From: Chloroflexota bacterium
Lineage (GTDB): Bacteria; Chloroflexota; Dehalococcoidia; GIF9; UBA5629
NCBI GenBank assembly: GCA_016865855.1
Contig: VGNX01000003.1
Coordinates: 4,147 to 68,146, forward strand
Length of the DNA stretch: 64,000 nt
Direction of reading: 5' to 3'
Shown here: positions 1 through 64,000 of the stretch, in pieces
Layout of the letters: each line of letters starts with the position of its first letter
Position numbering within the stretch: the stretch's first letter is position 1
Translations under genes and position numbers: made by a program
The notes under the pieces: generated by a model
Told to the model about the DNA's origin: nothing
What the model saw: the letters and a program-made list of their open reading frames with translations, nothing else
Database searches by the model: none

Positions 1-1204
1 TGGCCAGCCTGGCGTGCAGGCTTAAGTGGCGGTATTCGCCGTGGATTGGTGCGAAGAACTTCGGTTTAACCAAGTTGAGCAGAAGTTTCAGCTCCTCCTG
101 GCTGCCGTGCCCGTGAACATGTACTTGAGCTAGTTTCTCATAAATTACATGAGCTCCCTGGCGGAATAGGTTATCAATTGTCCGGTTAACCAGCGCTTCA
201 TTGCCCGGGACGGGCGTGGCTGACATGATGACAGTGTCTCCGGGGATAATGCGAACCTGGCTGTTGTCCCGATTGGCAATACGTACCAGGGCTGAAGTCG
301 GCTCTCCTTGGCTCCCGGTGGTTAGAAGGACGACTTTATCGTAGGGGAAACGGTGAATCTCTTCGAAGCGGCGCAGGACATCAGGCGGAGCCTTGAGATA
401 ACCTAGCTCCGATGCCATGTGCACTGTGTCTCGCATGCTCCGTCCGATAACAAATACTTGCCGGTTATGTTTAGCAGCAGCGTCAATCACCTGTTGAATG
501 CGGGAGATAAGCGAGGAGAAGGTGGTGATAATCACCCTCCCCGGGGCTTCAGCTATGATGCGTCCCAGCGCTTCGCCAACTACAGTTTCCGATGGTGTAT
601 ATCCCGGAAGCTCAGCATAGGTTGAGTCGGCGAGAAGAAGCAGGACTCCTTGAGTGCCTAATTGGGCCAGCTTGGCTAATTCGGTAGGTTTGCCGTCGAC
701 CGGTGTATAGTCGATCTTAAAATCACCGCTGTGAATCACTGTGCCTATGGGCGTGTCAATACTGAATCCTAGAGAATCTGGAATACTGTGACAGACGGAG
801 AAAGGCTCTATTTTGAAGTTGCCGAGTGAAAACTTAACCCCGGGCTGAATTGTCCTGAGAGTGGCTTTCTTTTCCCACCGATGTTCCTTTAACTTGATGG
901 AAATCAAGCCCTGGGTAAGCTTGGTACCGTAAACGGGCAAATTGAGCTGAGGCAGTATGTAGGGCAAAGCACCGATGTGGTCTTCGTGACCGTGGGTTAT
1001 GATTATGCCTCGCAGCTTCTCTCGCCTTTCTAGCAAGTAGCTTATATCCGGAATGACCAGGTCAACTCCCAGCATGTCCTCTTCGGGAAACATAAGTCCG
1101 GCGTCGATTATGATGATGTCATTGGCAAACTCAATGGCCATCATATTCTTGCCAATTTCACCTAGTCCGCCTAGAGGGATTATCCTGAGTTTCTGTCTGC
1201 TCAT
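1..1204 (-). CDS. rnj: Ribonuclease J (beta-CASP metallo-beta-lactamase RNase), C-terminal part cut by window edge
   Basis: Not in the ORF track because it is open at the window edge. My reverse-strand reading from ATG (1202-1204) gives MSRQKLRIIPLGGLGEIGKNMMAIEF and later IITHGHEDHIGALPYIL (HxHxDH motif). Confidence 0.85.
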   Translation of the reverse strand, partial: MSRQKLRIIPLGGLGEIGKNMMAIEFANDIIIIDAGLMFPEEDMLGVDLVIPDISYLLERREKLRGIIITHGHEDHIGALPYILPQLNLPVYGTKLTQGLISIKLKEHRWEKKATLRTIQPGVKFSLGNFKIEPFSVCHSIPDSLGFSIDTPIGTVIHSGDFKIDYTPVDGKPTELAKLAQLGTQGVLLLLADSTYAELPGYTPSETVVGEALGRIIAEAPGRVIITTFSSLISRIQQVIDAAAKHNRQVFVIGRSMRDTVHMASELGYLKAPPDVLRRFEEIHRFPYDKVVLLTTGSQGEPTSALVRIANRDNSQVRIIPGDTVIMSATPVPGNEALVNRTIDNLFRQGAHVIYEKLAQVHVHGHGSQEELKLLLNLVKPKFFAPIHGEYRHLSLHARLA

Positions 1205-1213
1205 AATTGTGAC

Positions 1214-1819
1214 CTAGAACAAGCTTAGCTGATGAGGCTCAGCTTCGGCTTCTGTTAGCTTTTCTGCCTGGGCTAAGATTTGGGGTATTTTGAGCATGTC
1301 GACTTCAATGATTTTCCGCAGGCTTCCTTGATGGAGAGCCGCTGCCGGATGATACATGGCATAGCAGATAACGTTGTCCTGTTTTCTAGTTTTGCCATGG
1401 ACCTGGCTGATACTCTGGTTGAGGAAATACTTCGCCATGGAGTAACGACCTAAGGTAACAATCATCTTTGGGTGGATCAATTCTATCTGGCGGGTCAACC
1501 ATTTGCTGCAGGCTTGAACTTCGCCGGGCAGCGGGTCTCGATTGCTAGGGGGGCGGCATTTGATAACATTAGCAATATAGACCTGTTCGCGTTTCAGGCC
1601 GATAGAGGCTAGTAACTCCTCCAAGTATTTCCCTGCTGGTCCAACGAAGGGGCGTCCTTGTTGATCTTCATGCCACCCTGGTGCTTCGCCGATAAAAAGC
1701 AGGTTAGTCTTTTCTGGCCCTTCGCCGGGCACTACCCTGGTACGGTGTTTGCCTAGCTCACAGTCTTGGCAGCATTCGATTTCCTTGTACAGCTCGATAA
1801 GCGCTGACATCCACGGCAA
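1214..1819 (-). CDS. Uracil-DNA glycosylase, family 4
   Basis: 201-aa ORF with an N-terminal Cys cluster (CCQDCELGKHR), GEAPG motif (FIGEAPGWHEDQQGRPFVGPAGK) and C-terminal HPAAAL, typical of family-4 UDG. Confidence 0.85.
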   Translation of the reverse strand: MPWMSALIELYKEIECCQDCELGKHRTRVVPGEGPEKTNLLFIGEAPGWHEDQQGRPFVGPAGKYLEELLASIGLKREQVYIANVIKCRPPSNRDPLPGEVQACSKWLTRQIELIHPKMIVTLGRYSMAKYFLNQSISQVHGKTRKQDNVICYAMYHPAAALHQGSLRKIIEVDMLKIPQILAQAEKLTEAEAEPHQLSLF

Positions 1820-1905
1820 TCATAACATAGCCTTCTTTGCCGGTCAATTCAAATCAGCGCTAAGGTAACACGAAGGACGGTGGAGTCACTACCAATTTTC
1901 TCCCA

Positions 1906-1962
1906 ATGTAGCAGTGACCCTTTAGGGTCACTGGGGCGAGGCTAAAGCCTCGCCGCTACATG
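1906..1962. repeat. Family-1 double-hairpin palindromic repeat (ATGTAG..GACCCTTTAGGGTC..GGCGAGGCTAAAGCCTCGCC..CTACAT)
   Basis: Two adjacent perfect hairpins framed by ATGTAG/CTACAT. Related copies at 2117-2145, 21207-21262, 22175-22243, 31827-31960, 45625-45690, 45861-45917, 47934-47980, 53535-53590, 53953-54007 and 61663-61718. Confidence 0.9.
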
Positions 1963-2183
1963 TTTTATTATTTATTGGTGGGGCATGGCCCCGTGGCGAT
2001 CTCAGCCGAGGCAGACGTGGTTGCTGTGTGGAGATTGCCACGCTTCGCTCGCAATGACAGAAAAAAGAACCCGCAATGATAAAAGGGAAGAGGCTCGCGA
2101 TGACAGGTGGCTAGCTGGGCGAGGCTAAAGCCTCGCCGCTACATGTTTTATTTTTAGTGAGGTCAAAGCCCCCACTGGTCAAT

Positions 2184-2519
2184 TCAAATCAGCACTATAA
2201 CAAGGCTGATGGCAGCAAAGCAAAAAACCGCTATAGAGATACCTAGAAATAGCCTGTTCCTTGCCATTGAGAAGAGCACGATAGCTACGATGACCTGTAT
2301 GATAGGCGTCAGCAGGAGAATCAAGATTCCAACACTAATGACAATCGCCGCTGGTATCTGGTCTAGCCGGACTAGCGGCTGAATGTTTTTAGCCCCGGAG
2401 ATGCTGAGCAAGATGATAAGCCCGATAATAACCAGCGCTAAAGAGACCGCAATGCCCAGCCTGAAACCAAGGCTAACCCAGTTGTTTAAGCGACTTTCAT
2501 CAAATTTCGTGTTTTCCAT
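2184..2519 (-). CDS. Small membrane protein, DUF1634-like (usual partner of TauE/SafE exporters)
   Basis: 111 aa with 3-4 hydrophobic helices, immediately downstream of the TauE-like gene on the same strand. Confidence 0.6.
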   Translation of the reverse strand: MENTKFDESRLNNWVSLGFRLGIAVSLALVIIGLIILLSISGAKNIQPLVRLDQIPAAIVISVGILILLLTPIIQVIVAIVLFSMARNRLFLGISIAVFCFAAISLVIVLI

Positions 2520-2540
2520 AATTTATTTGTCCTGCAAGTT

Positions 2541-3482
2541 CTATATTACGTTAGCCGTTTTAAGGAACATCAGCAGAGCTGCAAGGAACAGGAAGACGCC
2601 GAATATGCGTCTAAGCAATACCCCCCTGGCTCTTTGTGTTAATTCAACACCCAGTCTAGCTCCTACAACTACACCGATGATCAGTGGGGCAACTATAAAG
2701 GGGTATATGTTGCCGTAATAGTGGTAAATGAGCGCACCAACTGTTGTTGTGATTGCTATCATAAATGCGCTCGTAGCGATGGCTGCTTTCATCGGTAATC
2801 CCATCACCAGGTTCATTACAGGCACTTTGATGATGCCGCCGCCTATGCCGAGCAGGCTTGAGAGGACGCCGGCGAAGAAGCTGGCTCCTAACCCCGCAGG
2901 CGTATGGGTCACTTTGTAGGTAACAACCTTGTCCAGATTCTGGTCATAATATGAGTTTGCTAGCGAGCTGGATAAATTATTGGGAGTATTATCCGGAGCA
3001 ACTGAATTGTCTGCGGACAGAACGTCTTCAGACATGAGGTACCGGCGTACCACCATAGTATAGGCAACGTAAAGGAGGACAAGTCCGAAAAGGGCACTTA
3101 ATATGGAGGGGGCGATGACAGCTGCAGCCAAACCGCCTATGATAGCCCCGGGGATGGTCGCTGTTTCCAGAAGCAGGCCTAATTTTACATTGGTCAATCG
3201 GGCCTTGGTGTAGATGCCGGCAGCGGTGCATGAGTTAGCTACGATAGCTACCAGGCTGCTGCCGATGGCAACGTGTATCGGCAAGTGGAGAGCTAAGGTG
3301 AGTATTGGCACGATGAGGACACCACCGCCGACTCCCAGCGCTGAGCCAAGAAGTCCGGCGACTAATCCGGTGCCACCTAATGCCCAGAGGTTTAGTCCGA
3401 GGTTTAATTCATTCAATGGTGCCGTTCGACATAGTAGCATCGGGTGCTGTGAGAGGTCAATAAAGGGTTGTGCAGTGTCCAA
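2541..3482 (-). CDS. Sulfite exporter TauE/SafE family membrane protein
   Basis: 313-aa polytopic protein with duplicated Gly-rich helices (GLLGSALGVGGGVLIVPIL and LSSLLGIGGGIIKVPVM) characteristic of the TauE/SafE family. Confidence 0.8.
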   Translation of the reverse strand: MDTAQPFIDLSQHPMLLCRTAPLNELNLGLNLWALGGTGLVAGLLGSALGVGGGVLIVPILTLALHLPIHVAIGSSLVAIVANSCTAAGIYTKARLTNVKLGLLLETATIPGAIIGGLAAAVIAPSILSALFGLVLLYVAYTMVVRRYLMSEDVLSADNSVAPDNTPNNLSSSLANSYYDQNLDKVVTYKVTHTPAGLGASFFAGVLSSLLGIGGGIIKVPVMNLVMGLPMKAAIATSAFMIAITTTVGALIYHYYGNIYPFIVAPLIIGVVVGARLGVELTQRARGVLLRRIFGVFLFLAALLMFLKTANVI

Positions 3483-3655
3483 AATCTTAGCAATACGGTA
3501 TTATCCGGAAATAACCGGGTTAACTTGCTACGCAGGGTATTTGAGCTTACAATATAGAGACTGTAGAGAACCTGGAGAAACAGACCAGGAGAATCTCTGC
3601 CCGATTTAGCTGATTTTGAGCAAACCATATTCAACTTCTGATAACGAAGATTAAA

Positions 3656-3865
3656 ATGAAAGGATTCATCGAAATTTCTCGGGAGCTCTGCAAGGGATGC
3701 GAGCTATGTGTCTCCTTCTGTCCTAAGGGCGTGCTCTCGCTCTCAGACAAATTGAATGCCAGTGGCTATCTCCCGGCTGCTCTCAATGATAATGGCGAAT
3801 GTACAGGATGCGCTGTCTGTGCGTTGGTCTGCCCGGAAGTAGCAATAGAGGTGTATCGTGGCTAA
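3656..3865 (+). CDS. korD: 2-oxoacid:ferredoxin oxidoreductase delta subunit (2x[4Fe-4S] ferredoxin)
   Basis: 69 aa with two CxxCxxCxxxCP motifs (CKGCELCVSFCP, CTGCAVCALVCP). First gene of a delta-alpha-beta-gamma operon, overlapping the next gene by 8 nt. Confidence 0.8.
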   Translation: MKGFIEISRELCKGCELCVSFCPKGVLSLSDKLNASGYLPAALNDNGECTGCAVCALVCPEVAIEVYRG

Positions 3866-4925
3866 GGTTCTCATGAACGGTAACAGCGCCATTGGCGAAG
3901 CAGCCATCAGAGCCGGCTGCCAGTGCTATTTCGGATATCCGATCACACCTCAGAATGAGCTGATCGAATATATGGCTGCTCACTTGAGCAGAAGGAAAGG
4001 CTGTTGCTTTATTCAAGCAGAAAGTGAGATTTCCGCTATCAATATGGTCTATGGAGCTAGCCTGGTCGGTGCCAGAGCAATGACATCCTCATCTAGTCCT
4101 GGCATCAGTCTGAAGCAGGAAGGGATTTCTTATCTTGCCGCCTGCGAACTTCCGGCAGTTATTGTGAACATGTCCAGAGGTGGGCCAGGGTTAGGAAGCA
4201 TAGTAGCCGCTCAGTCAGATTATTTCCAGGCTACTAGAGGTGGAGGTCATGGAGATTACAGGACCATAGTTTTAGCGCCTTCATCAGTGCAGGAACTGGC
4301 AGACCTCACCCACAAAGCTTTTGACCTTGCCGACAAATACAAAATTCCAGTAATTCTTCTTGGAGACGGCGTTTTGGGCCAGATGATGGAGCCGGTAGAA
4401 TTCAAACATGAAGCTCCCGCGGAATTGCCAGTCAGAGGTGATGCATTAAGGGGGGCAAACGGACGGCCTAGCAAAATTGTCAAGACATTTACCTCAAACC
4501 CTGCTGAACTGGAAGAGATTAATTGGAGTTTATTCAGAAGATATTCTTTAATTAAAAAACAAGAAACCGCCTACGAAACATTCTTGGCGGAAGATGCTAA
4601 GTTGATAGTCGTTGCCTTTGGTATAGCAGCCCGTATCGCTAAAGGAGCAATCAAAATGGTGCGGTCAACAGGTCTAAAGGTTGGATTGCTCAGACCAATT
4701 ACCCTCTGGCCATTCCCTGTTGAAAAAGTCCAAGAATTAACCAAGAAAGTAAAACACTATCTTGTCTTCGAGATGAATATGGGGCAGATGATAGAAGATG
4801 TGCAATTGGCGCTGGAAGGCCAAGGTGAAGTTTCTTTTTACGGAAGACCGGGAGGGGTGATTCCCACCCCAAGCGAGGTTGCTCTCGTAATCTCACGCCT
4901 TTACCATCAGAAGGGTTTGAAGTAG
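3858..4925 (+). CDS. korA: 2-oxoacid (2-oxoglutarate-type):ferredoxin oxidoreductase alpha subunit
   Basis: 355 aa. N-terminus MNGNSAIGEAAIRAGCQCYFGYPITPQNE matches the POR/KOR alpha pyrimidine-binding domain. Confidence 0.85.
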   Translation: MAKVLMNGNSAIGEAAIRAGCQCYFGYPITPQNELIEYMAAHLSRRKGCCFIQAESEISAINMVYGASLVGARAMTSSSSPGISLKQEGISYLAACELPAVIVNMSRGGPGLGSIVAAQSDYFQATRGGGHGDYRTIVLAPSSVQELADLTHKAFDLADKYKIPVILLGDGVLGQMMEPVEFKHEAPAELPVRGDALRGANGRPSKIVKTFTSNPAELEEINWSLFRRYSLIKKQETAYETFLAEDAKLIVVAFGIAARIAKGAIKMVRSTGLKVGLLRPITLWPFPVEKVQELTKKVKHYLVFEMNMGQMIEDVQLALEGQGEVSFYGRPGGVIPTPSEVALVISRLYHQKGLK

Positions 4926-4929
4926 ATAA

Positions 4930-5685
4930 ATGAAAAAAATATATACCCGCCCGAAGTCACTAAAAACAAATCCGTTTCACTATTGTCCGGGATGTGGGCA
5001 CTCTGTTGTTCACAGGCTTGTCGCTGAAGTTATCGACGAACTGAATCTCCAGAATAAAACCATCGGTATCCCACCACCGGGATGTTCGGTTTTCGCCTAT
5101 AACTATTTTGATGTAGATATGGCAGAATCGGCACACGGTAGAGGGGCAGCTGTAGCTACAGGTATCAAGCGTGCCTTCCCTGAGACAATCGTCTTTACTT
5201 ACCAGGGAGATGGTGACCTTGCCGGTATCGGCACCGCTGAGACTATACATGCTGCCAACAGAGGGGAAAATATAACCACCATTTTTGTCAACAACGCCGT
5301 CTACGGAATGACTGGTGGGCAGATGGCTCCTACCACCCTTTCTGGGCAGAAGACCACTACCACCCCTTACGGACGAGATGTAGCACTGGAAGGATATCCC
5401 ATAAAGATGAGTGAGATTTTAGCCTTGATCGAGGGCGCGGTATATATTGAGCGGGTTGCAGTTAACTCCCCGGCCAATATTAGGAAAGCCAAGAAAGCCA
5501 TTCGCAAAGCCTTCCAGGTGCAAATTGACCATCTCGGTTTCTCCATGGTGGAAATACTCTCCCCTTGCCCCACGAATTGGAAGATGAGCCCTTTGGAATC
5601 ATGGCAGTGGATTGATAAAGAGATGACTAAGGAATTTCCTCTGGGTGTCGTAAAAGATAGGCCTGGGAGAGCAGATGCTGATTAA
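4930..5685 (+). CDS. korB: 2-oxoacid:ferredoxin oxidoreductase beta subunit (TPP-binding)
   Basis: 251 aa with CPGCGH near the N-terminus and the TPP motif GDGDLAGIG...NNAVYGMTGGQ. Confidence 0.85.
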   Translation: MKKIYTRPKSLKTNPFHYCPGCGHSVVHRLVAEVIDELNLQNKTIGIPPPGCSVFAYNYFDVDMAESAHGRGAAVATGIKRAFPETIVFTYQGDGDLAGIGTAETIHAANRGENITTIFVNNAVYGMTGGQMAPTTLSGQKTTTTPYGRDVALEGYPIKMSEILALIEGAVYIERVAVNSPANIRKAKKAIRKAFQVQIDHLGFSMVEILSPCPTNWKMSPLESWQWIDKEMTKEFPLGVVKDRPGRADAD

Positions 5686-6205
5686 GGCAATCATCGCAGG
5701 TTTTGGAGGTCAGGGGGTACTATCGATGGGCCTTAATTTAGCCCAGGCAGCACTGCTCGAAGGCAAGCATGTGACCTACTTACCCTCCTATGGCGCTGAG
5801 GTTCGCGGCGGCACCGCCAATTGCACAGTGGCCATATCAGACGACGAGATTGCATCTCCAGTTGCTTCGGAGCCGGAGTTTATTATCGCCATGAATCAAC
5901 CTTCTGCACTTAGATTTCAAAATCAGATTCAATCGGGTGGCCTATTCTTTATCAATTCCTCCCTGGTAGAAGCTGAGATCTCAAGGGGTGATATTAGCAT
6001 CGTTAGCGTTCCGGCGAATAGTATTGCAGAAAAATTGGGGAGCCCAAAAGCTGCTAACATGATTATGTTGGGGGCATTCACCAAGAAAAGCGGCTTGGTT
6101 TCACTTTCCAGTTTATTCAAAGGATTAAAGTATACTCTAGGGAAGAAACAAGAACTACTCGCTATTAACGAAAAAGCCCTAAGGGCAGGATATGACCTAT
6201 TCTAA
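5675..6205 (+). CDS. korC: 2-oxoacid:ferredoxin oxidoreductase gamma subunit
   Basis: 176 aa starting IIAGFGGQGVLSMG with YGAEVRGG, typical of the POR/KOR gamma domain. Overlaps the beta gene by 11 nt. Confidence 0.8.
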   Translation: MLIKAIIAGFGGQGVLSMGLNLAQAALLEGKHVTYLPSYGAEVRGGTANCTVAISDDEIASPVASEPEFIIAMNQPSALRFQNQIQSGGLFFINSSLVEAEISRGDISIVSVPANSIAEKLGSPKAANMIMLGAFTKKSGLVSLSSLFKGLKYTLGKKQELLAINEKALRAGYDLF

Positions 6206-6300
6206 TAATTAGGTTACTGCTTTCGGTTGCTGGCTGTATTAACCGAGAACTTGTGGAAATCAAAATCATTGGCATGCAATATTTAATTGGGGAGTAACTT

Positions 6301-6732
6301 ATGTTTGTAAAACAGATTTCAATCAGTCTGGAAAATGTGCCGGGTAAGTTTTTGGCCGTGAGCGAATGCTTGGGGAAAGAGGGGGTTAATATCAGGGCTA
6401 TCTCAGTAGCTGACACAGCAGATATCAGTACCGTGAGATTTGTCACGGACAACCCAGGAAAAACCGCCAACGTACTGAGAAGCCATGACTATCCTGTGAA
6501 GGAAACCGATGTACTAGCAGTGGAAGTCCCTGATCATCCCGGTGGTCTTATAGCAGTACTTAAACCTCTACGAGACGCAAATATCAATGTCCTCTATTTC
6601 TATCCCTATCTCGGCAGGGGAGAAAGCGGACAGCCGATAGTTATTGTCGGCGTGGACAAAACTAAAGAGGCGTTAGAGGCTTTGAAAAAGAATTGGGTTC
6701 ATACCTTTGGGGAAGAGATTTATTCGCTGTGA
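6301..6732 (+). CDS. ACT-domain protein (two ACT-like halves)
   Basis: 143 aa. ISISLENVPGKFLAVSECLGKEGVNIRAISV and VLAVEVPDHPGGLIAVLKPLRDANINVLYF resemble tandem ACT domains. Confidence 0.55.
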   Translation: MFVKQISISLENVPGKFLAVSECLGKEGVNIRAISVADTADISTVRFVTDNPGKTANVLRSHDYPVKETDVLAVEVPDHPGGLIAVLKPLRDANINVLYFYPYLGRGESGQPIVIVGVDKTKEALEALKKNWVHTFGEEIYSL

Positions 6733-7066
6733 TTCTCAATGCGCGCTTGTGGGCATAGCCGACATTACATCCTTTTGCGGGGGGTGAAGCCCGGCCCTTA
6801 TAGTCCGCTAGTGCTCACCACCATCGAATGAAATGGTGAATTAAATTCTGCGCAGGTGCAATTTTACCCAGATGGTTCTGGGTTCGAGTGTATTCATTAA
6901 TACAATCAACGGACTATTCTGGGCTCTATCCAGACTGACTTATGAGAATTGTGTACATCCGGCGAAGTATTTATGTCCATAGTAAAATATCAATTTTTCC
7001 CGGCAATACTTGAGAGGTCTATGTCAAATGAATTGAGTTTATTATCATACGACGCATTTATACAAC

Positions 7067-7339
7067 CTAGGTCGTACCTTTTACCCGTCTGTATTTCGCC
7101 AAACCACACACAAAAATTGACCTGCCCCAAATAATTGTACCACTTATTAAGTTACAGTTGTCGGTATTGAGCTTGCCCTTATAACGCCCCCCCACGATGT
7201 CCATACCCTTACGGCATTCATCAACTATGGACATTGGGTCGACCCCAGCATCGACTTTCTCACATACCAGCTTCTTTACTTTCTCCTCATCCAAATCAGC
7301 CAAAGCATGAGTTAATTCCGACATATTTTCCTTCTTCAT
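7067..7339 (-). pseudogene. Fragment of a corrinoid (B12)-binding protein: N-terminal helical cap only
   Basis: The first ~50 aa (LTHALADLDEEKVKKLVCEKVDAGVDPMSIVDECRKGMDIVGGRY) look like the B12-binding_2 cap of methyltransferase corrinoid proteins. Similarity ends right after a C7 homopolymer (7187-7193) and no DxHxxG Rossmann part follows. A 330-bp non-coding stretch lies downstream. Confidence 0.45.
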
Positions 7340-7375
7340 TAGCTTTATACAGCTTCTTATCCCATACCTAACTTT

Positions 7376-8170
7376 TCACTTAGTGAACCGGGGCGGCCTC
7401 TTTTCTAAAAACGCCTGAATGCCTTCATTCACCTCATCCGAGAGCATAAGCCTTTCCACAAGCTCTGGCTCGCATGGATACAGGTCAGCCATCCTGGCTA
7501 GCGATGCCGCGTTGACAATCTTCTTGGTTATCCTTGTAGCCAGAGGGCCCTTGGTAGCAATTTTCTGCACCAGCTCTTTACACGAACTCATCAACTGTTC
7601 TGGAGGCACAACCTTGTTCACCAGCCCTATCCTCAGCGCCTCATGAGTGTCAATGTTATCGCAGGTCATAATCATCTCTTTAGCCCTCGCCGGCCCTACC
7701 AAGGCAGTGAGGCGAGGAGTAGCTCCCCAGGTGAAAAAGATGCCCAGGTTAGTCTCAGGCACGCCGAGAACAGCATTCTCAGAGGCAATTCTGAAATCAC
7801 AGTTCATAGCCAGGCAAAGCCCCGCCCCCACACAGGCACCATTGATAGCGGCTATGGTCACCTGCTCCAGGCTTTCCATAGTCTGCATAAAATCGTGCCC
7901 AAACAACTGCCACAATCTTTCATTCGCCAGCTCAGGCCTGGCATATCTTTCTGCCATTGACTTCTTGGTAAATTCGGCGCCGACAGAGAAAGCTCGTCCT
8001 GCCCCGGTGAATATCACAAAACGCGTTTTCTGGTCTCCCCTGAGTTCGGCAAACAAATCCTTCAGCTCCAGCATTATCTGCGCATTCAAGGCATTCAATA
8101 TCTCAGGGCGGTTCAAGGTAACCGTAGCCATATTACCAGATTTTTCCACCAGCAATGTTTTATATGGCAT
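7376..8170 (-). CDS. Enoyl-CoA hydratase/isomerase (crotonase) family protein
   Basis: Crotonase signatures (VTLNRPEILNAL, FTGAGRAFSVGAE, AAINGACVGAGLCLAMNCD). I prefer the ATG at 8170, preceded by GGAGGTG, over the track start at 8194. Confidence 0.85.
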   Translation of the reverse strand: MPYKTLLVEKSGNMATVTLNRPEILNALNAQIMLELKDLFAELRGDQKTRFVIFTGAGRAFSVGAEFTKKSMAERYARPELANERLWQLFGHDFMQTMESLEQVTIAAINGACVGAGLCLAMNCDFRIASENAVLGVPETNLGIFFTWGATPRLTALVGPARAKEMIMTCDNIDTHEALRIGLVNKVVPPEQLMSSCKELVQKIATKGPLATRITKKIVNAASLARMADLYPCEPELVERLMLSDEVNEGIQAFLEKRPPRFTK

Positions 8171-8250
8171 CTTCACCTCCGTTGCTACGAGCATTGAGAA
8201 TATCTATCTGCACCCAGCTTATCAACTTTCCCCAAAAGGCGGATGAAAGC

Positions 8251-9720
8251 CTACGAGCCTAAAATCCTGGCGGCAGCTTCAGCAATACCGACAAAACCGC
8301 CCGGTACAACACCTAAAAGCAGGACAAAGAGGCAGCAGAGTAATAAAGCAGTGCGCAGTGCCCATGACGAAGGCACCTTTTCCTCCGAGGCCGGAGCTCC
8401 TAACCACATCACCTTCACCACCCTCAGATAGTAGAAAGCTGAGACACAGCTGTTTATCACAGCCACAATAACCAGCCACAGCAAACCGTGCTGCACCGCC
8501 CCACTGAAAATATAGATTTTAGCAATAAGCCCTGCAGTCGGCGGCAAGCCAATCAAAGAGATTAAGCAAAAACTCAAGGCCAGAGCCATGAGCGGTGCCC
8601 GCTTACCCATCCCGGTGTAATCATCGATCACATCGCTATCAATCTTGTTGGATATAGCTATGACCGCAATGAAAACCCCAAGGTTAGTAACAGCGTAGCT
8701 CATGAGGAAGAATAGCAGCCCGCTTTGCCCCAAAGCATCATTACCTGCCGCCATCCCAACGGTTGCTAACCCCACCATAAGGTAGCCAGCCTGAGCTATG
8801 CTGGAATAACCGAGCATGCGCTTTATGTTAGTTTGAACGATAGCTACGATATTCCCTACAGTCATCGTTATAGCACTCAAAATGGCAAACAGCATGCCCC
8901 AGTTAAGGCTAAGCCAGTCGGGAGAACCAAGAGCGCCAAAGAAGACACGGAGAATAACAGCAAAGCCTGCAGCTTTACTGGCTACAGAAAGATAGGCGGT
9001 AATCGGCGTCGGCGCACCTTCATAAACATCAGGTACCCACATCTGGAAAGGAAAACAGGCAATCTTGAAGCCAAAGCCGGCAGCCAAAAGGATAATGCCC
9101 AAAAGCAAAGCTGGATTATTCAGTAGGCCAGCACCAGGCATCCCCTGAACAAAATCGGCAATACACACCAGGCAAGTCCTTCCCGTAAAACCGAAGACTA
9201 ATGCCATGCCATAAAGAAGCACCGCCGAGGCGACAGCGCCTAGAAGTAAGTATTTCAGTCCTGCCTCGGTTGACTTCTGGTCCTTAAGAAAGCTGGCCAG
9301 CACATACAGCGAGATGCTGCTCAATTCCAAAGCCACATAGATAGTAATCAGGTCGGCTGCTGCTACCAGCAGCATCATACCTACAGCTGAGATGAGCACT
9401 AACGCATAATACTCGCCCTGAAATCTCGCAAATTTGCTCACATAGTCCTGAGAGGCTAGGATAATCAGGCCAGCTGCTACCAAAACCAGTAGCTTGAAGA
9501 AAAGAGCAAAGTTGTCAACCGCCAGCATGCCGTAGAAAATAGCAACACTGGGTGCTCCCCACATCGCCACCGTAAAACCAGCAGAAACTATTACGCCAGC
9601 TATGCTGACAGCAGCCAGAACCTTCTTCTGCTTGATAAACAAGTCCAGCAGAATCACCACCAAGGCAAAACCCAAAAGACTGAGTTCCGGTGCCAATAAG
9701 CGAAGCTCACCAACTATCAT
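8251..9720 (-). CDS. nuoN: NADH-quinone oxidoreductase subunit N
   Basis: 489-aa polytopic antiporter-like subunit, last gene of the nuo operon. Confidence 0.85.
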   Translation of the reverse strand: MIVGELRLLAPELSLLGFALVVILLDLFIKQKKVLAAVSIAGVIVSAGFTVAMWGAPSVAIFYGMLAVDNFALFFKLLVLVAAGLIILASQDYVSKFARFQGEYYALVLISAVGMMLLVAAADLITIYVALELSSISLYVLASFLKDQKSTEAGLKYLLLGAVASAVLLYGMALVFGFTGRTCLVCIADFVQGMPGAGLLNNPALLLGIILLAAGFGFKIACFPFQMWVPDVYEGAPTPITAYLSVASKAAGFAVILRVFFGALGSPDWLSLNWGMLFAILSAITMTVGNIVAIVQTNIKRMLGYSSIAQAGYLMVGLATVGMAAGNDALGQSGLLFFLMSYAVTNLGVFIAVIAISNKIDSDVIDDYTGMGKRAPLMALALSFCLISLIGLPPTAGLIAKIYIFSGAVQHGLLWLVIVAVINSCVSAFYYLRVVKVMWLGAPASEEKVPSSWALRTALLLCCLFVLLLGVVPGGFVGIAEAAARILGS

Positions 9721-9736
9721 CAGCTACCTCTTTACT

Positions 9737-9893
9737 TGTCACCCTAAACCTCTTTACCTGTCACCTTGAACCTCCTACCTGTCACCCTGAACCTCCTACC
9801 TGTCACCCTGAACATCCTTACCTGTCACCCTGAACCTCCTACCTGTCACCCTGAACATCCTTACCTGTCACCCTGAGCGATAGCGAAGGGTCT
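9737..9893. repeat. Tandem array: six truncated 21-22-bp copies of the TGTCACCCTGA arm followed by one full family-2 element
   Basis: Unit starts at 9737, 9759, 9780, 9801, 9823, 9844 and 9866 (periods 22, 21, 21, 22, 21, 22). The last unit continues as TGTCACCCTGAGCGATAGCGAAGGGTCTC. Confidence 0.9.
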
Positions 9894-9995
9894 CGAAGCT
9901 ATATGAAATTTTTCAACAGGTTTGCTCTGAGCCAGATTCTTCGGTCGCTCCGCTCCCTCAGAATGACAGGCAGAATTGGCAAATAATGTCATCAT

Positions 9996-10406
9996 CTAAA
10001 CCATCCCAGCTAATTTAAGCAGTTTCTTGGCATCCTCGTGTATATCTTCCCAAATCCGGTCAAGCTCGTCTTTCTTTACCCATAAAGCTTCACCAACATC
10101 ACTATTTACCTTAAGTTCACCACCAACCAGCTTGACTATATAGTCGATATAGACTACATGCAGGCTGACTTCGCCCGCCGACTTCACAATCCGGTCGAAG
10201 GCTGACAAGGGTTTGACCAATTCTATCTCTAGTCCTGTCTCCTCCTTAACCTCACGCTTTATACCCTCACCAATTGTCTCCCCCAACTCCAGTTCACCAC
10301 CGGGGCAAATCCACTTTCCCTGCCAAAAACCACCTCTCTCCGGCTTATGTTTCACCAACAGTATTCTGCCCTTGTCATCCTCAATAACCGCCCCCACCGC
10401 TACCAT
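9996..10406 (-). CDS. Nudix hydrolase
   Basis: 136 aa with Nudix box GGELELGETIGEGIKREVKEETGL. Sits between nuoM and nuoN and is flanked by repeat elements. Confidence 0.85.
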   Translation of the reverse strand: MVAVGAVIEDDKGRILLVKHKPERGGFWQGKWICPGGELELGETIGEGIKREVKEETGLEIELVKPLSAFDRIVKSAGEVSLHVVYIDYIVKLVGGELKVNSDVGEALWVKKDELDRIWEDIHEDAKKLLKLAGMV

Positions 10407-10459
10407 TATTCGAGAAGCTATAGCCTACCTCCACTTCTGCAAGGATACACTCCAGGTTT

Positions 10460-10551
10460 CCCCCTCCCTCTAACTCCCTCCCGCCAGGGGAGGGAGAACG
10501 TCAACCCTCTCCCTCGACGGGAGAGGGAAGGGTGAGGGTGAATTTCAGACA
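10460..10551. repeat. Family-4 repeat (CCCTCTCCC..GGGAGAGGG..GGTGAGGGTGAA)
   Basis: Two G/C hairpins followed by GGTGAGGGTGAA. Related copies at 22131-22173, 23109-23166, 25365-25400, 45685-45730 and 47837-47880 (inverted). Confidence 0.85.
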
Positions 10552-10590
10552 AGTCTAGAGACCTGTCACCACATTGTTGCCACATTCTCG

Positions 10591-12084
10591 TCACAAACCT
10601 ACTAATTTCATTATCGGCTCAACCCCCAGCTTAATGACATCAGTGAGAATGGCTGGATAGATGCCGACGAGCATAATTGCACCGACAAAAGAAAAAATGC
10701 ATACTTTTTCGATATTGTTAGCATCAGGTACGCCACTGAACTTATCCAACGGCGGACCATAGAACACTCGCTGCAACATCCATAGAATATAGCCAGCAGT
10801 TAAGACAATCCCAAAGACACCCAGAATGGTGTACAGACGGATGCCTTCAACGGCTGCACTGGAGTAGCTCCCCACGAAGGTAATAAACTCAGCAGCAAAG
10901 CCGCTTGTGCCCGGCAAACCTAACGACGCCAAACCGGCGATGCTGAAAACAACCACAATAACAGGCATCTGCCGGGCTAGCCCGCCTAAGTTGTCGAGAT
11001 TACGCTCATGAGATTTATCGTAAACCAGTCCCACCATGGCGAAGAGAAGCCCGGTGATAATGCCATGGCTGAACATCTGCAAAGTAGCGCCAGTCAAACT
11101 TACCTGACTCAAAGCAAAGATACCAAGAAGCACATACCCCATGTGGCTGACGCTACTGTAAGCGATCAGCCGCTTCAAATCCTTCTGCCGTAAAGTGACC
11201 GCTGCACCATAGAGCACACTGACCACGGCAAAAGCCACCAATAACGGAGCATAGTGCAGGGCAACCTCAGGGAAAATGGTTACGCAAAGCCGGATCATCC
11301 CATAGCCACCCATCTTCAGCAACGCCCCGGCCAGAATCACGCTCACCGCCGTCGGAGCATCCGTATGGGCATCAGGCAACCAGGTATGCAGCGGAACCAC
11401 CGGCAACTTAATGGCAAAACCAACCAGCAACAAGAAGAACATGGCCGCCAACGGGATAAATGGTCTAGCTGCAGCCAGACCTGCCAACTCCATCATATTC
11501 AGGCTGCCAGTGGTGAAATAAATGCTTAAAATGCCAGCCAGCATCATGGCGCTGCCGACCAAGGTATATATCACGTACTTGATAGCTGAATACTCTTTTC
11601 TGCCGCTGCCCCAGATTGAAATAAGGAAATACATTGGGATAAGCTCTAATTCCCAGAAAAGGAAGAACAAAACAAGGTCTAAAGAACAAAAGACTCCCAG
11701 TATGCTCGTTTCCAAGAGCAACAACCAGATGAAATATTCTTTGGGCCTCAATTTAATATTCCATGACACCAGCACCGCCAAGACGCCAAGGAAAGTCATC
11801 AGTATCACCAGAGGCAAGCTTAGGCCATCAACACCAAGATGGTAGAAAGCATTGATTGCCGATATCCAGGGGAGCTTTTCCTCAAACTGAATTTGCCCAA
11901 TAGCACCGGCAGAACGGTCGAAAAGACAGAAGACGACCAAGGACAAGGCAAAGGAAGCCAAGGTGAAAGCCAGAGCTACAAGCTTTATCGTCCTTGGCTG
12001 TGGCTTAGGCAATAAGGCAATAATTACAAGCCCGACTACCGGGAGGAAGACTATAGTCGTTAGATAATTGAAACCCAAGTCCAT
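10591..12084 (-). CDS. nuoM: NADH-quinone oxidoreductase subunit M
   Basis: 497-aa antiporter-like subunit containing WLPDAHTDAPTAVSVILAG. Confidence 0.88.
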   Translation of the reverse strand: MDLGFNYLTTIVFLPVVGLVIIALLPKPQPRTIKLVALAFTLASFALSLVVFCLFDRSAGAIGQIQFEEKLPWISAINAFYHLGVDGLSLPLVILMTFLGVLAVLVSWNIKLRPKEYFIWLLLLETSILGVFCSLDLVLFFLFWELELIPMYFLISIWGSGRKEYSAIKYVIYTLVGSAMMLAGILSIYFTTGSLNMMELAGLAAARPFIPLAAMFFLLLVGFAIKLPVVPLHTWLPDAHTDAPTAVSVILAGALLKMGGYGMIRLCVTIFPEVALHYAPLLVAFAVVSVLYGAAVTLRQKDLKRLIAYSSVSHMGYVLLGIFALSQVSLTGATLQMFSHGIITGLLFAMVGLVYDKSHERNLDNLGGLARQMPVIVVVFSIAGLASLGLPGTSGFAAEFITFVGSYSSAAVEGIRLYTILGVFGIVLTAGYILWMLQRVFYGPPLDKFSGVPDANNIEKVCIFSFVGAIMLVGIYPAILTDVIKLGVEPIMKLVGL

Positions 12085-12100
12085 TTACCTCATATTCACT

Positions 12101-12157
12101 TGTCACCCTGAGCGACAGCGAAGGGCCTCCAGATTCTTCGCTTCGCTCAGAATGACA
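12101..12157. repeat. Family-2 palindromic repeat (TGTCACCCTGAGCG..GCGAAG..AGATTCTTCGC..CTCAGAATGACA)
   Basis: Nested inverted repeats. Related copies at 9866-9975, 19470-19526, 21052-21174, 25340-25495, 45745-45860 and 48018-48127. Confidence 0.9.
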
Positions 12158-12185
12158 TAGAAACCTCTAAACATTCTCCTTTATC

Positions 12186-14102
12186 TTAACCAAATAGGTA
12201 AAAACAGACTGCTATTGCTATCACACCTATTGCGATAGCTATGCCATAGGCCTGCAACTGCCCTGTCTGCGCCCGCCGCATAACTCCACTTGCCTCAGCG
12301 GTGCCGCTGGCGACACCATTCACCGCACCATCAACAACACGAGAGTCAAAGACGCTGAGCGCCGCAAAAATCCCGTCAACCAGAACCCTGACCACAATCA
12401 CTCTCTCATAAAGTTCATCAATCCAATATTTTCTATAAAATAGGCTGTAAAAAGGTTTAAAAACCCTACCCACAGCTTCAGCCGACAGCCACTTAGCACT
12501 GTACATGGCATAAGCCAGGAAAATACCTAGACCAGCCACCAGCAACGATATCAAAGGCAACGGACGTGCCAGCACACCGAAGAAACCTGCAACAAAACTA
12601 GGCACTTCAGCATTTCCACCATGACCTAGAAACTGGCCGAATGAGCCGGTAACATTGAGCCATCCAGAAACAACCGACAAAGCAGCCAGAATGACCATAG
12701 GAACAACCATTACCGCCGGTGATTCATGAAGCTTTCCGCCTCTATGCCCGCTGTGGCTTGATACAGCTCCACCTCGGTACTCGCCACCAAAAGTAAGGAA
12801 TACGGCTCGGAACATATAGAAAGCCGTCATAAATACGGTAATCATGGCTAGGTAGAATAGTATCGGATTATTGGTGAAGGAGTATGCCAGGATTTCATCT
12901 TTGCTCCAGAAGCCAGCAAGCGGCCAGATACCGGCAATACTCAATGAAGCGATAAGAAAAGTAACAAAAGTCCATGGCATTGCCTTGCGCAAGCCACCCA
13001 TCTCCCGCATGTCAAAAGTTCCCGTGCTATGGTTGACACTACCGGCACCTAGAAACAGGAGTGCTTTGAAGAAAGCATGATTGAACAAGTGAAAGATGCC
13101 GATGGCGATGCCACCAACACCCAGACCAAGCATCATATAACCTAGCTGGCTTATCGTGGAATACGCCAAGACACGCTTGATGTCAGTCATTACCAGACCC
13201 ATGCTGGCAGCAAAAATAGCTGTGAAGCCTCCGATAATTGCTACCGTAATCAAAGCCACTGGAGAATGCTCAAACAGTGGGAAAAGACGAGCCACCAAGA
13301 AGACTCCGGCAGCCACCATCGTCGCCGCATGTATGAGGGCACTGACCGGTGTCGGACCTTCCATGGCATCAGGCAACCAGACGTGTAAGGGGAACTGCGC
13401 TGATTTGCCAGCAGCCCCTGAGAAAACACCGATGGCCGCCCAAGTTAAAGTTGTCCCAGCCAGAGCGCCAGCTACAGCTAAGCCATGCAACTGCTCAATA
13501 TCGAAGGTTCCCGTATGGTAGAAAAGCAAAAGTATAGCCGCCAGAAAACCGAAGTCACCAAAGCGAGTAACTATGAAAGCCTTCTTGGCTGCATTGGCAG
13601 CAGAAGGCCGATGAAACCAAAAGCCGATGAGAAGATAAGAGCCTAAACCGACACCTTCCCAGAAGAGAAAAAGAAAAGCAAGGTTATCAGCCATAACCAG
13701 GCCCAACATGCAGGCGGTGAAAAGAGACATAAAGGCAAAATAGCGATGGTAGCCGGGGTCACCGTGCATATAACCTTGAGAATAAATTTGAATCATCAGA
13801 CTGACAAAGCTAACCACCACCAGCATTACAGCAGTCAGAGAATCAACTATTAGCCCGATATGAACATTTAGATCACCGACCACCATCCACTGTATATCAG
13901 GTATGTCCAGCTTATGGCCGGGAGCAGCCAAAACCTCAGCCAGCACCCAGAAGGAAAAGATACAGGAAATGCCGATAGCTCCAATAGTTACATAACCACT
14001 GACTTTGGGGCGATTATTTAAGAAAGGCCGGAGAATAAAGGAAATAACGATAAGTGAGAAGAAGGGTAACAGAAAGATTAGCCACGGAACTTGATGCGGC
14101 AT
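12186..14102 (-). CDS. nuoL: NADH-quinone oxidoreductase subunit L
   Basis: 638 aa with WLPDAMEGPTPVSALIHAATMV and a long C-terminal extension typical of NuoL. Confidence 0.9.
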   Translation of the reverse strand: MPHQVPWLIFLLPFFSLIVISFILRPFLNNRPKVSGYVTIGAIGISCIFSFWVLAEVLAAPGHKLDIPDIQWMVVGDLNVHIGLIVDSLTAVMLVVVSFVSLMIQIYSQGYMHGDPGYHRYFAFMSLFTACMLGLVMADNLAFLFLFWEGVGLGSYLLIGFWFHRPSAANAAKKAFIVTRFGDFGFLAAILLLFYHTGTFDIEQLHGLAVAGALAGTTLTWAAIGVFSGAAGKSAQFPLHVWLPDAMEGPTPVSALIHAATMVAAGVFLVARLFPLFEHSPVALITVAIIGGFTAIFAASMGLVMTDIKRVLAYSTISQLGYMMLGLGVGGIAIGIFHLFNHAFFKALLFLGAGSVNHSTGTFDMREMGGLRKAMPWTFVTFLIASLSIAGIWPLAGFWSKDEILAYSFTNNPILFYLAMITVFMTAFYMFRAVFLTFGGEYRGGAVSSHSGHRGGKLHESPAVMVVPMVILAALSVVSGWLNVTGSFGQFLGHGGNAEVPSFVAGFFGVLARPLPLISLLVAGLGIFLAYAMYSAKWLSAEAVGRVFKPFYSLFYRKYWIDELYERVIVVRVLVDGIFAALSVFDSRVVDGAVNGVASGTAEASGVMRRAQTGQLQAYGIAIAIGVIAIAVCFYLFG

Positions 14103-14299
14103 TAGAGTCTCCTCAAGACCTCCTCGACAACATGTTCCTTCTCCTGGGACACAAGGATACGGTAGCTAGCCAATTCGCCGCTGCCTGGCTTTTTCTCTCG
14201 GTCAGGCAGAATCCGCGTCGGTATTCCCTCACCCTCAAAGAATTCCTTCCACATCTCAGCTATTATCAAATTAGGTGCGCTCTTAACCTGAACCCACAT
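14102..14299 (-). CDS. Small protein inside the nuo operon, DUF2007-like (function unknown)
   Basis: 65-aa ORF whose stop overlaps the nuoL ATG by 1 nt, which suggests translational coupling. Resembles the small beta-alpha-beta 'putative signal transducing' fold, but this is weak. Confidence 0.45.
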   Translation of the reverse strand: MWVQVKSAPNLIIAEMWKEFFEGEGIPTRILPDREKKPGSGELASYRILVSQEKEHVVEEVLRRL

Positions 14300-14328
14300 A
14301 TCCTAGTTCACTACCTAAGGCTGTTTAT

Positions 14329-14393
14329 TGTCATTGCGAGGAGCACAGCAACGTGGCAATCCCCAGAGATTGCTTCGCTCCGCTCGCAATGAC
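14329..14393. repeat. Family-3 palindromic repeat (TGTCATTGCGAGGAGC..GCAACGTGGCAATC..GATTGCTTCGCT..CGCTCGCAATGAC)
   Basis: Nested inverted repeats. Related copies at 2031-2059 (half element) and 23041-23194 (interrupted). Confidence 0.9.
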
Positions 14394-14414
14394 GGGCAGG
14401 AATTACTAAACGCT

Positions 14415-14726
14415 CTACCATTTCATCAAGTCGAATTTGTCAACATCAACAGATTCGCGACTGCGATAAATAGCGATTATTATAGCTATACCAACGGCAG
14501 CCTCAGCCGCAGCCACCACGATGACAAATATGGCAAATATCTGCCCGGTAAGAAACATTGGCACAACATAACGGGAAAAAGCAACCAGAGCGATATTCAC
14601 TGCATTGAGCATAATTTCAATGCACATCAAAATGACTACAGCATTACGCTTAGCCAGAACTCCGTACAACCCGATGGAGAAAAGAACCGCTGATAAGACA
14701 AGGTAATGTTCTAATCCAACGGACAT
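14415..14726 (-). CDS. nuoK: NADH-quinone oxidoreductase subunit K
   Basis: 103 aa with three TM helices and the conserved [11 protein letters not shown] segment. Confidence 0.88.
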
Positions 14727-14728
14727 TT

Positions 14729-15217
14729 CTATTTCTCCCTTATTAGCACAATGGCACCCAGTACCGCTGCCAAGAGCAACACTGCTGTAATTTCCACAGG
14801 CAATATAAAGCCGCCTTCGCCAAACAGGCTTAAACCTATAGCCGCTGTTGTCGGTTGCTGAGGTGGCTCACCGCTCGTTTCCCATTTGGTACTCATCACA
14901 GTGAAAACCAGTGTCCCTAAAAGCAGCAAGCTCACTACCAAGGCAGGAATGCGCAGCTTCCCTGATGGACTACCGTGCCAGACTTCGCGTGTAAGCATGA
15001 TGGCGACGATAATCAATATTGAGATAGCTCCCACATAAATAAGAATCTGCACAACCGCCAGGAAGTCTGCATAAAGAGTTATATAAATCACAGCTATAGT
15101 TAAGAAAAGCAGGACTAGTGAAAGAGCCGCCCGAAAGACATCACGCAAGATAACTACAGCCAATGCTGCGCCGACAGTCACGGCTGCCAATATCCAGAAG
15201 ACGATATCAAACACCAC
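14729..15217 (-). CDS. nuoJ: NADH-quinone oxidoreductase subunit J
   Basis: 162-aa membrane protein in the operon position between nuoI and nuoK. Confidence 0.8.
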
Positions 15218-15752
15218 GGCCTCTCTTCTTGCTCAGTCCCAGCCAGCTCAATTTCTGCCCACCTTCCTCCTTATCCCAGTAGATGAGCAGGCTCTGCTTA
15301 GGCAGACTTGCCTCAATTCTTGGTCGAGCATAACCACTGGGCTGCCTGACATCAGATAACTGAAGCTCCTCTTTGCTCAAAACAAGTTGTTTACGTCTAT
15401 GCTGCGCCCGCTCGTAGCTAATACCCATAGCCAACGCATCAAAGGGGCAAGCCTCGACACATAAGCCACAGAACATGCAACGTCCCGTATCTACCTCAAA
15501 CTTATCAACCACGTAATTATTCTTGTCACCTACATGAGTAGCAATCTCAATATTTCCCTGAGGGCAACTCTTGGCACAGGTAGCACAGCCAGTACATTTG
15601 TCTGGATACCACACTAGCTCGTTGCCTCTTATGCGCCTTGAGACAATCAGCTTCTCCTCAGGATATTGCACAGTTATAGGGGCACGAAACAGGTGCTTGA
15701 AGGTTACCGCCATCCCCTTAGCTATGCCGATTCCATATCTCTCAAACTTCAA
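15207..15752 (-). CDS. nuoI: NADH-quinone oxidoreductase subunit I (2x[4Fe-4S])
   Basis: 181 aa with CTGCATCAKSCP and CMFCGLCVEACP. Confidence 0.9.
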   Translation of the reverse strand: MKFERYGIGIAKGMAVTFKHLFRAPITVQYPEEKLIVSRRIRGNELVWYPDKCTGCATCAKSCPQGNIEIATHVGDKNNYVVDKFEVDTGRCMFCGLCVEACPFDALAMGISYERAQHRRKQLVLSKEELQLSDVRQPSGYARPRIEASLPKQSLLIYWDKEEGGQKLSWLGLSKKRGRGV

Positions 15753-16851
15753 CTCGGCCGCCTCCTAAAGTAAACAGCTTCGACCACAACAAGACTAGCA
15801 CACCAGCAAAAACGAAGTTCACTGCCACCATTAACCATGGCGTAATTCCTGACAGCCATAGTACCTCGGCAGCAACGATAAACAGGTTGATTATCGCCAT
15901 AGGCAGTAGGCCCTTCCAGGCAAAAGCCATTAACTGGTCCACACGCAATCTGGGAAGTGTACTGCGCATCCACACGATAACGAAAAACACCGCCATGACC
16001 TTAATTACGAGCCATATAATCGGCGGCAACAACGGCCCTTGCCAGCCACTCAGGAACAGGGTAGCAATAATACACGAATAAGCTAGAGCATGGCCATATT
16101 CACCGAGATAAAACATGGCAAACTTCATTCCGGAATACTCAATGTGGTAGCCAGCGACGATTTCAGAATCAGCTTCGAGAAGGTCAAACGGGCTGCGGTT
16201 CATCTCAGCAACCGTCCCCAGGAAAAAGATAACAAAGCCCAGAGGCTGCAGTAAAAGGAAGGGGATTTTCTGTGAGGCTACAATCTGTGTCATCGACAGC
16301 GATCCAGACATCAACACCACACCTAGAATCGCTAGAACCACTGGCAACTCATAGCTCACCATCTGGGCTACTGCCCTCAGAGCTGATATCAAGGCATATT
16401 TGTTATTGGATGCCCAACCCGCCATGTATATGCCAACTGCAGATATAGAACTGATTGCCACTACATAAACCACGCCTACATTCAGATCAGTTAGGATGGC
16501 ACGTTCACCGAATGGCACTACAGCGAAAATCATCAACACCGGCACAAAGACAATAACCGGCGCCAGCCAGTGAATCACCTTATCACTCTTGGCCGGCACA
16601 ATATCCTCCTTCAACAATATCTTCACAGCGGTAGCAATCGGCTGGAAAATCCCCTCCGGCCCAAGTCGGTTGGGGCCCAGACGAACTTGAAACCGGCCCA
16701 GCAACCGCCGCTCATACCAGATAAAGACTATAACCATGGTCAAGACGAAACCGAGAACAACCACTATGCCGACTATGGCTGGCACAATGTAAGCTGCCCA
16801 ACCCGGCCAGATACTACCTAACCATAACTGAAATTGTTCCAGCAGCGTCAT
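15742..16851 (-). CDS. nuoH: NADH-quinone oxidoreductase subunit H
   Basis: 369 aa containing YERRLLGRFQVRLGPNRLGP and EMNRSPFDLLEADSEIVAGY. Confidence 0.9.
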   Translation of the reverse strand: MTLLEQFQLWLGSIWPGWAAYIVPAIVGIVVVLGFVLTMVIVFIWYERRLLGRFQVRLGPNRLGPEGIFQPIATAVKILLKEDIVPAKSDKVIHWLAPVIVFVPVLMIFAVVPFGERAILTDLNVGVVYVVAISSISAVGIYMAGWASNNKYALISALRAVAQMVSYELPVVLAILGVVLMSGSLSMTQIVASQKIPFLLLQPLGFVIFFLGTVAEMNRSPFDLLEADSEIVAGYHIEYSGMKFAMFYLGEYGHALAYSCIIATLFLSGWQGPLLPPIIWLVIKVMAVFFVIVWMRSTLPRLRVDQLMAFAWKGLLPMAIINLFIVAAEVLWLSGITPWLMVAVNFVFAGVLVLLWSKLFTLGGGRVEV

Positions 16852-17954
16852 TACCTGTCTACCTCTCCCAGACAGACATCTATGCTGCCAAATATAATTA
16901 TTAAGTCAGCCACTTTCCAGCCAACAACCATGTCTTTCAAGGCAGTCAGATTCATCAGCGCCGGTGGACGCATATGAAACCTGTAAGGGGCAATAGAATT
17001 ATCGCTCACCAGATAGAAGCCAAGCTCGCCTTTGGGTCCCTCTATATGCCCATAGACCTCGCCGACCGGCGGCCGTAACAACTGAGGTACTTTGGCACAA
17101 ATCTCGCCTTCCGGCAACTGGGCTATTGCCTGCTCTAAAATGTGCACGCTTTGCCTCATCTCCTGCATCCTTACCCAGTATCGGTCATAACAATCGCCAA
17201 CCGTGCCCACGGGTATTTCAAAGTCAAAGCGGTCATAAATAGAATACGTATCAGCTCGACGAATGTCCCATTTAACGCCACTGGCGCGAAGCACTGGCCC
17301 GCTGGCCGCAGTATTTATCGCCGTGTCTTTCGGCAAAATGCCAACTCCTTTAGTCCGTGCTAATAAAACCTCGTTCTGAGACAAAAGCTGGTCATACTCA
17401 TCGATAAATCCTGGCATCTCAGCCACAAACCTCTTCAAAGCTGGCAAGAATTCTTCAGGGATGTCATGGCTGACGCCACCAATACGCATATAGTTATAGG
17501 TAAGTCGCTGACCGCAAACCATCTCAAATAAGTCCAAGAGCTTTTCCCGCTCCCGCCACATATACAATACCGGCGTCATCATAGCTCCAAGGTCATTAAG
17601 GAAAAAACCGATAGCCATAAGGTGGCTAGCAATACGCATCGTCTCAGTCATGATAATCCTCAGGTACTCAGCCCGCTCCGGAACCTCTATCCCCACCAGC
17701 TTCTCCACCGCCAGCACATAGGCGAAATTGTTCGTCATCGAAACTAGATAATCAAGCCTATCGGTAAATGGGATATTCTGAGTGTAAGTTCGCCCTTCAG
17801 CTAATTTCTCAATCCCACGGTGGAGATACCCGATAACAGGCTCCACGTCAACAACCACCTCACCATCAAGGGTGACCCTCATACGAAAGACGCCATGAGT
17901 AGATGGATGCTGCGGACCCATATTAAGGATAAAAGGCTCAGTCCTTATCGCCAT
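16851..17954 (-). CDS. nuoD: NADH-quinone oxidoreductase subunit D
   Basis: Contains LNMGPQHPSTHGV and the C-terminal GSIDVCLGEVDR. I prefer the internal ATG at 17954, just after the nuoC stop, over the track start at 17990. Confidence 0.9.
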   Translation of the reverse strand: MAIRTEPFILNMGPQHPSTHGVFRMRVTLDGEVVVDVEPVIGYLHRGIEKLAEGRTYTQNIPFTDRLDYLVSMTNNFAYVLAVEKLVGIEVPERAEYLRIIMTETMRIASHLMAIGFFLNDLGAMMTPVLYMWREREKLLDLFEMVCGQRLTYNYMRIGGVSHDIPEEFLPALKRFVAEMPGFIDEYDQLLSQNEVLLARTKGVGILPKDTAINTAASGPVLRASGVKWDIRRADTYSIYDRFDFEIPVGTVGDCYDRYWVRMQEMRQSVHILEQAIAQLPEGEICAKVPQLLRPPVGEVYGHIEGPKGELGFYLVSDNSIAPYRFHMRPPALMNLTALKDMVVGWKVADLIIIFGSIDVCLGEVDR

Positions 17955-17955
17955 C

Positions 17956-18396
17956 TCAGAGATAATCCCTCCGCAACGGATGTCCAACAAAACCTTCCCA
18001 GAGCAACAAACGTTTCAAATTAGGATGACCTTCAAAGATTATACCCATAAGGTCATAGGCTTCTCGCTCTTGAAAATCAGCCGCCCGCCATAAGCTGACC
18101 ACTGAAGGCACTGCAGGCTTATCCCGGTCATAGCACCTGGTCTTTAAAACCACACTGTGGTTATGCTTCAGTGAAATCAAATGGTAAACAACCGCAAAAT
18201 AGTCCATGTAGTCAACAGCAACAAGATTGGTAAGATAGTCGAAATCAAGCCCCGGCGTATTCTTCAGAAATTCCGCCACCTGATAAAGAGACTTGCTCGT
18301 GACAACGACAGCTGCCTTATCAGCAGCGGCAATAGAGCCAGGAAACCTCTTAGCTATCTTCTTGGCTACTTCCTCACCATTTAAGGCTTTGGTCAC
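17956..18396 (-). CDS. nuoC: NADH-quinone oxidoreductase subunit C
   Basis: 146 aa with [18 protein letters not shown], the 30-kDa subunit signature. Confidence 0.88.
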
Positions 18397-18983
18397 GCTT
18401 TCTTTATGCTCTCCCTGATGATTTTCTCGTGTATCTTCCTTATGCCATGAAGCAACCCCTCAGGCCGAGGCGGACAACCGGGCACATAGACGTCAACTGG
18501 GATTATGCGATTAATCCCAGGGACAACGCTGTAGGATTCTCTGAACGGCCCACCACTAATCGCGCACTGCCCCATAGCTATGACCCATTTGGGCTCCGGC
18601 ATCTGCTCATAGACTAATTTCACTGCCGGCGCCATCTTCCAAGTAAGCGTTCCGGCAACAATCATCAAGTCAGCCTGGCGCGGTGACCAGCGAAATATGT
18701 CCATGCCGAAGCGAGCAATATCAAAACGCGAAGCTGCCGCACCGATCATCTCAAAAGCACAGCAGGCCAACCCAAACATGAGCGGAAATAGTGACCGCGA
18801 CCGTGCCCAATCAAGCACATAGTCCACCGTAGTAATAAGAACGTTCCGCCTTATCTCCTCATCAAGCCACTTGTCAGGGTCAGGTATCGGCTGCTGGGAA
18901 GCTTCCATCAGCGAGTTGATCTTCAAGCCCTCAGCTATATCAATCTCTTTCAAGGGCATGACTCCGTATCCTTCTATTTCCAC
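18393..18983 (-). CDS. nuoB: NADH-quinone oxidoreductase subunit B
   Basis: 196 aa with GLACCAFEM...GQCAISGG...VPGCPP cluster-N2 ligands. Confidence 0.9.
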
Positions 18984-19375
18984 TCTAGAGCCCCTTTAAG
19001 CCAGGCATAGATATATCCCACCATAAGGATGACGAAGAAAACAGCTACCGCAATCAGCCCAAACAAGCCCAGCCCTTTAAGATTAACCGCCCAGGGATAC
19101 AGAAAAACAGTTAACACGTCGAGCGCAACGAAAAGAACAGCAAAGAAGTAATAGCGGAAGTTATATTGAACCCAGGTCTTGCCGATAGTTTCCATGCCAC
19201 ACTCATAGGTGGAAGTCTTGGCTGGATTGCTTTTCCTGGGTACGATCTTGAAAAAGCTAAGTGTCAGAGGCAGAAGCAGAGTAGTAACCGTGAACAGAAT
19301 ACCTACGATAAGGAGTATCCCGATGTAACCGAAATCTGCTAACAAGTAGTCAGGCCTCACTATCTCGTTACCCAT
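18974..19375 (-). CDS. nuoA: NADH-quinone oxidoreductase subunit A
   Basis: 133 aa with three TM helices and YECGME. First gene of the operon. Confidence 0.88.
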
Positions 19376-19399
19376 GAAAAACGAGGTTTTTCATGGGTA
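19369..19399 (-). promoter_or_regulatory. 14-bp perfect hairpin covering the nuoA start codon, with an 8-codon upstream mini-ORF
   Basis: TACCCATGAAAAAC (19369-19382) and GTTTTTCATGGGTA (19386-19399) are exact reverse complements with a 3-nt loop. The nuoA ATG lies in one arm and a second ATG in the other arm. Confidence 0.5.
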
Positions 19400-19599
19400 C
19401 TAAAATGCCGTCTGAAAGTATAGCACACACACAAAAGAAAGGGCAAAGCTTGACTGTAGTACCCCCGCATGTCACCCTGAGCGACAGCGAAGGGACTCTA
19501 GATTCTTCGCTCCACTCAGAATGACAGGTAGGATTTCCAAGGAGCAAGCTTGACTATAGAATAAGTCAATGTATAATATGCTGACAAAGGTTCTGGACA

Positions 19600-20154
19600 A
19601 TGCGAATTACCGGTGGTATTGCTAAGGGGCAACAATTGAAGGTGCCCAAGAACGATTTAGTTCGCCCAACAACAGACAGGGTGAGAGAAGCCATCTTTTC
19701 CATTCTTGCATCACTCACTAGTCACTGGTCTCGAGGGCTAGACTTGTTTGCTGGCACCGGCGCCCTGGGTATCGAAGCCTTAAGCCGCGATGCGGAGTGG
19801 GTCGACTTCGTTGACCAACAACCCAAAAGTTGTGCTATCATTAAACAGAATTTGTACAAGGTCGGATTTTCACAAAAAGCTCATGTCTACTGCTGCAGTG
19901 TAGCTAAGGCCCTTACCTTTCTTGACAGCAAATATGATATTGTATTTATGGATCCACCTTACTCAGACCCGTCAATAAATCATGTTGCAATGCAATTGGC
20001 CAATTCAAAAGTCATAGATGACAAATCTCTAATCGTAATCTCCCACGCTTCCCGCTTTCCACTACAACAAAGTTATGATGGCCTATCTCTAATCAAAGAA
20101 AAACGGTATGGTGACACCTGCATTTCGATATACCGCAAGGAGGTTAAACATTGA
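19600..20154 (+). CDS. rsmD: 16S rRNA (guanine966-N2)-methyltransferase RsmD
   Basis: 184 aa starting MRITGG..KG..L, with RPTTDRVREAIFSIL, LFAGTGALGIEALSR and the DPPY motif. Confidence 0.85.
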   Translation: MRITGGIAKGQQLKVPKNDLVRPTTDRVREAIFSILASLTSHWSRGLDLFAGTGALGIEALSRDAEWVDFVDQQPKSCAIIKQNLYKVGFSQKAHVYCCSVAKALTFLDSKYDIVFMDPPYSDPSINHVAMQLANSKVIDDKSLIVISHASRFPLQQSYDGLSLIKEKRYGDTCISIYRKEVKH

Positions 20155-20666
20155 CTGTTGCTATCTATCCCGGCAGCTTTGACCCTATAACTCATGGACA
20201 CATCGATATCATCAAGCGGGCATCATCAATATTCGATGAGTTAATCGTCGGTGTTTATGACAGGCCTGAGAAACGACTTCTTTTCTCTACCGAAGAACGA
20301 GTGCGGATGGCCCAGCAAGCGATAGCTCATCTGAAGAACGTCCGAGTCCAATCTTACTCTAGCCTTACAGTTGATTTCGCTAAGAAGGTGGGCGCGCAGG
20401 TTATGGTCAGAGGGCTGCGGATGAGCTCCGATTTTGAACGAGAGTTTGAGATGGCGATGATGAACAAAAAGCTGGCACCTGACCTTGAGCTGGTCTGTTG
20501 CATGGCAAGCTTGCAGTATCAATTCCTCAGCTCCAGCCTGCTCAAGGAAGTAGCTCAACTGGGAGGTTGCCTCGAGGAGATGGTGCCAGACCACGTTGCT
20601 GCTGCCTTGAGGGGAAGGTTCGCCCCAGAGGCTTGTCCCCCCTCAAGAAAGGGGGTATCACGCTGA
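20151..20666 (+). CDS. coaD: Phosphopantetheine adenylyltransferase
   Basis: N-terminus AIYPGSFDPITHGHIDII is the CoaD signature. 4-nt overlap with rsmD. Confidence 0.9.
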   Translation: MTVAIYPGSFDPITHGHIDIIKRASSIFDELIVGVYDRPEKRLLFSTEERVRMAQQAIAHLKNVRVQSYSSLTVDFAKKVGAQVMVRGLRMSSDFEREFEMAMMNKKLAPDLELVCCMASLQYQFLSSSLLKEVAQLGGCLEEMVPDHVAAALRGRFAPEACPPSRKGVSR

Positions 20667-20734
20667 GACAATGAGCAAAAAAAACTACAATTAAGAGCAA
20701 TATATAACAAAATCTAAGGAGGTTAACTTAAAAA

Positions 20735-21001
20735 ATGGCGTACAAAATCACTGATGAATGCATTAACTGCGGCGCCTGCGAGCCGGAATGCAAGAACGAA
20801 GCTATCAAAGAAGGGGAGCCAATATACGTAATCGACCCCGCTAAGTGCACTGAATGCATTGGCTGGTTTGCATCACCTAAATGCGTTGAGGTATGCCCAG
20901 TAGATTGTTGTGTTGCTGACCCTGCCCATAAGGAAAGCCGTGAACAGCTGCTGGATAAGTGGAAGAAACTTCACCCCGGCAAAACCCCAGAAGCTACATA
21001 A
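20735..21001 (+). CDS. YfhL-type 2x[4Fe-4S] ferredoxin
   Basis: 88 aa with [11 protein letters not shown] and CTEC...CVEVCP. AGGAGG 10 nt upstream. Confidence 0.85.
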
Positions 21002-21193
21002 TCAAAATCTCAGAAATATAAATTATCTTAAAGAATTAAGCCAGCAATCCTTGTCATTCTGAGCCCAAAGGGCGAAGAATTTCATAGCCTTCTCAGAGCC
21101 TACCCTGAGTGAGATTCTTCGCGGAGCCTCTCCTGAGCTAGATTCTTCGGGCGCTTCGCTCTCTCAGAATGACAAAGGGCGAAGGGCTCACAA

Positions 21194-21340
21194 GCTGTCC
21201 GAAAATGTAGTCCCGACCCTTTAGGGTCGGGCTCCCGAGGCTAAAGCCTCGGAGCTACATGTTTAATGTGTATCACCAATGAGCTATAATTTTTCCCACA
21301 AAGTGGGAGAGACAGATTGCCAGTTAGAGTTTTCGGACAG
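21194..21340. mobile_element. 147-bp MITE-like element with 12-bp perfect terminal inverted repeats
   Basis: GCTGTCCGAAAA (21194-21205) and TTTTCGGACAGC (21329-21340) are exact reverse complements. The interior carries a family-1 double hairpin and is near-identical to 61652-61789. Confidence 0.75.
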
Positions 21341-21397
21341 CCTCCTCAGAATGACACAAGACAATGATGTCACAAAAGTACATCTGGGATATCATGA

Positions 21398-22126
21398 ATG
21401 CTTACCATCGACTATGACCTCATAGGAATTAAGGATGGTGAGCGAGTCCTAGATGTTGGCTGCGGCGAAGGCAGACACAGCTGGGAAGCATGCAAGCGAA
21501 ATGATTGCCTGGTTTGTGCCTTGGATATCGAAGAGGTGGACCTCAAGAAGGCACATTACGCCCTTTATCTCATGGAACAACAGGGCGAAACCAAGGGAAA
21601 ATGGCTTTTACTTAAGGGAGACGTAACAAGCCTCCCCTTCAAAGATGCCTCTTTTGATAAAATCATCTGCTCTGAGGTTCTGGAGCACGTCCCCGACGAC
21701 ATTCAAGGTATCAGGGATCTGGTGAGAGTGCTGAAAGACGATGGCACGCTTGCCGTCAGCGTCCCATCGTATCTACCTGAAACTATTTGCTGGAAATTAT
21801 GCCGCATGTACCATGACCGCCCCGGAGGTCACATCAGAATATACAAATCCAGCGAAATCATCTCTAAGCTACAACAAAACAACCTAGCCATCTATGCCGT
21901 CCGCCGCAAACATGCCCTACATTCCTTCTACTGGATATCCCGCTGCCTCTTCGGGGTAAACAACGAAAAGGCTATAATCCCTTCTCTTTACTACAAATTC
22001 CTAGTGTGGGACATAAATAACGAAAGGTTACCTGTCCGCCTGCTCGATAGCTTCCTTAACAACTTCTTCTCCAAAAGCCTAGTCCTTTATGCCCGCAAGG
22101 CTCAGAATCCTGACCACAACCTCTGA
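21398..22126 (+). CDS. Class I SAM-dependent methyltransferase
   Basis: 242 aa with motif I VLDVGCGEGRH and the Methyltransf_11-like FDKIICSEVLEHV. Confidence 0.8.
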   Translation: MLTIDYDLIGIKDGERVLDVGCGEGRHSWEACKRNDCLVCALDIEEVDLKKAHYALYLMEQQGETKGKWLLLKGDVTSLPFKDASFDKIICSEVLEHVPDDIQGIRDLVRVLKDDGTLAVSVPSYLPETICWKLCRMYHDRPGGHIRIYKSSEIISKLQQNNLAIYAVRRKHALHSFYWISRCLFGVNNEKAIIPSLYYKFLVWDINNERLPVRLLDSFLNNFFSKSLVLYARKAQNPDHNL

Positions 22127-22264
22127 GAGAGTCACACTCTCCCTAAAAGGGAGAGTGTTGGGGTGATGGTGAAATTGTAGGGACAGACCTTCAGGTCTGT
22201 CCGAGGCGAATTTCGGACAGGTTTAAAAACCTGTCCCTACATTGCTTTTGGAGTGCTCCACCTC

Positions 22265-23000
22265 TCAATTTTTAGGCTTACATCTCAATATAACAACGTC
22301 ACTGAGAGAAGGAAGTCGCCGAGCTACTCCATCCAGCGAATTTAATATGGCGAGCGATACGCCTTTGGGACACTTAGCCAGAAACATGCCCCACCACGGA
22401 AGCCCAAAAAGCAACGACACTCCGGTAGCTCGTTCTATCGCAAGATAGCCATTCACCAGCCGCCTGAGAAATGAATAATCGAATTTATGTATATGGTCAG
22501 GCGGCACTTCCCACGGCATCCTACCTTCCGGGGCTTTGAAACCGAGCTTCTTCCTGAAGAACCATACCATTTTCCCTAGCTTAAAGCCAAGGCTTTCAAA
22601 ATTGGCTATGGCTATTATCGCTTTACCTTCAGGTTTAAGCACCATGGCAATTTGACCTATAACCATCGCCGGGTAGAGAAAGTGGTCCAGAGCTCCTTTA
22701 CACACAATCTTGTCCACAGACTGAGCCTGGAACGGCAGATGCTCACCCACCCCCTGAACCACACTCATACTCGTTCCGTTTTGAGAGATATGATTCTTGG
22801 CATGCCTTATCATTACATTTGAAGGCTCAAGCCCGATAACCACCGCCCCTTTCTTGGCCAGCTCCACGCCATCAATACCCCTACCGCATCCGATATCCAA
22901 TATCGCTTCCCCACCTCTCGGATTCACGCTCTCAAGGGTAACTTCGTTCATCCTCCGGAATAGGAAATCCGCGTCCGGATAAACTACCGTAGGAAAGATA
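22265..23000 (-). CDS. Class I SAM-dependent methyltransferase (start uncertain)
   Basis: ILDIGCGRGIDG motif I and a type-11 core. The first ~55 codons of the track ORF (to 23203) translate repeat elements (SLRAKRSNL, PSPFKGEG, CHVANAPRDD) and are probably not coding. The candidate start is MNEVTL or an unseen alternative. Confidence 0.7.
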
Positions 23001-23040
23001 TCCCCATCATCCCACTCAAAGTCAAACTTAGAGTGTTTGT

Positions 23041-23194
23041 TGTCATTGCAAGGGGCACTTCTGCTGTCATCGCGAGGAGCGTTAGCAACGTGGCAATCTC
23101 TCCCCGAGTTCCCCTCTCCCTTGAAGGGAGAGGGTCGGGGTGAGGGTGAAACCATCAGATTGCTTCGCTTCGCTCGCAATGACAGAAAAAAAGT
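23041..23194. repeat. Family-3 repeat interrupted by a nested family-4 repeat
   Basis: GCAACGTGGCAATCTC [TCCCCGAGTTCCCCTCTCCCTTGAAGGGAGAGGGTCGGGGTGAGGGTGAAACCATC] AGATTGCTTCGC. The uninterrupted version is at 14329-14393. Confidence 0.85.
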
Positions 23195-23199
23195 TGTCC

Positions 23200-24003
23200 T
23201 CACTTGGCACCTAAAGCCTTAGCCTTATTGTAGGCGGCAATGACCGCCTGAAGTAGCAGAGAACGCAGACCGCCCGTCTCCAACTGCAGCAGCCCCTCGG
23301 TGGTCGTCCCTCCCGGCGATGTCACCATATTCCTTAGCTCAGCCGGATGTTTACCCATCGCCTCGACAGCTCGCGTCGAACCCAGCACCGTCTGCACCAC
23401 CAGCTTTTCAGCCATATCACGGGGCAAGCCTATATGGACACCGGCATCAACCAGCGCCTCGATAACGAGGAAAACATAAGCCGGACCGCTGCCGCTTAAG
23501 GCGGTCGCCATGTCTATATATTTCTCGCCACCGACATAGATTTCCTTGCCCAATGCAGCCAGTATGGACTGTGCCATCTCCTTCTGACGCTGATTCACCT
23601 CGGAGGTAGCTGACCATACCGTTATGCCTTCGCCTATCTGCGCCGGCATATTAGGCATCGCCCGAACCAGGCAGGAATGTCCCAGCCCTTCGCGTAAGCC
23701 CTCCAAAGTGGCCCCGGCCACTATGGACAACACCAGCTGCTGAGGCGATAGCCCCTTCTTCATTTCGCCCAGTACCTTGCCCAGTTCCTGCGGCTTCACC
23801 GCCAAAACAACCACTTCAGCCCCCTTCACCACCTCCCGGGTGTCAGCCGCAGCCCTGACGCCATATCTCTCTTTCAAGATATCCCGTCGTGCTTCGCTGA
23901 CATCGCTGACAGTGATATCAGCAGGTTTAACCGCTCCTTTAGCCAGCAAGCTCTTAATCATCGCCTCCCCCATAACTCCACCACCGATAAAACCTATCTT
24001 CAT
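23200..24003 (-). CDS. proC: Pyrroline-5-carboxylate reductase
   Basis: 267 aa with MKIGFIGGGVMGEAM and C-terminal SPGGTTTEGLLQLE. Confidence 0.9.
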   Translation of the reverse strand: MKIGFIGGGVMGEAMIKSLLAKGAVKPADITVSDVSEARRDILKERYGVRAAADTREVVKGAEVVVLAVKPQELGKVLGEMKKGLSPQQLVLSIVAGATLEGLREGLGHSCLVRAMPNMPAQIGEGITVWSATSEVNQRQKEMAQSILAALGKEIYVGGEKYIDMATALSGSGPAYVFLVIEALVDAGVHIGLPRDMAEKLVVQTVLGSTRAVEAMGKHPAELRNMVTSPGGTTTEGLLQLETGGLRSLLLQAVIAAYNKAKALGAK

Positions 24004-24005
24004 TG

Positions 24006-24671
24006 CTACCTCCTATTGCCGAAAATAGCCCGACCTATCCTGAGCATGGTCGCCCCTTCCTCAATTGCCACCTCGAAATCATCGGTCATCCCCATAGACA
24101 GATGCTCCAGACCCAGAGAATCTCGCAGCTCTCGCAGCTTCCGAAACACCGGACGAACTTCCTCAAGCTCAGCCGCCAGCGGGGCAATGGTCATCAGCCC
24201 CACCAACCTCAGATTAGGCAACTGCCTTATCTCTTCGACCACCACCGCAATCTCATTTACAGCGAAACCGCTCTTGGTTGCCTCTCCAGAAACATTAACC
24301 TGAAGCAAAACAGGGAGGGTTTTCTCCGCTCGCCGACTCAAAATTTCGGCCAGCCTTACAGAATCAACGCTGTGAATTATGTCAAATAGCTCCAAGGCTC
24401 TCTTAACCTTATTGCTCTGAAGGTGTCCCACCATGTGCCAGATGACATCCGGCTTAAGGCCTGCAAGCTGTCCTATCTTATCTTCTGCTTCCTGGACTCG
24501 GTTCTCGCCGAAATGCCTTATCCCGCAGTCGAAAGCCGCCCTTATCGCCGAAATCCCAACCTCCTTGGTGACCACCACCAGCGTTATCTCACATGGCGAC
24601 CTATGGCTTCGCTCACAAGCCCGGGCGATACGCCTTTGCACTTCTCGAATGTTCGCCGCTATATCCACCAT
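24006..24671 (-). CDS. yggS: YggS-family pyridoxal-phosphate homeostasis protein
   Basis: ITLVVVTKEV...HFGENRVQEAEDK...WHMVGHLQSNK...SMGMTDDFEVAIEEGATMLRIG. Probable start is MVDIAANI (24671) rather than 24719. Confidence 0.88.
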   Translation of the reverse strand: MVDIAANIREVQRRIARACERSHRSPCEITLVVVTKEVGISAIRAAFDCGIRHFGENRVQEAEDKIGQLAGLKPDVIWHMVGHLQSNKVKRALELFDIIHSVDSVRLAEILSRRAEKTLPVLLQVNVSGEATKSGFAVNEIAVVVEEIRQLPNLRLVGLMTIAPLAAELEEVRPVFRKLRELRDSLGLEHLSMGMTDDFEVAIEEGATMLRIGRAIFGNRR

Positions 24672-24798
24672 CCTTATTCTAACACGCCTAGAAATGACTT
24701 TTCGATGCTGTCCAGCCAATCAACAAGAAGTAAATCTATAAAAACAGGTGCTCAACGCCATTAACGCAACGACCACACGAGAGAACCCAAATCAAGGC

Positions 24799-25179
24799 TC
24801 ACTGAACATTACAAACTCGCCAGCCTTCATCAACCCACAACCCTACGAGCTGGACATTCAAACCCCAATGCCTGACTGTTTCAATTGCAGAAAGGATGTG
24901 AGCTATCTGTGTATCTTTATCAGCAGGATTTCCGGCGCAGTCATGATGCCCCGCTATAGCAACGAGCTTCGAATTATGACGCTCAACCGAGATCTTAACC
25001 CTTCTTTTAATGGATTCAATAATACCCACGTCATCATTTTCCGCTAATATTTTGTTTGGGCCTGGCTCAGTAACCAAGTCAACATAATCAACACCATACA
25101 CACTTTTCAAATATTCGATTACAGGTATCTGTGTCCTGCCATCCATGCACTTGATAGCGGTCCCAAATTTATTACCCAT
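24799..25179 (-). CDS. Small beta-carbonic-anhydrase-like zinc-site protein (function uncertain)
   Basis: 126 aa with CMDGR near the N-terminus and HHDCAG later, matching the CxDxR / HxxC ligand pattern of beta-class carbonic anhydrases but in a much shorter protein. Confidence 0.4.
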   Translation of the reverse strand: MGNKFGTAIKCMDGRTQIPVIEYLKSVYGVDYVDLVTEPGPNKILAENDDVGIIESIKRRVKISVERHNSKLVAIAGHHDCAGNPADKDTQIAHILSAIETVRHWGLNVQLVGLWVDEGWRVCNVQ

Positions 25180-25248
25180 CTCTATTCACCTCTATAGTTT
25201 TACTAGCTTGCAACAGCCACCAAGCATCTTCATCACTGTAACTTACCC

Positions 25249-25370
25249 GTCATTGCAACCTCTTTCGCCTCATGCCATTCTGAACCTTCCCACTTGTCAT
25301 TCTGAGCCTTCCCACTTGTCATTCTGAGTCTTCCCCTTTGTCATTCTGAGCGTAGCGAAGAATCTCTCCA
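25249..25370. repeat. Tandem array of truncated GTCATTCTGAG arms (22-bp period) ending in a full family-2 element
   Basis: Unit starts at 25249, 25274, 25296, 25318 and 25340. The last unit continues GTCATTCTGAGCGTAGCGAAGAATCTC. Confidence 0.88.
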
Positions 25371-25500
25371 CCCTCCCTTAACGGGAGAGGATCAGGGTGA
25401 GGGTGATACTTCAGCATGAGATTCTTCGGTCACGGAGTTTACCCTGAGTTGAGATTCTTCAGTCGCTTCGCTCCTTCAGAATGACAAAAAGAAAAACACC

Positions 25501-26148
25501 CTACGGTTTCTTAAACCGCACGGTATAATTAAAGAAGTTCCCCGATACCTTATCCAGGGCAAAACCAGCTTCTTTGCCTAGCTTAATGGTGGTAGACTTC
25601 CAGGGATAATCGGGGTCAGGGAACAATTCCGTTACCGCCAGAATGCCTCCCGGTTTCAACACCCTCTTTACCTCGTGCAAAGCCCTGTTTCTATCAGGTA
25701 TCTCTTGCAGGACCGTAACCATGTAAACGAGGTCGAGAGAACCATTATCAAACGGCAACTCATAGGCATTGCCTTCAATCAGCTTAATATTCTTGATGTT
25801 TTTGTTTTCAGGTCTGGACAGCTTTCTCTCAAGCTGCTCCAGCATCTCTGGCTGAATATCAAAAGCGTACACTTTCCCCTTCTCACCGACAGCCCTAGCC
25901 ACAAAAGTAGTAAACGCTCCGCTACCGCAACCTAAGTCGAGCACACGCATGTCCTCTTTTATGCCGCTGCGCTGTATAAACTTATCCGGCGGCTGTATCC
26001 TCCTCCTGTAGTTACTATCCAGAAGACGCCCGATAAACGCCGGCGCCGGAAAACGAACCAGCTTCCTGATTAACTTAGCCACGCTGAGCCAGAAGATAGG
26101 GAAGGCCAGAATTACTAATATGATTAGTAGTATGATTTTTAGTGCCAT
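25501..26148 (-). CDS. Class I SAM-dependent methyltransferase with N-terminal membrane anchor
   Basis: 215 aa with a hydrophobic N-terminus, motif I VLDLGCGSGAFT and LKPGGILAV. Confidence 0.8.
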   Translation of the reverse strand: MALKIILLIILVILAFPIFWLSVAKLIRKLVRFPAPAFIGRLLDSNYRRRIQPPDKFIQRSGIKEDMRVLDLGCGSGAFTTFVARAVGEKGKVYAFDIQPEMLEQLERKLSRPENKNIKNIKLIEGNAYELPFDNGSLDLVYMVTVLQEIPDRNRALHEVKRVLKPGGILAVTELFPDPDYPWKSTTIKLGKEAGFALDKVSGNFFNYTVRFKKP

Positions 26149-26200
26149 AAGTGCCTGACCAACAAGTCAAGAATCCTATACCGAGTTCCCTGAAACTTCT

Positions 26201-27427
26201 CTAAGAGGAAATCCCCCCTCCTCCACCTTCGTTAGTCTTTCCGCTTTTCCACCCAGTTCTTCCTTCAATCGAAATACTATTGGGAGCATTTAACATTTTT
26301 CTCTCTAACTGGCAAACCTGGGTGAAAATACAATATCCGTCATCCCTAAAAATCAACCTGTCTTGTGGAACTAGACTCTCCAACCTTTTTTCCGCTATCT
26401 CTTTTTCTGGTGGACAAATGCGTTTGCTTGGTCGACAGGCTATCTTGCCAAGTCTAAAGATCAGATAGTCCATTGATGCTGGCGTTGGTGGTCTATGATT
26501 CTTAGGAATTTCACCCCACTTTTCCCACACCTCTCTCCACGATTCACGGTTTAATCTATCTACCATTGAATACTGATAGCAAAAAACATCCAAGAAACTT
26601 GCAAGTAAGGGGATGCGAAATTGGATAATCCCTGTTCTCAACGCCACCCTCATAGTATTTTTGTCGCTCATGACATCCAATTTCTCCACATTTCTTTTGT
26701 ATTTCCATACACTTAAATCAGCCATGTCTCTTAAGAACATGTGAGACTTTTTGATAGAAAAACCATATTTCTCTTCTGCTGTTAACGACTTCACTATCTC
26801 AACGACATCTCCATCATGAACCTTGTTAATTGCATATGCCGACGAGTTATATTGTTCCACCAGTAATCTTGCAGAATTCAACATCCAAGGTTTTCGTTTG
26901 TCTCTCTGTGACTGGGCCCCAAGAAAATTAAGAAGTTCGTCTACCAATAAAGCATTATTCATTACTTTTTCAGGCCTGAAACAATTGGGGTGTCTTTTGT
27001 AAAATTCAAATGGATTGCTTCTTGCATGGACGTCGATATTGAAATCTTGGATTGCGGTAAAAAACCTTACATTAGCAATTTCCTCTTCGGTCAAATCAAG
27101 GGTATCTAATTGGACTCTGATAATATTACTTTTATAGATACCTTCCAACACTTTGGCTACTGTTAGACACTCCCCTTTCGGATTGATCTTCGGAGACAAT
27201 ACCTTTTCGTGGTTTTCTTCCCAGTATCTGTGAAATTCTGAAATATATTCAGAAGGCAAAATTGCTTTTTTCTGATAAAGAAAACTATTAATTTCATTCA
27301 GTATATTTGCTGCTAATTTGTATTCGTCTTCGCCCTCAAATTCTCCAATCTTAAACCTTATTCCGCAATGCTGTGCAAGCTTTTCAAGAAATTCGAGAAA
27401 ATTTGACATAAATGCGCTATCTCCCAT
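26201..27427 (-). CDS. HhH-GPD-like protein with EndoIII-type 4-Cys cluster (putative DNA glycosylase), AT-rich island gene 3
   Basis: Track ORF is 26201-27457. Likely start is M11 (27427) or M17 (27409). HhH-like YGFSIKKSHMFLRDMADL (aa 231-248), LDVMSDKNTMRVALRTGI (aa 260-277, compare EndoIII VDTHIFRV..R), and C341-x6-C348...C376-x5-C382. Confidence 0.5.
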   Translation of the reverse strand: MGDSAFMSNFLEFLEKLAQHCGIRFKIGEFEGEDEYKLAANILNEINSFLYQKKAILPSEYISEFHRYWEENHEKVLSPKINPKGECLTVAKVLEGIYKSNIIRVQLDTLDLTEEEIANVRFFTAIQDFNIDVHARSNPFEFYKRHPNCFRPEKVMNNALLVDELLNFLGAQSQRDKRKPWMLNSARLLVEQYNSSAYAINKVHDGDVVEIVKSLTAEEKYGFSIKKSHMFLRDMADLSVWKYKRNVEKLDVMSDKNTMRVALRTGIIQFRIPLLASFLDVFCYQYSMVDRLNRESWREVWEKWGEIPKNHRPPTPASMDYLIFRLGKIACRPSKRICPPEKEIAEKRLESLVPQDRLIFRDDGYCIFTQVCQLERKMLNAPNSISIEGRTGWKSGKTNEGGGGGISS

Positions 27428-27707
27428 CTCTAAAGAATTTTGCCTCCCCAGTGGCAAGGTTTAATTCTATTATCCCTATTGTTTCACCAACAGGCTTGTG
27501 GGCAGCCTGTGCGGTATCGTAGATATCAATTACGATAGCCTCTTTTTTCTCAAAAGTAATATGCACGGTTCTATCTAGTTCGTTATCAACGTAGAACCCC
27601 TCAAGTTCACCCATTCTAAAAACTCTTGAACCTTTCTTTTCTCCCCTTCTATATATTGCCACAGAAGGTTCCATAGGAATATACTTGTCAACCTTGTGCC
27701 ATGTCAT
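27417..27707 (-). CDS. Hypothetical 96-aa protein, AT-rich island gene 2
   Basis: ORF tightly packed between the methyltransferase and the 418-aa gene. No motif recognised. Confidence 0.5.
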   Translation of the reverse strand: MTWHKVDKYIPMEPSVAIYRRGEKKGSRVFRMGELEGFYVDNELDRTVHITFEKKEAIVIDIYDTAQAAHKPVGETIGIIELNLATGEAKFFRDGR

Positions 27708-27723
27708 AGTTTTACCCCCTTTC

Positions 27724-29283
27724 TCAATAAACCTTTTTATAAATTAACAGATATTGGTGGGTTATTCTCAGATACTCGCCATTATCAGAGTCAACGTTAT
27801 CCAACTTACTTTTTTCTTGGGCAACCACCACTATCTCCTTTAACCATAAACTACCTGAAGTAATCGCATCTATCATTCGTTTAGCAAGAGGCTCTATATA
27901 TCCATCTATTCTTACATCCTGTGTCTGGATCGCTATGAAACCACCATCAGTTATACTATGCACTTCACGAGCTATAACTTCGTTTACCTTCCGCAAATAG
28001 CCCTCAATATCTACTCGAGAGGGATTATTAGCTAGAAACGGTGATTTTATAAAGAGTAATCTTCTTCTTTTTGCACTCCTATCAATGGCGGAAGTATCGT
28101 CTTCAGAATGTGGAAGGAAAGTTATAGTGGAATATCCATCACCGTTTGAATATCTATCAATTACATTTTTGTTCAAGCGTGCTTCAAAATCCTTCACTGG
28201 CAAGACCCACACAGTTGTGGTCTCAAGTTCGTCCAATTTCCTTTTCAAGTATGGCTTCTCTAAAGTAGGAGCAACTAAACTATAATCAGCCCCGCTTTCT
28301 TCCACGCCCAAAGGAACAATTCGCTCATGTTTCTCAAAAATCGGTAAATACTCGTGGGCTAACAGAAGAAAATTGTATTTTACGCTATTGGCATACCAAA
28401 ATCCCGTAGTTTTGCAGTTATGTTGACGCTTAATAACAAGCTCTTTCAATTTAAAGCCGGCATCTAAATATACGTTTATGAGTTTAAAACCTAAAGGAAT
28501 AACATGTTTCTTCCTTCGCATGTCTCCTATCAAAATAGCGCACTGTCTACCTGGTTTCAGCACCCTAAAACTCTCTTTTGCGACCTTGGACATCTCTTTC
28601 AAGAACTCATCCATGCCCAAAAATGATAAGTCACCTTCTTTAGAATCCGTATAATGAATAATGTTTGCATAGGGAGGATGAGCACAGATTAAATCCACCG
28701 AGCTATTATCTAAAAATGACAAATCTCTCGCATCGCCAACCAATAATTCAGGTTCATGAATCTGATAATGGCTTTTTTCGCTAATAAGAATTGTTTGTCG
28801 TGAATCTACGTTAAAACTTACATTCGCCTGTGCTAACTCAATGGCCTTATCATTGATATCAAAGGCTATGCACCTTCTTCCTAAAAGTTTACACTCCACA
28901 GCGGTTGTTCCCGCACCACAGAAATAATCTAAAACTAACTCACCGGGTTTCGAATATTTGAGAATCAAATTCCTCGGAATGTAAGGGGACCAATTTCCTC
29001 TATACTCTCCACTATGAGTTGCCCATTTACCCCTTTGTTTAAAACTCCAGACGGTCGTTTCCTCTTCCTTGAAATCCTTTGGGTAAAGCGTTTTTACCTT
29101 TTTATGGCCTCTAAGAGCACTAATATTCACTCCCTGTGATTTAGTGATAAGTCGCTCAATATACCTAAACGTAACTCCGTATTTCTGACCAATCTCTAAG
29201 TCTGGAATCCCCCTTGCTTTTTCTTGTAAGATCTTCTCCTGGAGTTCTTTCTCAGTTTTTGAGGTCACTTTTTGACTAGTCAC
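27724..29283 (-). CDS. DNA methyltransferase (N4-C/N6-A, PF01555-like sequence but permuted motif order) with N-terminal HTH
   Basis: TTVWSF..HSGEY..PRNLILKYSKPGELVLDYFCGAGTT (motifs X-I, aa 76-127, nt 28903-28923 for FCGAGTT) precedes DLICAHPPYANI (motif IV, aa 197-208, nt 28669-28680 for HPPY). HTH-like GIPDLEIGQKYGVTFRYIERLI at aa 25-46. Confidence 0.8.
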   Translation of the reverse strand: MTSQKVTSKTEKELQEKILQEKARGIPDLEIGQKYGVTFRYIERLITKSQGVNISALRGHKKVKTLYPKDFKEEETTVWSFKQRGKWATHSGEYRGNWSPYIPRNLILKYSKPGELVLDYFCGAGTTAVECKLLGRRCIAFDINDKAIELAQANVSFNVDSRQTILISEKSHYQIHEPELLVGDARDLSFLDNSSVDLICAHPPYANIIHYTDSKEGDLSFLGMDEFLKEMSKVAKESFRVLKPGRQCAILIGDMRRKKHVIPLGFKLINVYLDAGFKLKELVIKRQHNCKTTGFWYANSVKYNFLLLAHEYLPIFEKHERIVPLGVEESGADYSLVAPTLEKPYLKRKLDELETTTVWVLPVKDFEARLNKNVIDRYSNGDGYSTITFLPHSEDDTSAIDRSAKRRRLLFIKSPFLANNPSRVDIEGYLRKVNEVIAREVHSITDGGFIAIQTQDVRIDGYIEPLAKRMIDAITSGSLWLKEIVVVAQEKSKLDNVDSDNGEYLRITHQYLLIYKKVY

Positions 29284-29325
29284 TGTATCACCTTATTCAT
29301 CATTCATCGCCTAGATTCAGCTTGA

Positions 29326-31770
29326 TTACCCCACCACTATATTGACCAGCCGCAGCGGGACGTAGATAATCTTGGCGACTTTGTTGTCCTTAATATACGC
29401 CTTTATCCGCTCCCGGCTCAAGGCAAGCTCTCTGGCTTCAGCTTCGGTGATGGAAACCGGCACGGTAACCCTGTCCCGTAGCTTGCCGTTTACCTGGATG
29501 ACCAGCGTGACCTCTTCCTCTTTAGCCAGCTCCTCATTCCACTTCGGCCAGGGTTGATTGTGAATACTGTAAAGATGGCCTGTCTTTGCCCACAGTTCCT
29601 CGGTGAGATGCGGTGCCGTCGGCGCCAGAAGCAGCAGCAAATTGGTTACAGCCTCGCTCCACAACGAAACTGAAACCGTGCCTACCTCCTGCACCTTGCC
29701 CAGATAATTAGTGAACTCCATCAGCGCCGCCAGCATGGTGTTGAAGCGGAACCGCTCCATGTCGCCGGTCACCTTCTTGATGGTCTTGTGAATGAGACGG
29801 CTCAGTTCCTTTTCCACATCAGGGTCAACTTTACTCTCTGAGTAGCCGGATATAACCAAGTTCCAAACCCGGTTCAGCCAGCGGCTCATACCAATGATGC
29901 CCTGGTCGCTCCACTCACCACCTAGCTCCCAGGGTCCAATAAACATAAGGTAAGCACGAACGGCGTCAGCCCCTATCTCAGATACATATACATCAGGCGT
30001 AACCACATTGCCCCGGGACTTGCTCATTTTGTCGCCCTGATAGATAATCGTCCCCTGATTGAACAGCTTGATAAAGGGCTCATCGAAATCAACCAGTCCC
30101 ATGTCTCTGAGCGCCTTGGCGAAGAAGCGGGAATAAAGAAGATGCATGACGGCATGTTCAGCACCGCCGGTGTACAAGTCAACCGGCATCCAGAATTTCA
30201 GTTTGGCCTTGTCAAAGGGGGAACTGTCAACACCGGGACTGGTATAGCGCAGGAAATACCACGAGGAGCACATAAAGGTGTCCATGGTATCAGTCTCCCG
30301 CTTTGCTGGCGCGGAGCACTTCGGGCAGGTGGTATTAACAAAGGACTCGCAGTATTTCAAGGGCGACTCACCGGTAGGCCTGAACTCGGCATCAGGAGGC
30401 AGCAGAACCGGCAGGTCTTTCTCCGGCACAGGGACAATGCCGCATTTATCACAGTACACCATAGGAATAGGCGCCCCCCAGTAGCGCTGGCGGGAGATGA
30501 GCCAGTCCCGAAGTCGGTAGGTAACTGCCCACTTCCCCCAGCCCTTTTTCTCCATGTAATCACAGATAGCTTCAAATCCCTGCTCGCTGGGTAGACCGTT
30601 GAACTGCCCCGAGTTCACCATAGTTCCAGATTCAGTATAAGCGCACTCAAGCTCTTCCCCCGACCAATCTGGAGGAGCGATAACTACCCGTATTGGCAGC
30701 CCATACTTCTTGGCAAACTCAAAGTCACGCTGGTCATGTGCCGGAACCCCCATCACCGCCCCGGTCCCGTAGCTGAGCAGCACATAGTCGGTAATCCAGA
30801 TGGGCATCGGCTCGCCATTCAGCCTGTTAATCACATAGCTCCCCAGGAAGACACCGGTCTTCTCCCTCTCTAAAGCTGTTCTTTCGATTTCAGTTTGCCT
30901 CTGTGTTTGAAGGATATACTCCTCCACCTCAGCCTTATGCTCCGGTGTGGTAAGCAAAGGCACCAGAGGATGCTCCGGCGCCAGGACAAAGAAAGTCACC
31001 CCAAAGATAGTATCGGGACGGGTGGTGAATACCCTTATCTCCTTGGTATCAACGCCTTTATGCTCCAGGCCAAACGATATCTCTGCCCCGGTGCTTCTGC
31101 CAATCCAGTTATTCTGCATTATTTCTATGCGCTCGGGCCAGTCTATTTTGCTGAAGTCCAGAAGTTCATCGGCATACTTGGTGATCCTGAAAAACCACTG
31201 CTCCAGCAATTTCCTGAGCACCGCCGTGCCACAGCGCTCACAGGAACCCTCTCCCACCACCTGCTCATTAGCCAGCACTGTCTGGCACTTGGGACACCAG
31301 TTCACCGGTGCTTTAGCCCGATAAGCCAGCCCAGCTTCATAAAGCTTGAAGAAAAACCATTGCGTCCATTTGTAGTATTCGGGCAGGCAGGTGACCACCT
31401 CACGGTTCCAATCATAAATGGCGCCGATGCTCCTAAGCTGACGACGCATATTCTCGATATTTTCCATCGTCCAGATGTAAGGATGAATGCCATGTTTAAT
31501 AGCTGCGTTCTCTGCCGGCAGGCCGAAAGCATCAAAGCCCATAGGATGCAGCACATTGTAGCCCTGCATCCGCTTAAACCTGGCGTGGACATCCGAAGGC
31601 GCCACGGCATACCAGTGCCCGATGTGAAGGTCGCCTGAGGTATACGGAAACATAGTTAAGGCATAGAACTTAGGGCGATTGCCGTCCTTGACTTCATAAA
31701 GTCGGTCAGCCGCCCATTTCTCCTGCCACTTCTTCTCGATTTCCTGTGGATTATATTTAACAGCACACAT
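29326..31770 (-). CDS. leuS: Leucine--tRNA ligase
   Basis: 814 aa with the HIGH variant (SGDLHIGH), KMSKS (GDKMSKSRGN) and LeuRS-specific N-terminus YNPQEIEKKWQEKW. Confidence 0.95.
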   Translation of the reverse strand: MCAVKYNPQEIEKKWQEKWAADRLYEVKDGNRPKFYALTMFPYTSGDLHIGHWYAVAPSDVHARFKRMQGYNVLHPMGFDAFGLPAENAAIKHGIHPYIWTMENIENMRRQLRSIGAIYDWNREVVTCLPEYYKWTQWFFFKLYEAGLAYRAKAPVNWCPKCQTVLANEQVVGEGSCERCGTAVLRKLLEQWFFRITKYADELLDFSKIDWPERIEIMQNNWIGRSTGAEISFGLEHKGVDTKEIRVFTTRPDTIFGVTFFVLAPEHPLVPLLTTPEHKAEVEEYILQTQRQTEIERTALEREKTGVFLGSYVINRLNGEPMPIWITDYVLLSYGTGAVMGVPAHDQRDFEFAKKYGLPIRVVIAPPDWSGEELECAYTESGTMVNSGQFNGLPSEQGFEAICDYMEKKGWGKWAVTYRLRDWLISRQRYWGAPIPMVYCDKCGIVPVPEKDLPVLLPPDAEFRPTGESPLKYCESFVNTTCPKCSAPAKRETDTMDTFMCSSWYFLRYTSPGVDSSPFDKAKLKFWMPVDLYTGGAEHAVMHLLYSRFFAKALRDMGLVDFDEPFIKLFNQGTIIYQGDKMSKSRGNVVTPDVYVSEIGADAVRAYLMFIGPWELGGEWSDQGIIGMSRWLNRVWNLVISGYSESKVDPDVEKELSRLIHKTIKKVTGDMERFRFNTMLAALMEFTNYLGKVQEVGTVSVSLWSEAVTNLLLLLAPTAPHLTEELWAKTGHLYSIHNQPWPKWNEELAKEEEVTLVIQVNGKLRDRVTVPVSITEAEARELALSRERIKAYIKDNKVAKIIYVPLRLVNIVVG

Positions 31771-31826
31771 AACAGGCTGATTTTATCCCGTTGGAGCTAT
31801 CCCGTCAACCACGCTGGTTCAACAAG

Positions 31827-31960
31827 TGTAGCGGCGACCCCTTAAGGTTCGCCTACCACCAACCAATGTAGCGGCGACCTTTTAAGGTCGCCGAGGCGAG
31901 GCTAAAGCCTCGCAGCTACATGTTTGATTTCTGGCGGGGCTGAAGCCCCGCAACTACATG
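31827..31960. repeat. Three consecutive family-1 hairpin units
   Basis: TGTAGCGGCGACCCCTTAAGGTTCGCC, TGTAGCGGCGACCTTTTAAGGTCGCC+GGCGAGGCTAAAGCCTCGC and GGCGGGGCTGAAGCCCCGC..CTACATG. Confidence 0.85.
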
Positions 31961-32026
31961 CTATTGGTAGGCGACTGCCCTAATAAAACAAAGCAGTGTA
32001 TAATGAAAACGGGCAGATTAAGAAAT

Positions 32027-32413
32027 ATGGAAAGGCAAGAATTTGAAGCTCTCGTCTTCAGAGCTATCGAGGCACTGCCACCGGAGTTCAAAAGCAAACT
32101 GGAGAACGTCGATATTATAGTTGAGGACTGGCCCAGTCCACAGCAAATCAGTCAATTAAGGCTCAGAAGTAAAGCACAATTGCTGGGTCTTTACGAAGGA
32201 GTACCTCAGACCAAGCGAGACAGTGGCTACAACCTGGTTCTACCGGACAAGATAACCATCTTTCAGAAGCCCATCGAGCTGAAATGCCGCTCCGACAAAG
32301 AAATCGAAATGGAGGTCGGCAGAGTAGTACGCCATGAGATCGCCCACCATTTCGGTATCGGCGATGCCGCCTTATATAAGATAGAAAATCAGAAGCTCAG
32401 GAGAGACGAATAA
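32027..32413 (+). CDS. Zincin-like metallopeptidase family protein (DUF1025-like)
   Basis: HEIAHHFG zinc motif near the C-terminus. I prefer the start MERQEFEAL (32027), because the upstream part of the track ORF runs into repeat DNA. Confidence 0.65.
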   Translation: MERQEFEALVFRAIEALPPEFKSKLENVDIIVEDWPSPQQISQLRLRSKAQLLGLYEGVPQTKRDSGYNLVLPDKITIFQKPIELKCRSDKEIEMEVGRVVRHEIAHHFGIGDAALYKIENQKLRRDE

Positions 32414-32442
32414 CGGATATTGTGATTACGGAGATTAATAGA

Positions 32443-32482
32443 GATTACGGCGATGTCATTCGTATCTTTTATCGCCGTTATC
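32443..32482 (+). terminator. Possible intrinsic terminator between convergent genes
   Basis: GATTACGGCGAT / ATCGCCGTTATC (12-bp stem with 1 mismatch, 16-nt loop) followed by TTCTTTTAT. Confidence 0.35.
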
Positions 32483-32526
32483 TTCTTTTATCGCTGTAAT
32501 CGCAGTCTTTACTAAAGTGCCTGGAA

Positions 32527-33309
32527 CTACTTCCCCGTGTACTTAGCAGGTCGCTTCTCCAGGAAAGCCTTTGCCCCTTCTTTCTGGTCCTGCGTGCCAA
32601 AGCACAGGGCAAATAAATCAGTTTCGCACTCAACGCCAACCGAAAGCGGAGTATCTAAAGATTTATTGACCGCAAGCTTAGCAAATTTCAGGATTGCCGG
32701 GCTCTTGCTCTTAAGCTTTTTTATGACCTCATCAACTGTTTCCCTCAGCTTATCTGCAGGGACAACCTTGTTCACCAAACCAAGCCGCAGGGCTTCCTCG
32801 GCCGAAATAGGGTCGCCGGTAAAAATCATCTCTTTTGCCTTCTTCTCCCCCACAAGCCTCGGCAACATCTGGGTCCCAACTCCACCCGGTATAACACCGA
32901 CGCTTATCTCCGGCTGACCAAACCGAGCATTCTCAGAGGCTATAATTATGTCGCAGCCCATAGCGAGTTCACACCCGCCACCTAGAGCTAATCCGTTCAC
33001 CATGGCTATGACCGGCTTGGGGATCTCCCTTATGAATGTATATGGCCTCTTCGCTCCCTTGGTCGATGTAATGACGCTAATTGTAGTCCAATCAAGAAAC
33101 ATGTTAATATCAGCACCAGCGCTGAAAGCCCTGTCGCCTGCCCCGGTGAGAACGATAACCTGCACCTCATCGTCGTCCTTAGCATCCTCCAGGGCAGCCA
33201 TAACCTCACTCCGCAAAGTCTGGTTTTGAGCATTAAACTTCTCAGGTCGGTTAAGGGTTATCCAGGCAACGTTATCCTTCTTCTCATAAATAATCGTCTC
33301 GAATTTCAT
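32527..33309 (-). CDS. Enoyl-CoA hydratase (crotonase family)
   Basis: 260 aa with WITLNRPEKFNA, LTGAGDRAFSAGADI and VNGLALGGGCELAMGCD. Confidence 0.88.
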   Translation of the reverse strand: MKFETIIYEKKDNVAWITLNRPEKFNAQNQTLRSEVMAALEDAKDDDEVQVIVLTGAGDRAFSAGADINMFLDWTTISVITSTKGAKRPYTFIREIPKPVIAMVNGLALGGGCELAMGCDIIIASENARFGQPEISVGVIPGGVGTQMLPRLVGEKKAKEMIFTGDPISAEEALRLGLVNKVVPADKLRETVDEVIKKLKSKSPAILKFAKLAVNKSLDTPLSVGVECETDLFALCFGTQDQKEGAKAFLEKRPAKYTGK

Positions 33310-33333
33310 TCTATTCTCCTTTCTCCTTTATAT

Positions 33334-34101
33334 TTATATGGTTGCGCCACCATCTATGGCCAGAACCTGTCCGGTTACATAGCTGGAAGCATCAGAGGCC
33401 AGGAAAATCACAGCCCCAGCCATTTCCTCAGGCTCGGCTACCCGCCGCATGGGAGTTCCCATCATGGCACCCTGCAGGACATCCGGGTTACCCCAGAGAG
33501 CTTCACTGAACCGAGTCTTGGTCAGTCCCGGTGCTATGGCATTCACCCTGATATTGTACTGAGCCCATTGCTGCGCCATGACCTTTGTTGCCATGATCAC
33601 TCCGGCTTTGCTTACGGAGTAAATCGGCAATACGTCAGGTGTAATCCCGGCAACTGAGGCAACATTGATAATCTTGCCCCCACCTTGCTCCTTCATCAAC
33701 CTGGCCACCGCCTGGCTGAGGAAAAACAGCCCTTTTAGGTTTAGATTCATAATGGAGTCCCAGGCACGCTCCTCTATGTCTATGGCCTGGTCCATGGTCG
33801 GGTTGGTGCCAGCGTTATTCACCAAGATATCGATTCTGCCAAACTCCTCTTTAACCTTACTAACTAGATTGTTTATCTCCTCGAGCCTGCCCACGTGTGC
33901 CGCCACAGCCAGCGACTTCCTACCCGCTCCCTTTATCTCTTTAGCCACTTCCTCAAGGTCTGGTAATTTCCGACTGGCTAAAGCCACGTCGGCACCGGCC
34001 TTGGCCAGTCCAACAGCAATGGCCTTACCGATGCCGCGGCTGCCACCAGTTACCAGGGCCACTTTGCCTTTTAGAGAGAAATCGTCCGGGGAAAAATTCA
34101 T
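33334..34101 (-). CDS. SDR-family oxidoreductase (FabG-like)
   Basis: 255 aa with TGGSRGIGKAIA (TGxxxGxG), NNAG and the YSVSK catalytic motif. Confidence 0.88.
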   Translation of the reverse strand: MNFSPDDFSLKGKVALVTGGSRGIGKAIAVGLAKAGADVALASRKLPDLEEVAKEIKGAGRKSLAVAAHVGRLEEINNLVSKVKEEFGRIDILVNNAGTNPTMDQAIDIEERAWDSIMNLNLKGLFFLSQAVARLMKEQGGGKIINVASVAGITPDVLPIYSVSKAGVIMATKVMAQQWAQYNIRVNAIAPGLTKTRFSEALWGNPDVLQGAMMGTPMRRVAEPEEMAGAVIFLASDASSYVTGQVLAIDGGATI

Positions 34102-34224
34102 GCTTACCTCCTAAACAAGATTCATTGTTTTTGGCCAGAAGCCGACACCAAAGTATATATCGCCGAGGGCGTGACTCGCAACTTAGTGAGAAGGCAAGAG
34201 CATCTGCTATTTATAATTAAATGT

Positions 34225-34260
34225 CGCTAATGCCAAAAAGCTGGCTTTTTGGCATTAGCG
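34225..34260 (-). terminator. Intrinsic terminator hairpin after the substrate-binding-protein gene
   Basis: CGCTAATGCCAAAAAGC (34225-34241) and GCTTTTTGGCATTAGCG (34244-34260) are exact reverse complements. An A/T-rich tract follows on the minus strand. Confidence 0.7.
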
Positions 34261-34277
34261 CCGGGGTTATAATTGTC

Positions 34278-35081
34278 TTATTCGTGCAATAAGCTCTCTA
34301 TATATTCAGGGTCGCTGTATTTTGCCTGTATCTTTTCGTAAACCGTTTTATAGTCGATATCTCTTTCCTGCTTCAAGTCATCAAGTGCGCTCTGCCAGGC
34401 TTTTACCGTGCTATCAGGAATATCCTTGCTGAAGGCTATGTACAGGTCCGCCCTTATGACCACGCTGGGCAACATGATCAGGTCATCTGTACTCACTCCA
34501 GCCTGCTCTGCGGTAATCGCCAGCCCTTCTTTATTACCCAGCCACAACTGCACCGTGCCATCCATGAGCTTTTTCAAAGCCTCGGCATCAGTCAGGCTCT
34601 CGTCCAAATTGGCAAATCCCTGCGCAGCCAAGAACTGCGCCCCGGCATCGCCTTTGTAGACGCCGATCTTCTTGACGTTTTTGGCGTCCTCGAGCTTATT
34701 AAGCACGATCGTCGAGCCCTTCTTAGCATAAAACGCCTGTTCATAGTTACCAATCGGTCCAACCCACTTGAAAAGCCCTTCGCGCTGTGGCGTCCTATTG
34801 AGCGAGTAAATCACAATGTTGGGCCCCTTTTGAGCCAGGGCTAAACCTTCGCTCAGCGGCATGACTTCTATAGCAGCCTGCGTGCCGGTCCTTTTCAGGA
34901 TAGCCTGGACTATTTCCGTGCTTTGCCCTGTCACATTGTTGTTTTTATCCACAAAATTATAGGGTGGATACGCTTCAGTGATGATGCGCAACCCACTGCT
35001 CGCTGGCTGTACAGTGCCTAGAACATTACATGCCACCAGGAGCATGGCTACTGTAAGCAGTATAGCTAACCAAACCTTCAT
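34278..35081 (-). CDS. Periplasmic solute-binding lipoprotein (SBP family 3-like)
   Basis: 267 aa with a lipobox-like LLVACN. YPPYNF and the overall layout resemble amino-acid-type ABC substrate-binding proteins. No permease or ATPase is adjacent. Confidence 0.6.
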   Translation of the reverse strand: MKVWLAILLTVAMLLVACNVLGTVQPASSGLRIITEAYPPYNFVDKNNNVTGQSTEIVQAILKRTGTQAAIEVMPLSEGLALAQKGPNIVIYSLNRTPQREGLFKWVGPIGNYEQAFYAKKGSTIVLNKLEDAKNVKKIGVYKGDAGAQFLAAQGFANLDESLTDAEALKKLMDGTVQLWLGNKEGLAITAEQAGVSTDDLIMLPSVVIRADLYIAFSKDIPDSTVKAWQSALDDLKQERDIDYKTVYEKIQAKYSDPEYIESLLHE

Positions 35082-35133
35082 CGTATTAGTCTCCTTTTCA
35101 TCTCAATTGTATAAATTCCGCGTCCTGCCATCG

Positions 35134-37179
35134 TCATTTCCCCAGCAAAGGTAAACCATTCTCAGGTTCCGGTTCGGGTGCTGGCGGGAACGGAATGGGT
35201 CCGGGCATAGGTCCTGGCCCTACTCCGCTTTCGAAGTGGAACATGAGCGTGAAGGTTATGGAACCTCCAGCAGGTAACGTCTGTGACGGAGGAGAAACAC
35301 CAACAAATGAAGATTGTGGTGGACCTCCAGCGGTGTACTGCACACTGTAGCTTCCCTGTGGTGCATTGGCAAAGTTGCGCGGCGCGGAACTGCCCGACTC
35401 CACATAGGGTCCCTGGAGCACATACCCAACCGAACCCGACCAGGGTTGCCCGTCCAATGTAGCTTCAACGGTAACGTATCCCTTGGGCTGTCCGGTGAAC
35501 TGCAACGTATATTGGATAGAGCCACCTGGTGCCAGGTTTTGCGTCGGTGCCGGTGAAATACTGGTCAACGTGGCACCGATAGGTCCGCCGGAATTGTAGC
35601 TTAAGGTATAGAGGCCTGCAGGCTTGCTGCTGAATGTACCCGGTATGGTGCCCCCCGAATCAAAGGCAGGACCGCTTACTGTGTAGCTGATCGGACCGGA
35701 ACCAGGTTGCGTCATCCACGGCTGCCCATCTACCATGGCATTGACACTGATAGTGCCGGTGCTGGGCTGCGCCGTAAAGTTCAGATTGAATCCAATGGTG
35801 CGACCGCCTGACAACGATTGCGTTGGTGCTGGCGTGATACTGGTCAATACAGCGCCAGCAGGGCCACCACCATTATATGTGAGACTATAATTGCCCACAG
35901 GCACGCTGTTATACGTGCGTGGCAACTGGTTATCGTTGCTCTGGAAGGGACCGCTGAGTGTATAGATAACCATACCAGACCACGGCGAACCATTCAAGGT
36001 GGCATCCACCACCACATTGCCGGTTTGCTGCTGCGCGTAATAATTCAGGATAAATCCAGCCGACCCACCACTAGGCAACACGAGTGATTGTCCCGGGGCA
36101 ATATTACCCAGCGTCGCTCCCGTGGGACCGCCTCCTTTATAGTTAATGTAATACGTCCCAGGAGTAGCGTTTTTCAATTGTAAAGGAACTGACGTATAGT
36201 TATTGTTAATCGGCCCGGAGAGCGAATATAGTACCGGCCCTGTCCAGGCGACTCCATTGTAAAATGCAGTCACCGACAGGTTCGATGCCGAGACTGTCGA
36301 GAAATTCAGCGTATAGACAATACCGCTATTAGACGCTAGCGTTTGGGTCGGCGAGGGCGAAATACTGCTGAGCACAGCGCCAGACGGACCACCTGAATTG
36401 TACGTCAGCGTATATGTACCCGTCGGCATGTTGTTGAGGGTCTGGGGAACGACGACATCGGCGTCCTTGAAAGGACCGGTAAGCGAATAGCTAACGCTAC
36501 CTGACCATGGCGCGCCATTCAGGGTAGCAGCAATTTTAATGCTGGAACTGGACTGGCGCTGGAAATTCAAAACGAAGTGCGCCGTACTCCCCGCAGCCAA
36601 CTCCAAACTCGGCCCAGGAGTAATGCTCGCCAGCGAAGCGCCGGCAGGACCACCATAATTATACGTTACTGCATAGGTTCCGATTGGCACGCTGTTGAAA
36701 TTCCAGGGAACTGAATTATCCGTATCCGAAAAAGGCCCGCTGACACTGTAGTTCACCGAGCCAGTCCACGGCGCCCCATCAAGTGTAGCGCTTACCCGAA
36801 CAGTTCCCGTGCTCGGCGGACTAACTCCACCTGGCGTAAAGAAAGACCACGGCGCTGTCCAATTCGACACCTGATTACCCTGCCTGGCCAGTACCTTCCA
36901 GTAATACTGGGTACCTCCACTCAATTTTCCCGAAGGTATGGTGTAACTGACGTCACCTATATTATTAACATCGACAACTAAACTCTGGAAATTGTTGTCT
37001 TTCGCCACCATCAATCGATAGGTAGCGGCTCCACCACCTCCCCACATAAGTGTAGGCGTTATCGATAACACCGAACTGCCGTTGGCAGGAGACGCCAGGC
37101 TTACCGCTAACTTCGGTGGCGCCAGACACCCTGCCAGTAATAGCATAAATATTAGTAGTAACGTTAAAGAATTTCGCAT
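35134..37179 (-). CDS. Secreted lipoprotein with an FN3-like N-terminal domain and six ~88-aa tandem beta-modules
   Basis: Lipobox LLAGC, then YYWKVLARQGNQVSNWTAPWSF, then six modules each containing (A/T)LxG(A/S/Q)PW(S/T)G.V.Y.(L/V).GP...P.GTY.(L/V).YN.GGP.GA.L. Confidence 0.75.
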   Translation of the reverse strand: MRNSLTLLLIFMLLLAGCLAPPKLAVSLASPANGSSVLSITPTLMWGGGGAATYRLMVAKDNNFQSLVVDVNNIGDVSYTIPSGKLSGGTQYYWKVLARQGNQVSNWTAPWSFFTPGGVSPPSTGTVRVSATLDGAPWTGSVNYSVSGPFSDTDNSVPWNFNSVPIGTYAVTYNYGGPAGASLASITPGPSLELAAGSTAHFVLNFQRQSSSSIKIAATLNGAPWSGSVSYSLTGPFKDADVVVPQTLNNMPTGTYTLTYNSGGPSGAVLSSISPSPTQTLASNSGIVYTLNFSTVSASNLSVTAFYNGVAWTGPVLYSLSGPINNNYTSVPLQLKNATPGTYYINYKGGGPTGATLGNIAPGQSLVLPSGGSAGFILNYYAQQQTGNVVVDATLNGSPWSGMVIYTLSGPFQSNDNQLPRTYNSVPVGNYSLTYNGGGPAGAVLTSITPAPTQSLSGGRTIGFNLNFTAQPSTGTISVNAMVDGQPWMTQPGSGPISYTVSGPAFDSGGTIPGTFSSKPAGLYTLSYNSGGPIGATLTSISPAPTQNLAPGGSIQYTLQFTGQPKGYVTVEATLDGQPWSGSVGYVLQGPYVESGSSAPRNFANAPQGSYSVQYTAGGPPQSSFVGVSPPSQTLPAGGSITFTLMFHFESGVGPGPMPGPIPFPPAPEPEPENGLPLLGK

Positions 37180-37279
37180 CTTTTACCCCGTTTCATACAT
37201 TTTCCCTAAGTCTATCGCTATCACGATAACAAGTCAATAGCCAGATAATAACGGAAGAAATATGTAAGAGAACAGAAGG

Positions 37280-37355
37280 TGGTGGAGCTGGGGGGATTCG
37301 AACCCCCTACCTTTTGACTGCCAGTCAAACGCTCTCCCAATTGAGCTACAGCCCC
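37280..37355 (-). tRNA. tRNA-Ala (anticodon GGC), CCA encoded
   Basis: Reverse complement GGGGCTGTAGCTCAATTGGGAGAGCGTTTGACTGGCAGTCAAAAGGTAGGGGGTTCGAATCCCCCCAGCTCCACCA. It has the 7-bp acceptor stem with G3:U70, anticodon stem TTTGA/TCAAA, loop CTGGCAG and T-loop GGTTCGAATCC. Confidence 0.95.
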
Positions 37356-37399
37356 ACGCCAAAAAGTCTAGCAAAAAGCCCTGTGAAACTCAAACAGCG

Positions 37400-37639
37400 C
37401 TAATGTTTTAGAGGCCGACCCCAGGCATCCTTGCGGTATTCACTGGCGATAAGGATAATATCGCTAAGCCACCAGGCGCCAAAGCCTCCTAAGATAAGGA
37501 GCTTAACGATCGCCGAGCGCGTCCTTCCTATATAAAAGCGGTCAACACCAAAGAACCCGAGAAAGAGGGATAGAAGGAGAGCTACTCGCCAGCTTCTTGG
37601 CTTAGGCTTAGATCTAGATCTAGATTTAGACTTAGGCAT
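37400..37639 (-). CDS. TM2-domain membrane protein
   Basis: 79 aa with a Lys/Ser/Arg-rich N-terminus, then [14 protein letters not shown]...[14 protein letters not shown] (TM2 domain pattern). Confidence 0.75.
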
Positions 37640-37646
37640 GGACCAC

Positions 37647-38231
37647 CTAAATTCCTAGCACTCCTACCCAGCGTAATATAGAGCGTAAGCCGAAATAGCC
37701 CAGATAGGCGATTGCCATGTTTTTTACTGCCTTGCCACCCCAGCATATAAAGAAGAATTTGACCAGTCCAAACCGAAGCATTCCAGCTATGGCTGCGAAC
37801 GGATAAAACAAGGGATTTAGGATGGCTGACATCAAAAACACCGCTATCTCGCCGCGATTACGTATCCAATCGTTAAACTTGGCGAAATACCTGTGATTAA
37901 GATTTTGCACAGCCTTCTGCCCACCCCAGCCACTTAGGTAAATGCCAATGCTGCCAACTGCTTCACCCAAGCCAGAAACAACGCCAACTAGAGCCGGGTT
38001 TAACACACTGCCCAAGGTGAATACAACTAAAATACCCGGTATGGGCACAAAAACGGTAGCGCCAGCAAGAATACTGATAACAAAGGCGCCAAAGTATCCG
38101 TAGTGCTGAGCCTGCCTAATGTAATCCCAGTAAAAAACAACAGCAACACAAGAGGCAATGGTAAGCGCTAATGCCACACCGCCTATAATATATTCTCTTT
38201 TTCTCGATTCCGTCTTTGCTGGCATCGCCAT
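37647..38231 (-). CDS. DedA/VTT-domain membrane protein
   Basis: 194-aa polytopic protein with a paralogue at 39685-40344. VTT-like core ([11 protein letters not shown]...GLGEAVGS). Confidence 0.6.
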
Positions 38232-38267
38232 TTCCGAAGACTCTCCCGTTTAAGTTAACTACCTCAC

Positions 38268-39041
38268 CTATTTCTTAGCGCCGAAATTAATCTTGAGGAA
38301 ATCTCTGATTCGCCTCTCGATCTCAGGATTATTCCAATCGTATTCGTGACCTGGAGCATTAACGCAAAGAGCAAGTGGTACCTGTTTCCCCATAAGACGA
38401 TACCTGATCCACTTGAAAGGAGCAGCCATAAGGATTCTAACCCCAACCCACAGATTCCCTTGTACTAGGATATCGGGCCTGACCCCGTTACCTTCTAGTG
38501 CTAGTGTCCTCTCGGTAATTATTCGCCAGGATTTATACTGGAAAGGAAAGCCCAATTCAATGCTATAGACCGGGTAAGGTCCGCCTAGCTGCCGCATAAC
38601 TGCGCTACCAAAGGCAGCACCCTGGCTTATCCCTACCAAAATGACCTTGATAGTACTGACATGTGTGATGATAAATCGCAGCCAGGCTGCCATTACACTT
38701 GCCTTAGAGGCAAAAGAGCGAAATTGCTCTCTCAAGTCCCGCATCTGCTCCCGCCACCCTGTGCCACTGCGGAAATACTGGGTCAGCAACAAACTATGCC
38801 CCATTTCCTCTATGGCGGCTTTAATTCCGGCCACTATGCCCCTCTCCCACTCCAGGCATTGGTCTAACTGGGCATGCCCCCAACCACCAGGGTTATGAAC
38901 AATAAGGAAGTCTCTACCTTTGGCTTTAGCACAAACATCTATAAGTTGATTAGCGAAATTACTACCTGCCTCCTCACTCCCAAAAAGTTGCTGAGCCAAG
39001 CGATAGGCCTCTTCCCGTAAAGTCGGATTCGCACTAGTCAT
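38268..39041 (-). CDS. Hypothetical protein, possibly alpha/beta-hydrolase-like
   Basis: 257 aa. GxSxG-like VGISQGAAFG is the only motif recognised. Confidence 0.35.
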   Translation of the reverse strand: MTSANPTLREEAYRLAQQLFGSEEAGSNFANQLIDVCAKAKGRDFLIVHNPGGWGHAQLDQCLEWERGIVAGIKAAIEEMGHSLLLTQYFRSGTGWREQMRDLREQFRSFASKASVMAAWLRFIITHVSTIKVILVGISQGAAFGSAVMRQLGGPYPVYSIELGFPFQYKSWRIITERTLALEGNGVRPDILVQGNLWVGVRILMAAPFKWIRYRLMGKQVPLALCVNAPGHEYDWNNPEIERRIRDFLKINFGAKK

Positions 39042-39098
39042 CTTTAGTCCACTGTTGACACTTTCGGCCTTCGCAGGAAAGCTTAATCAATGAAGCAC

Positions 39099-39665
39099 CT
39101 ACCTAACCGCATCAATAAGGTGATACTTTGCACTCTTCTCACCTGCTGAATTGTTCCTCTGCTCAAGATAGATTGCGTTGCCCTTTTGCCAAACCCATAG
39201 ATGATGCCCGCGATGAAGCCAGGCCCCGATAGATTGCCTCGAAGGATAAACAAGAAAAACAGTCTCTGCCACTCTGTTAAGCTCATCCAGGGCCCTATTG
39301 GCATAATAAATTGATGGCAGGTGCTCCAGTAAGTGACTGGCAAAAACGGCTCCAAATGCTTTGTCGGAGAACGGAATTTGGGCGACGTCGGCAATCACCC
39401 CATAAGGGTGCCCTTCGAAGGCTCGACGCTCAATGTCGAGACAAACATCACCGTCACTGTGCGCAGGCATATTCAGCCACCGACGAATTCCTCTGTTACT
39501 CCACGGCCCACCGGCTACCAGCAGCGGTTTACCAAGCTTCCAGGCGCATGCAGCAGCAGCCTTATATCGCTTGCTCTTTTGCGAAATCTCACCAGACAAG
39601 ACGGCTAATTGCCAGCTCACTACACCGAGCGATATTCCTACCGTAAAGAACAAGATGATATGCAC
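39099..39665 (-). CDS. Membrane-anchored methyltransferase-type-11-like protein
   Basis: 188 aa with an N-terminal TM helix. IPFSDKAFGAVFASHLLEHL...LNRVAETVFLV resembles the post-I/II region of class I methyltransferases. No clear GxGxG. Confidence 0.4.
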   Translation of the reverse strand: MHIILFFTVGISLGVVSWQLAVLSGEISQKSKRYKAAAACAWKLGKPLLVAGGPWSNRGIRRWLNMPAHSDGDVCLDIERRAFEGHPYGVIADVAQIPFSDKAFGAVFASHLLEHLPSIYYANRALDELNRVAETVFLVYPSRQSIGAWLHRGHHLWVWQKGNAIYLEQRNNSAGEKSAKYHLIDAVR

Positions 39666-39684
39666 TTTTCAATTACATTCCCTT

Positions 39685-40344
39685 CTAGATTCCTAGAACT
39701 CGGAAAAGCGAAGTTAACCCAAAATAGCCACAAAATGCTATAAATGAGCTCTTAACTATATTGCCAACCAAAGAGTAAAGGAAAAACTTCCACCTTGGGA
39801 AACGGAGCGACGCCATGGCAAGAGTCATCGGTAGGTGAAAAGGATTTATTACGACCGACATGATAAAGACAGCCAGCGAACCGTGCCGTTGCGCCCAGGC
39901 CATAGCCCTGTCATATAAACCTCTATTAATCATACAAGCGAACTTCTGGGAGAGATCCTTACTACCCTGACCAATCATAAAGGTGATTAATTGCCCCGAG
40001 CTAGCGCCAAGCCCTGATACCAGCCCTACTAATACTGGCGCTCCTATCCGCAACTGAGGTGCCAGGATAGACGGTAGAGTAAATACTAGAAGCCAATAGG
40101 GAACAGGTATTGCGATAAGGCTTAGAACACTTCCACCAAGGAAAGCAACAACGAGCATGCCCAGAAGACCATAAGTTGCTACATATTTTGTATCCAATAG
40201 GTAATTTCTGTAGTAAATAGCAACAAAACAAAGCGAGATAGTAAGCAGTAGGGATAGAACACTTACTGTAATGTCCTTTTTGGACCAACCTTGTCCGGCT
40301 TCTCCATTCGCAGTTACAGCACCTTTGAAAGAGGAATCTCCCAT
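39685..40344 (-). CDS. DedA/VTT-domain membrane protein (paralogue)
   Basis: 219-aa polytopic protein with the same end motif as 37647-38231 (GYFGL.S..R.LGI). Confidence 0.6.
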   Translation of the reverse strand: MGDSSFKGAVTANGEAGQGWSKKDITVSVLSLLLTISLCFVAIYYRNYLLDTKYVATYGLLGMLVVAFLGGSVLSLIAIPVPYWLLVFTLPSILAPQLRIGAPVLVGLVSGLGASSGQLITFMIGQGSKDLSQKFACMINRGLYDRAMAWAQRHGSLAVFIMSVVINPFHLPMTLAMASLRFPRWKFFLYSLVGNIVKSSFIAFCGYFGLTSLFRVLGI

Positions 40345-40345
40345 C

Positions 40346-42778
40346 CTATTTAGCTGCCTTGACTTTCTTTTTGGTGCTAAAGCTTAGCACATCCCCATCA
40401 ACGCCAACAACTACGGTGTTTCCATCCTTTATCTCGCCCTGCAATATTCGGCTGGACAGAGGATTCTCCACATAACGCTGGATTGCCCGCCGTAGCGGAC
40501 GAGCTCCGTAGGCTGGTTCATAGCCTTCCTTGAGCAGCCAGGCTTTCGCCTCGTCATCCAGCTCCAATTTGATATTTCGATCAGCTAGACGTTTCTCAAC
40601 CTCCAAAATCAACAGGTCCACAATCTTCTTCAGGTGCTCCTCAGTCAGTGGTTGAAAGATAATGATATCGTCTATCCTGTTCAGGAACTCAGGGCGAAAG
40701 GTTTGTTTCAAAGCGGTTTCTATGGTGCCTCTCAGCCGCTGTTGCTCACTCTTCTCCTGGCGAGAAAAGCCAATGGCTTGACGCTGAAATTCCTGAGTGC
40801 CCAAGTTGCTCGTCATTATCACCACGGTATCTTTAAAATTAACCGTTCTACCATGGCCGTCAGTCAGCCTGCCGTCCTCCAGTATCTGAAGCAGAATGTT
40901 AAAAACATCAGGATGCGCCTTCTCAACTTCGTCGAAAAGAATCACCCGAAATGGGCGACGGCGTACGGCTTCAGTTAGTTGCCCTGCCTCTTCATAGCCC
41001 ACATATCCCGGCGGAGCACCGATAAGCCGAGATACTGTGTGCTTCTCCTGGAATTCTGACATATCTAGCCGAATCATGGCATCTTCATCATCGAAGAGGA
41101 ATTGAGCCAATGCCTTGACCAGCTCTGTCTTACCAACACCTGTGGGCCCTAAGAAGATAAAACTACCTATGGGGCGCTTGGGATCTTTAAGCCCGGCTCG
41201 TCCTCTCCTGATAGCCTCAGAGATGGCTGAAACCGCCTCCTCCTGATTGACAATTCTCTCATGCAGCCTCTCTTCCATATGAAGCAACTTCTCAGCCTCA
41301 CCCTCCAGCATCCGAGACACCGGGATACCCGTCCATTTGGAAACCAATTCAGCTATAGTCTCCTCATCAACAACGCTATCGATTTTTTTCTCCTTGCGCC
41401 ATTCAGCTTCCTTACCATCACGCTCCGGTTCCAGCTGCAACCTTTGAGACCTTAACTCAGCTGCTTTTTGATAATCTCCTCGCTGAGAGGCTGACTCTTC
41501 CTCATCTTGCAGATACTTTATCTTCGCGTCTAGCTCTTTGATATCCGGTGGTTTGCTTTCCATGTCAATGCGCAACTTACTTGCTGCCTCATCAATAAGG
41601 TCAATTGCCTTATCCGGCAAAAACCTGTCCGAGATATAACGCTGGCTAAGTCGGGCAGCAGCCACCAAGGCAGAATCATCGATTTTTATCTTGTGATGGG
41701 CTTCATACCTAGGACGTAGCACTTGCAACATCTCTATAGTCGCCTCAACGCTCGGCTCACCGAGAAACACAGGCTGCAGCCTCCGCTCCAGCGCCTTGTC
41801 CTTCTCAATATGCTCCCGATACTCATCCAGAGTAGTTGCCCCAACGCACTGGAGTTCACCACGGGCTAACGCTGGCTTCAACATATTGCTGGCATCAATG
41901 GCCCCCTCGGCAGCTCCAGCACCAACTACAGTGTGCATCTCATCTATAAACAAAATGATTTCACCGCTGGCCTGGCGAATCTCATCCATAACCGCTTTCA
42001 GCCTCTCCTCAAACTCACCACGAAACTTGCTGCCAGCGACCAGCGCCCCCATATCCAGGGCAACGACTCTTTTGTTCTTAAGAGAATCGGGGACATCACC
42101 AGCCGCAATCTTCTGGGCTAACCCTTCAGCAATAGCTGTTTTGCCAACACCAGCCTCGCCGATGATTACCGGGTTGTTCTTGGTGCGCCGGGTTAATACC
42201 TGCATCACCCGCTTTATCTCGTCATCACGTCCAATCACTGGGTCGAGTTTCCCTTGATGAGCTAACTCGGTGAGGTCACGGCCATATTTCTCCAAGGAAC
42301 GATACCTGCTCTCAGCGGTCGGGCTGTCAACCCGGTGACCACCCCGAATATCCTGAAGCGCCCGGTAAATCTTCTCCTGATCGATGCCAAATTCCTTTAG
42401 AATCGTGGCTGCTTCTCCGCTACTTTCTCCAGCAGTAGCAATTAATAGATGCTCAGTGCTAATGAAGTCATCTTTAAGCCGGTCAGCCTCACGAGCGGCA
42501 TTATCCATGAGACGAGCGATTCGAGGGGTAGCATAAATTTGAGCTGACTCATTGGTTGCTTTCGGAGCATGGTCAAGACCAGCTTCAACTCGCTTTCTTA
42601 CCGCCTCCGCATTCACACCCAACCTCCCCAGTATCTGCAAGGTCAAGCCGCTCTCTTGCTCCAGCAAAGCCAACAAGATATGTTCTACATCCCACTGGAT
42701 ATGACGATAGCGACTAACAATATTCTGCGAAGCAGCCAGTACTTCCCTGGCCTGTTCAGTAAATCTTTCCGGTCTCAT
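40346..42778 (-). CDS. clpC: Class I Clp/Hsp100 AAA+ chaperone, ClpC-like
   Basis: 810 aa with a Clp_N repeat N-terminus, two Walker A sites ([16 protein letters not shown]), a short middle domain with a UVR-like [12 protein letters not shown], and an IGF tripeptide (RQAIGFS) expected for ClpP-docking Clp ATPases rather than ClpB. Confidence 0.8.
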
Positions 42779-42787
42779 AAGTCTCTA

Positions 42788-43069
42788 TTACTTTTCTCCA
42801 AACTCCTCCTTGATGAGCTTATCTCTGTAGCCCGTAACATAGGAGCACTCAGGGCCGTTGCATTTCTCCATCTTGAGCATGATTTTCTTGTCGAATTTAT
42901 GCTTCTTGTCCTCAAGAGCTTTCTGCTTATACCTGTTATACCAAGCACATTTAGTTGACCAATCCTTGTTGACCATAATAGTGACAAAGTCATCAACCAA
43001 TTCACAGCGAATAGTGGTCGCTGTAATCTGCCATTTGGCAGGTTTCAATTCTGTCTTTGCTTTAACCAT
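42788..43069 (-). CDS. Hypothetical 93-aa Cys4 protein in the hspR-clp operon
   Basis: ORF overlapping the hspR stop by 8 nt, with four Cys (C22, C41, C70, C75). No family recognised. Confidence 0.5.
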   Translation of the reverse strand: MVKAKTELKPAKWQITATTIRCELVDDFVTIMVNKDWSTKCAWYNRYKQKALEDKKHKFDKKIMLKMEKCNGPECSYVTGYRDKLIKEEFGEK

Positions 43070-43415
43070 TGCTTACCCCCTTTTTTAGTTTTCTTTTTAT
43101 ACCTGTCTCAGCTTGTCTAAGCTGCTCAATCTCAAACTCCATTTCTTGAATCCGGCGCTGCATTTCTGTCATTCTCTCTGCCATACGAATCACCACCTCC
43201 ACCCCAGCCAGATTAATCCCCAAGTCGCACATCAAAGTTTTAATATGACGCAGACGCTCAATATCGATTTCTGAATAATAGCGAATTTTCCCTTTGGATC
43301 GATATGGCTGCACCAAGCCAATTCTTTCATAATAGCGCAAAGTGTGCATCTCAATGCCAACTATTCTGGCCGCAATACTTATAACATATCTAGGTTCTGA
43401 ACCCGCCGAATTCAT
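43062..43415 (-). CDS. hspR: MerR-family heat-shock regulator (HspR-like)
   Basis: 117 aa with the MerR HTH YVISIAARIVGIEMHTLRYYERIGLV. Sits directly downstream of dnaJ as in dnaJ-hspR operons. Confidence 0.8.
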   Translation of the reverse strand: MNSAGSEPRYVISIAARIVGIEMHTLRYYERIGLVQPYRSKGKIRYYSEIDIERLRHIKTLMCDLGINLAGVEVVIRMAERMTEMQRRIQEMEFEIEQLRQAETGIKRKLKKGVSNG

Positions 43416-43450
43416 ACTATCTTATCACCTCAAGAATACAATGGCAATAC

Positions 43451-44446
43451 TTAATTGGGACGATACATCCGTAACTGCTCGAAAAGCTGTTTCTCCTGCG
43501 GTGTCAATTTTGTCGGCAGCACCACATTCACTTTAGCAAATATGTCACCTCGCGAAGAGTCGTTAAGGTGCGGCATGCCTTGCCCAGCCAGCCGAAACAC
43601 CTTGCCATTCTGAGTCTCCGGCGGTATCCTGAGAGCTACCTTGCCTTTAAGTGTCGGCACTTGCACCTCACCACCAAGCATCGCCGTGCCCAGAGGAACA
43701 GGAACCTCGACATGAAGGTCATCATCCTTACGCTCAAATACCCTGTGAGACAACATTTTCACCACCAGATAAAGGTCGCCTTTGACTCCGTCAGGGCTTA
43801 AGCTCCCTTGGCCTGCAATGCGAACCTTTGAACCATCTTTAACCCCCTGTGGGATCTTGACTTCGAGTCGCTTCGGTTTCCTCATAACACCATAGCCACC
43901 ACAGGCAGTGCATGGCTTATTTCGCACTCTATCTCGAACCCTGCCACTTCCACCACACGCAGAACAAGGCTCATCGCTCCAAACCTGCAAAACGCGTTTT
44001 GTCCCATGGTAGGCTTCCTCCAATGTCACCTCCACAGGGTGCTCCACGCTCTTGGCTCTGCTTGAGCGTCGAGTTGTGCCAGAGCCGGTTCCAAAGCCCT
44101 GAAATATGCCATCGAAGATTCCACCTAAATCACCAAAATCGAAGGTGGTATAGGTGCCACCCCGGCTAAAATCCCATTGAGCCCCTTGCCCGGCTTTGGC
44201 GAACTGCTCAGCATACTGCCACTGATCTCCGAAGCGGTCATATTTCTGCCGCTTTTCTGGGTCGGAAAGTACCTCGTATGCCTCGTTTATCTCTTTGAAC
44301 TTGGCCTCTGCTGCCTTGTCCCCGGGATTGACATCAGGATGATATCTGCGGGCAAGTCGCCGATAAGCCTGCTTTATCTCCTTTTCGGGGGCGCTACGAC
44401 CCACACCCAAAATTGCATAGTAATCTTTACTTGGCATAACCTTCAC
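43451..44446 (-). CDS. DnaJ-family co-chaperone (J domain, only two CxxCxG zinc motifs)
   Basis: J domain DYYAILGV...HPDVNPGD...EAYEVLSD, then CSACGGSG and CTACGGYG. Likely true start is the ATG at 44437 (MPSKDYY). Confidence 0.88.
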
Positions 44447-44463
44447 CTTTGACTTTTAACCGT

Positions 44464-44492
44464 ATTGTAAGTAACTTCGTAAGCTTTGTCAA
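44464..44492 (-). promoter_or_regulatory. Sigma-70-type promoter for the dnaJ-hspR-clp operon
   Basis: On the minus strand TTGACA (44487-44492), a 17-nt spacer, then TACAAT (44464-44469). Confidence 0.55.
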
Positions 44493-44533
44493 GTATCTGT
44501 TTTATAAACATTGACACAATATTATTAACTATC

Positions 44534-44561
44534 TTGACAAAATTATTAAGTTTTTTATAAT
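44534..44561 (+). promoter_or_regulatory. Consensus sigma-70 promoter upstream of the hsp20 remnant
   Basis: TTGACA (44534-44539), a 16-nt spacer, then TATAAT (44556-44561). Confidence 0.6.
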
Positions 44562-44608
44562 TTATTGTAAGTGGAGCTCAGAAATACGTAAAAGGTGGAG
44601 GTGAAACT

Positions 44609-44958
44609 ATGAATCTTGTACGATGGGAGCCATTCAGAGAAATGGTGAGCTTGAGGGATACTATAGACAGGTTATTCGAGGACAGCTTCGTCCGGGCTCC
44701 GCGCTTGTGGCCCAAGCTTGGGGGATGGGAACTGCCCATCGAAAGGAAGATAATTACCTCTACAAGGAGCGCCGCTACGGCACCTTCAGTCGCTCAGTAC
44801 TCATCCCAGTAAAGGTCAAGAGCGATAAGACGGAGGCGGTCTTCGAAGCTGGCGTCCTTACTCTAACCCTGCCCAAGGCCGAGGAAGTCAAGCTGAAACA
44901 AATTAAGGTCAAGACCAAACAAATTGCTGGGAGCAAGAAAACGGAGACCGCAAGCTAA
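44609..44958 (+). pseudogene. Hsp20/alpha-crystallin small heat-shock protein, internally deleted and frameshifted
   Basis: Frame 1 gives the sHSP N-terminus MNLVRWEPFREMVSLRDTIDRLFEDSF...GGWELPIERK. A different frame continues KEDNYLYKERRYGTFSRSVLIPVKVKSDKTEAVFEAGVLTLTLPK. The span is 350 nt (not a multiple of 3) and the central beta2-beta6 part (~40 aa) is missing. Confidence 0.75.
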
Positions 44959-44967
44959 AATTGCTAA

Positions 44968-45540
44968 TCACTGAGCTCCACTCGCTGATTGCCAAACTTC
45001 AAGAAATTGCTGAACAATCCGAGCTGTAGCCCCCCATATCACCCGCCCCCCATATTCATAGGAGTAATTAACAAAAACCTCATTGCCAAAAGTGTAATAT
45101 TCCTCCTTTTTGTTAGCTTTATGCAACAAGGCTGAGACGGGTATGCTAAAAATCTCATCAATTTCATAACGATTCAGACTGAACCCGTAAGGATAGGGGA
45201 TAAGAGCTATAAAAGGTGAGATATTGAAATGCGAAGTCGTCGTTGGAGTATCATCCAATTCACCCAGAATCTCCACGTCTTCAGCTTTCACTCCAATCTC
45301 TTCCCAGCTCTCTCTAAGAGCTGTATCCAAAAGGCTAGGGTCATCTTCGCTGCGTGCCCCGCCAGGAAACGATATCTGCCCCTTGTGATGCGGCACCTGG
45401 TCACTCCGCTGGGTGAAAAGGATATGATATTCCCCGTCTTTGCAAAAAATCGGAACGAGAACTGCTGCCTCAGTCAGGCTTCTGTCACTTAAACTCATCC
45501 TCTGCAGTGAAGCCAAGGCTTGCTTGAGCTTTTTCTTCAT
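44968..45540 (-). CDS. Nudix hydrolase, CoA pyrophosphatase-like
   Basis: 190 aa with ISFPGGARSEDDPSLLDTALRESWEEIGV (Nudix box with the upstream PGG typical of NudL/Nudt7-type enzymes). Confidence 0.8.
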   Translation of the reverse strand: MKKKLKQALASLQRMSLSDRSLTEAAVLVPIFCKDGEYHILFTQRSDQVPHHKGQISFPGGARSEDDPSLLDTALRESWEEIGVKAEDVEILGELDDTPTTTSHFNISPFIALIPYPYGFSLNRYEIDEIFSIPVSALLHKANKKEEYYTFGNEVFVNYSYEYGGRVIWGATARIVQQFLEVWQSASGAQ

Positions 45541-45624
45541 TTAACAACCAATCATACACCACCCCCATCTACAAGACAACCTGGATAGCGTCTCATCAAC
45601 GCTTACTCTTTTAGAGGAGGGAAA

Positions 45625-45917
45625 CATGTAGTTGCGACCCTTTAGGGTCGTAATCGGCGAGGCTTCAGCCTCGCCACTAGCCAGTGTCGCTCCTCTCCCT
45701 GGACAGGAGAGGTAAGGGTGAGTGTGAAATACCTGCTCGAAAAGTTCTCATTCTGCGTCATTCTGAGCGCAGCGAAGAATCTACTACTGCCTCTCCGTGG
45801 AGCTTACCCTTAAAAGTGAGATTCTTCGGTCGCTCCGCTCCCTCAGAATGACAGGCGAAATGTAGTTGCGACCCTTCAGGGTCGTAATCGGCGAGGCTGA
45901 AGCCCCGCCGCTACATG
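45625..45917. repeat. Composite repeat block: family 1 - family 4 - family 2 - family 1
   Basis: CATGTAGTTGCGACCCTTTAGGGTCG..GGCGAGGCTTCAGCCTCGCC, then CTCCCTGGACAGGAGAGGTAAGGGTGAGTGTGAA, then GTCATTCTGAGCGCAGCGAAGAATCT...CTCAGAATGACA, then ATGTAGTTGCGACCCTTCAGGGTCG..CTACATG. Confidence 0.9.
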
Positions 45918-46205
45918 TTTCCCCTTGGTTTTCGCCTTCTCGGCAAGGTCTCCACCGACAGGTTTGTTTAAAATCTTTGTAAAATTGCCCCCAACCTATT
46001 GACGGGGGGGTAACATGTAATAATCTTATCATAACGCGCATATGCAGGAGATGGACATAAACCATAATGCCTGATGGTTTATTGCCTATCTACAGTCGAG
46101 GGCAATGGCTGCCCGTAACAGACCGCGGCTGATGGTGGCTATGGTCTCTTTTATCTTATTAGAGCAAGAGACACTAGCAATAACTACTTTGGGGCAGCAA
46201 CTCAG

Positions 46206-47783
46206 TTGAAGGTGAGCTATGCTGACTACTCTACAACCTATACGACAAATCCGAACGGCGGTGCCTGGACGTGGGCACAAATAAACTCTCTTCAAGCCGG
46301 AGTTTCATTACTGCATGAGCATTGGCTCCCGGACAGAGAGTCAAGATGCACCTGGGTCTGGGTCGTGGTTGACTACACCCCCTACACCCCGCCTACCGCC
46401 GACTTCACCGCCAACCCAACCTCGGGCTGCGCCCCACTAGACGTCCAATTCACCGATACCTCTACCGGCAGCCCTACCTCGTGGCAGTGGGACTTCGATA
46501 ACAACGGCACCATCGACAGTACCGACCAGAATCCGTCCTATCAACATAACACCCCGGGCACCTATACCGTTAAGCTCACCGCCACCAATGCCTGCGGCTC
46601 CAATGACGAAATCAAAACTAACTACATCACCGTCAACCCAGCTCCACCTCCACCAGCTCCCACGGTGACCTCAGTCACTCCCAACACGGGCACTCGAGGA
46701 CAGACGCTATCACCCGTCATCACCGGCACCAACTTCACCGGAGCCAGTGCCGTCAGCTTCGGTGCCGGTATAACCGTCAACAGTTACACGGTGAACAGCG
46801 CCACCCAGATAACCGCCGACATCACCATTGCTGCTGATGCCACACCCGGAGCCAGGGATGTCTCCGTGACCACGCCGGGAGGCACCGGGACTCTGAATAA
46901 CGGCTTCACGGTAATCCAGCAAACTCAATCCGTAACCACGGCCACGGGCACCGGCACTGCCATCTTCTCTACAAGCACTGGCGGGTGCACCAACCTGACT
47001 GCCGTAGCTGAAGGAACACCGCCGGTCGCGGGCAAACCAGCAGGAGTTAGTTTCCCCCACGGGCTGTTCTCCTTCAATATCATTAATATTGCACCAGGCT
47101 CAACTGTTACGATAACCATCACTCTACCATCACCAATGCCGGTAGGAACTCAATACTGGAAATATCAGGCAGTGATAGGCTGGTTTCAGATACCCATTGG
47201 CAGTGATGACGGAGATAATGTAATAACCATCCAGCTCACTGATGGCGGCTTGGGAGACGCTGATGGAGCGGCTAACGGCACTATTGTTGACCCAGGCGGA
47301 CCAGCACCTTCACCACCTCCACCACCTCCGCCTCCACCAGCACCTCCGGCACCACGGGCTTCATCCCAGCCACCGCGACCACCACAGCTGCCGCCACCGG
47401 ATATACGCCTGCAGCACCTTGCCGTCAGCCCCGGGCAAACTTATGCCGGGCAGCCGGTGACCGTCTTAGCCAACGTGGTCAACAACGGCGGCCAGACCGG
47501 CAGCTACAATGTTGCCCTCAGGATAAACGGGAAGGTGGAGCAGCAGAGGATGGTCGAGGTGTCACCGGGAAGTGCTCACCCGGTTAAGTTCACCGTGACC
47601 AAATCCCAGCCGGGCACTTACACGGTGGCTATTGACGGTCAGAAAGCCAGCTTCACCGTCATCGGCGCTGGCAGCAGCACCGGCAGCACCACTGGCTCTA
47701 AAACCAGTGCCGTAATCGCCTTAACACTTTTGGGCATTCTACTTATGGCTAGTGTTGTGGTACTGCTCCTCCGCCGCACCTAA
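46206..47783 (+). CDS. Cell-surface protein: PKD domain, IPT/TIG-like domain, Pro-rich linker, CARDB-like domain, C-terminal TM anchor (N-terminus possibly truncated)
   Basis: PKD signature FTANPTSGCAPLDVQFTDTS...WDFDNNG...GTYTVKLTATNACG. Also PTVTSVTPNTGTRGQTLSPVITGTNF, a PPPPPPPPPAPPAP tract and C-terminal LLGILLMASVVVLLLRR. Only TTG/GTG starts are available and no signal peptide is present. Confidence 0.7.
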   Translation: MKVSYADYSTTYTTNPNGGAWTWAQINSLQAGVSLLHEHWLPDRESRCTWVWVVVDYTPYTPPTADFTANPTSGCAPLDVQFTDTSTGSPTSWQWDFDNNGTIDSTDQNPSYQHNTPGTYTVKLTATNACGSNDEIKTNYITVNPAPPPPAPTVTSVTPNTGTRGQTLSPVITGTNFTGASAVSFGAGITVNSYTVNSATQITADITIAADATPGARDVSVTTPGGTGTLNNGFTVIQQTQSVTTATGTGTAIFSTSTGGCTNLTAVAEGTPPVAGKPAGVSFPHGLFSFNIINIAPGSTVTITITLPSPMPVGTQYWKYQAVIGWFQIPIGSDDGDNVITIQLTDGGLGDADGAANGTIVDPGGPAPSPPPPPPPPPAPPAPRASSQPPRPPQLPPPDIRLQHLAVSPGQTYAGQPVTVLANVVNNGGQTGSYNVALRINGKVEQQRMVEVSPGSAHPVKFTVTKSQPGTYTVAIDGQKASFTVIGAGSSTGSTTGSKTSAVIALTLLGILLMASVVVLLLRRT

Positions 47784-47836
47784 TCAGCACGCCTTAGAAA
47801 GACAGGGGGCAAGGGTCAGAAATCGCCCCCTTTTAT

Positions 47837-48127
47837 TTCACCCTCACCCTAACCCTTCCCAGAGGGAAAGGGAGAGGGGAAATTGGGTGATTCTCTCCCA
47901 TCATAGGGATGATTTTACTCCGCCAAAGGGAAATGTAGCTGCATCATTTAGGGTCAAGGCTAAAGCCTCGCCGCTACATGCCTAATATCTCCCCACTGTC
48001 CGAGGCTCTCGTTCTGTGTCATTCTGAGCACAGCGAAGAATCTACCATTGCCTCTCCGTGGCGCTTCCCATTAAGTGAGATTCTTCCTTCACTTAGTTCA
48101 GGGCTCGCTCCACTCTCTCAGAATGGT
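47837..48127. repeat. Composite repeat block: family 4 (inverted) - family 1 - family 2
   Basis: TTCACCCTCACCCTAACCCTTCCCAGAGGGAAAGGGAGAGGGG, then ATGTAGCTGC..GGCTAAAGCCTCGCCGCTACATG, then GTCATTCTGAGCACAGCGAAGAATCT...CTCTCAGAATGG. Confidence 0.85.
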
Positions 48128-48262
48128 AAGTAAAAAACACTGAAGCATCTTGAAATGTACTAACCTGCAGCCAAGATGTGACTTAATAAACAATTTCCCC
48201 TATCTAAAATTTGCCAAAAAGTCGATTTGTTAGCTATACTGTAAAGTTGAGGTTTATTGTTT

Positions 48263-49357
48263 ATGCCGAACAATCGAGATTATTACGAGCTACTGGGAGT
48301 TCTCAGAAACGCCAGTGACGAGGAAATTAAAAAGGCTTTCCGCAAGTTGGCCTTCAAGTACCATCCTGACCACAATAAAGAGGCGGAAGCTGAAGAGAAA
48401 TTCAAGGAGATAAACGAGGCCTACGAAGTACTCTCCGATGCCAAAAAGCGTGCCTCTTATGACCGCTATGGCCGTGTAGCTACTGCAGATTTGTTTGGTT
48501 TCGAAGACTTCGGCTTCGGTGGCTTAGGTGACATCTTCGATGCTTTTTTCGGCGGCACCACTGCCAGAGCTCAACGTCGCTCCCCCCAAAAGGGAGCTGT
48601 CCTGCGAGCCAACCTAACCCTTTCTTTTGAGGAAGCTATTTTCGGAGCAGAAAAACAATTTGAGATTTGGCGCATCGAAAACTGCTCTGTATGTCACGGT
48701 CTCGGCAGCCAGCCCGGAACAAAACCTCAAAAATGCCCTAACTGTAACGGCAATGGTGAAGTACGCCGAGTCCAACAAAGCCTTTTCGGGCGCTTCATCC
48801 ACGCTGCCACCTGTCCACACTGCAAAGGCGAAGGCATGGTTATTAACAACCCCTGCCGCCAGTGCAAAGGCAGCGGCAAAGAGAGAGTAAAACGCAAGCT
48901 GACGGTCACCGTTCCACCAGGAATTGACGAAAACTACCAGATGCGCCTCAGTAATGAAGGCGATACTGGAAAATACGGCGGCTCCCCCGGTGACATCTGT
49001 ATTAACTTTTCCGTAAAACCCCATAAGTTCTTTGTCCGTAAGGGGAATGATATCCTCCATGAATTGCCCATTAATTTCGCTCAAGCTGCCCTGGGAGATA
49101 ATATAGAAGTGCTGACCCTGGACGGTAAAGCAACATTTAAGATACCGTCGGGGACTCAGAACGGAAAGGTGTTCCGCATCAAAGGCAAGGGGGTGCCTCG
49201 TCTCAACAGCAAGGGGAGGGGAGACCAACTGGTCATAATCCGGGTAGTAACCCCGCAATCTATAGACGCCAATCAACGGCGACTTTTTGAAGAATTGGCT
49301 AAAACACTGCCCACGGCGACAATGTCTGAAGGCGAAGACCACGAAATAATCGATTAG
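48263..49357 (+). CDS. dnaJ: Molecular chaperone DnaJ (type I, four CxxCxGxG motifs)
   Basis: J domain [15 protein letters not shown] region, then [24 protein letters not shown] and [11 protein letters not shown] at 48263 (the track starts at TTG 48257). Confidence 0.92.
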
Positions 49358-49380
49358 ATGGGAGATGCACCCATCGAGAA

Positions 49381-50379
49381 TTAGACGATTGATTCAGGCT
49401 TCAGCCCGTTCTTGAACCGTATTGATGCCTCAGCTGGTGGCAGGGACTCGAACAACACGCTGTATACGAGATTTATAATTGGTGTTTCAAGTCTCAGCCT
49501 ATTCGCCAAACTGTGGGCAGCTATAGCTGTATCAACCCCCTCAGCCACATGAGACATAGAAGCAATTATGTCATTCAAAGGTCGCCCTTTACCTAATTCG
49601 TAACCCACATAGTGATTACGACTCAATAGACTGTTGCCGGTAGCTATTAGATCGCCCAGTCCAGCCAGTCCATAAAAAGTGCCTGGCTTAGCTCCCAAGG
49701 CTATCCCTAGCGAAACAACCTCGCTCCAGCCCAGAGTGATAAACGCGGCTTTGGCATTGTTGCCCAGATCCAAGCCATCCATAATTCCAGCCCCCAAGGC
49801 AATCACATTCTTCAAGGCACCGCATAGCTCAACACCAACAATGTCATCGCTGACGAAAACGGAGAAATTTGGTGAATCTAGCAATCCCTGCACCTTTCTA
49901 GCAACCTCGACGCCCCGACCAGCTACTACCGAGGTAGCAGGTAAGCCTTGGTTAATCTCCCCAGAAAGATTCGGCCCAGATAGAGCGCATATCCTGTCCT
50001 GTGAAACAGAGGCAACCTCATCCGCTATTACCTCTGACATTCTTTTGCCAGTTTCCGCTTCCAGCCCCTTAGCTGCGCTTATCAGGATCATAGAAGCGTT
50101 TAAATGAGGATTACTCAGCCTCACATTCTGCCGCATGCGTTGAGCCGGCACGACACAGATAACAAACTCGGCTGAGTGTAACGCCTCGTCAAGATTACCG
50201 GTAAACGAAAGACAATCGGTAGAGACGTCTTTCGATAGGCACCCTTGGTGCCCCTGTCTTAGCTCCTTGGCCCTGACCTCAGTCCGCGCCCAAACGCTGA
50301 CCATCACCCCTTTGTCTGCCAACAGCCTGCCCAGAGTATTACCCCAGGTAGTAGCGCCGATAACAGCAACTTTAGCCAT
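49381..50379 (-). CDS. gpsA: NAD(P)H-dependent glycerol-3-phosphate dehydrogenase
   Basis: 332 aa with VAVIGATTWGNTLG and GALKNVIALGAGI...GLAGLGDL. Confidence 0.9.
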   Translation of the reverse strand: MAKVAVIGATTWGNTLGRLLADKGVMVSVWARTEVRAKELRQGHQGCLSKDVSTDCLSFTGNLDEALHSAEFVICVVPAQRMRQNVRLSNPHLNASMILISAAKGLEAETGKRMSEVIADEVASVSQDRICALSGPNLSGEINQGLPATSVVAGRGVEVARKVQGLLDSPNFSVFVSDDIVGVELCGALKNVIALGAGIMDGLDLGNNAKAAFITLGWSEVVSLGIALGAKPGTFYGLAGLGDLIATGNSLLSRNHYVGYELGKGRPLNDIIASMSHVAEGVDTAIAAHSLANRLRLETPIINLVYSVLFESLPPAEASIRFKNGLKPESIV

Positions 50380-50445
50380 AATTAGTCATCCCTTGAGAAG
50401 AGCGAATCGTCATGCGGTTACAGTCACGAAGCACTAATCACAGGC

Positions 50446-51099
50446 CTATCTCAGTGCGCTTTTGTCCATCCGACTCTCAGTCCCGGCTTGCAGCCTGCTG
50501 ATATTGCTACGGTGTTGATAGACAATCAAAGCTGCGGATACTATGCTATAAACTAAGTAAACAGGGGGAGATACATCAGCCACCGTCAGTACCATGAACA
50601 GACACAAGATACCCAATGAGCCAAGTATGGAACCCAAGGACATGTATTTACTCAGCCAAACCGTCAATATCAAAATCGCACCACCGAATAAAGCAGCCAC
50701 TGGGAAAATAGCAAACCAGCTACCAAAGTAAGCAGCTGCACCCTTACCACCACGAAATTTGATATACACTGACCAGCTGTGCCCCACCATCACCATCAAA
50801 GCCGTTATGACCTGACCCCATTGCCAATTAAGAGTAAAACCCGCTATGGACAGTACACTGTCACCTATAATGAATTTGGCCAGCATCACTGGCGCAAATG
50901 CCTTGGCTAAGTCAAGAGCCATAACTATGGCTCCTGCCTTGAAGCCTAGAACTCGCAACACGTTGGTGCCGCCAAGATTACCGCTACCGTGCTTAGAAAT
51001 ATCAATCCCTGCCATCTGCTTGCTGATTATTAAAGCAAACGGAATGGCACCCATAAGATAACCAATCACCGCAACAAGGACGAATTTAGCAACTATCAT
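50446..51099 (-). CDS. plsY: Glycerol-3-phosphate acyltransferase PlsY
   Basis: 217-aa membrane protein with GSGNLGGTNVLR and FRGGKGAA motifs. Confidence 0.9.
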   Translation of the reverse strand: MIVAKFVLVAVIGYLMGAIPFALIISKQMAGIDISKHGSGNLGGTNVLRVLGFKAGAIVMALDLAKAFAPVMLAKFIIGDSVLSIAGFTLNWQWGQVITALMVMVGHSWSVYIKFRGGKGAAAYFGSWFAIFPVAALFGGAILILTVWLSKYMSLGSILGSLGILCLFMVLTVADVSPPVYLVYSIVSAALIVYQHRSNISRLQAGTESRMDKSALR

Positions 51100-52435
51100 G
51101 CCTTCTCACCCCCACTTTCTGAAGCTTTCTTGATCTTACCTTCTTAAAAAGAAGCCGCAATGAGGTACCAGAAAACCCAAAGGTTTGCCGAAGCCTGTTC
51201 TCCAAATAGCGCTGATAAGAGAAGTGCACTAGCTCCGGGTCATTAACCAGGAGAGCAAAGGTCGGCGGATTTATGCCTGCCTGATAGGCACGAATAACTT
51301 CAAGCTGCTTTAAGCCTTTCCTTGGCCGCGTATGAGCCGTCACCGCCTCCTTAATGAGCTTATCCACTACTAGGTCTGGCAATTGCTTTTGTCTTTCTTG
51401 CCACACCTCCAGAACCTTAGGTATTATCCCATCTACGCCATGCCTAAATTTAGCCGAAACATAAAGAACGGGCACATGAGACATAAACTTTAACCGCTGC
51501 CGAATTTGTTGAGCATACGCTTCCTTAGGCTGTCCAGAAACAAGATCCCACTTGTTAATCACCAGTACCATGCCTTTACCCGCCTGCTTGATATAGCCAG
51601 CAATATGCACATCCTGAGCAGTAATAAATTCAGTGGCATCAGTAGCTAACAGGGCGACATCACAACGATTAATGGCGCGCAAAGCCCGAATCAAGCTGTA
51701 ATACTCTATTCCTATACTAGCACGCCCACGCCGTCTGATACCAGCAGTATCAATCAGCAACAACTCCTGCCCTCGATAATTGAAAACAGTATCGACAGCA
51801 TCCCGAGTTGTCCCCGGAACCTGGTCCACGATGGCTCTCTCCTCACCTACAATAGCATTCAACAACATTGATTTCCCTACATTAGGTCGCCCCACAATGG
51901 CTAACTTAGGCCCATCTGAATCAACAAAACCAATGGAAGGCTCGGGAAGAAGAGGAGTTACCGCCTGCAAAAGCCCGTTTATACCCCGACCATGCTGAGC
52001 ACTGATGGCCAGTGGAGTGCCAACACCTAACTGGTAGAAATCGGCTATCTGGCTTTCCAGCCTGGCGTTATCTGCTTTATTAGCCACCAAAACTACCGGC
52101 TTATCGCAGCTACGCAGCCGGTCAGCTATATCACAGTCAGCAGCAATCACCCCATCACGAACATCCACCGCAAAGATAATCACATCAGCCTCAACTATGG
52201 CCGCCTCTACCTGACCCTTGACTTTTTGAGCCAAGGAAGAACCTGGCCTCAGTTCCAAACCACCGGTGTCAACCAAAGTCACTTCCCGTCCCTGCCAGGA
52301 AACATCAGCAAAGACGCGGTCGCGTGTTGTACCCGGAAGGTCTTCAACAATAGCTACCGACTCGCCTGCCAGGCGGTTAAACAGCGTCGACTTGCCAACA
52401 TTAGCTCTACCAACTATAGCTACAACCGGCTTCAT
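51086..52435 (-). CDS. der: Ribosome-biogenesis GTPase Der (EngA)
   Basis: 449 aa with two G domains (GRANVGKST, GRPNVGKSM; DTGG, DTAG; NKAD, NKWD) and a KH-like C-terminus. Confidence 0.92.
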   Translation of the reverse strand: MKPVVAIVGRANVGKSTLFNRLAGESVAIVEDLPGTTRDRVFADVSWQGREVTLVDTGGLELRPGSSLAQKVKGQVEAAIVEADVIIFAVDVRDGVIAADCDIADRLRSCDKPVVLVANKADNARLESQIADFYQLGVGTPLAISAQHGRGINGLLQAVTPLLPEPSIGFVDSDGPKLAIVGRPNVGKSMLLNAIVGEERAIVDQVPGTTRDAVDTVFNYRGQELLLIDTAGIRRRGRASIGIEYYSLIRALRAINRCDVALLATDATEFITAQDVHIAGYIKQAGKGMVLVINKWDLVSGQPKEAYAQQIRQRLKFMSHVPVLYVSAKFRHGVDGIIPKVLEVWQERQKQLPDLVVDKLIKEAVTAHTRPRKGLKQLEVIRAYQAGINPPTFALLVNDPELVHFSYQRYLENRLRQTFGFSGTSLRLLFKKVRSRKLQKVGVRRHDSC

Positions 52436-52487
52436 GTCTTACTTACTTTCGGGATAATAGTGGTTAATAAATAAAGAATACCACTTG

Positions 52488-53417
52488 TTAGTGGGTGCGT
52501 CCAGCCTTGCCAAAAATCTCAGCTAGCAACGCCTTTTGCAGGTGTAACCTATTTTCTGCCTGGTCGAAGACTACCGAGCATGGACTGTCCAGAAACCCAA
52601 CAGCAACCTCCTCCCCATGATGGGCTGGCATAGGATGCATAAATATAGCATCCTTCTTAGCCAAAGACAATAACCGGTAATCAATCTGGTAGCCAGCAAA
52701 GGCTTTGCGGCGCTGCTCAGCCTCAACTTCTTGCCCCATGCTCGTCCAGACGTCGGTATAAACCACATCGGCATCCTCCACCGCCTGCTCAGGCTTCTCG
52801 GTTAAGAGGACCTGGCTACCGCTATGAGATGCAAATCCTTTAGCTGCCTGCACTATCTCATCCCTCACCGCATAGCCAGGCGGAGAGGCAATACGGAAGT
52901 TAATCCCGGTAAGTGAGGCTGCCAAAAGTAAACTATGAGCCACATTATTACCATCGCCAATAAAAGCCAGGTTCAAGCCTTTGAGTTTCCCTTTTTTCTC
53001 GTAAATAGTCACTATATCAGCTAGAGCCTGGCACGGATGCTCCAAATCAGAAAGAGCGTTAATTACTGGCACAGTTGAGCAACGTGCCAGTGTCTGCAAA
53101 GTTTCGTGAGAAAAGGTGCGGGCTATGATGCCATGGACATAGCGGCTGAGCACCCGAGCTACATCAGAAACCGGCTCTCGCTTGCCCAGACCTACCTCCT
53201 CGGGCGACAGGTAAAAGCTATAACCCCCCAACTGATGTATTGCCACTTCAAAACTAACCCGGGTCCGCAAAGACGGCTTCTCGAAGATAAGAACCAATAT
53301 CTTGTCAGACAGCAATTGAGGCGTCGGCCCACGCTTGATTTTCAACGCTTGGGCAATGACTTTCTCAGCCTCCGCAGCGCTCAAATCGGCTACAGAAAGC
53401 AGGTCCTTTGTCTTCAC
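52488..53417 (-). CDS. argF: Ornithine carbamoyltransferase
   Basis: 309 aa with FEKPSLRTRVSFE, HPCQALAD and DVWTSMGQE. The HCLP motif is replaced by HPMP, so the assignment versus other transcarbamylases is not absolute. Confidence 0.75.
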   Translation of the reverse strand: MKTKDLLSVADLSAAEAEKVIAQALKIKRGPTPQLLSDKILVLIFEKPSLRTRVSFEVAIHQLGGYSFYLSPEEVGLGKREPVSDVARVLSRYVHGIIARTFSHETLQTLARCSTVPVINALSDLEHPCQALADIVTIYEKKGKLKGLNLAFIGDGNNVAHSLLLAASLTGINFRIASPPGYAVRDEIVQAAKGFASHSGSQVLLTEKPEQAVEDADVVYTDVWTSMGQEVEAEQRRKAFAGYQIDYRLLSLAKKDAIFMHPMPAHHGEEVAVGFLDSPCSVVFDQAENRLHLQKALLAEIFGKAGRTH

Positions 53418-53458
53418 TTTAACCCCCTCCCGTGAGTGAGCAATAGTATACCACGGCT

Positions 53459-53585
53459 GTCAACCTGTTATATAATGAGATAGCGTATTATCTAATCAGG
53501 CTTTTCTTTGGAGGAGAGAACTGCCCCAAACGCATGTGACCACGAGGCTTTAGCCTCGTGGTCACGACCCTGAAGGGTCGCGGCT
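53459..53585. repeat. 127-bp direct repeat, copy 1 (contains a TGTTATATAAT promoter-like box and a family-1 hairpin)
   Basis: Matches 53876-54002 with about five mismatches by eye. Confidence 0.9.
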
Positions 53586-53623
53586 TTAAGGAGGCATAAA
53601 ATCAACTGAGGCAGGAGGAGTAT

Positions 53624-53839
53624 ATGGGTAAAAAGGGAAGACAAAGCGAGCCAAAATTCCAAGTAAATGACACAGTAACAATTAAGGGTGAAACCAAGCA
53701 TGGGATTATTATTGATGTTAATTGGGTTGGAATGTCTGGAATTAATATTGATTTCCAGCGTGACTTGTACATTTATAAAGTGAAAATAGGAGATGCCGTC
53801 AAAGACGTTATCGAAGAGGATATTATTGGAAGCAAGTAA
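53624..53839 (+). CDS. Hypothetical 71-aa protein (possibly a small SH3/Tudor-like beta-barrel)
   Basis: AGGAGG 5 nt upstream of the ATG, AT-rich coding sequence, enclosed by the 127-bp direct repeats. Confidence 0.55.
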   Translation: MGKKGRQSEPKFQVNDTVTIKGETKHGIIIDVNWVGMSGINIDFQRDLYIYKVKIGDAVKDVIEEDIIGSK

Positions 53840-53875
53840 AGATAAGCAAATCAACCATGATTGAACTGAACCGCC

Positions 53876-54002
53876 GTCAACATGTTATATAATGAGATAG
53901 CGTATTATCTAATCAGGCTTTTCTTTGGAGGAGAGAACTGCCCCAAACGCATGTAGCCACGAGGCTTTAGCCTCGTGGTCACGACCCTAAAGGGTCGTGG
54001 CT
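53876..54002. repeat. 127-bp direct repeat, copy 2 (immediately upstream of polA)
   Basis: See copy 1. Offset between the copies is 417 bp. Confidence 0.9.
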
Positions 54003-54085
54003 ACATGAGTTGGTGCATAGCCCGTGCTGGATTACGAACACATAGTCCTGTACTTCGTGTCATTCCGGAGGAACGGAGTGAAGTT

Positions 54086-56800
54086 ATGGCTAAAGAAAAA
54101 CCGTTACTCTTGCTTTTCGATGGAAATGCTCTGATACACCGGGCTTTCCACGCCTTACCCCCACTCACAATATCCAAGACCGGGGAAATGGTCAATGCCG
54201 TCCAGGGCTTTGCCAGCACATTACTCAAGGTGCTGAATGAAATCAAGCCGACTCACTGGGCTATTGCCTTCGACCCCCCCACACCAACCTTCAGACATGA
54301 GAAATTCGAGGATTACAAAGCTCAACGCCCCAAAACTCCCGAAGAGCTTATCAATCAGATAAAGCGGGTTCACCAACTGGTAGATGCCTTCAATATTCCC
54401 ACCTTCGAAATCGATGGTTTCGAAGCTGATGACGTTTTGGGTACCCTGAGCTGCCAAGCTGGCCAGCAAAACGTAGACACCCTCATCGTTACTGGCGACA
54501 ACGATATCCTCCAAGTTGTCTCACCTAACACAAAAGTAATGGCTCCAAGACGAACCTTCAGTGACACAGTAATCTACGATGAGGCAGGTGTAGAGCAGAA
54601 ATACGGCATATCTCCCGAGCAACTTGCCGAACTCAAAGCCCTGGCCGGCGACCCCTCAGACAACATCCCTGGCATCCCCGGCATCGGCGACAAGACGGCA
54701 GCCAAGCTACTGCGACAATTCGGCAGCCTCGAGGGAATATATAGGCATATTGACGAAATAACTCCTGAGAAGCTACAGGCATTGCTCCGCGACCATAAAG
54801 CCCATGTTCTTCAAAATAAGGAGCTGGCGACGATAGTCACTGATGTGCCTATAAGTTTGAACCTAGATGCTTGCCAGGTCAGCTCTTACGACAGACATCA
54901 AGTAGTCGAACTTTTCCGTGAACTGGGATTCGTCCAATTGCTATCCAGACTGCCTGAGGAGATAGAAGGGACACTAACTGTAGCTCCCAGCCAGGCCATA
55001 TCCAAGAAGGACTACCACATAATTAACACTGACCAAGCTTTAGATAAGCTTATTACCCAGTTGCTGACCGCCAAAGAATTCACCGTTGACCTGGAGACTT
55101 CCAGCAAAGAAGTCATGGCTGCTGAACTTGTCGGCATCTCATTGTCATCAACACCAGGTGAAGCCTACTACATACCGGTGGGACACCGTGGCTTAAGCCA
55201 AATATCCCAGCTACCATTGTCTCAAGTCATTGCCAAGCTTAAGCCTGTGCTTGAAGACGCCAAAATCCCCAAAACAGCCCACAACGGCAAATTTGATATG
55301 ACGGTGCTTGCCGAATACGGGATAAAGCTTGAGAATTTGACCTTCGATACCATGATTGCCGCTTATCTGCTTGGCGAAAAATCCATCGGGCTTAAAGCGC
55401 TGGCTTTCAATAAACTCGGAGTCGAGATGACACCCATCACCGACCTAATCGGCAAAGGAGCCAAGCAGCTCTCTATGGCGATGATAGCAACAGAACAGGT
55501 TGCCGATTATGCCGCTGCCGATGCCGATATTACTCTAAGACTTAAAAACATGCTCGACGCCGAGCTGCAAAAAGAAGGACTATGGCAACTTTTCAGTGAA
55601 GTGGAGATGCCTTTAGTCCCGGTGCTGGTAGCTATGGAAAGAAATGGGGTCGCTATAGATGTTGAACTGCTGCGAGATATGTCTCACAGCCTGGGGAAAG
55701 AAATGCTCAGACTGGAAGCAGAGGTTTACAACAGCCTCGGCTACAGGTTCAACATAAACTCGTCACAACAACTATCCCGAATCCTTTACGAGGAGCTGAG
55801 ACTCCCCAAGCCGCGCAAAACAAAAAGCGGCTATTCCACCGAAGCTGCAGCACTTGAAGAACTAAGAGAAACTCACCCCATAATTGGACTTGTCTTGCAA
55901 TACCGACAGCTCGCCAAGCTGAAGTCAACTTACACCGATGCTTTCCCTGCCTTAGTCAACCCTAAAACAGGCAGGCTCCATACCAGCTTCAACCAGACAG
56001 GCACAACCACCGGCCGCCTTTCCTCCAGCGAGCCGAACATGCAAAACATCCCCGTAAGAGGCGAGCTGGGGGGGCGAATAAGGCAGGCCATTATCGCCCA
56101 GCCGGGGTGGTATCTCCTATCTGCCGATTATTCACAAATTGACCTCAGGGTATTAGCTCATATCTCCCAGGACCCTGAACTTATCGCCACTTTTCTGAGA
56201 GATGAAGATGTCCATACCGCCACCGCCTCCAGTGTCTTCAACATATCCCCGGACAAGGTGACATCAGAGATGCGTCGCGTGGCCAAGACGGTCAATTTCG
56301 GCGTAATCTACGGCATGAGCGACTATGGCCTGGAGCAAGCCACCGAATTCAGTCGAGAGGAAGCCGCCCAATTCATCACCTCCTATTTTGAAAAATACCC
56401 CAAGGTCAAAGAATATATCGAAAACACCAAAAGCCAAGCCAGAGAGCGGGGCTACGTGCAAACGGTGATGGGCAGGAGGCGCTACATACCTGAAATCAAC
56501 TCGCCAAACCGGCAGGTCAGAGAAGCTGCCGAGCGAATGGCAATAAACATGCCGGTGCAGGGCACCTCTGCCGATATTATCAAAATCGCCATGGTCAACC
56601 TTCACCGCGAGATGGGAAACCGGAACTTGCGAAGCAAGATGACCCTCCAGGTTCACGATGAGCTTGTCTTCGAGGTGCCTCCAGAGGAGATAGACTTGAT
56701 GAAGGAACTGGTCTCCCAGATAATGCCTCAAGCCTTAAAGCTCAGCGTGCCGCTAAAGATAGACATCAAGCTGGGCAAAAACTGGGCCGAGATGGGATAA
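54086..56800 (+). CDS. polA: DNA polymerase I
   Basis: MAKEKPLLLLFDGNALIHRAF (5'-3' exonuclease), exonuclease motifs (TVDLETS), and polymerase motifs (DYSQIDLRVLAH, KTVNFGVIYG, QVHDELVFE). Start at ATG 54086 after GGAG. The track ORF start at 53975 lies in repeat DNA. Confidence 0.95.
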   Translation: MAKEKPLLLLFDGNALIHRAFHALPPLTISKTGEMVNAVQGFASTLLKVLNEIKPTHWAIAFDPPTPTFRHEKFEDYKAQRPKTPEELINQIKRVHQLVDAFNIPTFEIDGFEADDVLGTLSCQAGQQNVDTLIVTGDNDILQVVSPNTKVMAPRRTFSDTVIYDEAGVEQKYGISPEQLAELKALAGDPSDNIPGIPGIGDKTAAKLLRQFGSLEGIYRHIDEITPEKLQALLRDHKAHVLQNKELATIVTDVPISLNLDACQVSSYDRHQVVELFRELGFVQLLSRLPEEIEGTLTVAPSQAISKKDYHIINTDQALDKLITQLLTAKEFTVDLETSSKEVMAAELVGISLSSTPGEAYYIPVGHRGLSQISQLPLSQVIAKLKPVLEDAKIPKTAHNGKFDMTVLAEYGIKLENLTFDTMIAAYLLGEKSIGLKALAFNKLGVEMTPITDLIGKGAKQLSMAMIATEQVADYAAADADITLRLKNMLDAELQKEGLWQLFSEVEMPLVPVLVAMERNGVAIDVELLRDMSHSLGKEMLRLEAEVYNSLGYRFNINSSQQLSRILYEELRLPKPRKTKSGYSTEAAALEELRETHPIIGLVLQYRQLAKLKSTYTDAFPALVNPKTGRLHTSFNQTGTTTGRLSSSEPNMQNIPVRGELGGRIRQAIIAQPGWYLLSADYSQIDLRVLAHISQDPELIATFLRDEDVHTATASSVFNISPDKVTSEMRRVAKTVNFGVIYGMSDYGLEQATEFSREEAAQFITSYFEKYPKVKEYIENTKSQARERGYVQTVMGRRRYIPEINSPNRQVREAAERMAINMPVQGTSADIIKIAMVNLHREMGNRNLRSKMTLQVHDELVFEVPPEEIDLMKELVSQIMPQALKLSVPLKIDIKLGKNWAEMG
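56774..56799. repeat. Left copy of the island-flanking direct repeat (att-like core) inside the last polA codons
   Basis: GGCAAAAACTGGGCCGAGATGG is identical to 59868-59889. After one mismatch, ATA also matches. Confidence 0.9.
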
Positions 56801-57064
56801 TATTCGACCTCAAAATACACATATGGAGGGCTTTACAGCTAATAGCGCCAATGCTAGATTTGACAAACCAAACTGCTTAGACGCCCTCAAAGTTAGCCTA
56901 CGAATATGGTGCAGCATAAAAATCCGCTATTTGTCTGCGCGGCCCGAAAAACTTATGTTTCTGCTAGATAGAACATCCCAGAGCTTTCGCATCCCTTTTA
57001 TAGTAGATTTTTACGTAATTTACTAATCGATACAATAATTATTTGTAACAGGATTATTGAAATA

Positions 57065-57093
57065 TTGACATTTATTGTCAATTCTGTTATTAT
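57065..57093 (+). promoter_or_regulatory. Near-consensus sigma-70 promoter with a palindrome over the -35 box
   Basis: TTGACA (57065-57070), a 17-nt spacer, then TATTAT (57088-57093). ATTGACA-TTTAT-TGTCAAT (57064-57082) is a 7-bp inverted repeat. Confidence 0.55.
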
Positions 57094-57145
57094 TGCGTTA
57101 GTAATATAACCAGAACCGATTTAAACATATTACGAGGTGGTTATT

Positions 57146-57370
57146 ATGGTACGAACTTCGGAATCAAAAACAGAAGCCTTCCGGCGTTTAGCAACCAAAA
57201 GAACAAGCGCAGTGCTAGAACGGATTCGAGTTTTGGGGCATTGCGCAAATCCCCAACTTTATGAATATAGTGAGGAGGATGTCAGGAAAATATTCCAAGC
57301 TATAGAAAGAGAGCTAAGAACCATAAAGGCGAGGTTTCAGAACTCAAGCAAAGCAGAATTCCACTTGTAA
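57146..57370 (+). CDS. Hypothetical small helical protein, island gene A
   Basis: 74 aa from ATG 57146 (GAGGTG upstream). The track lists GTG 57137. No family recognised. Confidence 0.55.
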   Translation: MVRTSESKTEAFRRLATKRTSAVLERIRVLGHCANPQLYEYSEEDVRKIFQAIERELRTIKARFQNSSKAEFHL

Positions 57371-57405
57371 AGCGGAGGTAAGCTATAAGTTTCTTGGGGG
57401 TTGAT

Positions 57406-59184
57406 ATGTATACTCTTGAGACAATCAAAACAGAGCAAATTGGTGCCGACTTGTCAAAGGTTGTTGACAAGATTATCAAGCAGTACGAAAGCTTCCCCAA
57501 GGCATTTCAGAAGGAAGCTATCCAGAACGCCTGGGATGAACGTTTAGACAAGAAAAAAGCAACGAATTGGGAGATAAAAATCTATACTGACAGTGCGGAT
57601 GAGCAAGCTCACCTCGTAGTAGAAGATTTTGGTACTAAGGGAATGGATGAGGAGAGGTGGGATGCTTTCTTATCATTATGGAAACCCAAGAAGGAAGAAC
57701 TAGATGCTGGTGGACAGGGTCAAGGGAAGTTTGTACTAATGGGAGCATCAAAGAAAAACATCCTTATCGTTGAGAGCATAAGCGATGAAATACTGTATAG
57801 ATGTAAATTTCTTCAAAACGACAGGAAAAGTTGTGGAGAATGCTCCATCAAAGACTTTGTTCCAAATGCTCAAGCACTAAGCCATAAAGGGACAAAAATC
57901 TGGGTCTACGATATTAAAGGGGATTTCCTGAATTCGATTAATGCTCAAGAATTCGTTGATTCAATAGCTGAAACATGGTGGCAAATCCTAGCAGACCGCT
58001 TCGCTGCTAAGATTTGTCTTTTTGGCAAAGATATAATTCCACCTAAACTCCCTTCTCCGAGAGAGGAACTAACTCTTTTAGAAAACAAACCACTAGGAGA
58101 TTTTGGAAGAATAAAAAGAATGGTCTTGCAGTTTTATGACGAACCTATAGCAGAAATTTTCCAAGGTGTAAGGGTCCAAAGGGCGAATATGATGATTGTT
58201 CGGATACCTTTTGAGGTTTACGACAAGGAATACCAGAATCGTTTTTCTGGGTACATTGAGTTTGATGATATTTTAGAACGTCTTTTGAAAGACATAGAAA
58301 GAACCGATCACTGTGGTTTCTTGTCAGAGTCACCGTGGAAGGAAATTAAAAGCCTGGTAAAAGAAGAAAGCGAAAAATTCGTTGACAAGATCATTCCCAA
58401 GAAGGCGGCACCAAAGGTTTTTCTTCCAAAAAACTTAAATACGATAATTCAAAAGGCTAATCAAATTATCATTGAGAACTGTCCTGATTTACAAGGTCCC
58501 GGAACAATTGTTCCGCCTATATCTAAAAAATCTAAACCGTTTTTAAGATTGGACTATCTGGTACTTAACAAAAGGGAAGTCAAATACGGGGACACTATTA
58601 AGCCCTCCTGCAGGGTGGTTAATGAAGCCGATGAAGACAAGAAATGCCTATTAAGGGTAGAGCTAAAAAGAGAAGGGCAAAGGTTTTTTAAAGAAGAGTA
58701 CAAACTTAAAATAGGTGCCGAAGACAAAAAGCCACTAAAACTATCCGAAATAGAATTGACGAAGGAAGATTACCCAAAAGGTAAATATACTATAAGGGCC
58801 ACGATTCAAGAAGATACGCACGACGTCGACACCAAGGCGACCAGTTTTTACTTAGAGATAAAAAGGGAGCCTGCAAAAAGAGGATTTATCAAAAATATTG
58901 AACCTTTCGAAAGCAACGAACCAATCAGAAATAAACCAATAAACAAGGGGGTCATAGAAATAAACTTTGCGCATAAAGACTTTCTTAATGTATATGAGGT
59001 ATTTAGCAAAATGAAAAAGCAGAATGAGCAAATAGGCTTCTATCTCATCAAGATTTGTTTAGACGAAGCAATCAGTGCATTATATAAGGTGAAACTAAAA
59101 GATCTTGGCAATCAAGACTTAGATGACATAATAAAAGAAATCAACCGGTTAAAGGACAGGATGTACTATGAAGTCTACATCTAA
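57406..59184 (+). CDS. GHKL (Bergerat-fold, MORC/Hsp90-like) ATPase with a C-terminal beta-sandwich-like region, island gene B
   Basis: Motif I EAIQNAWDE (ExxxNxxD, nt 57514-57537), motif II VEDFGTKGM (DxGxxGM, nt 57625-57645) and motif III GGQGQGKF (nt 57709-57732). The track start is TTG 57394. The ATG is at 57406. Confidence 0.65.
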   Translation: MYTLETIKTEQIGADLSKVVDKIIKQYESFPKAFQKEAIQNAWDERLDKKKATNWEIKIYTDSADEQAHLVVEDFGTKGMDEERWDAFLSLWKPKKEELDAGGQGQGKFVLMGASKKNILIVESISDEILYRCKFLQNDRKSCGECSIKDFVPNAQALSHKGTKIWVYDIKGDFLNSINAQEFVDSIAETWWQILADRFAAKICLFGKDIIPPKLPSPREELTLLENKPLGDFGRIKRMVLQFYDEPIAEIFQGVRVQRANMMIVRIPFEVYDKEYQNRFSGYIEFDDILERLLKDIERTDHCGFLSESPWKEIKSLVKEESEKFVDKIIPKKAAPKVFLPKNLNTIIQKANQIIIENCPDLQGPGTIVPPISKKSKPFLRLDYLVLNKREVKYGDTIKPSCRVVNEADEDKKCLLRVELKREGQRFFKEEYKLKIGAEDKKPLKLSEIELTKEDYPKGKYTIRATIQEDTHDVDTKATSFYLEIKREPAKRGFIKNIEPFESNEPIRNKPINKGVIEINFAHKDFLNVYEVFSKMKKQNEQIGFYLIKICLDEAISALYKVKLKDLGNQDLDDIIKEINRLKDRMYYEVYI

Positions 59185-59752
59185 TGACAGGGGGAATAAG
59201 AAAATAGAACTCGGCAGAAGAACCAACGAGGGCTATAAATATGAGGCCAAGATTGACCTCAGTAAAGATCTCTCCTCCCAAATTACCAGAGTAATTAAAG
59301 AAAAAGAGATAAATGAGATTATAAGCAGGAAAGTTGAGGAACTTAGGGAAGCGATAAAAGGATTCCCTGACAAAGAACAGAGTCTCGAATACTATTATCA
59401 AACAGGTAGAAACCTATTATTCTTGGACAATGAATTATTCAGAGACATCGCTCCCTACAGTGTGTTTAGAAGAATTTTTGAGGAGCTACCAGAGATATTG
59501 CCAGGCTTAGGAAAAAGAGCCGTTGCCACAAAGCATTTAGACATCATGTTTAAGCTAGCCCATATAGACAGAAATGACTTGTCTAAAGCTTCATGGGATC
59601 AATGGTACGAAATAATGAAATTTAAAGATATTTACAAAAGACAAGATTTGCTTAAGCAAGCTCTGGATTACTGCAAATCGGGAATGTCTGGCCCCCGCCT
59701 ACGCAAGGAAATTCAGGACCTTATGGGAAACTCGAGAATTATCTCTAAATAG
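59168..59752 (+). CDS. Hypothetical 194-aa helical protein, island gene C
   Basis: Overlaps gene B by 17 nt, suggesting translational coupling. No family recognised. Confidence 0.55.
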   Translation: MKSTSNDRGNKKIELGRRTNEGYKYEAKIDLSKDLSSQITRVIKEKEINEIISRKVEELREAIKGFPDKEQSLEYYYQTGRNLLFLDNELFRDIAPYSVFRRIFEELPEILPGLGKRAVATKHLDIMFKLAHIDRNDLSKASWDQWYEIMKFKDIYKRQDLLKQALDYCKSGMSGPRLRKEIQDLMGNSRIISK

Positions 59753-59792
59753 ATTAAACATAATATAAAATGACCAAAGCAATCAGAGCTAG

Positions 59793-59893
59793 GAATTGAG
59801 CTGCAGCGGAACGGATAAAGAGCCCACTTCACACTGGCTAGCCTCTCGTAACATGTCTATCAGAATTGGCAAAAACTGGGCCGAGATGGTATA
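59793..59893 (+). pseudogene. Diverged remnant of a PolA C-terminus plus the right copy of the island-flanking direct repeat
   Basis: In-frame reading ...LASRNMSIRIGKNWAEMV* compared with polA ...LKIDIKLGKNWAEMG*. 59868-59889 is identical to 56774-56795. Confidence 0.7.
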
Positions 59894-59934
59894 GACTAAC
59901 AAACATATCCTCCTTGAGAATCAAATGGCTTTTC

Positions 59935-60693
59935 TTAGAGCCTCTCCAGCAGTTGTTGCGCTGCCTTGGTGAGCCCGGGGTCAGTTGACATCTCAATACA
60001 TTTCTCCAGGTCGCTCCTTGCTTTAGCCACCTCGCCACCCTTGCGGTAATAAGCATAAGCCCGATTAAAATATGCTTTGGCAAGCTCCGGGTCCAGCTCT
60101 ATCGCCATCGTGCAGTCAGCTATAGCCTTGTCGAACTCCTTTTTGTTAATGTACATAAGGCCCCGGTTATCATAAGCTACAGCCAGCTTCGGGTCTAAAT
60201 CTATAGCCTTATCATAATCGGCTATGGCTCTATCAAACTTGTACTGCCCGGCATAAGCCTCCCCCCTGTTGTTGTAAGCCATGACAAACCTCGGAGCAAG
60301 CACAATAGCCTTGTCATAATTAGCTATAGCTGATTGAAACTGCCCCCTATCGAAGTACACGCTACCACGATTATAATAAGCCTCAGCACGTAGGGGGTCA
60401 AGCTCAACCGCCTTATCAAAGTCAGCTATTGCTTTATCAAGCTCACCTTTCTTATGATAGGCAAGCCCACGGTTGTTATAAGCCATGGCAAACTGTGGGT
60501 CGAGCGCAAGCGCCTTAGTGTATTCCACAATGGCTTCATCATATCGCCCTTGCCCAAAGTGCTCATTACCTCTATTAAGGTGTTCTTTGGCCGGACTCAT
60601 GCAGCTCACTACCATTAACGCAGTAGTAAAGGCAACGCAAGCCGCCAGTATAAGCCTTCCTTTGTAGTTCATTGTCAGCCTTCCGCTAAACAC
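59935..60693 (-). CDS. TPR-repeat lipoprotein
   Basis: 252 aa with a signal/lipobox-like LMVVSC, followed by about six consecutive 34-aa TPR units (A.A..NRG.AY....(F/Y)D.AI.D(F/Y).KA(I/V)(E/D)LDP). Confidence 0.85.
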   Translation of the reverse strand: MFSGRLTMNYKGRLILAACVAFTTALMVVSCMSPAKEHLNRGNEHFGQGRYDEAIVEYTKALALDPQFAMAYNNRGLAYHKKGELDKAIADFDKAVELDPLRAEAYYNRGSVYFDRGQFQSAIANYDKAIVLAPRFVMAYNNRGEAYAGQYKFDRAIADYDKAIDLDPKLAVAYDNRGLMYINKKEFDKAIADCTMAIELDPELAKAYFNRAYAYYRKGGEVAKARSDLEKCIEMSTDPGLTKAAQQLLERL

Positions 60694-60818
60694 AACTGTG
60701 CGCTGCTTTTACCTGAAGATTATACCCAGCAGCTATTTAACACACAAGCACTTTAAGTTACAATACAAGAGTACAAAAACCAACAGGCAACTGAAGGGAT
60801 AATAAAGGAGGTCAAACG

Positions 60819-61628
60819 TTGCCGGAACTGCCTGAAGTCGAAACCATAAAGAGCGAACTTTTACCACACATAATCGGACGACGGTTCACCGGCGTCATCG
60901 TCTACGATGCTAAGCCGGTGCGCCAGCCTTCAGTCGAAGAGTTTCGCCGAAAACTGGTAGGGCAAAAGATAACCAGCCTTGAGCGCCGCGGCAAGTACCT
61001 CATCTTCCACCTGTCCAGCGGCGACGTGCTGGTTACACACCTCAAGATGTCAGGGGCTCTGCTGCTGAATCCAAAACAAACTGACCGTCACGCCAGAGTC
61101 ATCTTTCACCTCGACAACGGCAGCCAGCTTGTCTTTACCGACCGCAGACGACTGGGAGCCGTCTGGCTACTAGAAAATGAACAGGCTGTTACCGGCAAGC
61201 TCGGCCCCGAACCTTTAACTCCCAAATTCACCGCTGAGACTCTAGCCAAACGATTGCAGAGCCATCAGGCGCCGATAAAAGCCGTGCTGCTCGACCAGGC
61301 TTTCCTCGCCGGTATCGGCAACATGTACGCCGATGAAACCCTGTTCGCCGCCAGAATCCACCCGCTGCGGAAGGCAAACAGCCTGTCACCCCAAGAAATC
61401 AGAAATCTACACAAAGCCATCGTAGACATCCTGCGCTCAGCCATTGATAGCAAAGGCGCCAGCGTTGACACCTATAAACGCCCCGATGGTCAGCTGGGCA
61501 CTGCCCATTTTAACTTCTGCGTCGCCCACCGCGGCGGCAAACCTTGTCCCGTCTGTGGCACAGCCATCCAGCGCCTTGCCATCAGAAACCGCGGCAGCTG
61601 CTTCTGCCCCAACTGCCAGAACCCCTAG
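60819..61628 (+). CDS. mutM: Formamidopyrimidine-DNA glycosylase (Fpg/MutM)
   Basis: N-terminus (M)PELPEVE, H2TH region and C-terminal zinc finger CPVCG...CPNCQ. TTG start. Confidence 0.92.
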   Translation: MPELPEVETIKSELLPHIIGRRFTGVIVYDAKPVRQPSVEEFRRKLVGQKITSLERRGKYLIFHLSSGDVLVTHLKMSGALLLNPKQTDRHARVIFHLDNGSQLVFTDRRRLGAVWLLENEQAVTGKLGPEPLTPKFTAETLAKRLQSHQAPIKAVLLDQAFLAGIGNMYADETLFAARIHPLRKANSLSPQEIRNLHKAIVDILRSAIDSKGASVDTYKRPDGQLGTAHFNFCVAHRGGKPCPVCGTAIQRLAIRNRGSCFCPNCQNP

Positions 61629-61648
61629 ACAGACGTGGTATAATTTAT

Positions 61649-61789
61649 CAGGCTGTCTGAAAATGTAGTCCCGACCCTTTAGGGTCGGGCTCCCGAGGCT
61701 AAAGCCTCGGGGCTACATGTTTAATGTGTATCACCAATGAGCTATAATTTTTCCCACAAAGTGGGAGAGACAGATTGCCAGTTAGAGTT
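61649..61789. mobile_element. 141-bp MITE-like element (sibling of 21194-21340) flanked by a 23-bp direct duplication
   Basis: TAGACAGACGTGGTATAATTTAT occurs at 61626-61648 and again at 61790-61812. The interior is near-identical to 21194-21332. Confidence 0.8.
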
Positions 61790-61902
61790 TAGACAGACGT
61801 GGTATAATTTATATTATTGAGGATAAAGGAGGTGGAAAATGTGAACACGTTAGAGCACAAAAATTAGCCATCCTATCAATCGAACTTGAAAGGAGGTAAA
61901 TT

Positions 61903-64000
61903 TTGAGAAAGGCGATTTTTATTTTCCTCGGTTTATTCCTTGCACTGTCGATGTTCTCTTTCCCCGCAGACACGATAAGTGCCCAAACAACGTCCACTCC
62001 ACAATTATCTACATCTTTACCAGGCGCCATAACAGCGGATGAAAAAGCATTGATAGATGACATCCTAAAAGAACTTGATCAAGCCCGGAAATTAACCAAC
62101 GACAAGAATATCATAAACCAGATAGGAGTCATCAAAGACTGGGTCAAGAAGATGCAGGGTCTCGCAGAGCGTGGTGACACAAAAGCGGCCCTTGAAATCA
62201 AGTACACCATAGCTAAGCGGCTAGAATGGCTAATAAACCAGTTACCTCTGGCCACACCCGGCACGACAGCGGCTGTTGCCGCCGTACCAGCCCAAAACCC
62301 ACTGTATGATGAGCTAGTCAGAATCCGAGCTAAAATAGACAGGCTCATAGAGCTAGAGGAGAGGGAAATTCCAACCGAAAAGCCACCCCCTCCACCTGAA
62401 ATCCAACGCCCGCCGGAGATGGAAAAACTGATTGTTTACTCAGCCAAGTTCCTCTGCGGTCCGGCATTTGGCGGGGAAGGCGTTCAGCCCGGCTCCTACT
62501 CCACAGCCATCAATGTCCATAACCCGCATAACGACACTGTCTATTTGTTCAAGAAAGCCGTTATTGCCCAGCGAGAGGATGAACCCAGGGGCCGAATATC
62601 TGCCTTCCATAAAGTTCGTCTGGCACCTGATGAAGCCATTGAGATAGACTGCATTGATATCAAGTCACTCCTCGGTCCTACACGAGAAGAGACCGTGCCA
62701 ACTGCTCTACCCCAGCAAACGCAAACCTTGCTCCAAACCAGCGCAGTTAGCATCATGGAAACAAATCGTCTAATTTATTTTATCAAGGGCTTTGTAGTTA
62801 TTTACGCCACAGCGCCCCTGGATGTAGTTGGCGTCTATACTGCCAGTACCTCCGCTGGCTTCGGCCTCGATGTCGAACAAATACCACGCAGCACCGTCGG
62901 CGTCCGTCCCATACCTATTCCAGAAGAGCCAGAAGGAGAAGTATGTCCACCGGAATGCCGCGATTGCCTGACGAAGGAGCAGGCAGGTAAGAAATACGGG
63001 CCTGGTGGCGCTGTTACGTGCCAAGAACAACCGTGCGGATGGGATAAAGATCCACAAACAGGCGAGCGGATACCTATGTATTGCTGGAAGCCAACCGAGG
63101 AAGCTAAATGCCCCTATGGATGCGTCTGCCTATATAAAGAGGATGCCTACAAAAGATATGGACAAAACGCTGTTCTTTGCCAGGAACAACCCTGCGACTA
63201 TGATGAACGACAGACCCCTCTGTACTGCTGGAAACCAGCTGAGGAAGTCCAATGCCCGCAAGGATGTTTCTGCGCCACAGAGGCAGAAGCCAGGGAATAC
63301 GGCTACACCTGGTGTCAGAACCAGAAAATAGCGTGTGGCAAGGATGCCACCACTGGCGCCGACAGGTACTGCTTCCAGAAGCCAGTCGAGCAGGCTTGTC
63401 CACAAGGATGCTACTGTCTAACCAAGGACGAGGCCTATGGTAAATTGGGGTCCAATGCTACTCTGTGCCAAGACCAGCCGTGTGGGTATGCTGCAGGTGC
63501 GACAGGTGCTGTGCAAACCGCGAAGTATTGCTGGAAACCAACGGAGCAGATTCAATGTCCACAGGGATGTTACTGCCTGACCAAAGAAGAGGCAGGCAAA
63601 CGAGGTTACACCGCATTATGTCAAGAAAAGTCATGCGGAACTGATACCAGTGGAGTCCTTATGTACTGCTGGAAGCCAGCTGAGCAAGTGCAATGCCCAC
63701 AAGGATGCGTATGTGCCACCGTCGATGAGGCAAGGAAATACGGCTACGTTTATTGCCAGAACCAACAGATACAATGCGGCACCGATAGATATTGCTTCCA
63801 ACGGCCAGCCACCACAGAGGTTAAACCTACGCCTGGCAGAATACTCATCGACCCCGCCCAGGATAGAAACCCAGTGGGCACCCAGCACACCATCACAGTG
63901 GTTGTCTACGACACCAACGGCAAACCGATGGCAAATGTAAGAATATATATTAAACACACCGGCGCTAATAGCTTCGCCCCGATTGAGCTTACCACCGACG
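61903..64000 (+). CDS. Secreted protein with signal peptide, helical region, Pro-rich linker, beta-rich domain, six 6-Cys repeats and an Ig-like domain (3' end beyond window)
   Basis: Not in the ORF track because it is open at the window edge. AGGAGG precedes TTG 61903. My reading gives (M)RKAIFIFLGLFLALSMFSFPADTISAQ... with no stop through 64000. All listed minus-strand ORFs here are shadows. Confidence 0.8.
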   Translation, partial: MRKAIFIFLGLFLALSMFSFPADTISAQTTSTPQLSTSLPGAITADEKALIDDILKELDQARKLTNDKNIINQIGVIKDWVKKMQGLAERGDTKAALEIKYTIAKRLEWLINQLPLATPGTTAAVAAVPAQNPLYDELVRIRAKIDRLIELEEREIPTEKPPPPPEIQRPPEMEKLIVYSAKFLCGPAFGGEGVQPGSYSTAINVHNPHNDTVYLFKKAVIAQREDEPRGRISAFHKVRLAPDEAIEIDCIDIKSLLGPTREETVPTALPQQTQTLLQTSAVSIMETNRLIYFIKGFVVIYATAPLDVVGVYTASTSAGFGLDVEQIPRSTVGVRPIPIPEEPEGEVCPPECRDCLTKEQAGKKYGPGGAVTCQEQPCGWDKDPQTGERIPMYCWKPTEEAKCPYGCVCLYKEDAYKRYGQNAVLCQEQPCDYDERQTPLYCWKPAEEVQCPQGCFCATEAEAREYGYTWCQNQKIACGKDATTGADRYCFQKPVEQACPQGCYCLTKDEAYGKLGSNATLCQDQPCGYAAGATGAVQTAKYCWKPTEQIQCPQGCYCLTKEEAGKRGYTALCQEKSCGTDTSGVLMYCWKPAEQVQCPQGCVCATVDEARKYGYVYCQNQQIQCGTDRYCFQRPATTEVKPTPGRILIDPAQDRNPVGTQHTITVVVYDTNGKPMANVRIYIKHTGANSFAPIELTTD

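Follow-up and report, generated by a model that had tools for sequence, protein, structure and literature searches.

A candidate restriction glycosylase encoded beside a DNA methyltransferase in an AT-rich island of a Chloroflexota bacterium

The question raised by this locus is why a gene for a DNA methyltransferase should travel with a gene for a protein that resembles a DNA glycosylase and shows no nuclease motif. A sequence-only reading of the 64-kb window, which is the whole stretch of DNA analysed here, had offered two answers: a restriction-modification-like system in which the restriction enzyme excises bases, or a methyltransferase accompanied by a deamination-repair glycosylase of the Mig.MthI type. 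The genes concerned all lie on the minus strand, in a 3.1-kb AT-rich island with leuS as its upstream neighbour and a housekeeping class-I SAM methyltransferase gene downstream:

27724..29283, minus strand: Type II DNA N6/N4 amino-methyltransferase, 519 aa (Pfam, PADLOC, motif order)
27417..27707, minus strand: 96-aa accessory gene, small beta-rich protein (10 homologue clusters; dN/dS)
26201..27409, minus strand: 402-aa protein with a helix-hairpin-helix and an EndoIII-like Cys cluster, candidate restriction glycosylase/AP lyase (AlphaFold, Foldseek, hhalign, linkage)

The three open reading frames are present as first described (27724-29283, 27417-27707 and 26201-27457), and both the neighbours and the 42-nt gap from the leuS stop to the methyltransferase start hold, while the length of 418 aa given for the third protein needs correction. 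All 120 of its homologues among the matches listed cover no more than 96% of the 418-aa frame, and full-length homologues among these matches are nearly all 400-410 aa, mostly 402. This places the real start at the ATG of position 27409, which is preceded by the ribosome-binding site GGGAGA. With this start the gaps within the trio are 16 nt between the methyltransferase and 96-aa genes and 7 nt between the 96-aa and 402-aa genes, in place of the 41-nt overlap that the 418-aa start would give. A gap of 52 nt follows before the next gene. The G+C content of the island is 0.388, compared with 0.488 for the remaining window and 0.528 for leuS, and lies 4.0 sd under that of same-size non-overlapping segments; the count of 22/60 for positions 27001-27060 is also correct. 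The window has one further segment, around 56.7 kb, that is as AT-rich as the island.

The methyltransferase gene begins with GTG behind the ribosome-binding site AGGTGA. Its assignment as a DNA N4/N6 methyltransferase is confirmed by matches to Pfam N6_N4_Mtase (2.4e-34) and, over residues 61-318, to PADLOC MTase_II PDLC03376 (9.8e-96), and the closest solved structure is 2zie, a putative modification methylase. The motifs are circularly permuted, with FCGAGT (residue 121) ahead of HPPY (residue 202). Two further regions can be delimited:

29104..29283, minus strand: N-terminal ~60 residues of the methyltransferase, possibly helix-turn-helix (weak HTH_28 match, E 0.12)
27724..28323, minus strand: C-terminal ~200 residues of the methyltransferase, degenerate second methyltransferase-like half-domain (sub-threshold N6_N4_Mtase match, 3.6e-4)

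The N-terminal region is kept along with the core in most loci with an upstream methyltransferase, is missing from the short downstream methyltransferases of a 405-aa branch, and possibly serves autoregulation. The C-terminal half-domain is ~27% identical to the core (tblastn). It is probably unnecessary for catalysis, as methyltransferases of ~299 aa that do without it are still under purifying selection.

The 96-aa gene occupies a slot between the two larger genes that has at least five unrelated occupants across the family. It has only 10 homologue clusters, and its dN/dS of 0.08-0.16 shows it to be a real gene. In the 9 other examined loci that have it, its place is invariably between the genes for the methyltransferase and the 402-aa protein. 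The trio is not conserved as a unit: a third gene is missing from about half of the loci, and many consist of the two core genes alone. The AlphaFold model of the 96-aa protein (pLDDT 72.5) consists mostly of strands and has no fold match (TM about 0.2), and searches of Pfam, NCBIfam, PADLOC and PHROGs returned nothing for the sequence. It is a lineage-specific, optional accessory that is not needed for the core function, and could delay restriction as a regulator or inhibitor.

The confident AlphaFold model of the 402-aa protein (pLDDT 82.4, pTM 0.82) is all-helical without a beta-sheet core, which excludes PD-(D/E)xK, HNH, GIY-YIG and HALFPIPE folds, none of which is present in it. The protein has no match in Pfam, NCBIfam, PADLOC or PHROG models, even at permissive thresholds, and no sequence match among solved structures. 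The earlier statement that the third gene shows no nuclease motif is upheld by the model, and Pfam and PADLOC gave no nuclease family match. In the PDB library Foldseek gave probabilities of at least 0.98 only for the human MUTYH catalytic domain and for Qng1/DUF2419 (TM 0.43/0.49), the Qng1 match having a probability of 1.0 over ~320 aligned columns at 9-12% identity. In the viral library the best match, with probability 1.0, TMt 0.66 and rmsd 4.6 A, was a protein annotated as endonuclease III and the second an amino-acid:DNA transferase; for all of these the E-values are weak, 1e-3 at best, with TM values of about 0.43-0.66. [quoted passage not shown] The resemblance to HhH-GPD proteins is at the level of fold and motif. 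The original description as HhH-GPD/FeS glycosylase-like agrees with the predicted fold, the Lys/Asp pair and the Cys cluster, but the protein falls below every Pfam HhH-GPD threshold and does not reach that for the FeS loop. Distant family members give weak Pfam matches to DUF2400, Ogg-HhH and Q_salvage, the last in 2 of 28 relatives.

The hairpin segment, downstream Asp motif and four Cys recognised at the outset are real and conserved, and a conserved tail can be added to them:

26717..26806, minus strand: predicted helix-hairpin-helix element, residues 202-231, with G216 and K220/K221 (model helices 202-209 and 219-231; hhalign)
26663..26665, minus strand: D249 codon, predicted catalytic aspartate (family-invariant; aligned to EndoIII D138)
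26312..26437, minus strand: four-Cys cluster C325-X6-C332-X27-C360-X5-C366, putative [4Fe-4S] site (conservation, EndoIII-like motif)
26204..26293, minus strand: C-terminal tail, residues 373-402, ...NAPNSISIEGRTGW...GGGGGISS (conserved though disordered in the monomer model)

The catalytic residues of EndoIII are K120 and D138. Using hhalign, the family profile aligned with a verified EndoIII alignment at a probability of 70% (E 4e-5) and a broader profile at 49%, modest values obtained with a template of three sequences, and the register common to both runs pairs G216 with G116, K220 with K120 and D249 with D138 of EndoIII. D249 stands in VMSD249KNTMR, immediately ahead of helix 250-259 of the model. 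All three residues are invariant down to 28% identity in 45 diverse sequences, and D228, D274 and D314 are further invariant acidic residues of the family. Conservation of the four Cys is complete in 60 close homologues and 90% or higher in the 45 diverse sequences, with the first two missing in at least one relative, P0136. Their spacing is non-canonical, with X27 where EndoIII has X2; another relative, P0133, comes close to the EndoIII spacing, with C-X5-C-X2-C-X5-C compared with C-X6-C-X2-C-X5-C in the verified EndoIII sequence. The tail has a pLDDT of 24-41, contains the invariant residues P376, W387, G397 and G399, and nearly always ends two or three residues past its glycine run.

The 402-aa protein shares with EndoIII (Nth) and MutY a predicted two-lobe helical fold, the Gly, Lys and Asp in the EndoIII register, and four Cys clustered towards the C-terminus at C-X6-C and C-X5-C spacings. 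It differs from them in the 27-residue insert between Cys 2 and Cys 3, which is a Zn-ribbon in a 449-aa branch of the family, and it exceeds EndoIII in length by ~190 residues and carries an N-terminal extension as well as the conserved Gly-rich tail. Unlike housekeeping EndoIII and MutY genes, full-length members of the family adjoin a DNA methyltransferase gene on mobile islands. Qng1 is an HhH-fold queuosine-5'-monophosphate N-glycosidase in which only the Lys and Asp, ~30 residues apart, are conserved and the C-terminal tail is functional and reaches the active site (PMC9881137); the 402-aa family likewise has the Lys/Asp pair and a strictly conserved tail. Qng1 acts on a free nucleotide, has a blocked DNA cleft and lacks a Cys cluster (PMC9881137), whereas the 402-aa protein has one.

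Two explanations that keep the fold or the genetics but change the chemistry can be weighed against these data. In the first, the 402-aa protein would be a base-modifying or base-exchanging transferase or transglycosylase, installing a complex modification together with a methyltransferase-like enzyme. Lower-ranked matches of the same fold, 8z2m (5-PmdU glycinyltransferase) and the amino-acid:DNA transferase of phage Fortunato, are in keeping with this, as are the variable accessory genes of the slot, but the transferase matches are much weaker (probability 0.28, TM 0.26-0.32) and the Lys/Asp pair and Cys cluster are closest to EndoIII and MutY. Phage DNA hypermodification transferases depend on a 5-hmdU DNA kinase and operate in phage genomes. 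Here neither a kinase nor any further modification gene is linked, the viral collections searched yielded no member of the family, and many loci consist of just the two core genes; we regard a transferase as very improbable. In the second, the protein would be a restriction enzyme that hydrolyses phosphodiesters, either at an unrecognised site or by way of a partner protein. The genomic signature shows only restriction-gene-like behaviour, D228, D274 and D314 could in principle bind metal, and the slot proteins and the 85-aa partner of a shortened form (see below) are uncharacterised. We consider hydrolysis quite unlikely, given that the model and the family searches reveal no nuclease, that the meaningful fold matches are all N-glycosidases or their derivatives, that the two catalytic residues defining HhH glycosylases are invariant and in register, and that the third gene is so often absent.

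All 61 full-length homologues whose flanks reach at least 2 kb upstream and 1 kb downstream have an N6_N4 methyltransferase gene next to them. On the same strand it lies upstream in 53 cases and downstream in 6, and in the remaining 2 it is convergent. These partners comprise two architectures, permuted HPPY and canonical colinear DPPY. The 449-aa branch, at 30-40% identity, keeps the linkage as well; one of its members is from Ca. Kuenenia, where the module is flanked by long direct duplications. The only well-flanked copies without a methyltransferase are N-terminally truncated, and in several further loci the methyltransferase persists beside a frameshifted or shortened copy. Relatives with 60-95% identity are spread over archaea and many phyla of bacteria; the family belongs to uncultured lineages, most of them anaerobic, and defence genes (AIPR, HATPase_c_3, DpnII) are among the neighbours; the family was not found in the integron, plasmid and phage collections searched. 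The co-occurrence that was proposed as a check on the trio holds only for the methyltransferase and the 402-aa gene, with the 96-aa gene not consistently present. The island is most likely a horizontally acquired Type II-like restriction-modification module with these two genes as its core.

Tight linkage would likewise be predicted for a dedicated repair glycosylase that protects the host by clearing a by-product of the methyltransferase, either a deaminated methylated base, as with Mig.MthI and Vsr, or an aberrant N1/N3 alkylation, and the predicted fold and Lys/Asp pair are those of repair glycosylases. The precedent is Mig.MthI, an HhH-GPD [4Fe-4S] glycosylase encoded beside M.MthTI on plasmid pFV1, and here too a gene for a DNA-repair-type enzyme stands beside a DNA methyltransferase gene. 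Mig.MthI and Vsr, however, accompany C5-cytosine methyltransferases, and the T:G mismatch they repair originates from deamination of 5-methylcytosine, whereas every partner in this family is a DPPY/HPPY amino-methyltransferase. A repair gene that does no harm would be expected to survive alone at full length now and then, which is seen in 0 of 61 cases. The modules contain no other restriction gene, so that the methyltransferase would be an orphan; an orphan spreading by horizontal transfer with its own repair enzyme would be an unusual selective unit, and the neighbourhoods are defence islands. Repair of the Mig.MthI type, the second of the original proposals, is accordingly disfavoured, and we regard repair of any by-product as improbable.

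Strong purifying selection (omega 0.03-0.09) acts on an N-terminally shortened form that is encoded downstream of an 85-aa gene and pairs with PD-(D/E)xK/Mrr-like genes; at locus L101 it has no methyltransferase within 3 kb. This selected form, L101 included, does not fit the simple rule that a toxic restriction gene always needs an adjacent methyltransferase, and would sit more easily with a modification-dependent defence glycosylase or sensor for which the methyltransferase is separate or regulatory. HhH-fold glycosylases do act in antiphage defence, with Dag proteins defending against phages that carry modified guanines (bioRxiv 10.1101/2025.10.29.685425), inactive EndoIII domains sense hypermodified DNA in END nucleases (PMC12191111), and the best structural match, Qng1, binds a 7-deazaguanine nucleotide (PMC9881137). 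Since stand-alone Dag glycosylases were described in 2025, R.PabI has ceased to be the sole relevant precedent (bioRxiv 10.1101/2025.10.29.685425). The 402-aa family resembles Dag and END in the recruitment of an HhH-superfamily fold against foreign DNA in defence-island contexts (bioRxiv 10.1101/2025.10.29.685425; PMC12191111). Both of these are modification-dependent, their preprints describe no methyltransferase partner, and the END domain is catalytically inactive (PMC12191111), whereas the 402-aa family keeps the catalytic Lys and Asp and its adjacent methyltransferase, implying a methylation-protected, Type II-like logic. Linkage in three gene orders and two architectures would be hard to explain if the methyltransferase were irrelevant, and the family was not found on integrons, plasmids or phages; a modification-dependent glycosylase or sensor is unlikely.

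The best reading, to which we give a probability of roughly 55%, is a restriction-modification system with an EndoIII-like glycosylase/lyase as its restriction enzyme; the linkage data favour this first of the original proposals, with the activity itself predicted. The analysis establishes gene content, predicted fold, conservation of residues and linkage in the genomes; the chemistry, the protection by methylation, the modified base and the part played by the 96-aa protein are inferred. In the mechanism that we propose, the methyltransferase would mark the short target sequence wherever it occurs in host DNA, probably with N6-methyladenine. The 402-aa protein would be a sequence-directed DNA glycosylase of the HhH, EndoIII-MutY fold class that turns the unmethylated target base out of the helix and removes it, using D249 as catalytic carboxylate, and K220 may serve as a Schiff-base nucleophile, cutting the abasic site by beta-elimination, so that unmethylated incoming DNA would accumulate abasic sites and atypical breaks. 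The four Cys probably bind a [4Fe-4S] centre which, like those of EndoIII and MutY, would be structural and contact DNA, and either sequence recognition or control may fall to the ~160-residue N-terminal extension and to the conserved tail. HhH glycosylases recognise lesions or mispairs and are not known to recognise 4-6-bp sequences, which counts against this reading.

A close functional parallel to a glycosylase-based module is the PabI family of base-excising restriction enzymes (PMC10273834). Like that family (R.PabI, R.HpyAXII, R.CcoLI), the module joins an amino-methyltransferase to an enzyme that is proposed to remove an unmethylated base and to nick the abasic site through an intrinsic lyase. 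It is likewise mobile and patchy in distribution, and its restriction gene has often decayed or been replaced (PMC10273834). The folds are unrelated, PabI being a HALFPIPE dimer rich in beta structure and the 402-aa protein all-helical and HhH-like with a Cys cluster, and the two have no sequence similarity. Excision has been described for the PabI family (PMC10273834) and is predicted for the 402-aa protein, and PabI enzymes come from Helicobacter, Campylobacter and Pyrococcus rather than from uncultured, mostly anaerobic lineages of many phyla. If the best reading is true, this family would restrict DNA by removing bases instead of cutting the backbone, for which just one restriction family, the unrelated PabI, has been described.

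The module lies on the minus strand of the window and comprises three open reading frames, as the sequence-only reading had claimed for 26201-29283 apart from the start codon of the third gene:

27724-29283, minus strand: DNA methyltransferase gene, 519 aa, with a GTG start that lies five bases downstream of a ribosome-binding site (AGGTGA)
27417-27707, minus strand: 96-aa gene, an open reading frame
26201-27457, minus strand: open reading frame of the 402-aa protein as first read (TTG start, 418 aa); the ATG at 27409, preceded by GGGAGA, is the preferred start

The third gene had been given as 418 aa. In all matches listed the homologues cover at most 96% of that frame, and full-length homologues are nearly all 400-410 aa long and mostly 402, so the ATG at 27409 is taken as the real start. 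With this start the gaps are 42 nt from leuS to the methyltransferase gene, 16 and 7 nt between the successive genes and 52 nt to the downstream neighbour, which agrees with the tight spacing first described. The G+C count of 22/60 cited for one line of the sequence is exact, and the island as a whole is AT-rich, with a G+C content of 0.388 against 0.488 in the rest of the window and 0.528 in leuS; this is 4 standard deviations under same-size windows elsewhere in the 64-kb stretch. The island is bordered by leuS and a gene for a class-I SAM methyltransferase. Its edges lack significant flanking direct or inverted repeats, and sites resembling promoters or terminators occur no more often than in shuffled sequence. 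The exact downstream neighbour protein has no database record with which to make an empty-site comparison, and every contig that carries the exact 402-aa protein shows the identical gene arrangement.

Two other parts of the window are unusual in sequence. A second stretch, from near 56.7 kb, has a 3-kb G+C minimum of 0.385, matching the AT-richness of the island. It holds two plus-strand reading frames of 596 and 194 aa (57394-59752) that have no Pfam match and are flanked by polA (53975-56800) and a TPR gene, with fpg at 60819-61628; this stretch may be another acquired island. At about 23040-23210 the translations of both strands (...SLRAKRSNL...VANAPRDDS... on one, ...LRFARNDRKK... on the other) resemble a short repeat element and not a genuine protein. 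This repeat-like sequence overlaps the 5' end of a methyltransferase-like gene (22265-23203) whose length is 296 aa in one gene call and 312 aa in another.

The 402-aa protein has no match in Pfam (even at E-values up to 10), NCBIfam, PADLOC or PHROGs, and two of its distant relatives have none in PADLOC. Searches of solved structures by sequence returned chance matches only, whether run with the protein by itself or with either of two family profiles, so that no significant HhH-GPD profile match was found either in Pfam or among solved members. A few distant relatives have weak Pfam matches to DUF2400, Q_salvage and Ogg-HhH. To examine the fold we used an AlphaFold2 model based on an alignment of 60 homologues (mean pLDDT 82.4, pTM 0.82). 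The model is wholly helical apart from a disordered segment at residues 373-402, and has two lobes with a helix-hairpin-helix (HhH) whose hairpin is flanked by helices 202-209 and 219-231. There is no beta-sheet core, and an assignment to the PD-(D/E)xK, HNH, GIY-YIG or HALFPIPE enzymes is thereby excluded. No fold that the sequence-only reading had named as a contrary outcome is seen. That the protein acts as a nuclease of some other, non-glycosylase kind we consider improbable.

Foldseek searches with the model gave one fold class from two independent libraries, and nothing else scores, at E-values that are weak and TM-scores that are moderate (0.43-0.66). In the PDB library the only matches at a probability of at least 0.98 are eleven Qng1/DUF2419 chains (best E-value 1.3e-3, TM 0.43/0.49, approximately 320 columns) and the catalytic domain of human MUTYH. 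The best match in the viral library is an annotated endonuclease III from Halogranum tailed virus 1 (TMt 0.66, rmsd 4.6 Å, probability 1.0). DNA-modifying transferases come next in both, as a phage 5-PmdU glycinyltransferase in the PDB library (probability 0.28) and a mycobacteriophage amino-acid:DNA transferase in the viral library, and a base-modifying transferase role for the 402-aa protein is accordingly worth listing, at low odds. No PabI structure is among the Foldseek matches, and the model lacks the beta-sheet of the HALFPIPE fold, which is a half-pipe dimer. The protein is not a member of the PabI family, though it may work in a PabI-like way.

To compare the family with EndoIII at the level of residues, the E. 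coli EndoIII sequence was checked against 2abk (211/211 residues identical) and aligned with two further EndoIII sequences from the PDB, as the DNA examined contains no EndoIII/MutY gene. Aligned to this template with hhalign, a 28-sequence family profile gave a probability of 70% (E-value 4e-5) and a 45-sequence profile 49%, with both runs sharing the register G216/G116, K220/K120 and D249/D138. In EndoIII, K120 is the Schiff-base lysine and D138 the catalytic aspartate. All three family residues, G216, K220 and D249, stay unchanged in 45 sequences, down to 28% identity. In the model K220 sits at the start of the second HhH helix (219-231) and D249 caps helix 250-259. The aspartate some 20-30 residues past the hairpin that is expected of an HhH-GPD protein, and the lysine that begins the second helix in the bifunctional enzymes, are both found, at an alignment probability of only 49-70%. 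Of the helix-hairpin-helix, aspartate and four-cysteine description given previously, the fold and the motifs stand, while formal membership of HhH-GPD by sequence does not.

The four cysteines, C325, C332, C360 and C366, do not vary among close homologues and overall are conserved to 90% or more; they form a putative [4Fe-4S] site. Their spacing is C-X6-C-X27-C-X5-C, compared to C-X6-C-X2-C-X5-C in EndoIII. Among relatives, P0133 has C-X5-C-X2-C-X5-C and P0136 is missing two of the four. A branch of 449-aa proteins, which are 30-40% identical and include that of Ca. Kuenenia, has a Zn-ribbon-like insert in place of the X27 segment. The tail at residues 373-402 (window 26204-26293), disordered in the model, carries the pattern PxSISIxGxTGW...GGGGG(I/L)xS, which is kept to approximately 28% identity, and the glycine run is nearly always followed by only two or three residues before the protein ends.

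The structural resemblance to Qng1 raises the question of whether the family belongs there. Qng1, an N-glycosidase of the HhH fold, has only the Lys and Asp of the HhH motif as residues invariant with the DNA glycosylases (PMC9881137). The window protein has no match to Pfam PF10343 (Q_salvage), and two of 28 relatives match it weakly, at 7e-3 at best. Membership of Qng1 also requires no DNA-linked context, whereas full-length members of the 402-aa family always have a DNA methyltransferase gene beside them. The two are alike at the C-terminus, where a tail gates the active site of Qng1 and the 402-aa family has its strictly conserved glycine-rich tail; by analogy this tail might gate the active site in the same way.

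The first gene had been identified as a DNA N4/N6 methyltransferase, and this is confirmed by Pfam N6_N4_Mtase (2.4e-34) and, over residues 61-318, by PDLC03376 (9.8e-96), a PADLOC model for Type II methyltransferases. Its closest solved relative is 2zie, a putative modification methylase from Thermus. The motif order is permuted, with FCGAGT (residue 121) preceding HPPY (residue 202). The first 60 or so residues are helix-turn-helix-like in appearance, the sole match being to HTH_28 at an E-value of 0.12, and the last 200 or so repeat part of the methyltransferase fold in a degenerate form that stays below the match threshold. Partner methyltransferases of the family (for example window 27724-29283, and 4027-5001 and 6398-7255 in the homologous loci L104 and L124) have two architectures, a circularly permuted form with the unusual motif IV HPPY, often carrying an extra degenerate methyltransferase-like C-terminal domain, and a canonical colinear beta-class form with DPPY. 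As a rule, DPPY marks a methyltransferase as an N6-adenine enzyme. Every partner examined belongs to the N6_N4 amino-methyltransferases and has either DPPY or HPPY as motif IV. None is a C5-cytosine methyltransferase, the type of enzyme whose product deaminates to thymine and which the Mig.MthI/Vsr class serves.

A search with the window protein gives 257 clusters at 90% identity, and one at 50% identity gives 97 representatives; the distant member P0145 as query leads to 813 clusters. The family is entirely unnamed and unannotated, and occurs in uncultured, mostly anaerobic bacteria, including Chloroflexota, Zixibacteria, Planctomycetota, Atribacterota, Omnitrophota, Caldisericia, Cloacimonadota, Melioribacteraceae and Syntrophales, and in some archaea, including Methanomassiliicoccales and Nanoarchaeota. 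Identities of 60-95% are seen across phylum boundaries, between many phyla and archaea. We examined 124 loci, all outside the genome that holds the window, and counted linkage in those with a full-length gene, at least 2 kb of upstream and at least 1 kb of downstream sequence (n=61). The co-occurrence that the sequence-only reading had proposed as a check is complete for the pair: an N6_N4 methyltransferase gene is adjacent in 61/61. It shares the strand of the 402-aa gene where it lies upstream (53 loci) or downstream (six), and is convergent with it in the other two. A methyltransferase gene beside a non-methyltransferase gene across unrelated genomes, by which Type II restriction-modification systems are recognised, is therefore found here in three orders and two architectures. 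The methyltransferase gene is missing from three loci whose flanks are good, and each of these holds an N-terminally truncated copy.

That the 402-aa protein could instead be a repair partner of the methyltransferase, of the Mig.MthI type, was the second possibility offered by the sequence-only reading, which cited Mig.MthI as a precedent. This is disfavoured because the partners are amino-methyltransferases and not C5 enzymes, and because no full-length copy has been found standing alone.

The family also has features of a mobile unit, being patchily distributed and of odd composition, with decay of the putative restriction gene, in which truncated or frameshifted copies of the 402-aa gene stand beside intact methyltransferase genes. 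Relatives were not found in annotated plasmids, phages or IMG/VR viral contigs, and there is therefore no evidence for a plasmid- or phage-borne family. Defence-type genes neighbouring homologous modules include those for AIPR proteins (two in L106, at 1975-3801 and 6322-7497), a HATPase_c_3 protein (L104, 6297-8240) and a DpnII system. The last is in Ca. Kuenenia stuttgartiensis MBR1 (L119, 1-7318; LT934425 from approximately 898851), where a D12 methyltransferase and the DpnII system lie next to a module of 541-aa methyltransferase, 148-aa and 449-aa genes. Module and DpnII system are flanked by two HU-RseC gene copies, a repeat of 300 nt at 98% identity with an offset of 6624 nt, and the gene calls show both HU and RseC to be duplicated; the arrangement looks like an insertion with a long target duplication. 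The SMRT methylome of strain MBR1 comprises nine motifs, none of which was assigned to the methyltransferase of this module (PMC5854607). Taken across genomes, the linkage pattern is characteristic of a mobile restriction-modification unit, with the 402-aa gene in the predicted restriction role.

The 96-aa gene is less constant. It has only 10 homologue clusters, and its dN/dS of 0.08-0.16 shows that it is under purifying selection and therefore real. Its model is small and beta-rich (pLDDT 72.5) and has no fold match, and the protein has nothing significant in Pfam, NCBIfam, PADLOC or PHROGs. A controller (C) protein was considered and rejected, since the model is mostly beta-strand and there is no helix-turn-helix family or fold match. 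The gene occurs in nine other loci, each time in the slot between the methyltransferase gene and the 402-aa gene. Elsewhere this slot is empty or taken by other genes: 28 loci have a protein of approximately 190 aa, joined in five of them by a 176-aa protein, 12 have a Zn-ribbon protein, and 16 have an 85-aa protein that may or may not be accompanied by one of approximately 270 aa. The 96-aa protein has no detectable domain in common with the other occupants, and together with the varied or empty slot this makes it an optional, lineage-specific accessory. Hence the trio proposed initially holds for the methyltransferase and 402-aa pair and not for the 96-aa gene. Any suggestion that the 96-aa protein regulates or inhibits the predicted restriction protein is guesswork.

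The protein of approximately 190 aa that fills the slot most often (L002, 5448-6005, and some 27 further loci such as L003, L008, L013, L019 and L042) has no family match, and in L017, L108 and L110 it is downstream instead of in the slot. Its N-terminus, FYHTTF.EN.PLIL, suggested a DarT-like ADP-ribosyltransferase, for which nothing was found in support.

Approximately 15 loci have a different architecture, in which a methyltransferase of about 299 aa is followed by a protein of about 270 aa or a Mrr/NucS-like protein of about 326 aa, then an 85-aa protein and a shortened homologue that does not have the first 44-47 or so residues of the 402-aa protein. Examples are L096 (767-3775) and L101 (1761-4084), and also L017, L025, L028, L029, L036, L102, L103 and L108. 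In L101 the shortened form is beside a nuclease-like gene, with no methyltransferase gene within 3 kb. The shortened copies could be decayed remnants, but for most of them this is rejected on account of strong purifying selection (omega 0.03-0.09 among themselves at dS of at least 1), which also acts on the short methyltransferase (approximately 0.06) and the 85-aa gene (approximately 0.1); five copies in the group are genuinely cut short. This architecture shows that the family is not confined to one mode, and recalls the sensor-plus-nuclease logic of the END nucleases, in which an inactive EndoIII domain is the sensor (PMC12191111). Dag defence glycosylases, described in a 2025 preprint, also have the HhH fold and act on modified phage DNA, and the preprint makes no mention of methyltransferases or restriction-modification (bioRxiv 10.1101/2025.10.29.685425). 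For the family as a whole, a modification-dependent role like that of Dag or END seems to us unlikely.

The reading we prefer, at a probability of roughly 0.55, is that the module encodes a restriction-modification system similar to Type II, in which an EndoIII/MutY-like glycosylase serves as the restriction component. A glycosylase/lyase of this type would have been recruited as the restriction component and the methyltransferase would protect the host; the enzyme would probably be an AP lyase acting through K220, and the accessory slot would be hot-swappable, with the 96-aa protein as one occupant. To our knowledge almost all known restriction enzymes are phosphodiesterases. Reviews of 2023 and 2025 give the PabI HALFPIPE family as the only restriction glycosylases described (PMC10273834; PMC12707154). 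In the literature covered, no protein of HhH/iron-sulfur glycosylase fold was found described as a methyltransferase-linked restriction component; REBASE was outside this scope and may hold an earlier putative listing. The chances are about even that base-excision restriction was invented a second time and independently here, with an EndoIII/MutY-type Fe-S HhH glycosylase/lyase in a methyltransferase-protected, Type II-like system.

If so, a DNA-repair fold that is among the most widespread would have been turned into a sequence-directed, methylation-sensitive weapon, and base-excision restriction would be a strategy that recurs, not an isolated oddity. The system would be a self-protecting, methyltransferase-coupled counterpart to the recently reported stand-alone HhH defence glycosylases. 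It could also provide a new sequence-specific glycosylase/lyase for DNA-engineering and epigenetic tools, and a route to studying how an iron-sulfur glycosylase scaffold gains sequence specificity, while a family that currently has no role would be assigned one.

Follow-up and report, generated by a model that had tools for sequence, protein, structure and literature searches.

An integrase-less three-gene cassette at the stop codon of polA, a recurrent insertion hotspot in Dehalococcoidia

How does a group of foreign genes come to lie directly behind the stop codon of an essential gene, between two copies of that gene's end and with no recognizable recombinase of its own? The polA locus of a bacterium from the Dehalococcoidia raises this question. 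A first-pass annotation of the 64-kb stretch of DNA analyzed here (the window) had read the arrangement as integration into the 3' end of polA by an element that carried a diverged polA tail and was either mobilized in trans or decayed. Our work supports an insertion at this site and leads to a different view of the right-hand repeat. The segment at 56801-59867 is a horizontally acquired three-gene cassette without an integrase, and its neighbors are argF, polA, the gene of a TPR protein, and fpg. The island is compact, with an intact operon and about 345 nt and 115 nt of noncoding DNA on either side. The features of the locus are as follows.

54086..56800, + strand: polA, the target of the insertion, coding for the 904-aa DNA polymerase I (Pfam domains and a gene call on source contig L002)
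56774..56800, + strand: left copy of the repeat, forming the functional end of polA (GKNWAEMG, stop TAA at 56798-56800)
56796..56925, + strand: conserved noncoding promoter-like block past the polA stop (8-locus alignment, promoter scan)
57065..57093, + strand: the cassette's own predicted strong sigma-70-like promoter and a palindrome (promoter scan, sequence reading)
57146..57370, + strand: orf74, the first cassette gene, small and conserved (homologues upstream of the GHKL gene elsewhere)
57406..59184, + strand: gene of the 592-aa GHKL ATPase (motifs, model, Foldseek)
59168..59752, + strand: orf194, third gene of the cassette, starting inside the GHKL gene (17-nt overlap)
59753..59867, + strand: right-end spacer of the island, 115 nt, noncoding, holding the "MSIRI" codons
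59868..59894, + strand: right repeat copy, a polA pseudo-tail ending in GKNWAEMV with the stop TAG
59895-59934: ancestral polA-TPR spacer, right flank of the hotspot
59935-60672, - strand: convergent TPR gene, 245 aa, right flank of the hotspot
60819..61628, + strand: fpg/mutM, the second conserved right-flank gene

The DNA between the repeats stands out by its composition. Its G+C content is 0.384, compared with 0.483 for the whole window, and 500-nt windows range from 0.36 to 0.42 between the repeats versus 0.47 to 0.53 in the flanks. Tetranucleotide usage makes the island the most deviant 3-kb segment of the window (distance, 0.40; median, 0.19). The AT richness noticed earlier is thus borne out by the sliding G+C content and by the tetranucleotide deviation, and as far as these measures can tell the composition of the island is foreign.

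The first-pass annotation had suggested a search for empty sites in related genomes, and these exist. About 20 related metagenomic lineages have the polA stop followed, after about 40 nt, by the convergent TPR gene and fpg; the distance from the core to the TPR stop is 68 to 73 nt in all empty relatives except L034 (85 nt), and most clade-1 loci have polA on the left and TPR and fpg on the right. The site is empty in L035, the closest relative by polA (92.5% nucleotide identity). The nearest PolA proteins are 92% identical and carry the names Chloroflexota or Dehalococcoidia. Nor did the 22-mer prove to be a dispersed repeat: the 61 metagenome contigs that contain it have one copy each, always at the polA stop. 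Its conservation stems from its being polA coding sequence and not part of an element, and the idea of an element-specific attachment core gave way to that of a conserved polA terminus shared by the whole Dehalococcoidia clade. Judged against its closest relatives, the island is a true insertion, and the empty sites, the foreign composition, and the duplicated polA terminus agree with the earlier placement of this insertion at the polA 3' end.

The repeat itself was found as reported. The sequence GGCAAAAACTGGGCCGAGATGG occurs exactly twice in the window (56774-56795 and 59868-59889), there is no third match within the window at up to 3 mismatches, and 0 of 100 dinucleotide shuffles contained any match. 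The left copy is the end of polA and reads ...IDIKLGKNWAEMG and stop; the right copy, in frame, reads ...MSIRIGKNWAEMV and stop. In a three-way junction alignment with the empty site of L035, the duplication extends to 27 nt with 2 mismatches, GGCAAAAACTGGGCCGAGATGG[G/T]ATA[A/G], and the grouping of the two mismatches at one end of the repeat resembles the boundary of a stretch of homology. Read from its sequence, the core is polA coding sequence and lacks dyad symmetry.

Is the right copy a polA tail brought in by the element? The codons upstream of it had been taken for one, and this reading did not hold. Upstream of the core, the right copy matches polA at 7 of 15 nt (p ~0.09) or, over a longer stretch, at 12 of 27 nt (p ~0.03), both p values being relative to a null drawn from the island interior; by these comparisons the resemblance of the "MSIRI" codons to polA is at chance level and not significant. 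The right copy lies 68 to 73 nt from the TPR stop, the same distance as in the empty sites. From its sequence context we conclude that it is the ancestral end of polA, displaced but not separated from the ancestral spacer and the TPR gene. An element-borne, diverged tail or mimic was considered and rejected, given the retained spacer distance and the nonsignificant similarity of the "MSIRI" codons.

What does the cassette encode? None of the three open reading frames matched Pfam or NCBIfam, and PADLOC-DB v2 gave zero matches at an E value of ≤1 to any of the three proteins. The 592-aa protein is, from its motifs and its model, predicted to be a GHKL ATPase of the MORC/Hsp90/GyrB-like type with a transducer domain, an Ig-like beta-sandwich, and a C-terminal helical region. 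The N-box (E37..N41) and the G-box (D74.G.G79) are invariant in 54 homologues, and PF13589 is recorded for some homologues. The AlphaFold model (pLDDT, 82.7) has HtpG, MORC3/4, GRP94, and GyrB as its top Foldseek matches (E values of 1e-5 to 1e-8 or lower); a search of the PDB by sequence gave no match, and neither Pfam nor PADLOC revealed a DUF4263 PD-(D/E)xK nuclease in this protein. The family is rare, with 327 clusters at 50% identity among 1.84 billion. The 194-aa product of orf194 is all-alpha (model pLDDT, 85.3) and its model has no match among PDB folds (best E value, 2), and all of its 26 homologues adjoin a GHKL gene. Likewise, in L004, L011, L075, L078, and L090 the GHKL gene has a homologue of orf74 (42 to 81% identity) on its upstream side. 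The cassette is also present in Patescibacteria, Saccharibacteria, and other contexts; it is AT-richer than its flanks in most contexts with measurable flanks and about equal to them in the AT-rich L084/L087 hosts. Its context and fold point to what is probably an uncharacterized anti-phage or conflict system.

Prokaryotic MORC/paraMORC GHKL ATPases have been linked to restriction-modification (RM) systems (Iyer, Abhiman and Aravind 2008, as cited in PMC12137116). The cassette resembles these proteins and the GHKL-Shedu system VcSduA in combining a Bergerat-fold ATPase and a transducer with a defense-island context, and it is structurally closest to MORC3/4, Hsp90, and GyrB. Unlike Shedu of the GHKL type (I-D), it has no recognizable nuclease or DUF4263 and instead ends in the Ig-like sandwich and helices, and unlike known GHKL systems it has fixed 74-aa and 194-aa partners without known folds.

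The island is not the lone one that it had seemed to be. The polA/TPR junction is a recurrent, variable hotspot with other defense cargo in other lineages, and L073, L024, L022, L033, L074, L053/L102, and L047/L041 are occupied at the same junction. The cargo across these loci includes Eco57I-like (type IIG-like) and type III RM systems, AAA_13/23 and AAA_21-DUF4435 ATPases, HEPN, HEPN-MNT, and HEPN_RiboL-PSP. Every island with a readable right junction has some polA pseudo-tail, matching at 37 of 44 nt in L047, 15 of 18 nt in L024 (p, 0.007), 15 of 19 nt in L073 (p, 0.03), and, weakly, 12 of 15 nt in L074. The duplicated length differs by event, being about 14 to 19, 27, or about 44 to 50 nt. 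The order in L047 is polA, HEPN-MNT, pseudo-tail, conserved block, and then more cargo, which indicates serial insertion. The degenerate remnants have the 14-nt 3' half of the core (CTGGGCCGAGATGG) in common; a defined attachment core would fit this shared half as well.

The left edge of the islands is conserved too. The block behind the polA stop contains a predicted promoter (-35 TTTACA at 56832-56837, a 17-nt spacer, and an extended -10 TGcTAGATT ending at 56860) that would point rightwards into the cargo. Across 8 loci with different cargo the block has a mean identity of 75%, with invariant columns on CTTTAC and TGCT; its motif does not recur in the window, and in other loci it is confined to the position directly behind polA or one of its pseudo-tails. 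Searches of the block for RNA structure and for Rfam families gave no match. The cassette has a predicted promoter of its own (TTGACA, 17 nt, TATTAT with TG; 11 of 12 matches in the promoter scan), and the palindrome overlapping it, TTGACATTTATTGTCAA, is possibly an operator.

As reported earlier, no recombinase was recognized between the repeats, and the family searches of the three ORFs, the fold matches, and tblastn all agree on this. The scanned cargo of the islands at the polA site likewise showed no recognizable recombinase or transposase domain, the island in the window contains no recombinase pseudogene and the others no integrase fragment, and a tblastn search for recombinases over 463 kb (the 64-kb window and 63 hotspot loci), which has limited sensitivity, gave no match. 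The island has neither a transposase nor terminal inverted repeats, and we found no viral contigs with the cassette or the polA core, no integrative contigs with the core, and no excised circle or circle junction among the 61 core-bearing metagenome contigs. The surrounding DNA has a history of its own. Sliding-window identity reveals polA as a mosaic in which blocks are 97 to 100% identical to different lineages and the nearest neighbor switches; to judge from this pattern, recombination is active at the locus. The last 700 nt of polA are closest to the empty-site relative L035, and the 3' part of polA was, on this evidence, not clearly co-imported with the island. Two further inserts lie in the window, a 141-nt MITE-like unit at the fpg stop with a perfect 23-nt duplication and an insert upstream of polA bracketed by a 133-nt duplication. 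Their duplications are local sequence unrelated to the polA core, and such long duplications of unrelated sequence therefore favor a sequence-independent route over a polA-specific enzyme.

We hypothesize that recombination at the short, conserved end of polA brought the cassette in and that the functions for it acted in trans, a reading to which we assign a probability of about 0.55. Host homologous recombination would most simply supply these functions; the alternative supplier is an unlinked site-specific recombinase. Incoming DNA with a copy of the short polA terminus would recombine with the resident terminus, by a Campbell-type single crossover of a circularized cassette or by homology-facilitated illegitimate recombination with its anchor in polA, and either route could draw on the host homologous-recombination machinery. 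Each event would rebuild an intact polA, leave a pseudo-tail as a scar to the right, and regenerate the target for the next event, and this regeneration would explain the stacked arrangement in L047. In the window, the left copy now finishes polA and is followed by the conserved promoter-like block and the cassette, and the island would by now be fixed in its population. A point against this route is that 22 to 27 nt of identity is close to the least that RecA-type recombination can use.

Could a dedicated enzyme have done the work instead? An unlinked tyrosine or serine recombinase might use the polA terminus as attB and integrate circular, satellite-like cassettes with the same core in attP. 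The short exact core at both junctions, the repeated occupation of one site by varied cargo that is bounded on the right by pseudo-tails, the tandem stacking in L047, and the common 14-nt core half of the remnants all speak for such an enzyme, and there is a parallel in Dehalococcoides, whose islands integrate at the 3' end of ssrA with direct repeats of about 20 nt. However, the scanned cargo, the window, and the 63 hotspot loci revealed no recombinase within the limited sensitivity of tblastn, the core is on no viral or integrative contig, and it is conserved as polA coding sequence. In addition, the duplicated length varies widely, and equally long duplications of unrelated sequence flank the other inserts in the window. 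We consider this explanation possible and give it the lesser share of our confidence.

Transposition-like insertion in trans, in which the 22- to 27-nt repeat would be a target-site duplication from a long staggered cut, is very unlikely. Two insertions in the window, with duplications of 23 and 22 to 27 nt, do lie at stop codons, and the IS1634 group includes insertion sequences that generate direct repeats of considerable and varying length. Against this stand the lack of terminal inverted repeats and transposase in the island, the mismatches grouped at one repeat end as at a homology boundary, pseudo-tail lengths that differ several-fold between events at the polA site, and the conserved block beside polA that is common to islands with unrelated cargo. 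Decay of a larger integrative island whose own integrase was later deleted is very improbable. Direct repeats and foreign composition would suit it, and in the unrelated context L084/L085 the cassette lies between two copies of a small tyrosine-recombinase gene; but the island is compact, its operon is intact and free of recombinase pseudogenes, and the other islands at the polA site hold no integrase or integrase fragment. The variety of the hotspot together with the lack of recombinases in the scanned islands therefore makes a lost integrase unlikely and shifts the balance towards trans-supplied recombination. Of the two earlier options, decay has thus lost ground, and a site-specific recombinase in trans is possible with no direct support. 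A native arrangement without any insertion, its repeat being there by chance or for some function, might be suggested by the same-strain assemblies: all those that share the identical TPR protein (at least 5 samples or runs) are occupied, and no empty junction was found among them. The empty sites in about 20 relatives, the closest one among them, refute this reading, and the foreign composition, the presence of the cassette in other phyla, and the shuffles also speak against it.

How does insertion through the polA terminus compare with known routes of island acquisition? Integrase-mediated islands at the 3' ends of tRNA, tmRNA, or protein genes share with the polA site the direct repeat of a terminus, the preserved frame, the stacking, and the empty sites. 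In contrast to them, the scanned islands at the polA site show no recognizable integrase, the repeat length varies between events, and the right copy is the host's own terminus, displaced and not convincingly extended by sequence from the element. Unlike the sites of Xer-dependent elements (IMEX), the core is not dif-like and has no inverted Xer-binding arms. Homology-facilitated illegitimate integration and Campbell-type single-crossover integration occur during natural transformation of Acinetobacter and Streptococcus. They resemble the polA events in using one short stretch of homology, duplicating the anchor, and needing no element-encoded enzyme; the difference is that the route at polA is read from its scars and that the homology is very short (22 to 50 nt).

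The closest ecological likeness is to the core defense hotspots cDHS1 and cDHS2 of Pseudomonas aeruginosa, variable defense regions between conserved core genes (Johnson et al. 2023, PMC10250203). These regions have low G+C content and often lack a detectable mobile gene; their transfer is proposed to proceed by homologous recombination in the flanking DNA and was expected to leave no scars (PMC10250203). The polA hotspot likewise has conserved flanks, variable defense content, low G+C content, and no mobile genes in the scanned cargo. Unlike a cDHS, it directly adjoins an essential gene's stop codon, leaves duplicated polA termini as scars, has a conserved promoter-like left edge, holds small islands (about 1 to 7 kb), and belongs to uncultured Dehalococcoidia hosts.

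More speculatively, and at rather long odds, the polA terminus and the promoter block may form a dedicated platform for cassette capture in this Dehalococcoidia clade, with cassettes bearing a mimic of the polA terminus. Cassettes would then enter successively at the polA stop by an unlinked or host function acting on a core of about 14 to 22 bp; each newcomer would come under the resident promoter, polA would be rebuilt, and older cassettes would be pushed outward. The fixed platform, the predicted outward promoter, and the variable cassettes added beside the platform are reminiscent of integrons. Unlike integrons, the locus has no intI and no attC-like sites, the recombining sequence is the end of a housekeeping gene, and the cassette in the window, at least, brings its own predicted promoter. 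If true, the capture platform would resemble an integron with no integrase beside it, and its anchoring in an essential gene would make the site impossible to lose.

How defense islands without integrases are built and exchanged was explicitly stated to be an open question (PMC10250203). The polA locus has readable scars, with termini of different lengths, stacked cassettes, a promoter block, and many empty and filled sites, and the acquisition route is therefore testable there. The cargo operon is a candidate new conflict system, rare and common to Patescibacteria and Chloroflexota. Finally, the use of the stop codon of an essential gene as the anchor of a hotspot may be a general way of stabilizing an acquisition site.

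The 22-mer GGCAAAAACTGGGCCGAGATGG occurs exactly at 56774-56795 and at 59868-59889, as the first-pass annotation reported, and nowhere else in the window with up to three mismatches allowed; 100 shuffles yielded no match. The final codons of polA come from the left copy (...IDIKLGKNWAEMG and the stop), and the right copy reads in frame as ...MSIRIGKNWAEMV and the stop. A contig scan recovered 61 metagenome contigs with the exact 22-mer, one copy in each, and in 61/61 it is the end of polA, nearly always ...GKNWAEMG and the stop; PolA homologues place the clade in Chloroflexota/Dehalococcoidia. Because all 61 contigs carry the 22-mer at the polA end, this core is the conserved polA terminus of a broad clade and not an element-specific sequence.

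In about 20 relatives the polA stop is followed by approximately 40 nt, a convergent TPR gene, and then fpg. These empty sites, which bear out the reading of the locus as an insertion, include that of L035, the relative whose polA is closest at the nucleotide level (92.5% identity over 1520 nt). All empty sites but one (L034; 85 nt) have 68 to 73 nt between the start of the core and the TPR stop, and the right copy in the window has the same spacing (59868 to 59935). In a three-way alignment with an empty site, the left junction tracks the empty site up to ...GAGATGGGATAA and the right junction tracks it from GGCAAAAAC... on, through the spacer, leaving a duplicated stretch of 27 nt with 2 mismatches. 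Since both the junction alignment and the spacer match the empty sites, the right copy is the original polA terminus, pushed 3.1 kb away. The repeat had been correctly recognized as polA terminus; we refine its nature to a conserved host terminus whose right copy is the displaced original. A diverged polA tail had also been claimed before the right copy and is not supported. The similarity of "MSIRI" to "IDIKL" amounts to 7/15 nt (p ~0.09) or 12/27 nt (p ~0.03) against a null drawn from island sequence, and the evidence for an element-borne polA mimic is not convincing.

All assemblies with an identical TPR or GHKL protein are occupied, with identical junctions (JGI 3300020222 and 3300020603; Logan SRR7989281 (five samples), SRR7052952, and SRR16108674). 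An empty junction would read ATCAAGCTG+GGCAAAAACTGGGCCGAGATGG+TATAGACTAAC and a circle junction CTATCAGAATT+GGCAAAAACTGGGCCGAGATGG+GATAATATTCG. Exact-protein look-ups for a same-strain empty site or circle junction returned occupied contigs only, and no excision product was seen among these assemblies. The island is fixed in the lineage of the window.

The 3.07 kb between the copies have a G+C content of 0.384, versus 0.483 for the window, and form its most deviant 3-kb segment (tetranucleotide distance of 0.40 versus a median of 0.19), which agrees with the earlier description of AT-rich DNA. Three co-oriented genes make up the cargo.

Genes of the island cassette
57146-57370, co-oriented with the other two, orf74 (74 aa)
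57406-59184, co-oriented, GHKL ATPase gene (592 aa)
59168-59752, co-oriented, orf194 (194 aa)

None of the three ORFs had a match in Pfam, NCBIfam, or PADLOC. The 592-aa family is rare but conserved, with 88 clusters at 90% identity and 327 at 50% identity among 1.84 billion, of which only about 10 are close and full length; its Bergerat-fold motifs (E37/N41 and D74/G79) do not vary. Its predicted structure (pLDDT 82.7) comprises a GHKL ATPase and transducer, closest to HtpG, MORC3/4, GRP94, and GyrB, followed by an Ig-like sandwich and C-terminal helices; a sequence-level search of the PDB with the GHKL profile matched nothing. The 194-aa protein has 26 homologues and an all-alpha model (pLDDT 85.3) with no fold match, and orf74 is conserved in 5/7 independent contexts. 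MAGs of Patescibacteria and Saccharibacteria also carry the three-gene operon, as do several unassigned contigs. Where the flanks could be measured, the operon is in most cases richer in A+T than they are, and it is about equal to them in two AT-rich hosts (L084 and L087). Its architecture differs from those of GHKL-Shedu and of RM-linked paraMORCs. The hotspot context and the modeled fold suggest that the operon is a conflict or defense system. Carriage by a phage or satellite was rejected, as neither the cassette nor the polA core is present in viral contigs.

Other relatives contain different DNA at the same polA/TPR junction.

Cargo at the polA/TPR junction in related loci
L073: RadC-N fragment and 1078-aa Eco57I/MmeI-like enzyme
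L024, L022, and L033: the module of L073, each with an extra gene in front (828-aa AAA_13/23 ATPase, HEPN_RiboL-PSP, or AAA_21+DUF4435)
L074: 310-aa protein and type III RM
L053/L102: 305-aa protein; right context differs
L047/L041: HEPN and nucleotidyltransferase, then further genes

Degenerate pseudo-tails, that is, copies or remnants of the polA terminus at the right side of the insert, lie at the expected position of the ancestral terminus in L024 (15/18), L073 (15/19), and, weakly, L074 (12/15). In L047, from a sample shared with the window, the HEPN-MNT pair lies between the real polA end and a pseudo-tail matching at 37/44 nt (PLKIDVKLGKTWAKMG and the stop), directly followed by a conserved noncoding block and more cargo, an arrangement that is the hallmark of serial insertion at the end of polA. 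The cargo scanned at these islands contains no recombinase domains, and tblastn with recombinase queries, a search of limited sensitivity, found no match in 463 kb (window and hotspot loci). The central interpretation, a foreign island without an integrase that sits at the 3' end of polA and leaves the frame intact, holds; the insertion stands, and the notion of a single island does not, since other relatives hold varied cargo at the junction. The locus is an integrase-less, multi-occupancy defense hotspot, a variant of two known kinds, core defense hotspots and islands at gene 3' ends. Within a 215-aa cargo ORF of L047, 1579 nt downstream of the polA core, 14 nt match the core's 3' half exactly (CTGGGCCGAGATGG); the surroundings of this match resemble the right junctions of L024 and L073. 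In a second Dehalococcoidia clade (L016, L039, L058, L062, L071, L044, L017, and L045/L057) the polA-fpg spacer varies from 0 to >2 kb and often holds a small gene for a ~115-aa Cys-rich protein, sometimes GNAT-like and other genes; a conserved 450-nt "noncoding RNA" candidate there proved to be the Cys-rich protein gene on the opposite strand.

The noncoding block of ~130 nt follows the polA stop in the window and eight other loci (L053, L074, L024, L022, L033, L025, L063, and L102) despite different cargo, and in L047 it is placed after the pseudo-tail. Its invariant columns fall on CTTTACA as the -35 hexamer and TGcTAnATT as an extended -10, which are 17 nt apart and read into the cargo (window 56832-56860); the motif occurs once in the window and, in other loci, at this position only. 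The block is probably a resident outward promoter with a 5' leader. A structured RNA or tRNA as the true target was rejected: Rfam and ARAGORN returned nothing in the window region or 11 related loci, and RNAalifold gave only a 5-bp hairpin for the block.

How did the cargo arrive? From lineage to lineage, polA is highly mosaic: individual blocks match different relatives at 97 to 100% identity. Across 54086-56800, compared with L030, L035, and L053, the nearest neighbor changes every few hundred nucleotides. Homologous exchange is therefore frequent at this locus. Long duplications of unrelated local sequence bracket two further inserts in the window (at the fpg stop and upstream of polA), and pseudo-tail length varies by event (~14 to 19, 27, and ~44 to 50 nt). 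For these three reasons we favor recombination via a short conserved polA terminus on incoming DNA. Such DNA would recombine with the resident terminus by a Campbell-type single crossover or by homology-facilitated illegitimate recombination anchored in polA, with functions supplied in trans, probably by the host. The main rival is a trans-acting site-specific recombinase using the polA terminus as attB, which would explain why one site is used repeatedly and why the remnants share the core's 3' half; however, no candidate enzyme was identified in the island or any scanned neighbor at the hotspot, and no attP-bearing element was found. A mosaic test for coimport of the polA 3' end with the island tells nothing about mechanism: polA is mosaic throughout, and the nearest sequence to its final 700 nt comes from an empty-site relative.

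We also considered whether the cassette always lies between duplicated host gene tails. This fits L075, where an 85-nt, 86% identical direct repeat involves the tail of a resident Type-ISP gene (1366-1450 and 4302-4386), and L087, where the repeat is 91 nt of intergenic sequence; it fails elsewhere. The L075 duplication parallels the polA case, and a Type-ISP restriction-gene tail fragment lies right of the cassette in both L075 and L078 (3781-3855), whose host contexts differ. The flanking repeat is marginal in L078 and only 16 nt in L011, with copies 4.7 kb apart. The "repeat" in L084 is a small tyrosine-recombinase gene that is present twice: the cassette lies between 85% identical genes (4929-5442 and 8034-8551; L085 is the same) for a ~170-aa catalytic domain (motif ...VLRHNFA...LGHDRLATTEIY...), the left copy being frameshifted, and the arrangement resembles integrative elements arrayed in tandem. 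In the L004-L009 lineage the cassette, with a fourth gene (289 aa), lies within perfect inverted repeats of at least 309 nt (L004:7254-7562 and L005:3861-4169; also L007-L009), inside which contigs from different samples end; this structure could be composite-transposon-like or invertible. Given these heterogeneous repeats (L075, L087, L084, and L004-L009), there is no single flanking rule.

The window contains further inserts and repeats. A MITE-like unit of 141 nt, within which lies a 64-nt REP-like double palindrome, sits exactly at the fpg stop codon (61626-61812). The unit is flanked by the copies of a perfect 23-nt direct repeat (TAGACAGACGTGGTATAATTTAT), which starts at that stop codon and takes in the extended -10 of the downstream gene; L030 and L064 are uninterrupted there and represent empty sites of the unit. 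A near-identical unit at ~21190-21330 has 12-nt terminal inverted repeats (GCTGTCCGAAAA). The REP-like family of paired palindromes (...GACCCTTTAGGGTC...CGAGGCTAAAGCCTCG...GCTACATG) is dispersed and intergenic.

REP-like copies in the window
1905, 2088, 21204, 31865, 53950, and 61662, 64-nt copies, plus related 34-nt copies

Upstream of polA, a 71-aa ORF (53624-53839) lies between two 95% identical, directly repeated 133-nt copies of the polA upstream region, REP-like element included (53453-54002). L102 and L053 have this ORF with a single repeat copy, and L103 has an HEPN_AbiU2 gene at its position, so the variability extends to the upstream side of polA. A second deviant island of low G+C content (0.39) directly follows the leuS stop (26201-29283, minus strand). 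It encodes an N6_N4 DNA methylase (519 aa) and ORFs of 96 and 418 aa without a family match, contains no recombinase, and is probably an RM system; a leuS pseudo-tail, sought at its far end, is absent. Tandem arrays of 21- to 22-nt units (TACCTGTCACCCTGAACCTCC; CCACTTGTCATTCTGAGC) at 9733-9882 and 25268-25351 are akin to dispersed TGTCATTCTGAG/CTCAGAATGACA repeats at 12101, 19470, 45746, and 48007.

The locus has two main values: its cargo is a rare, uncharacterized three-gene GHKL system, and its scars render the route of acquisition testable.
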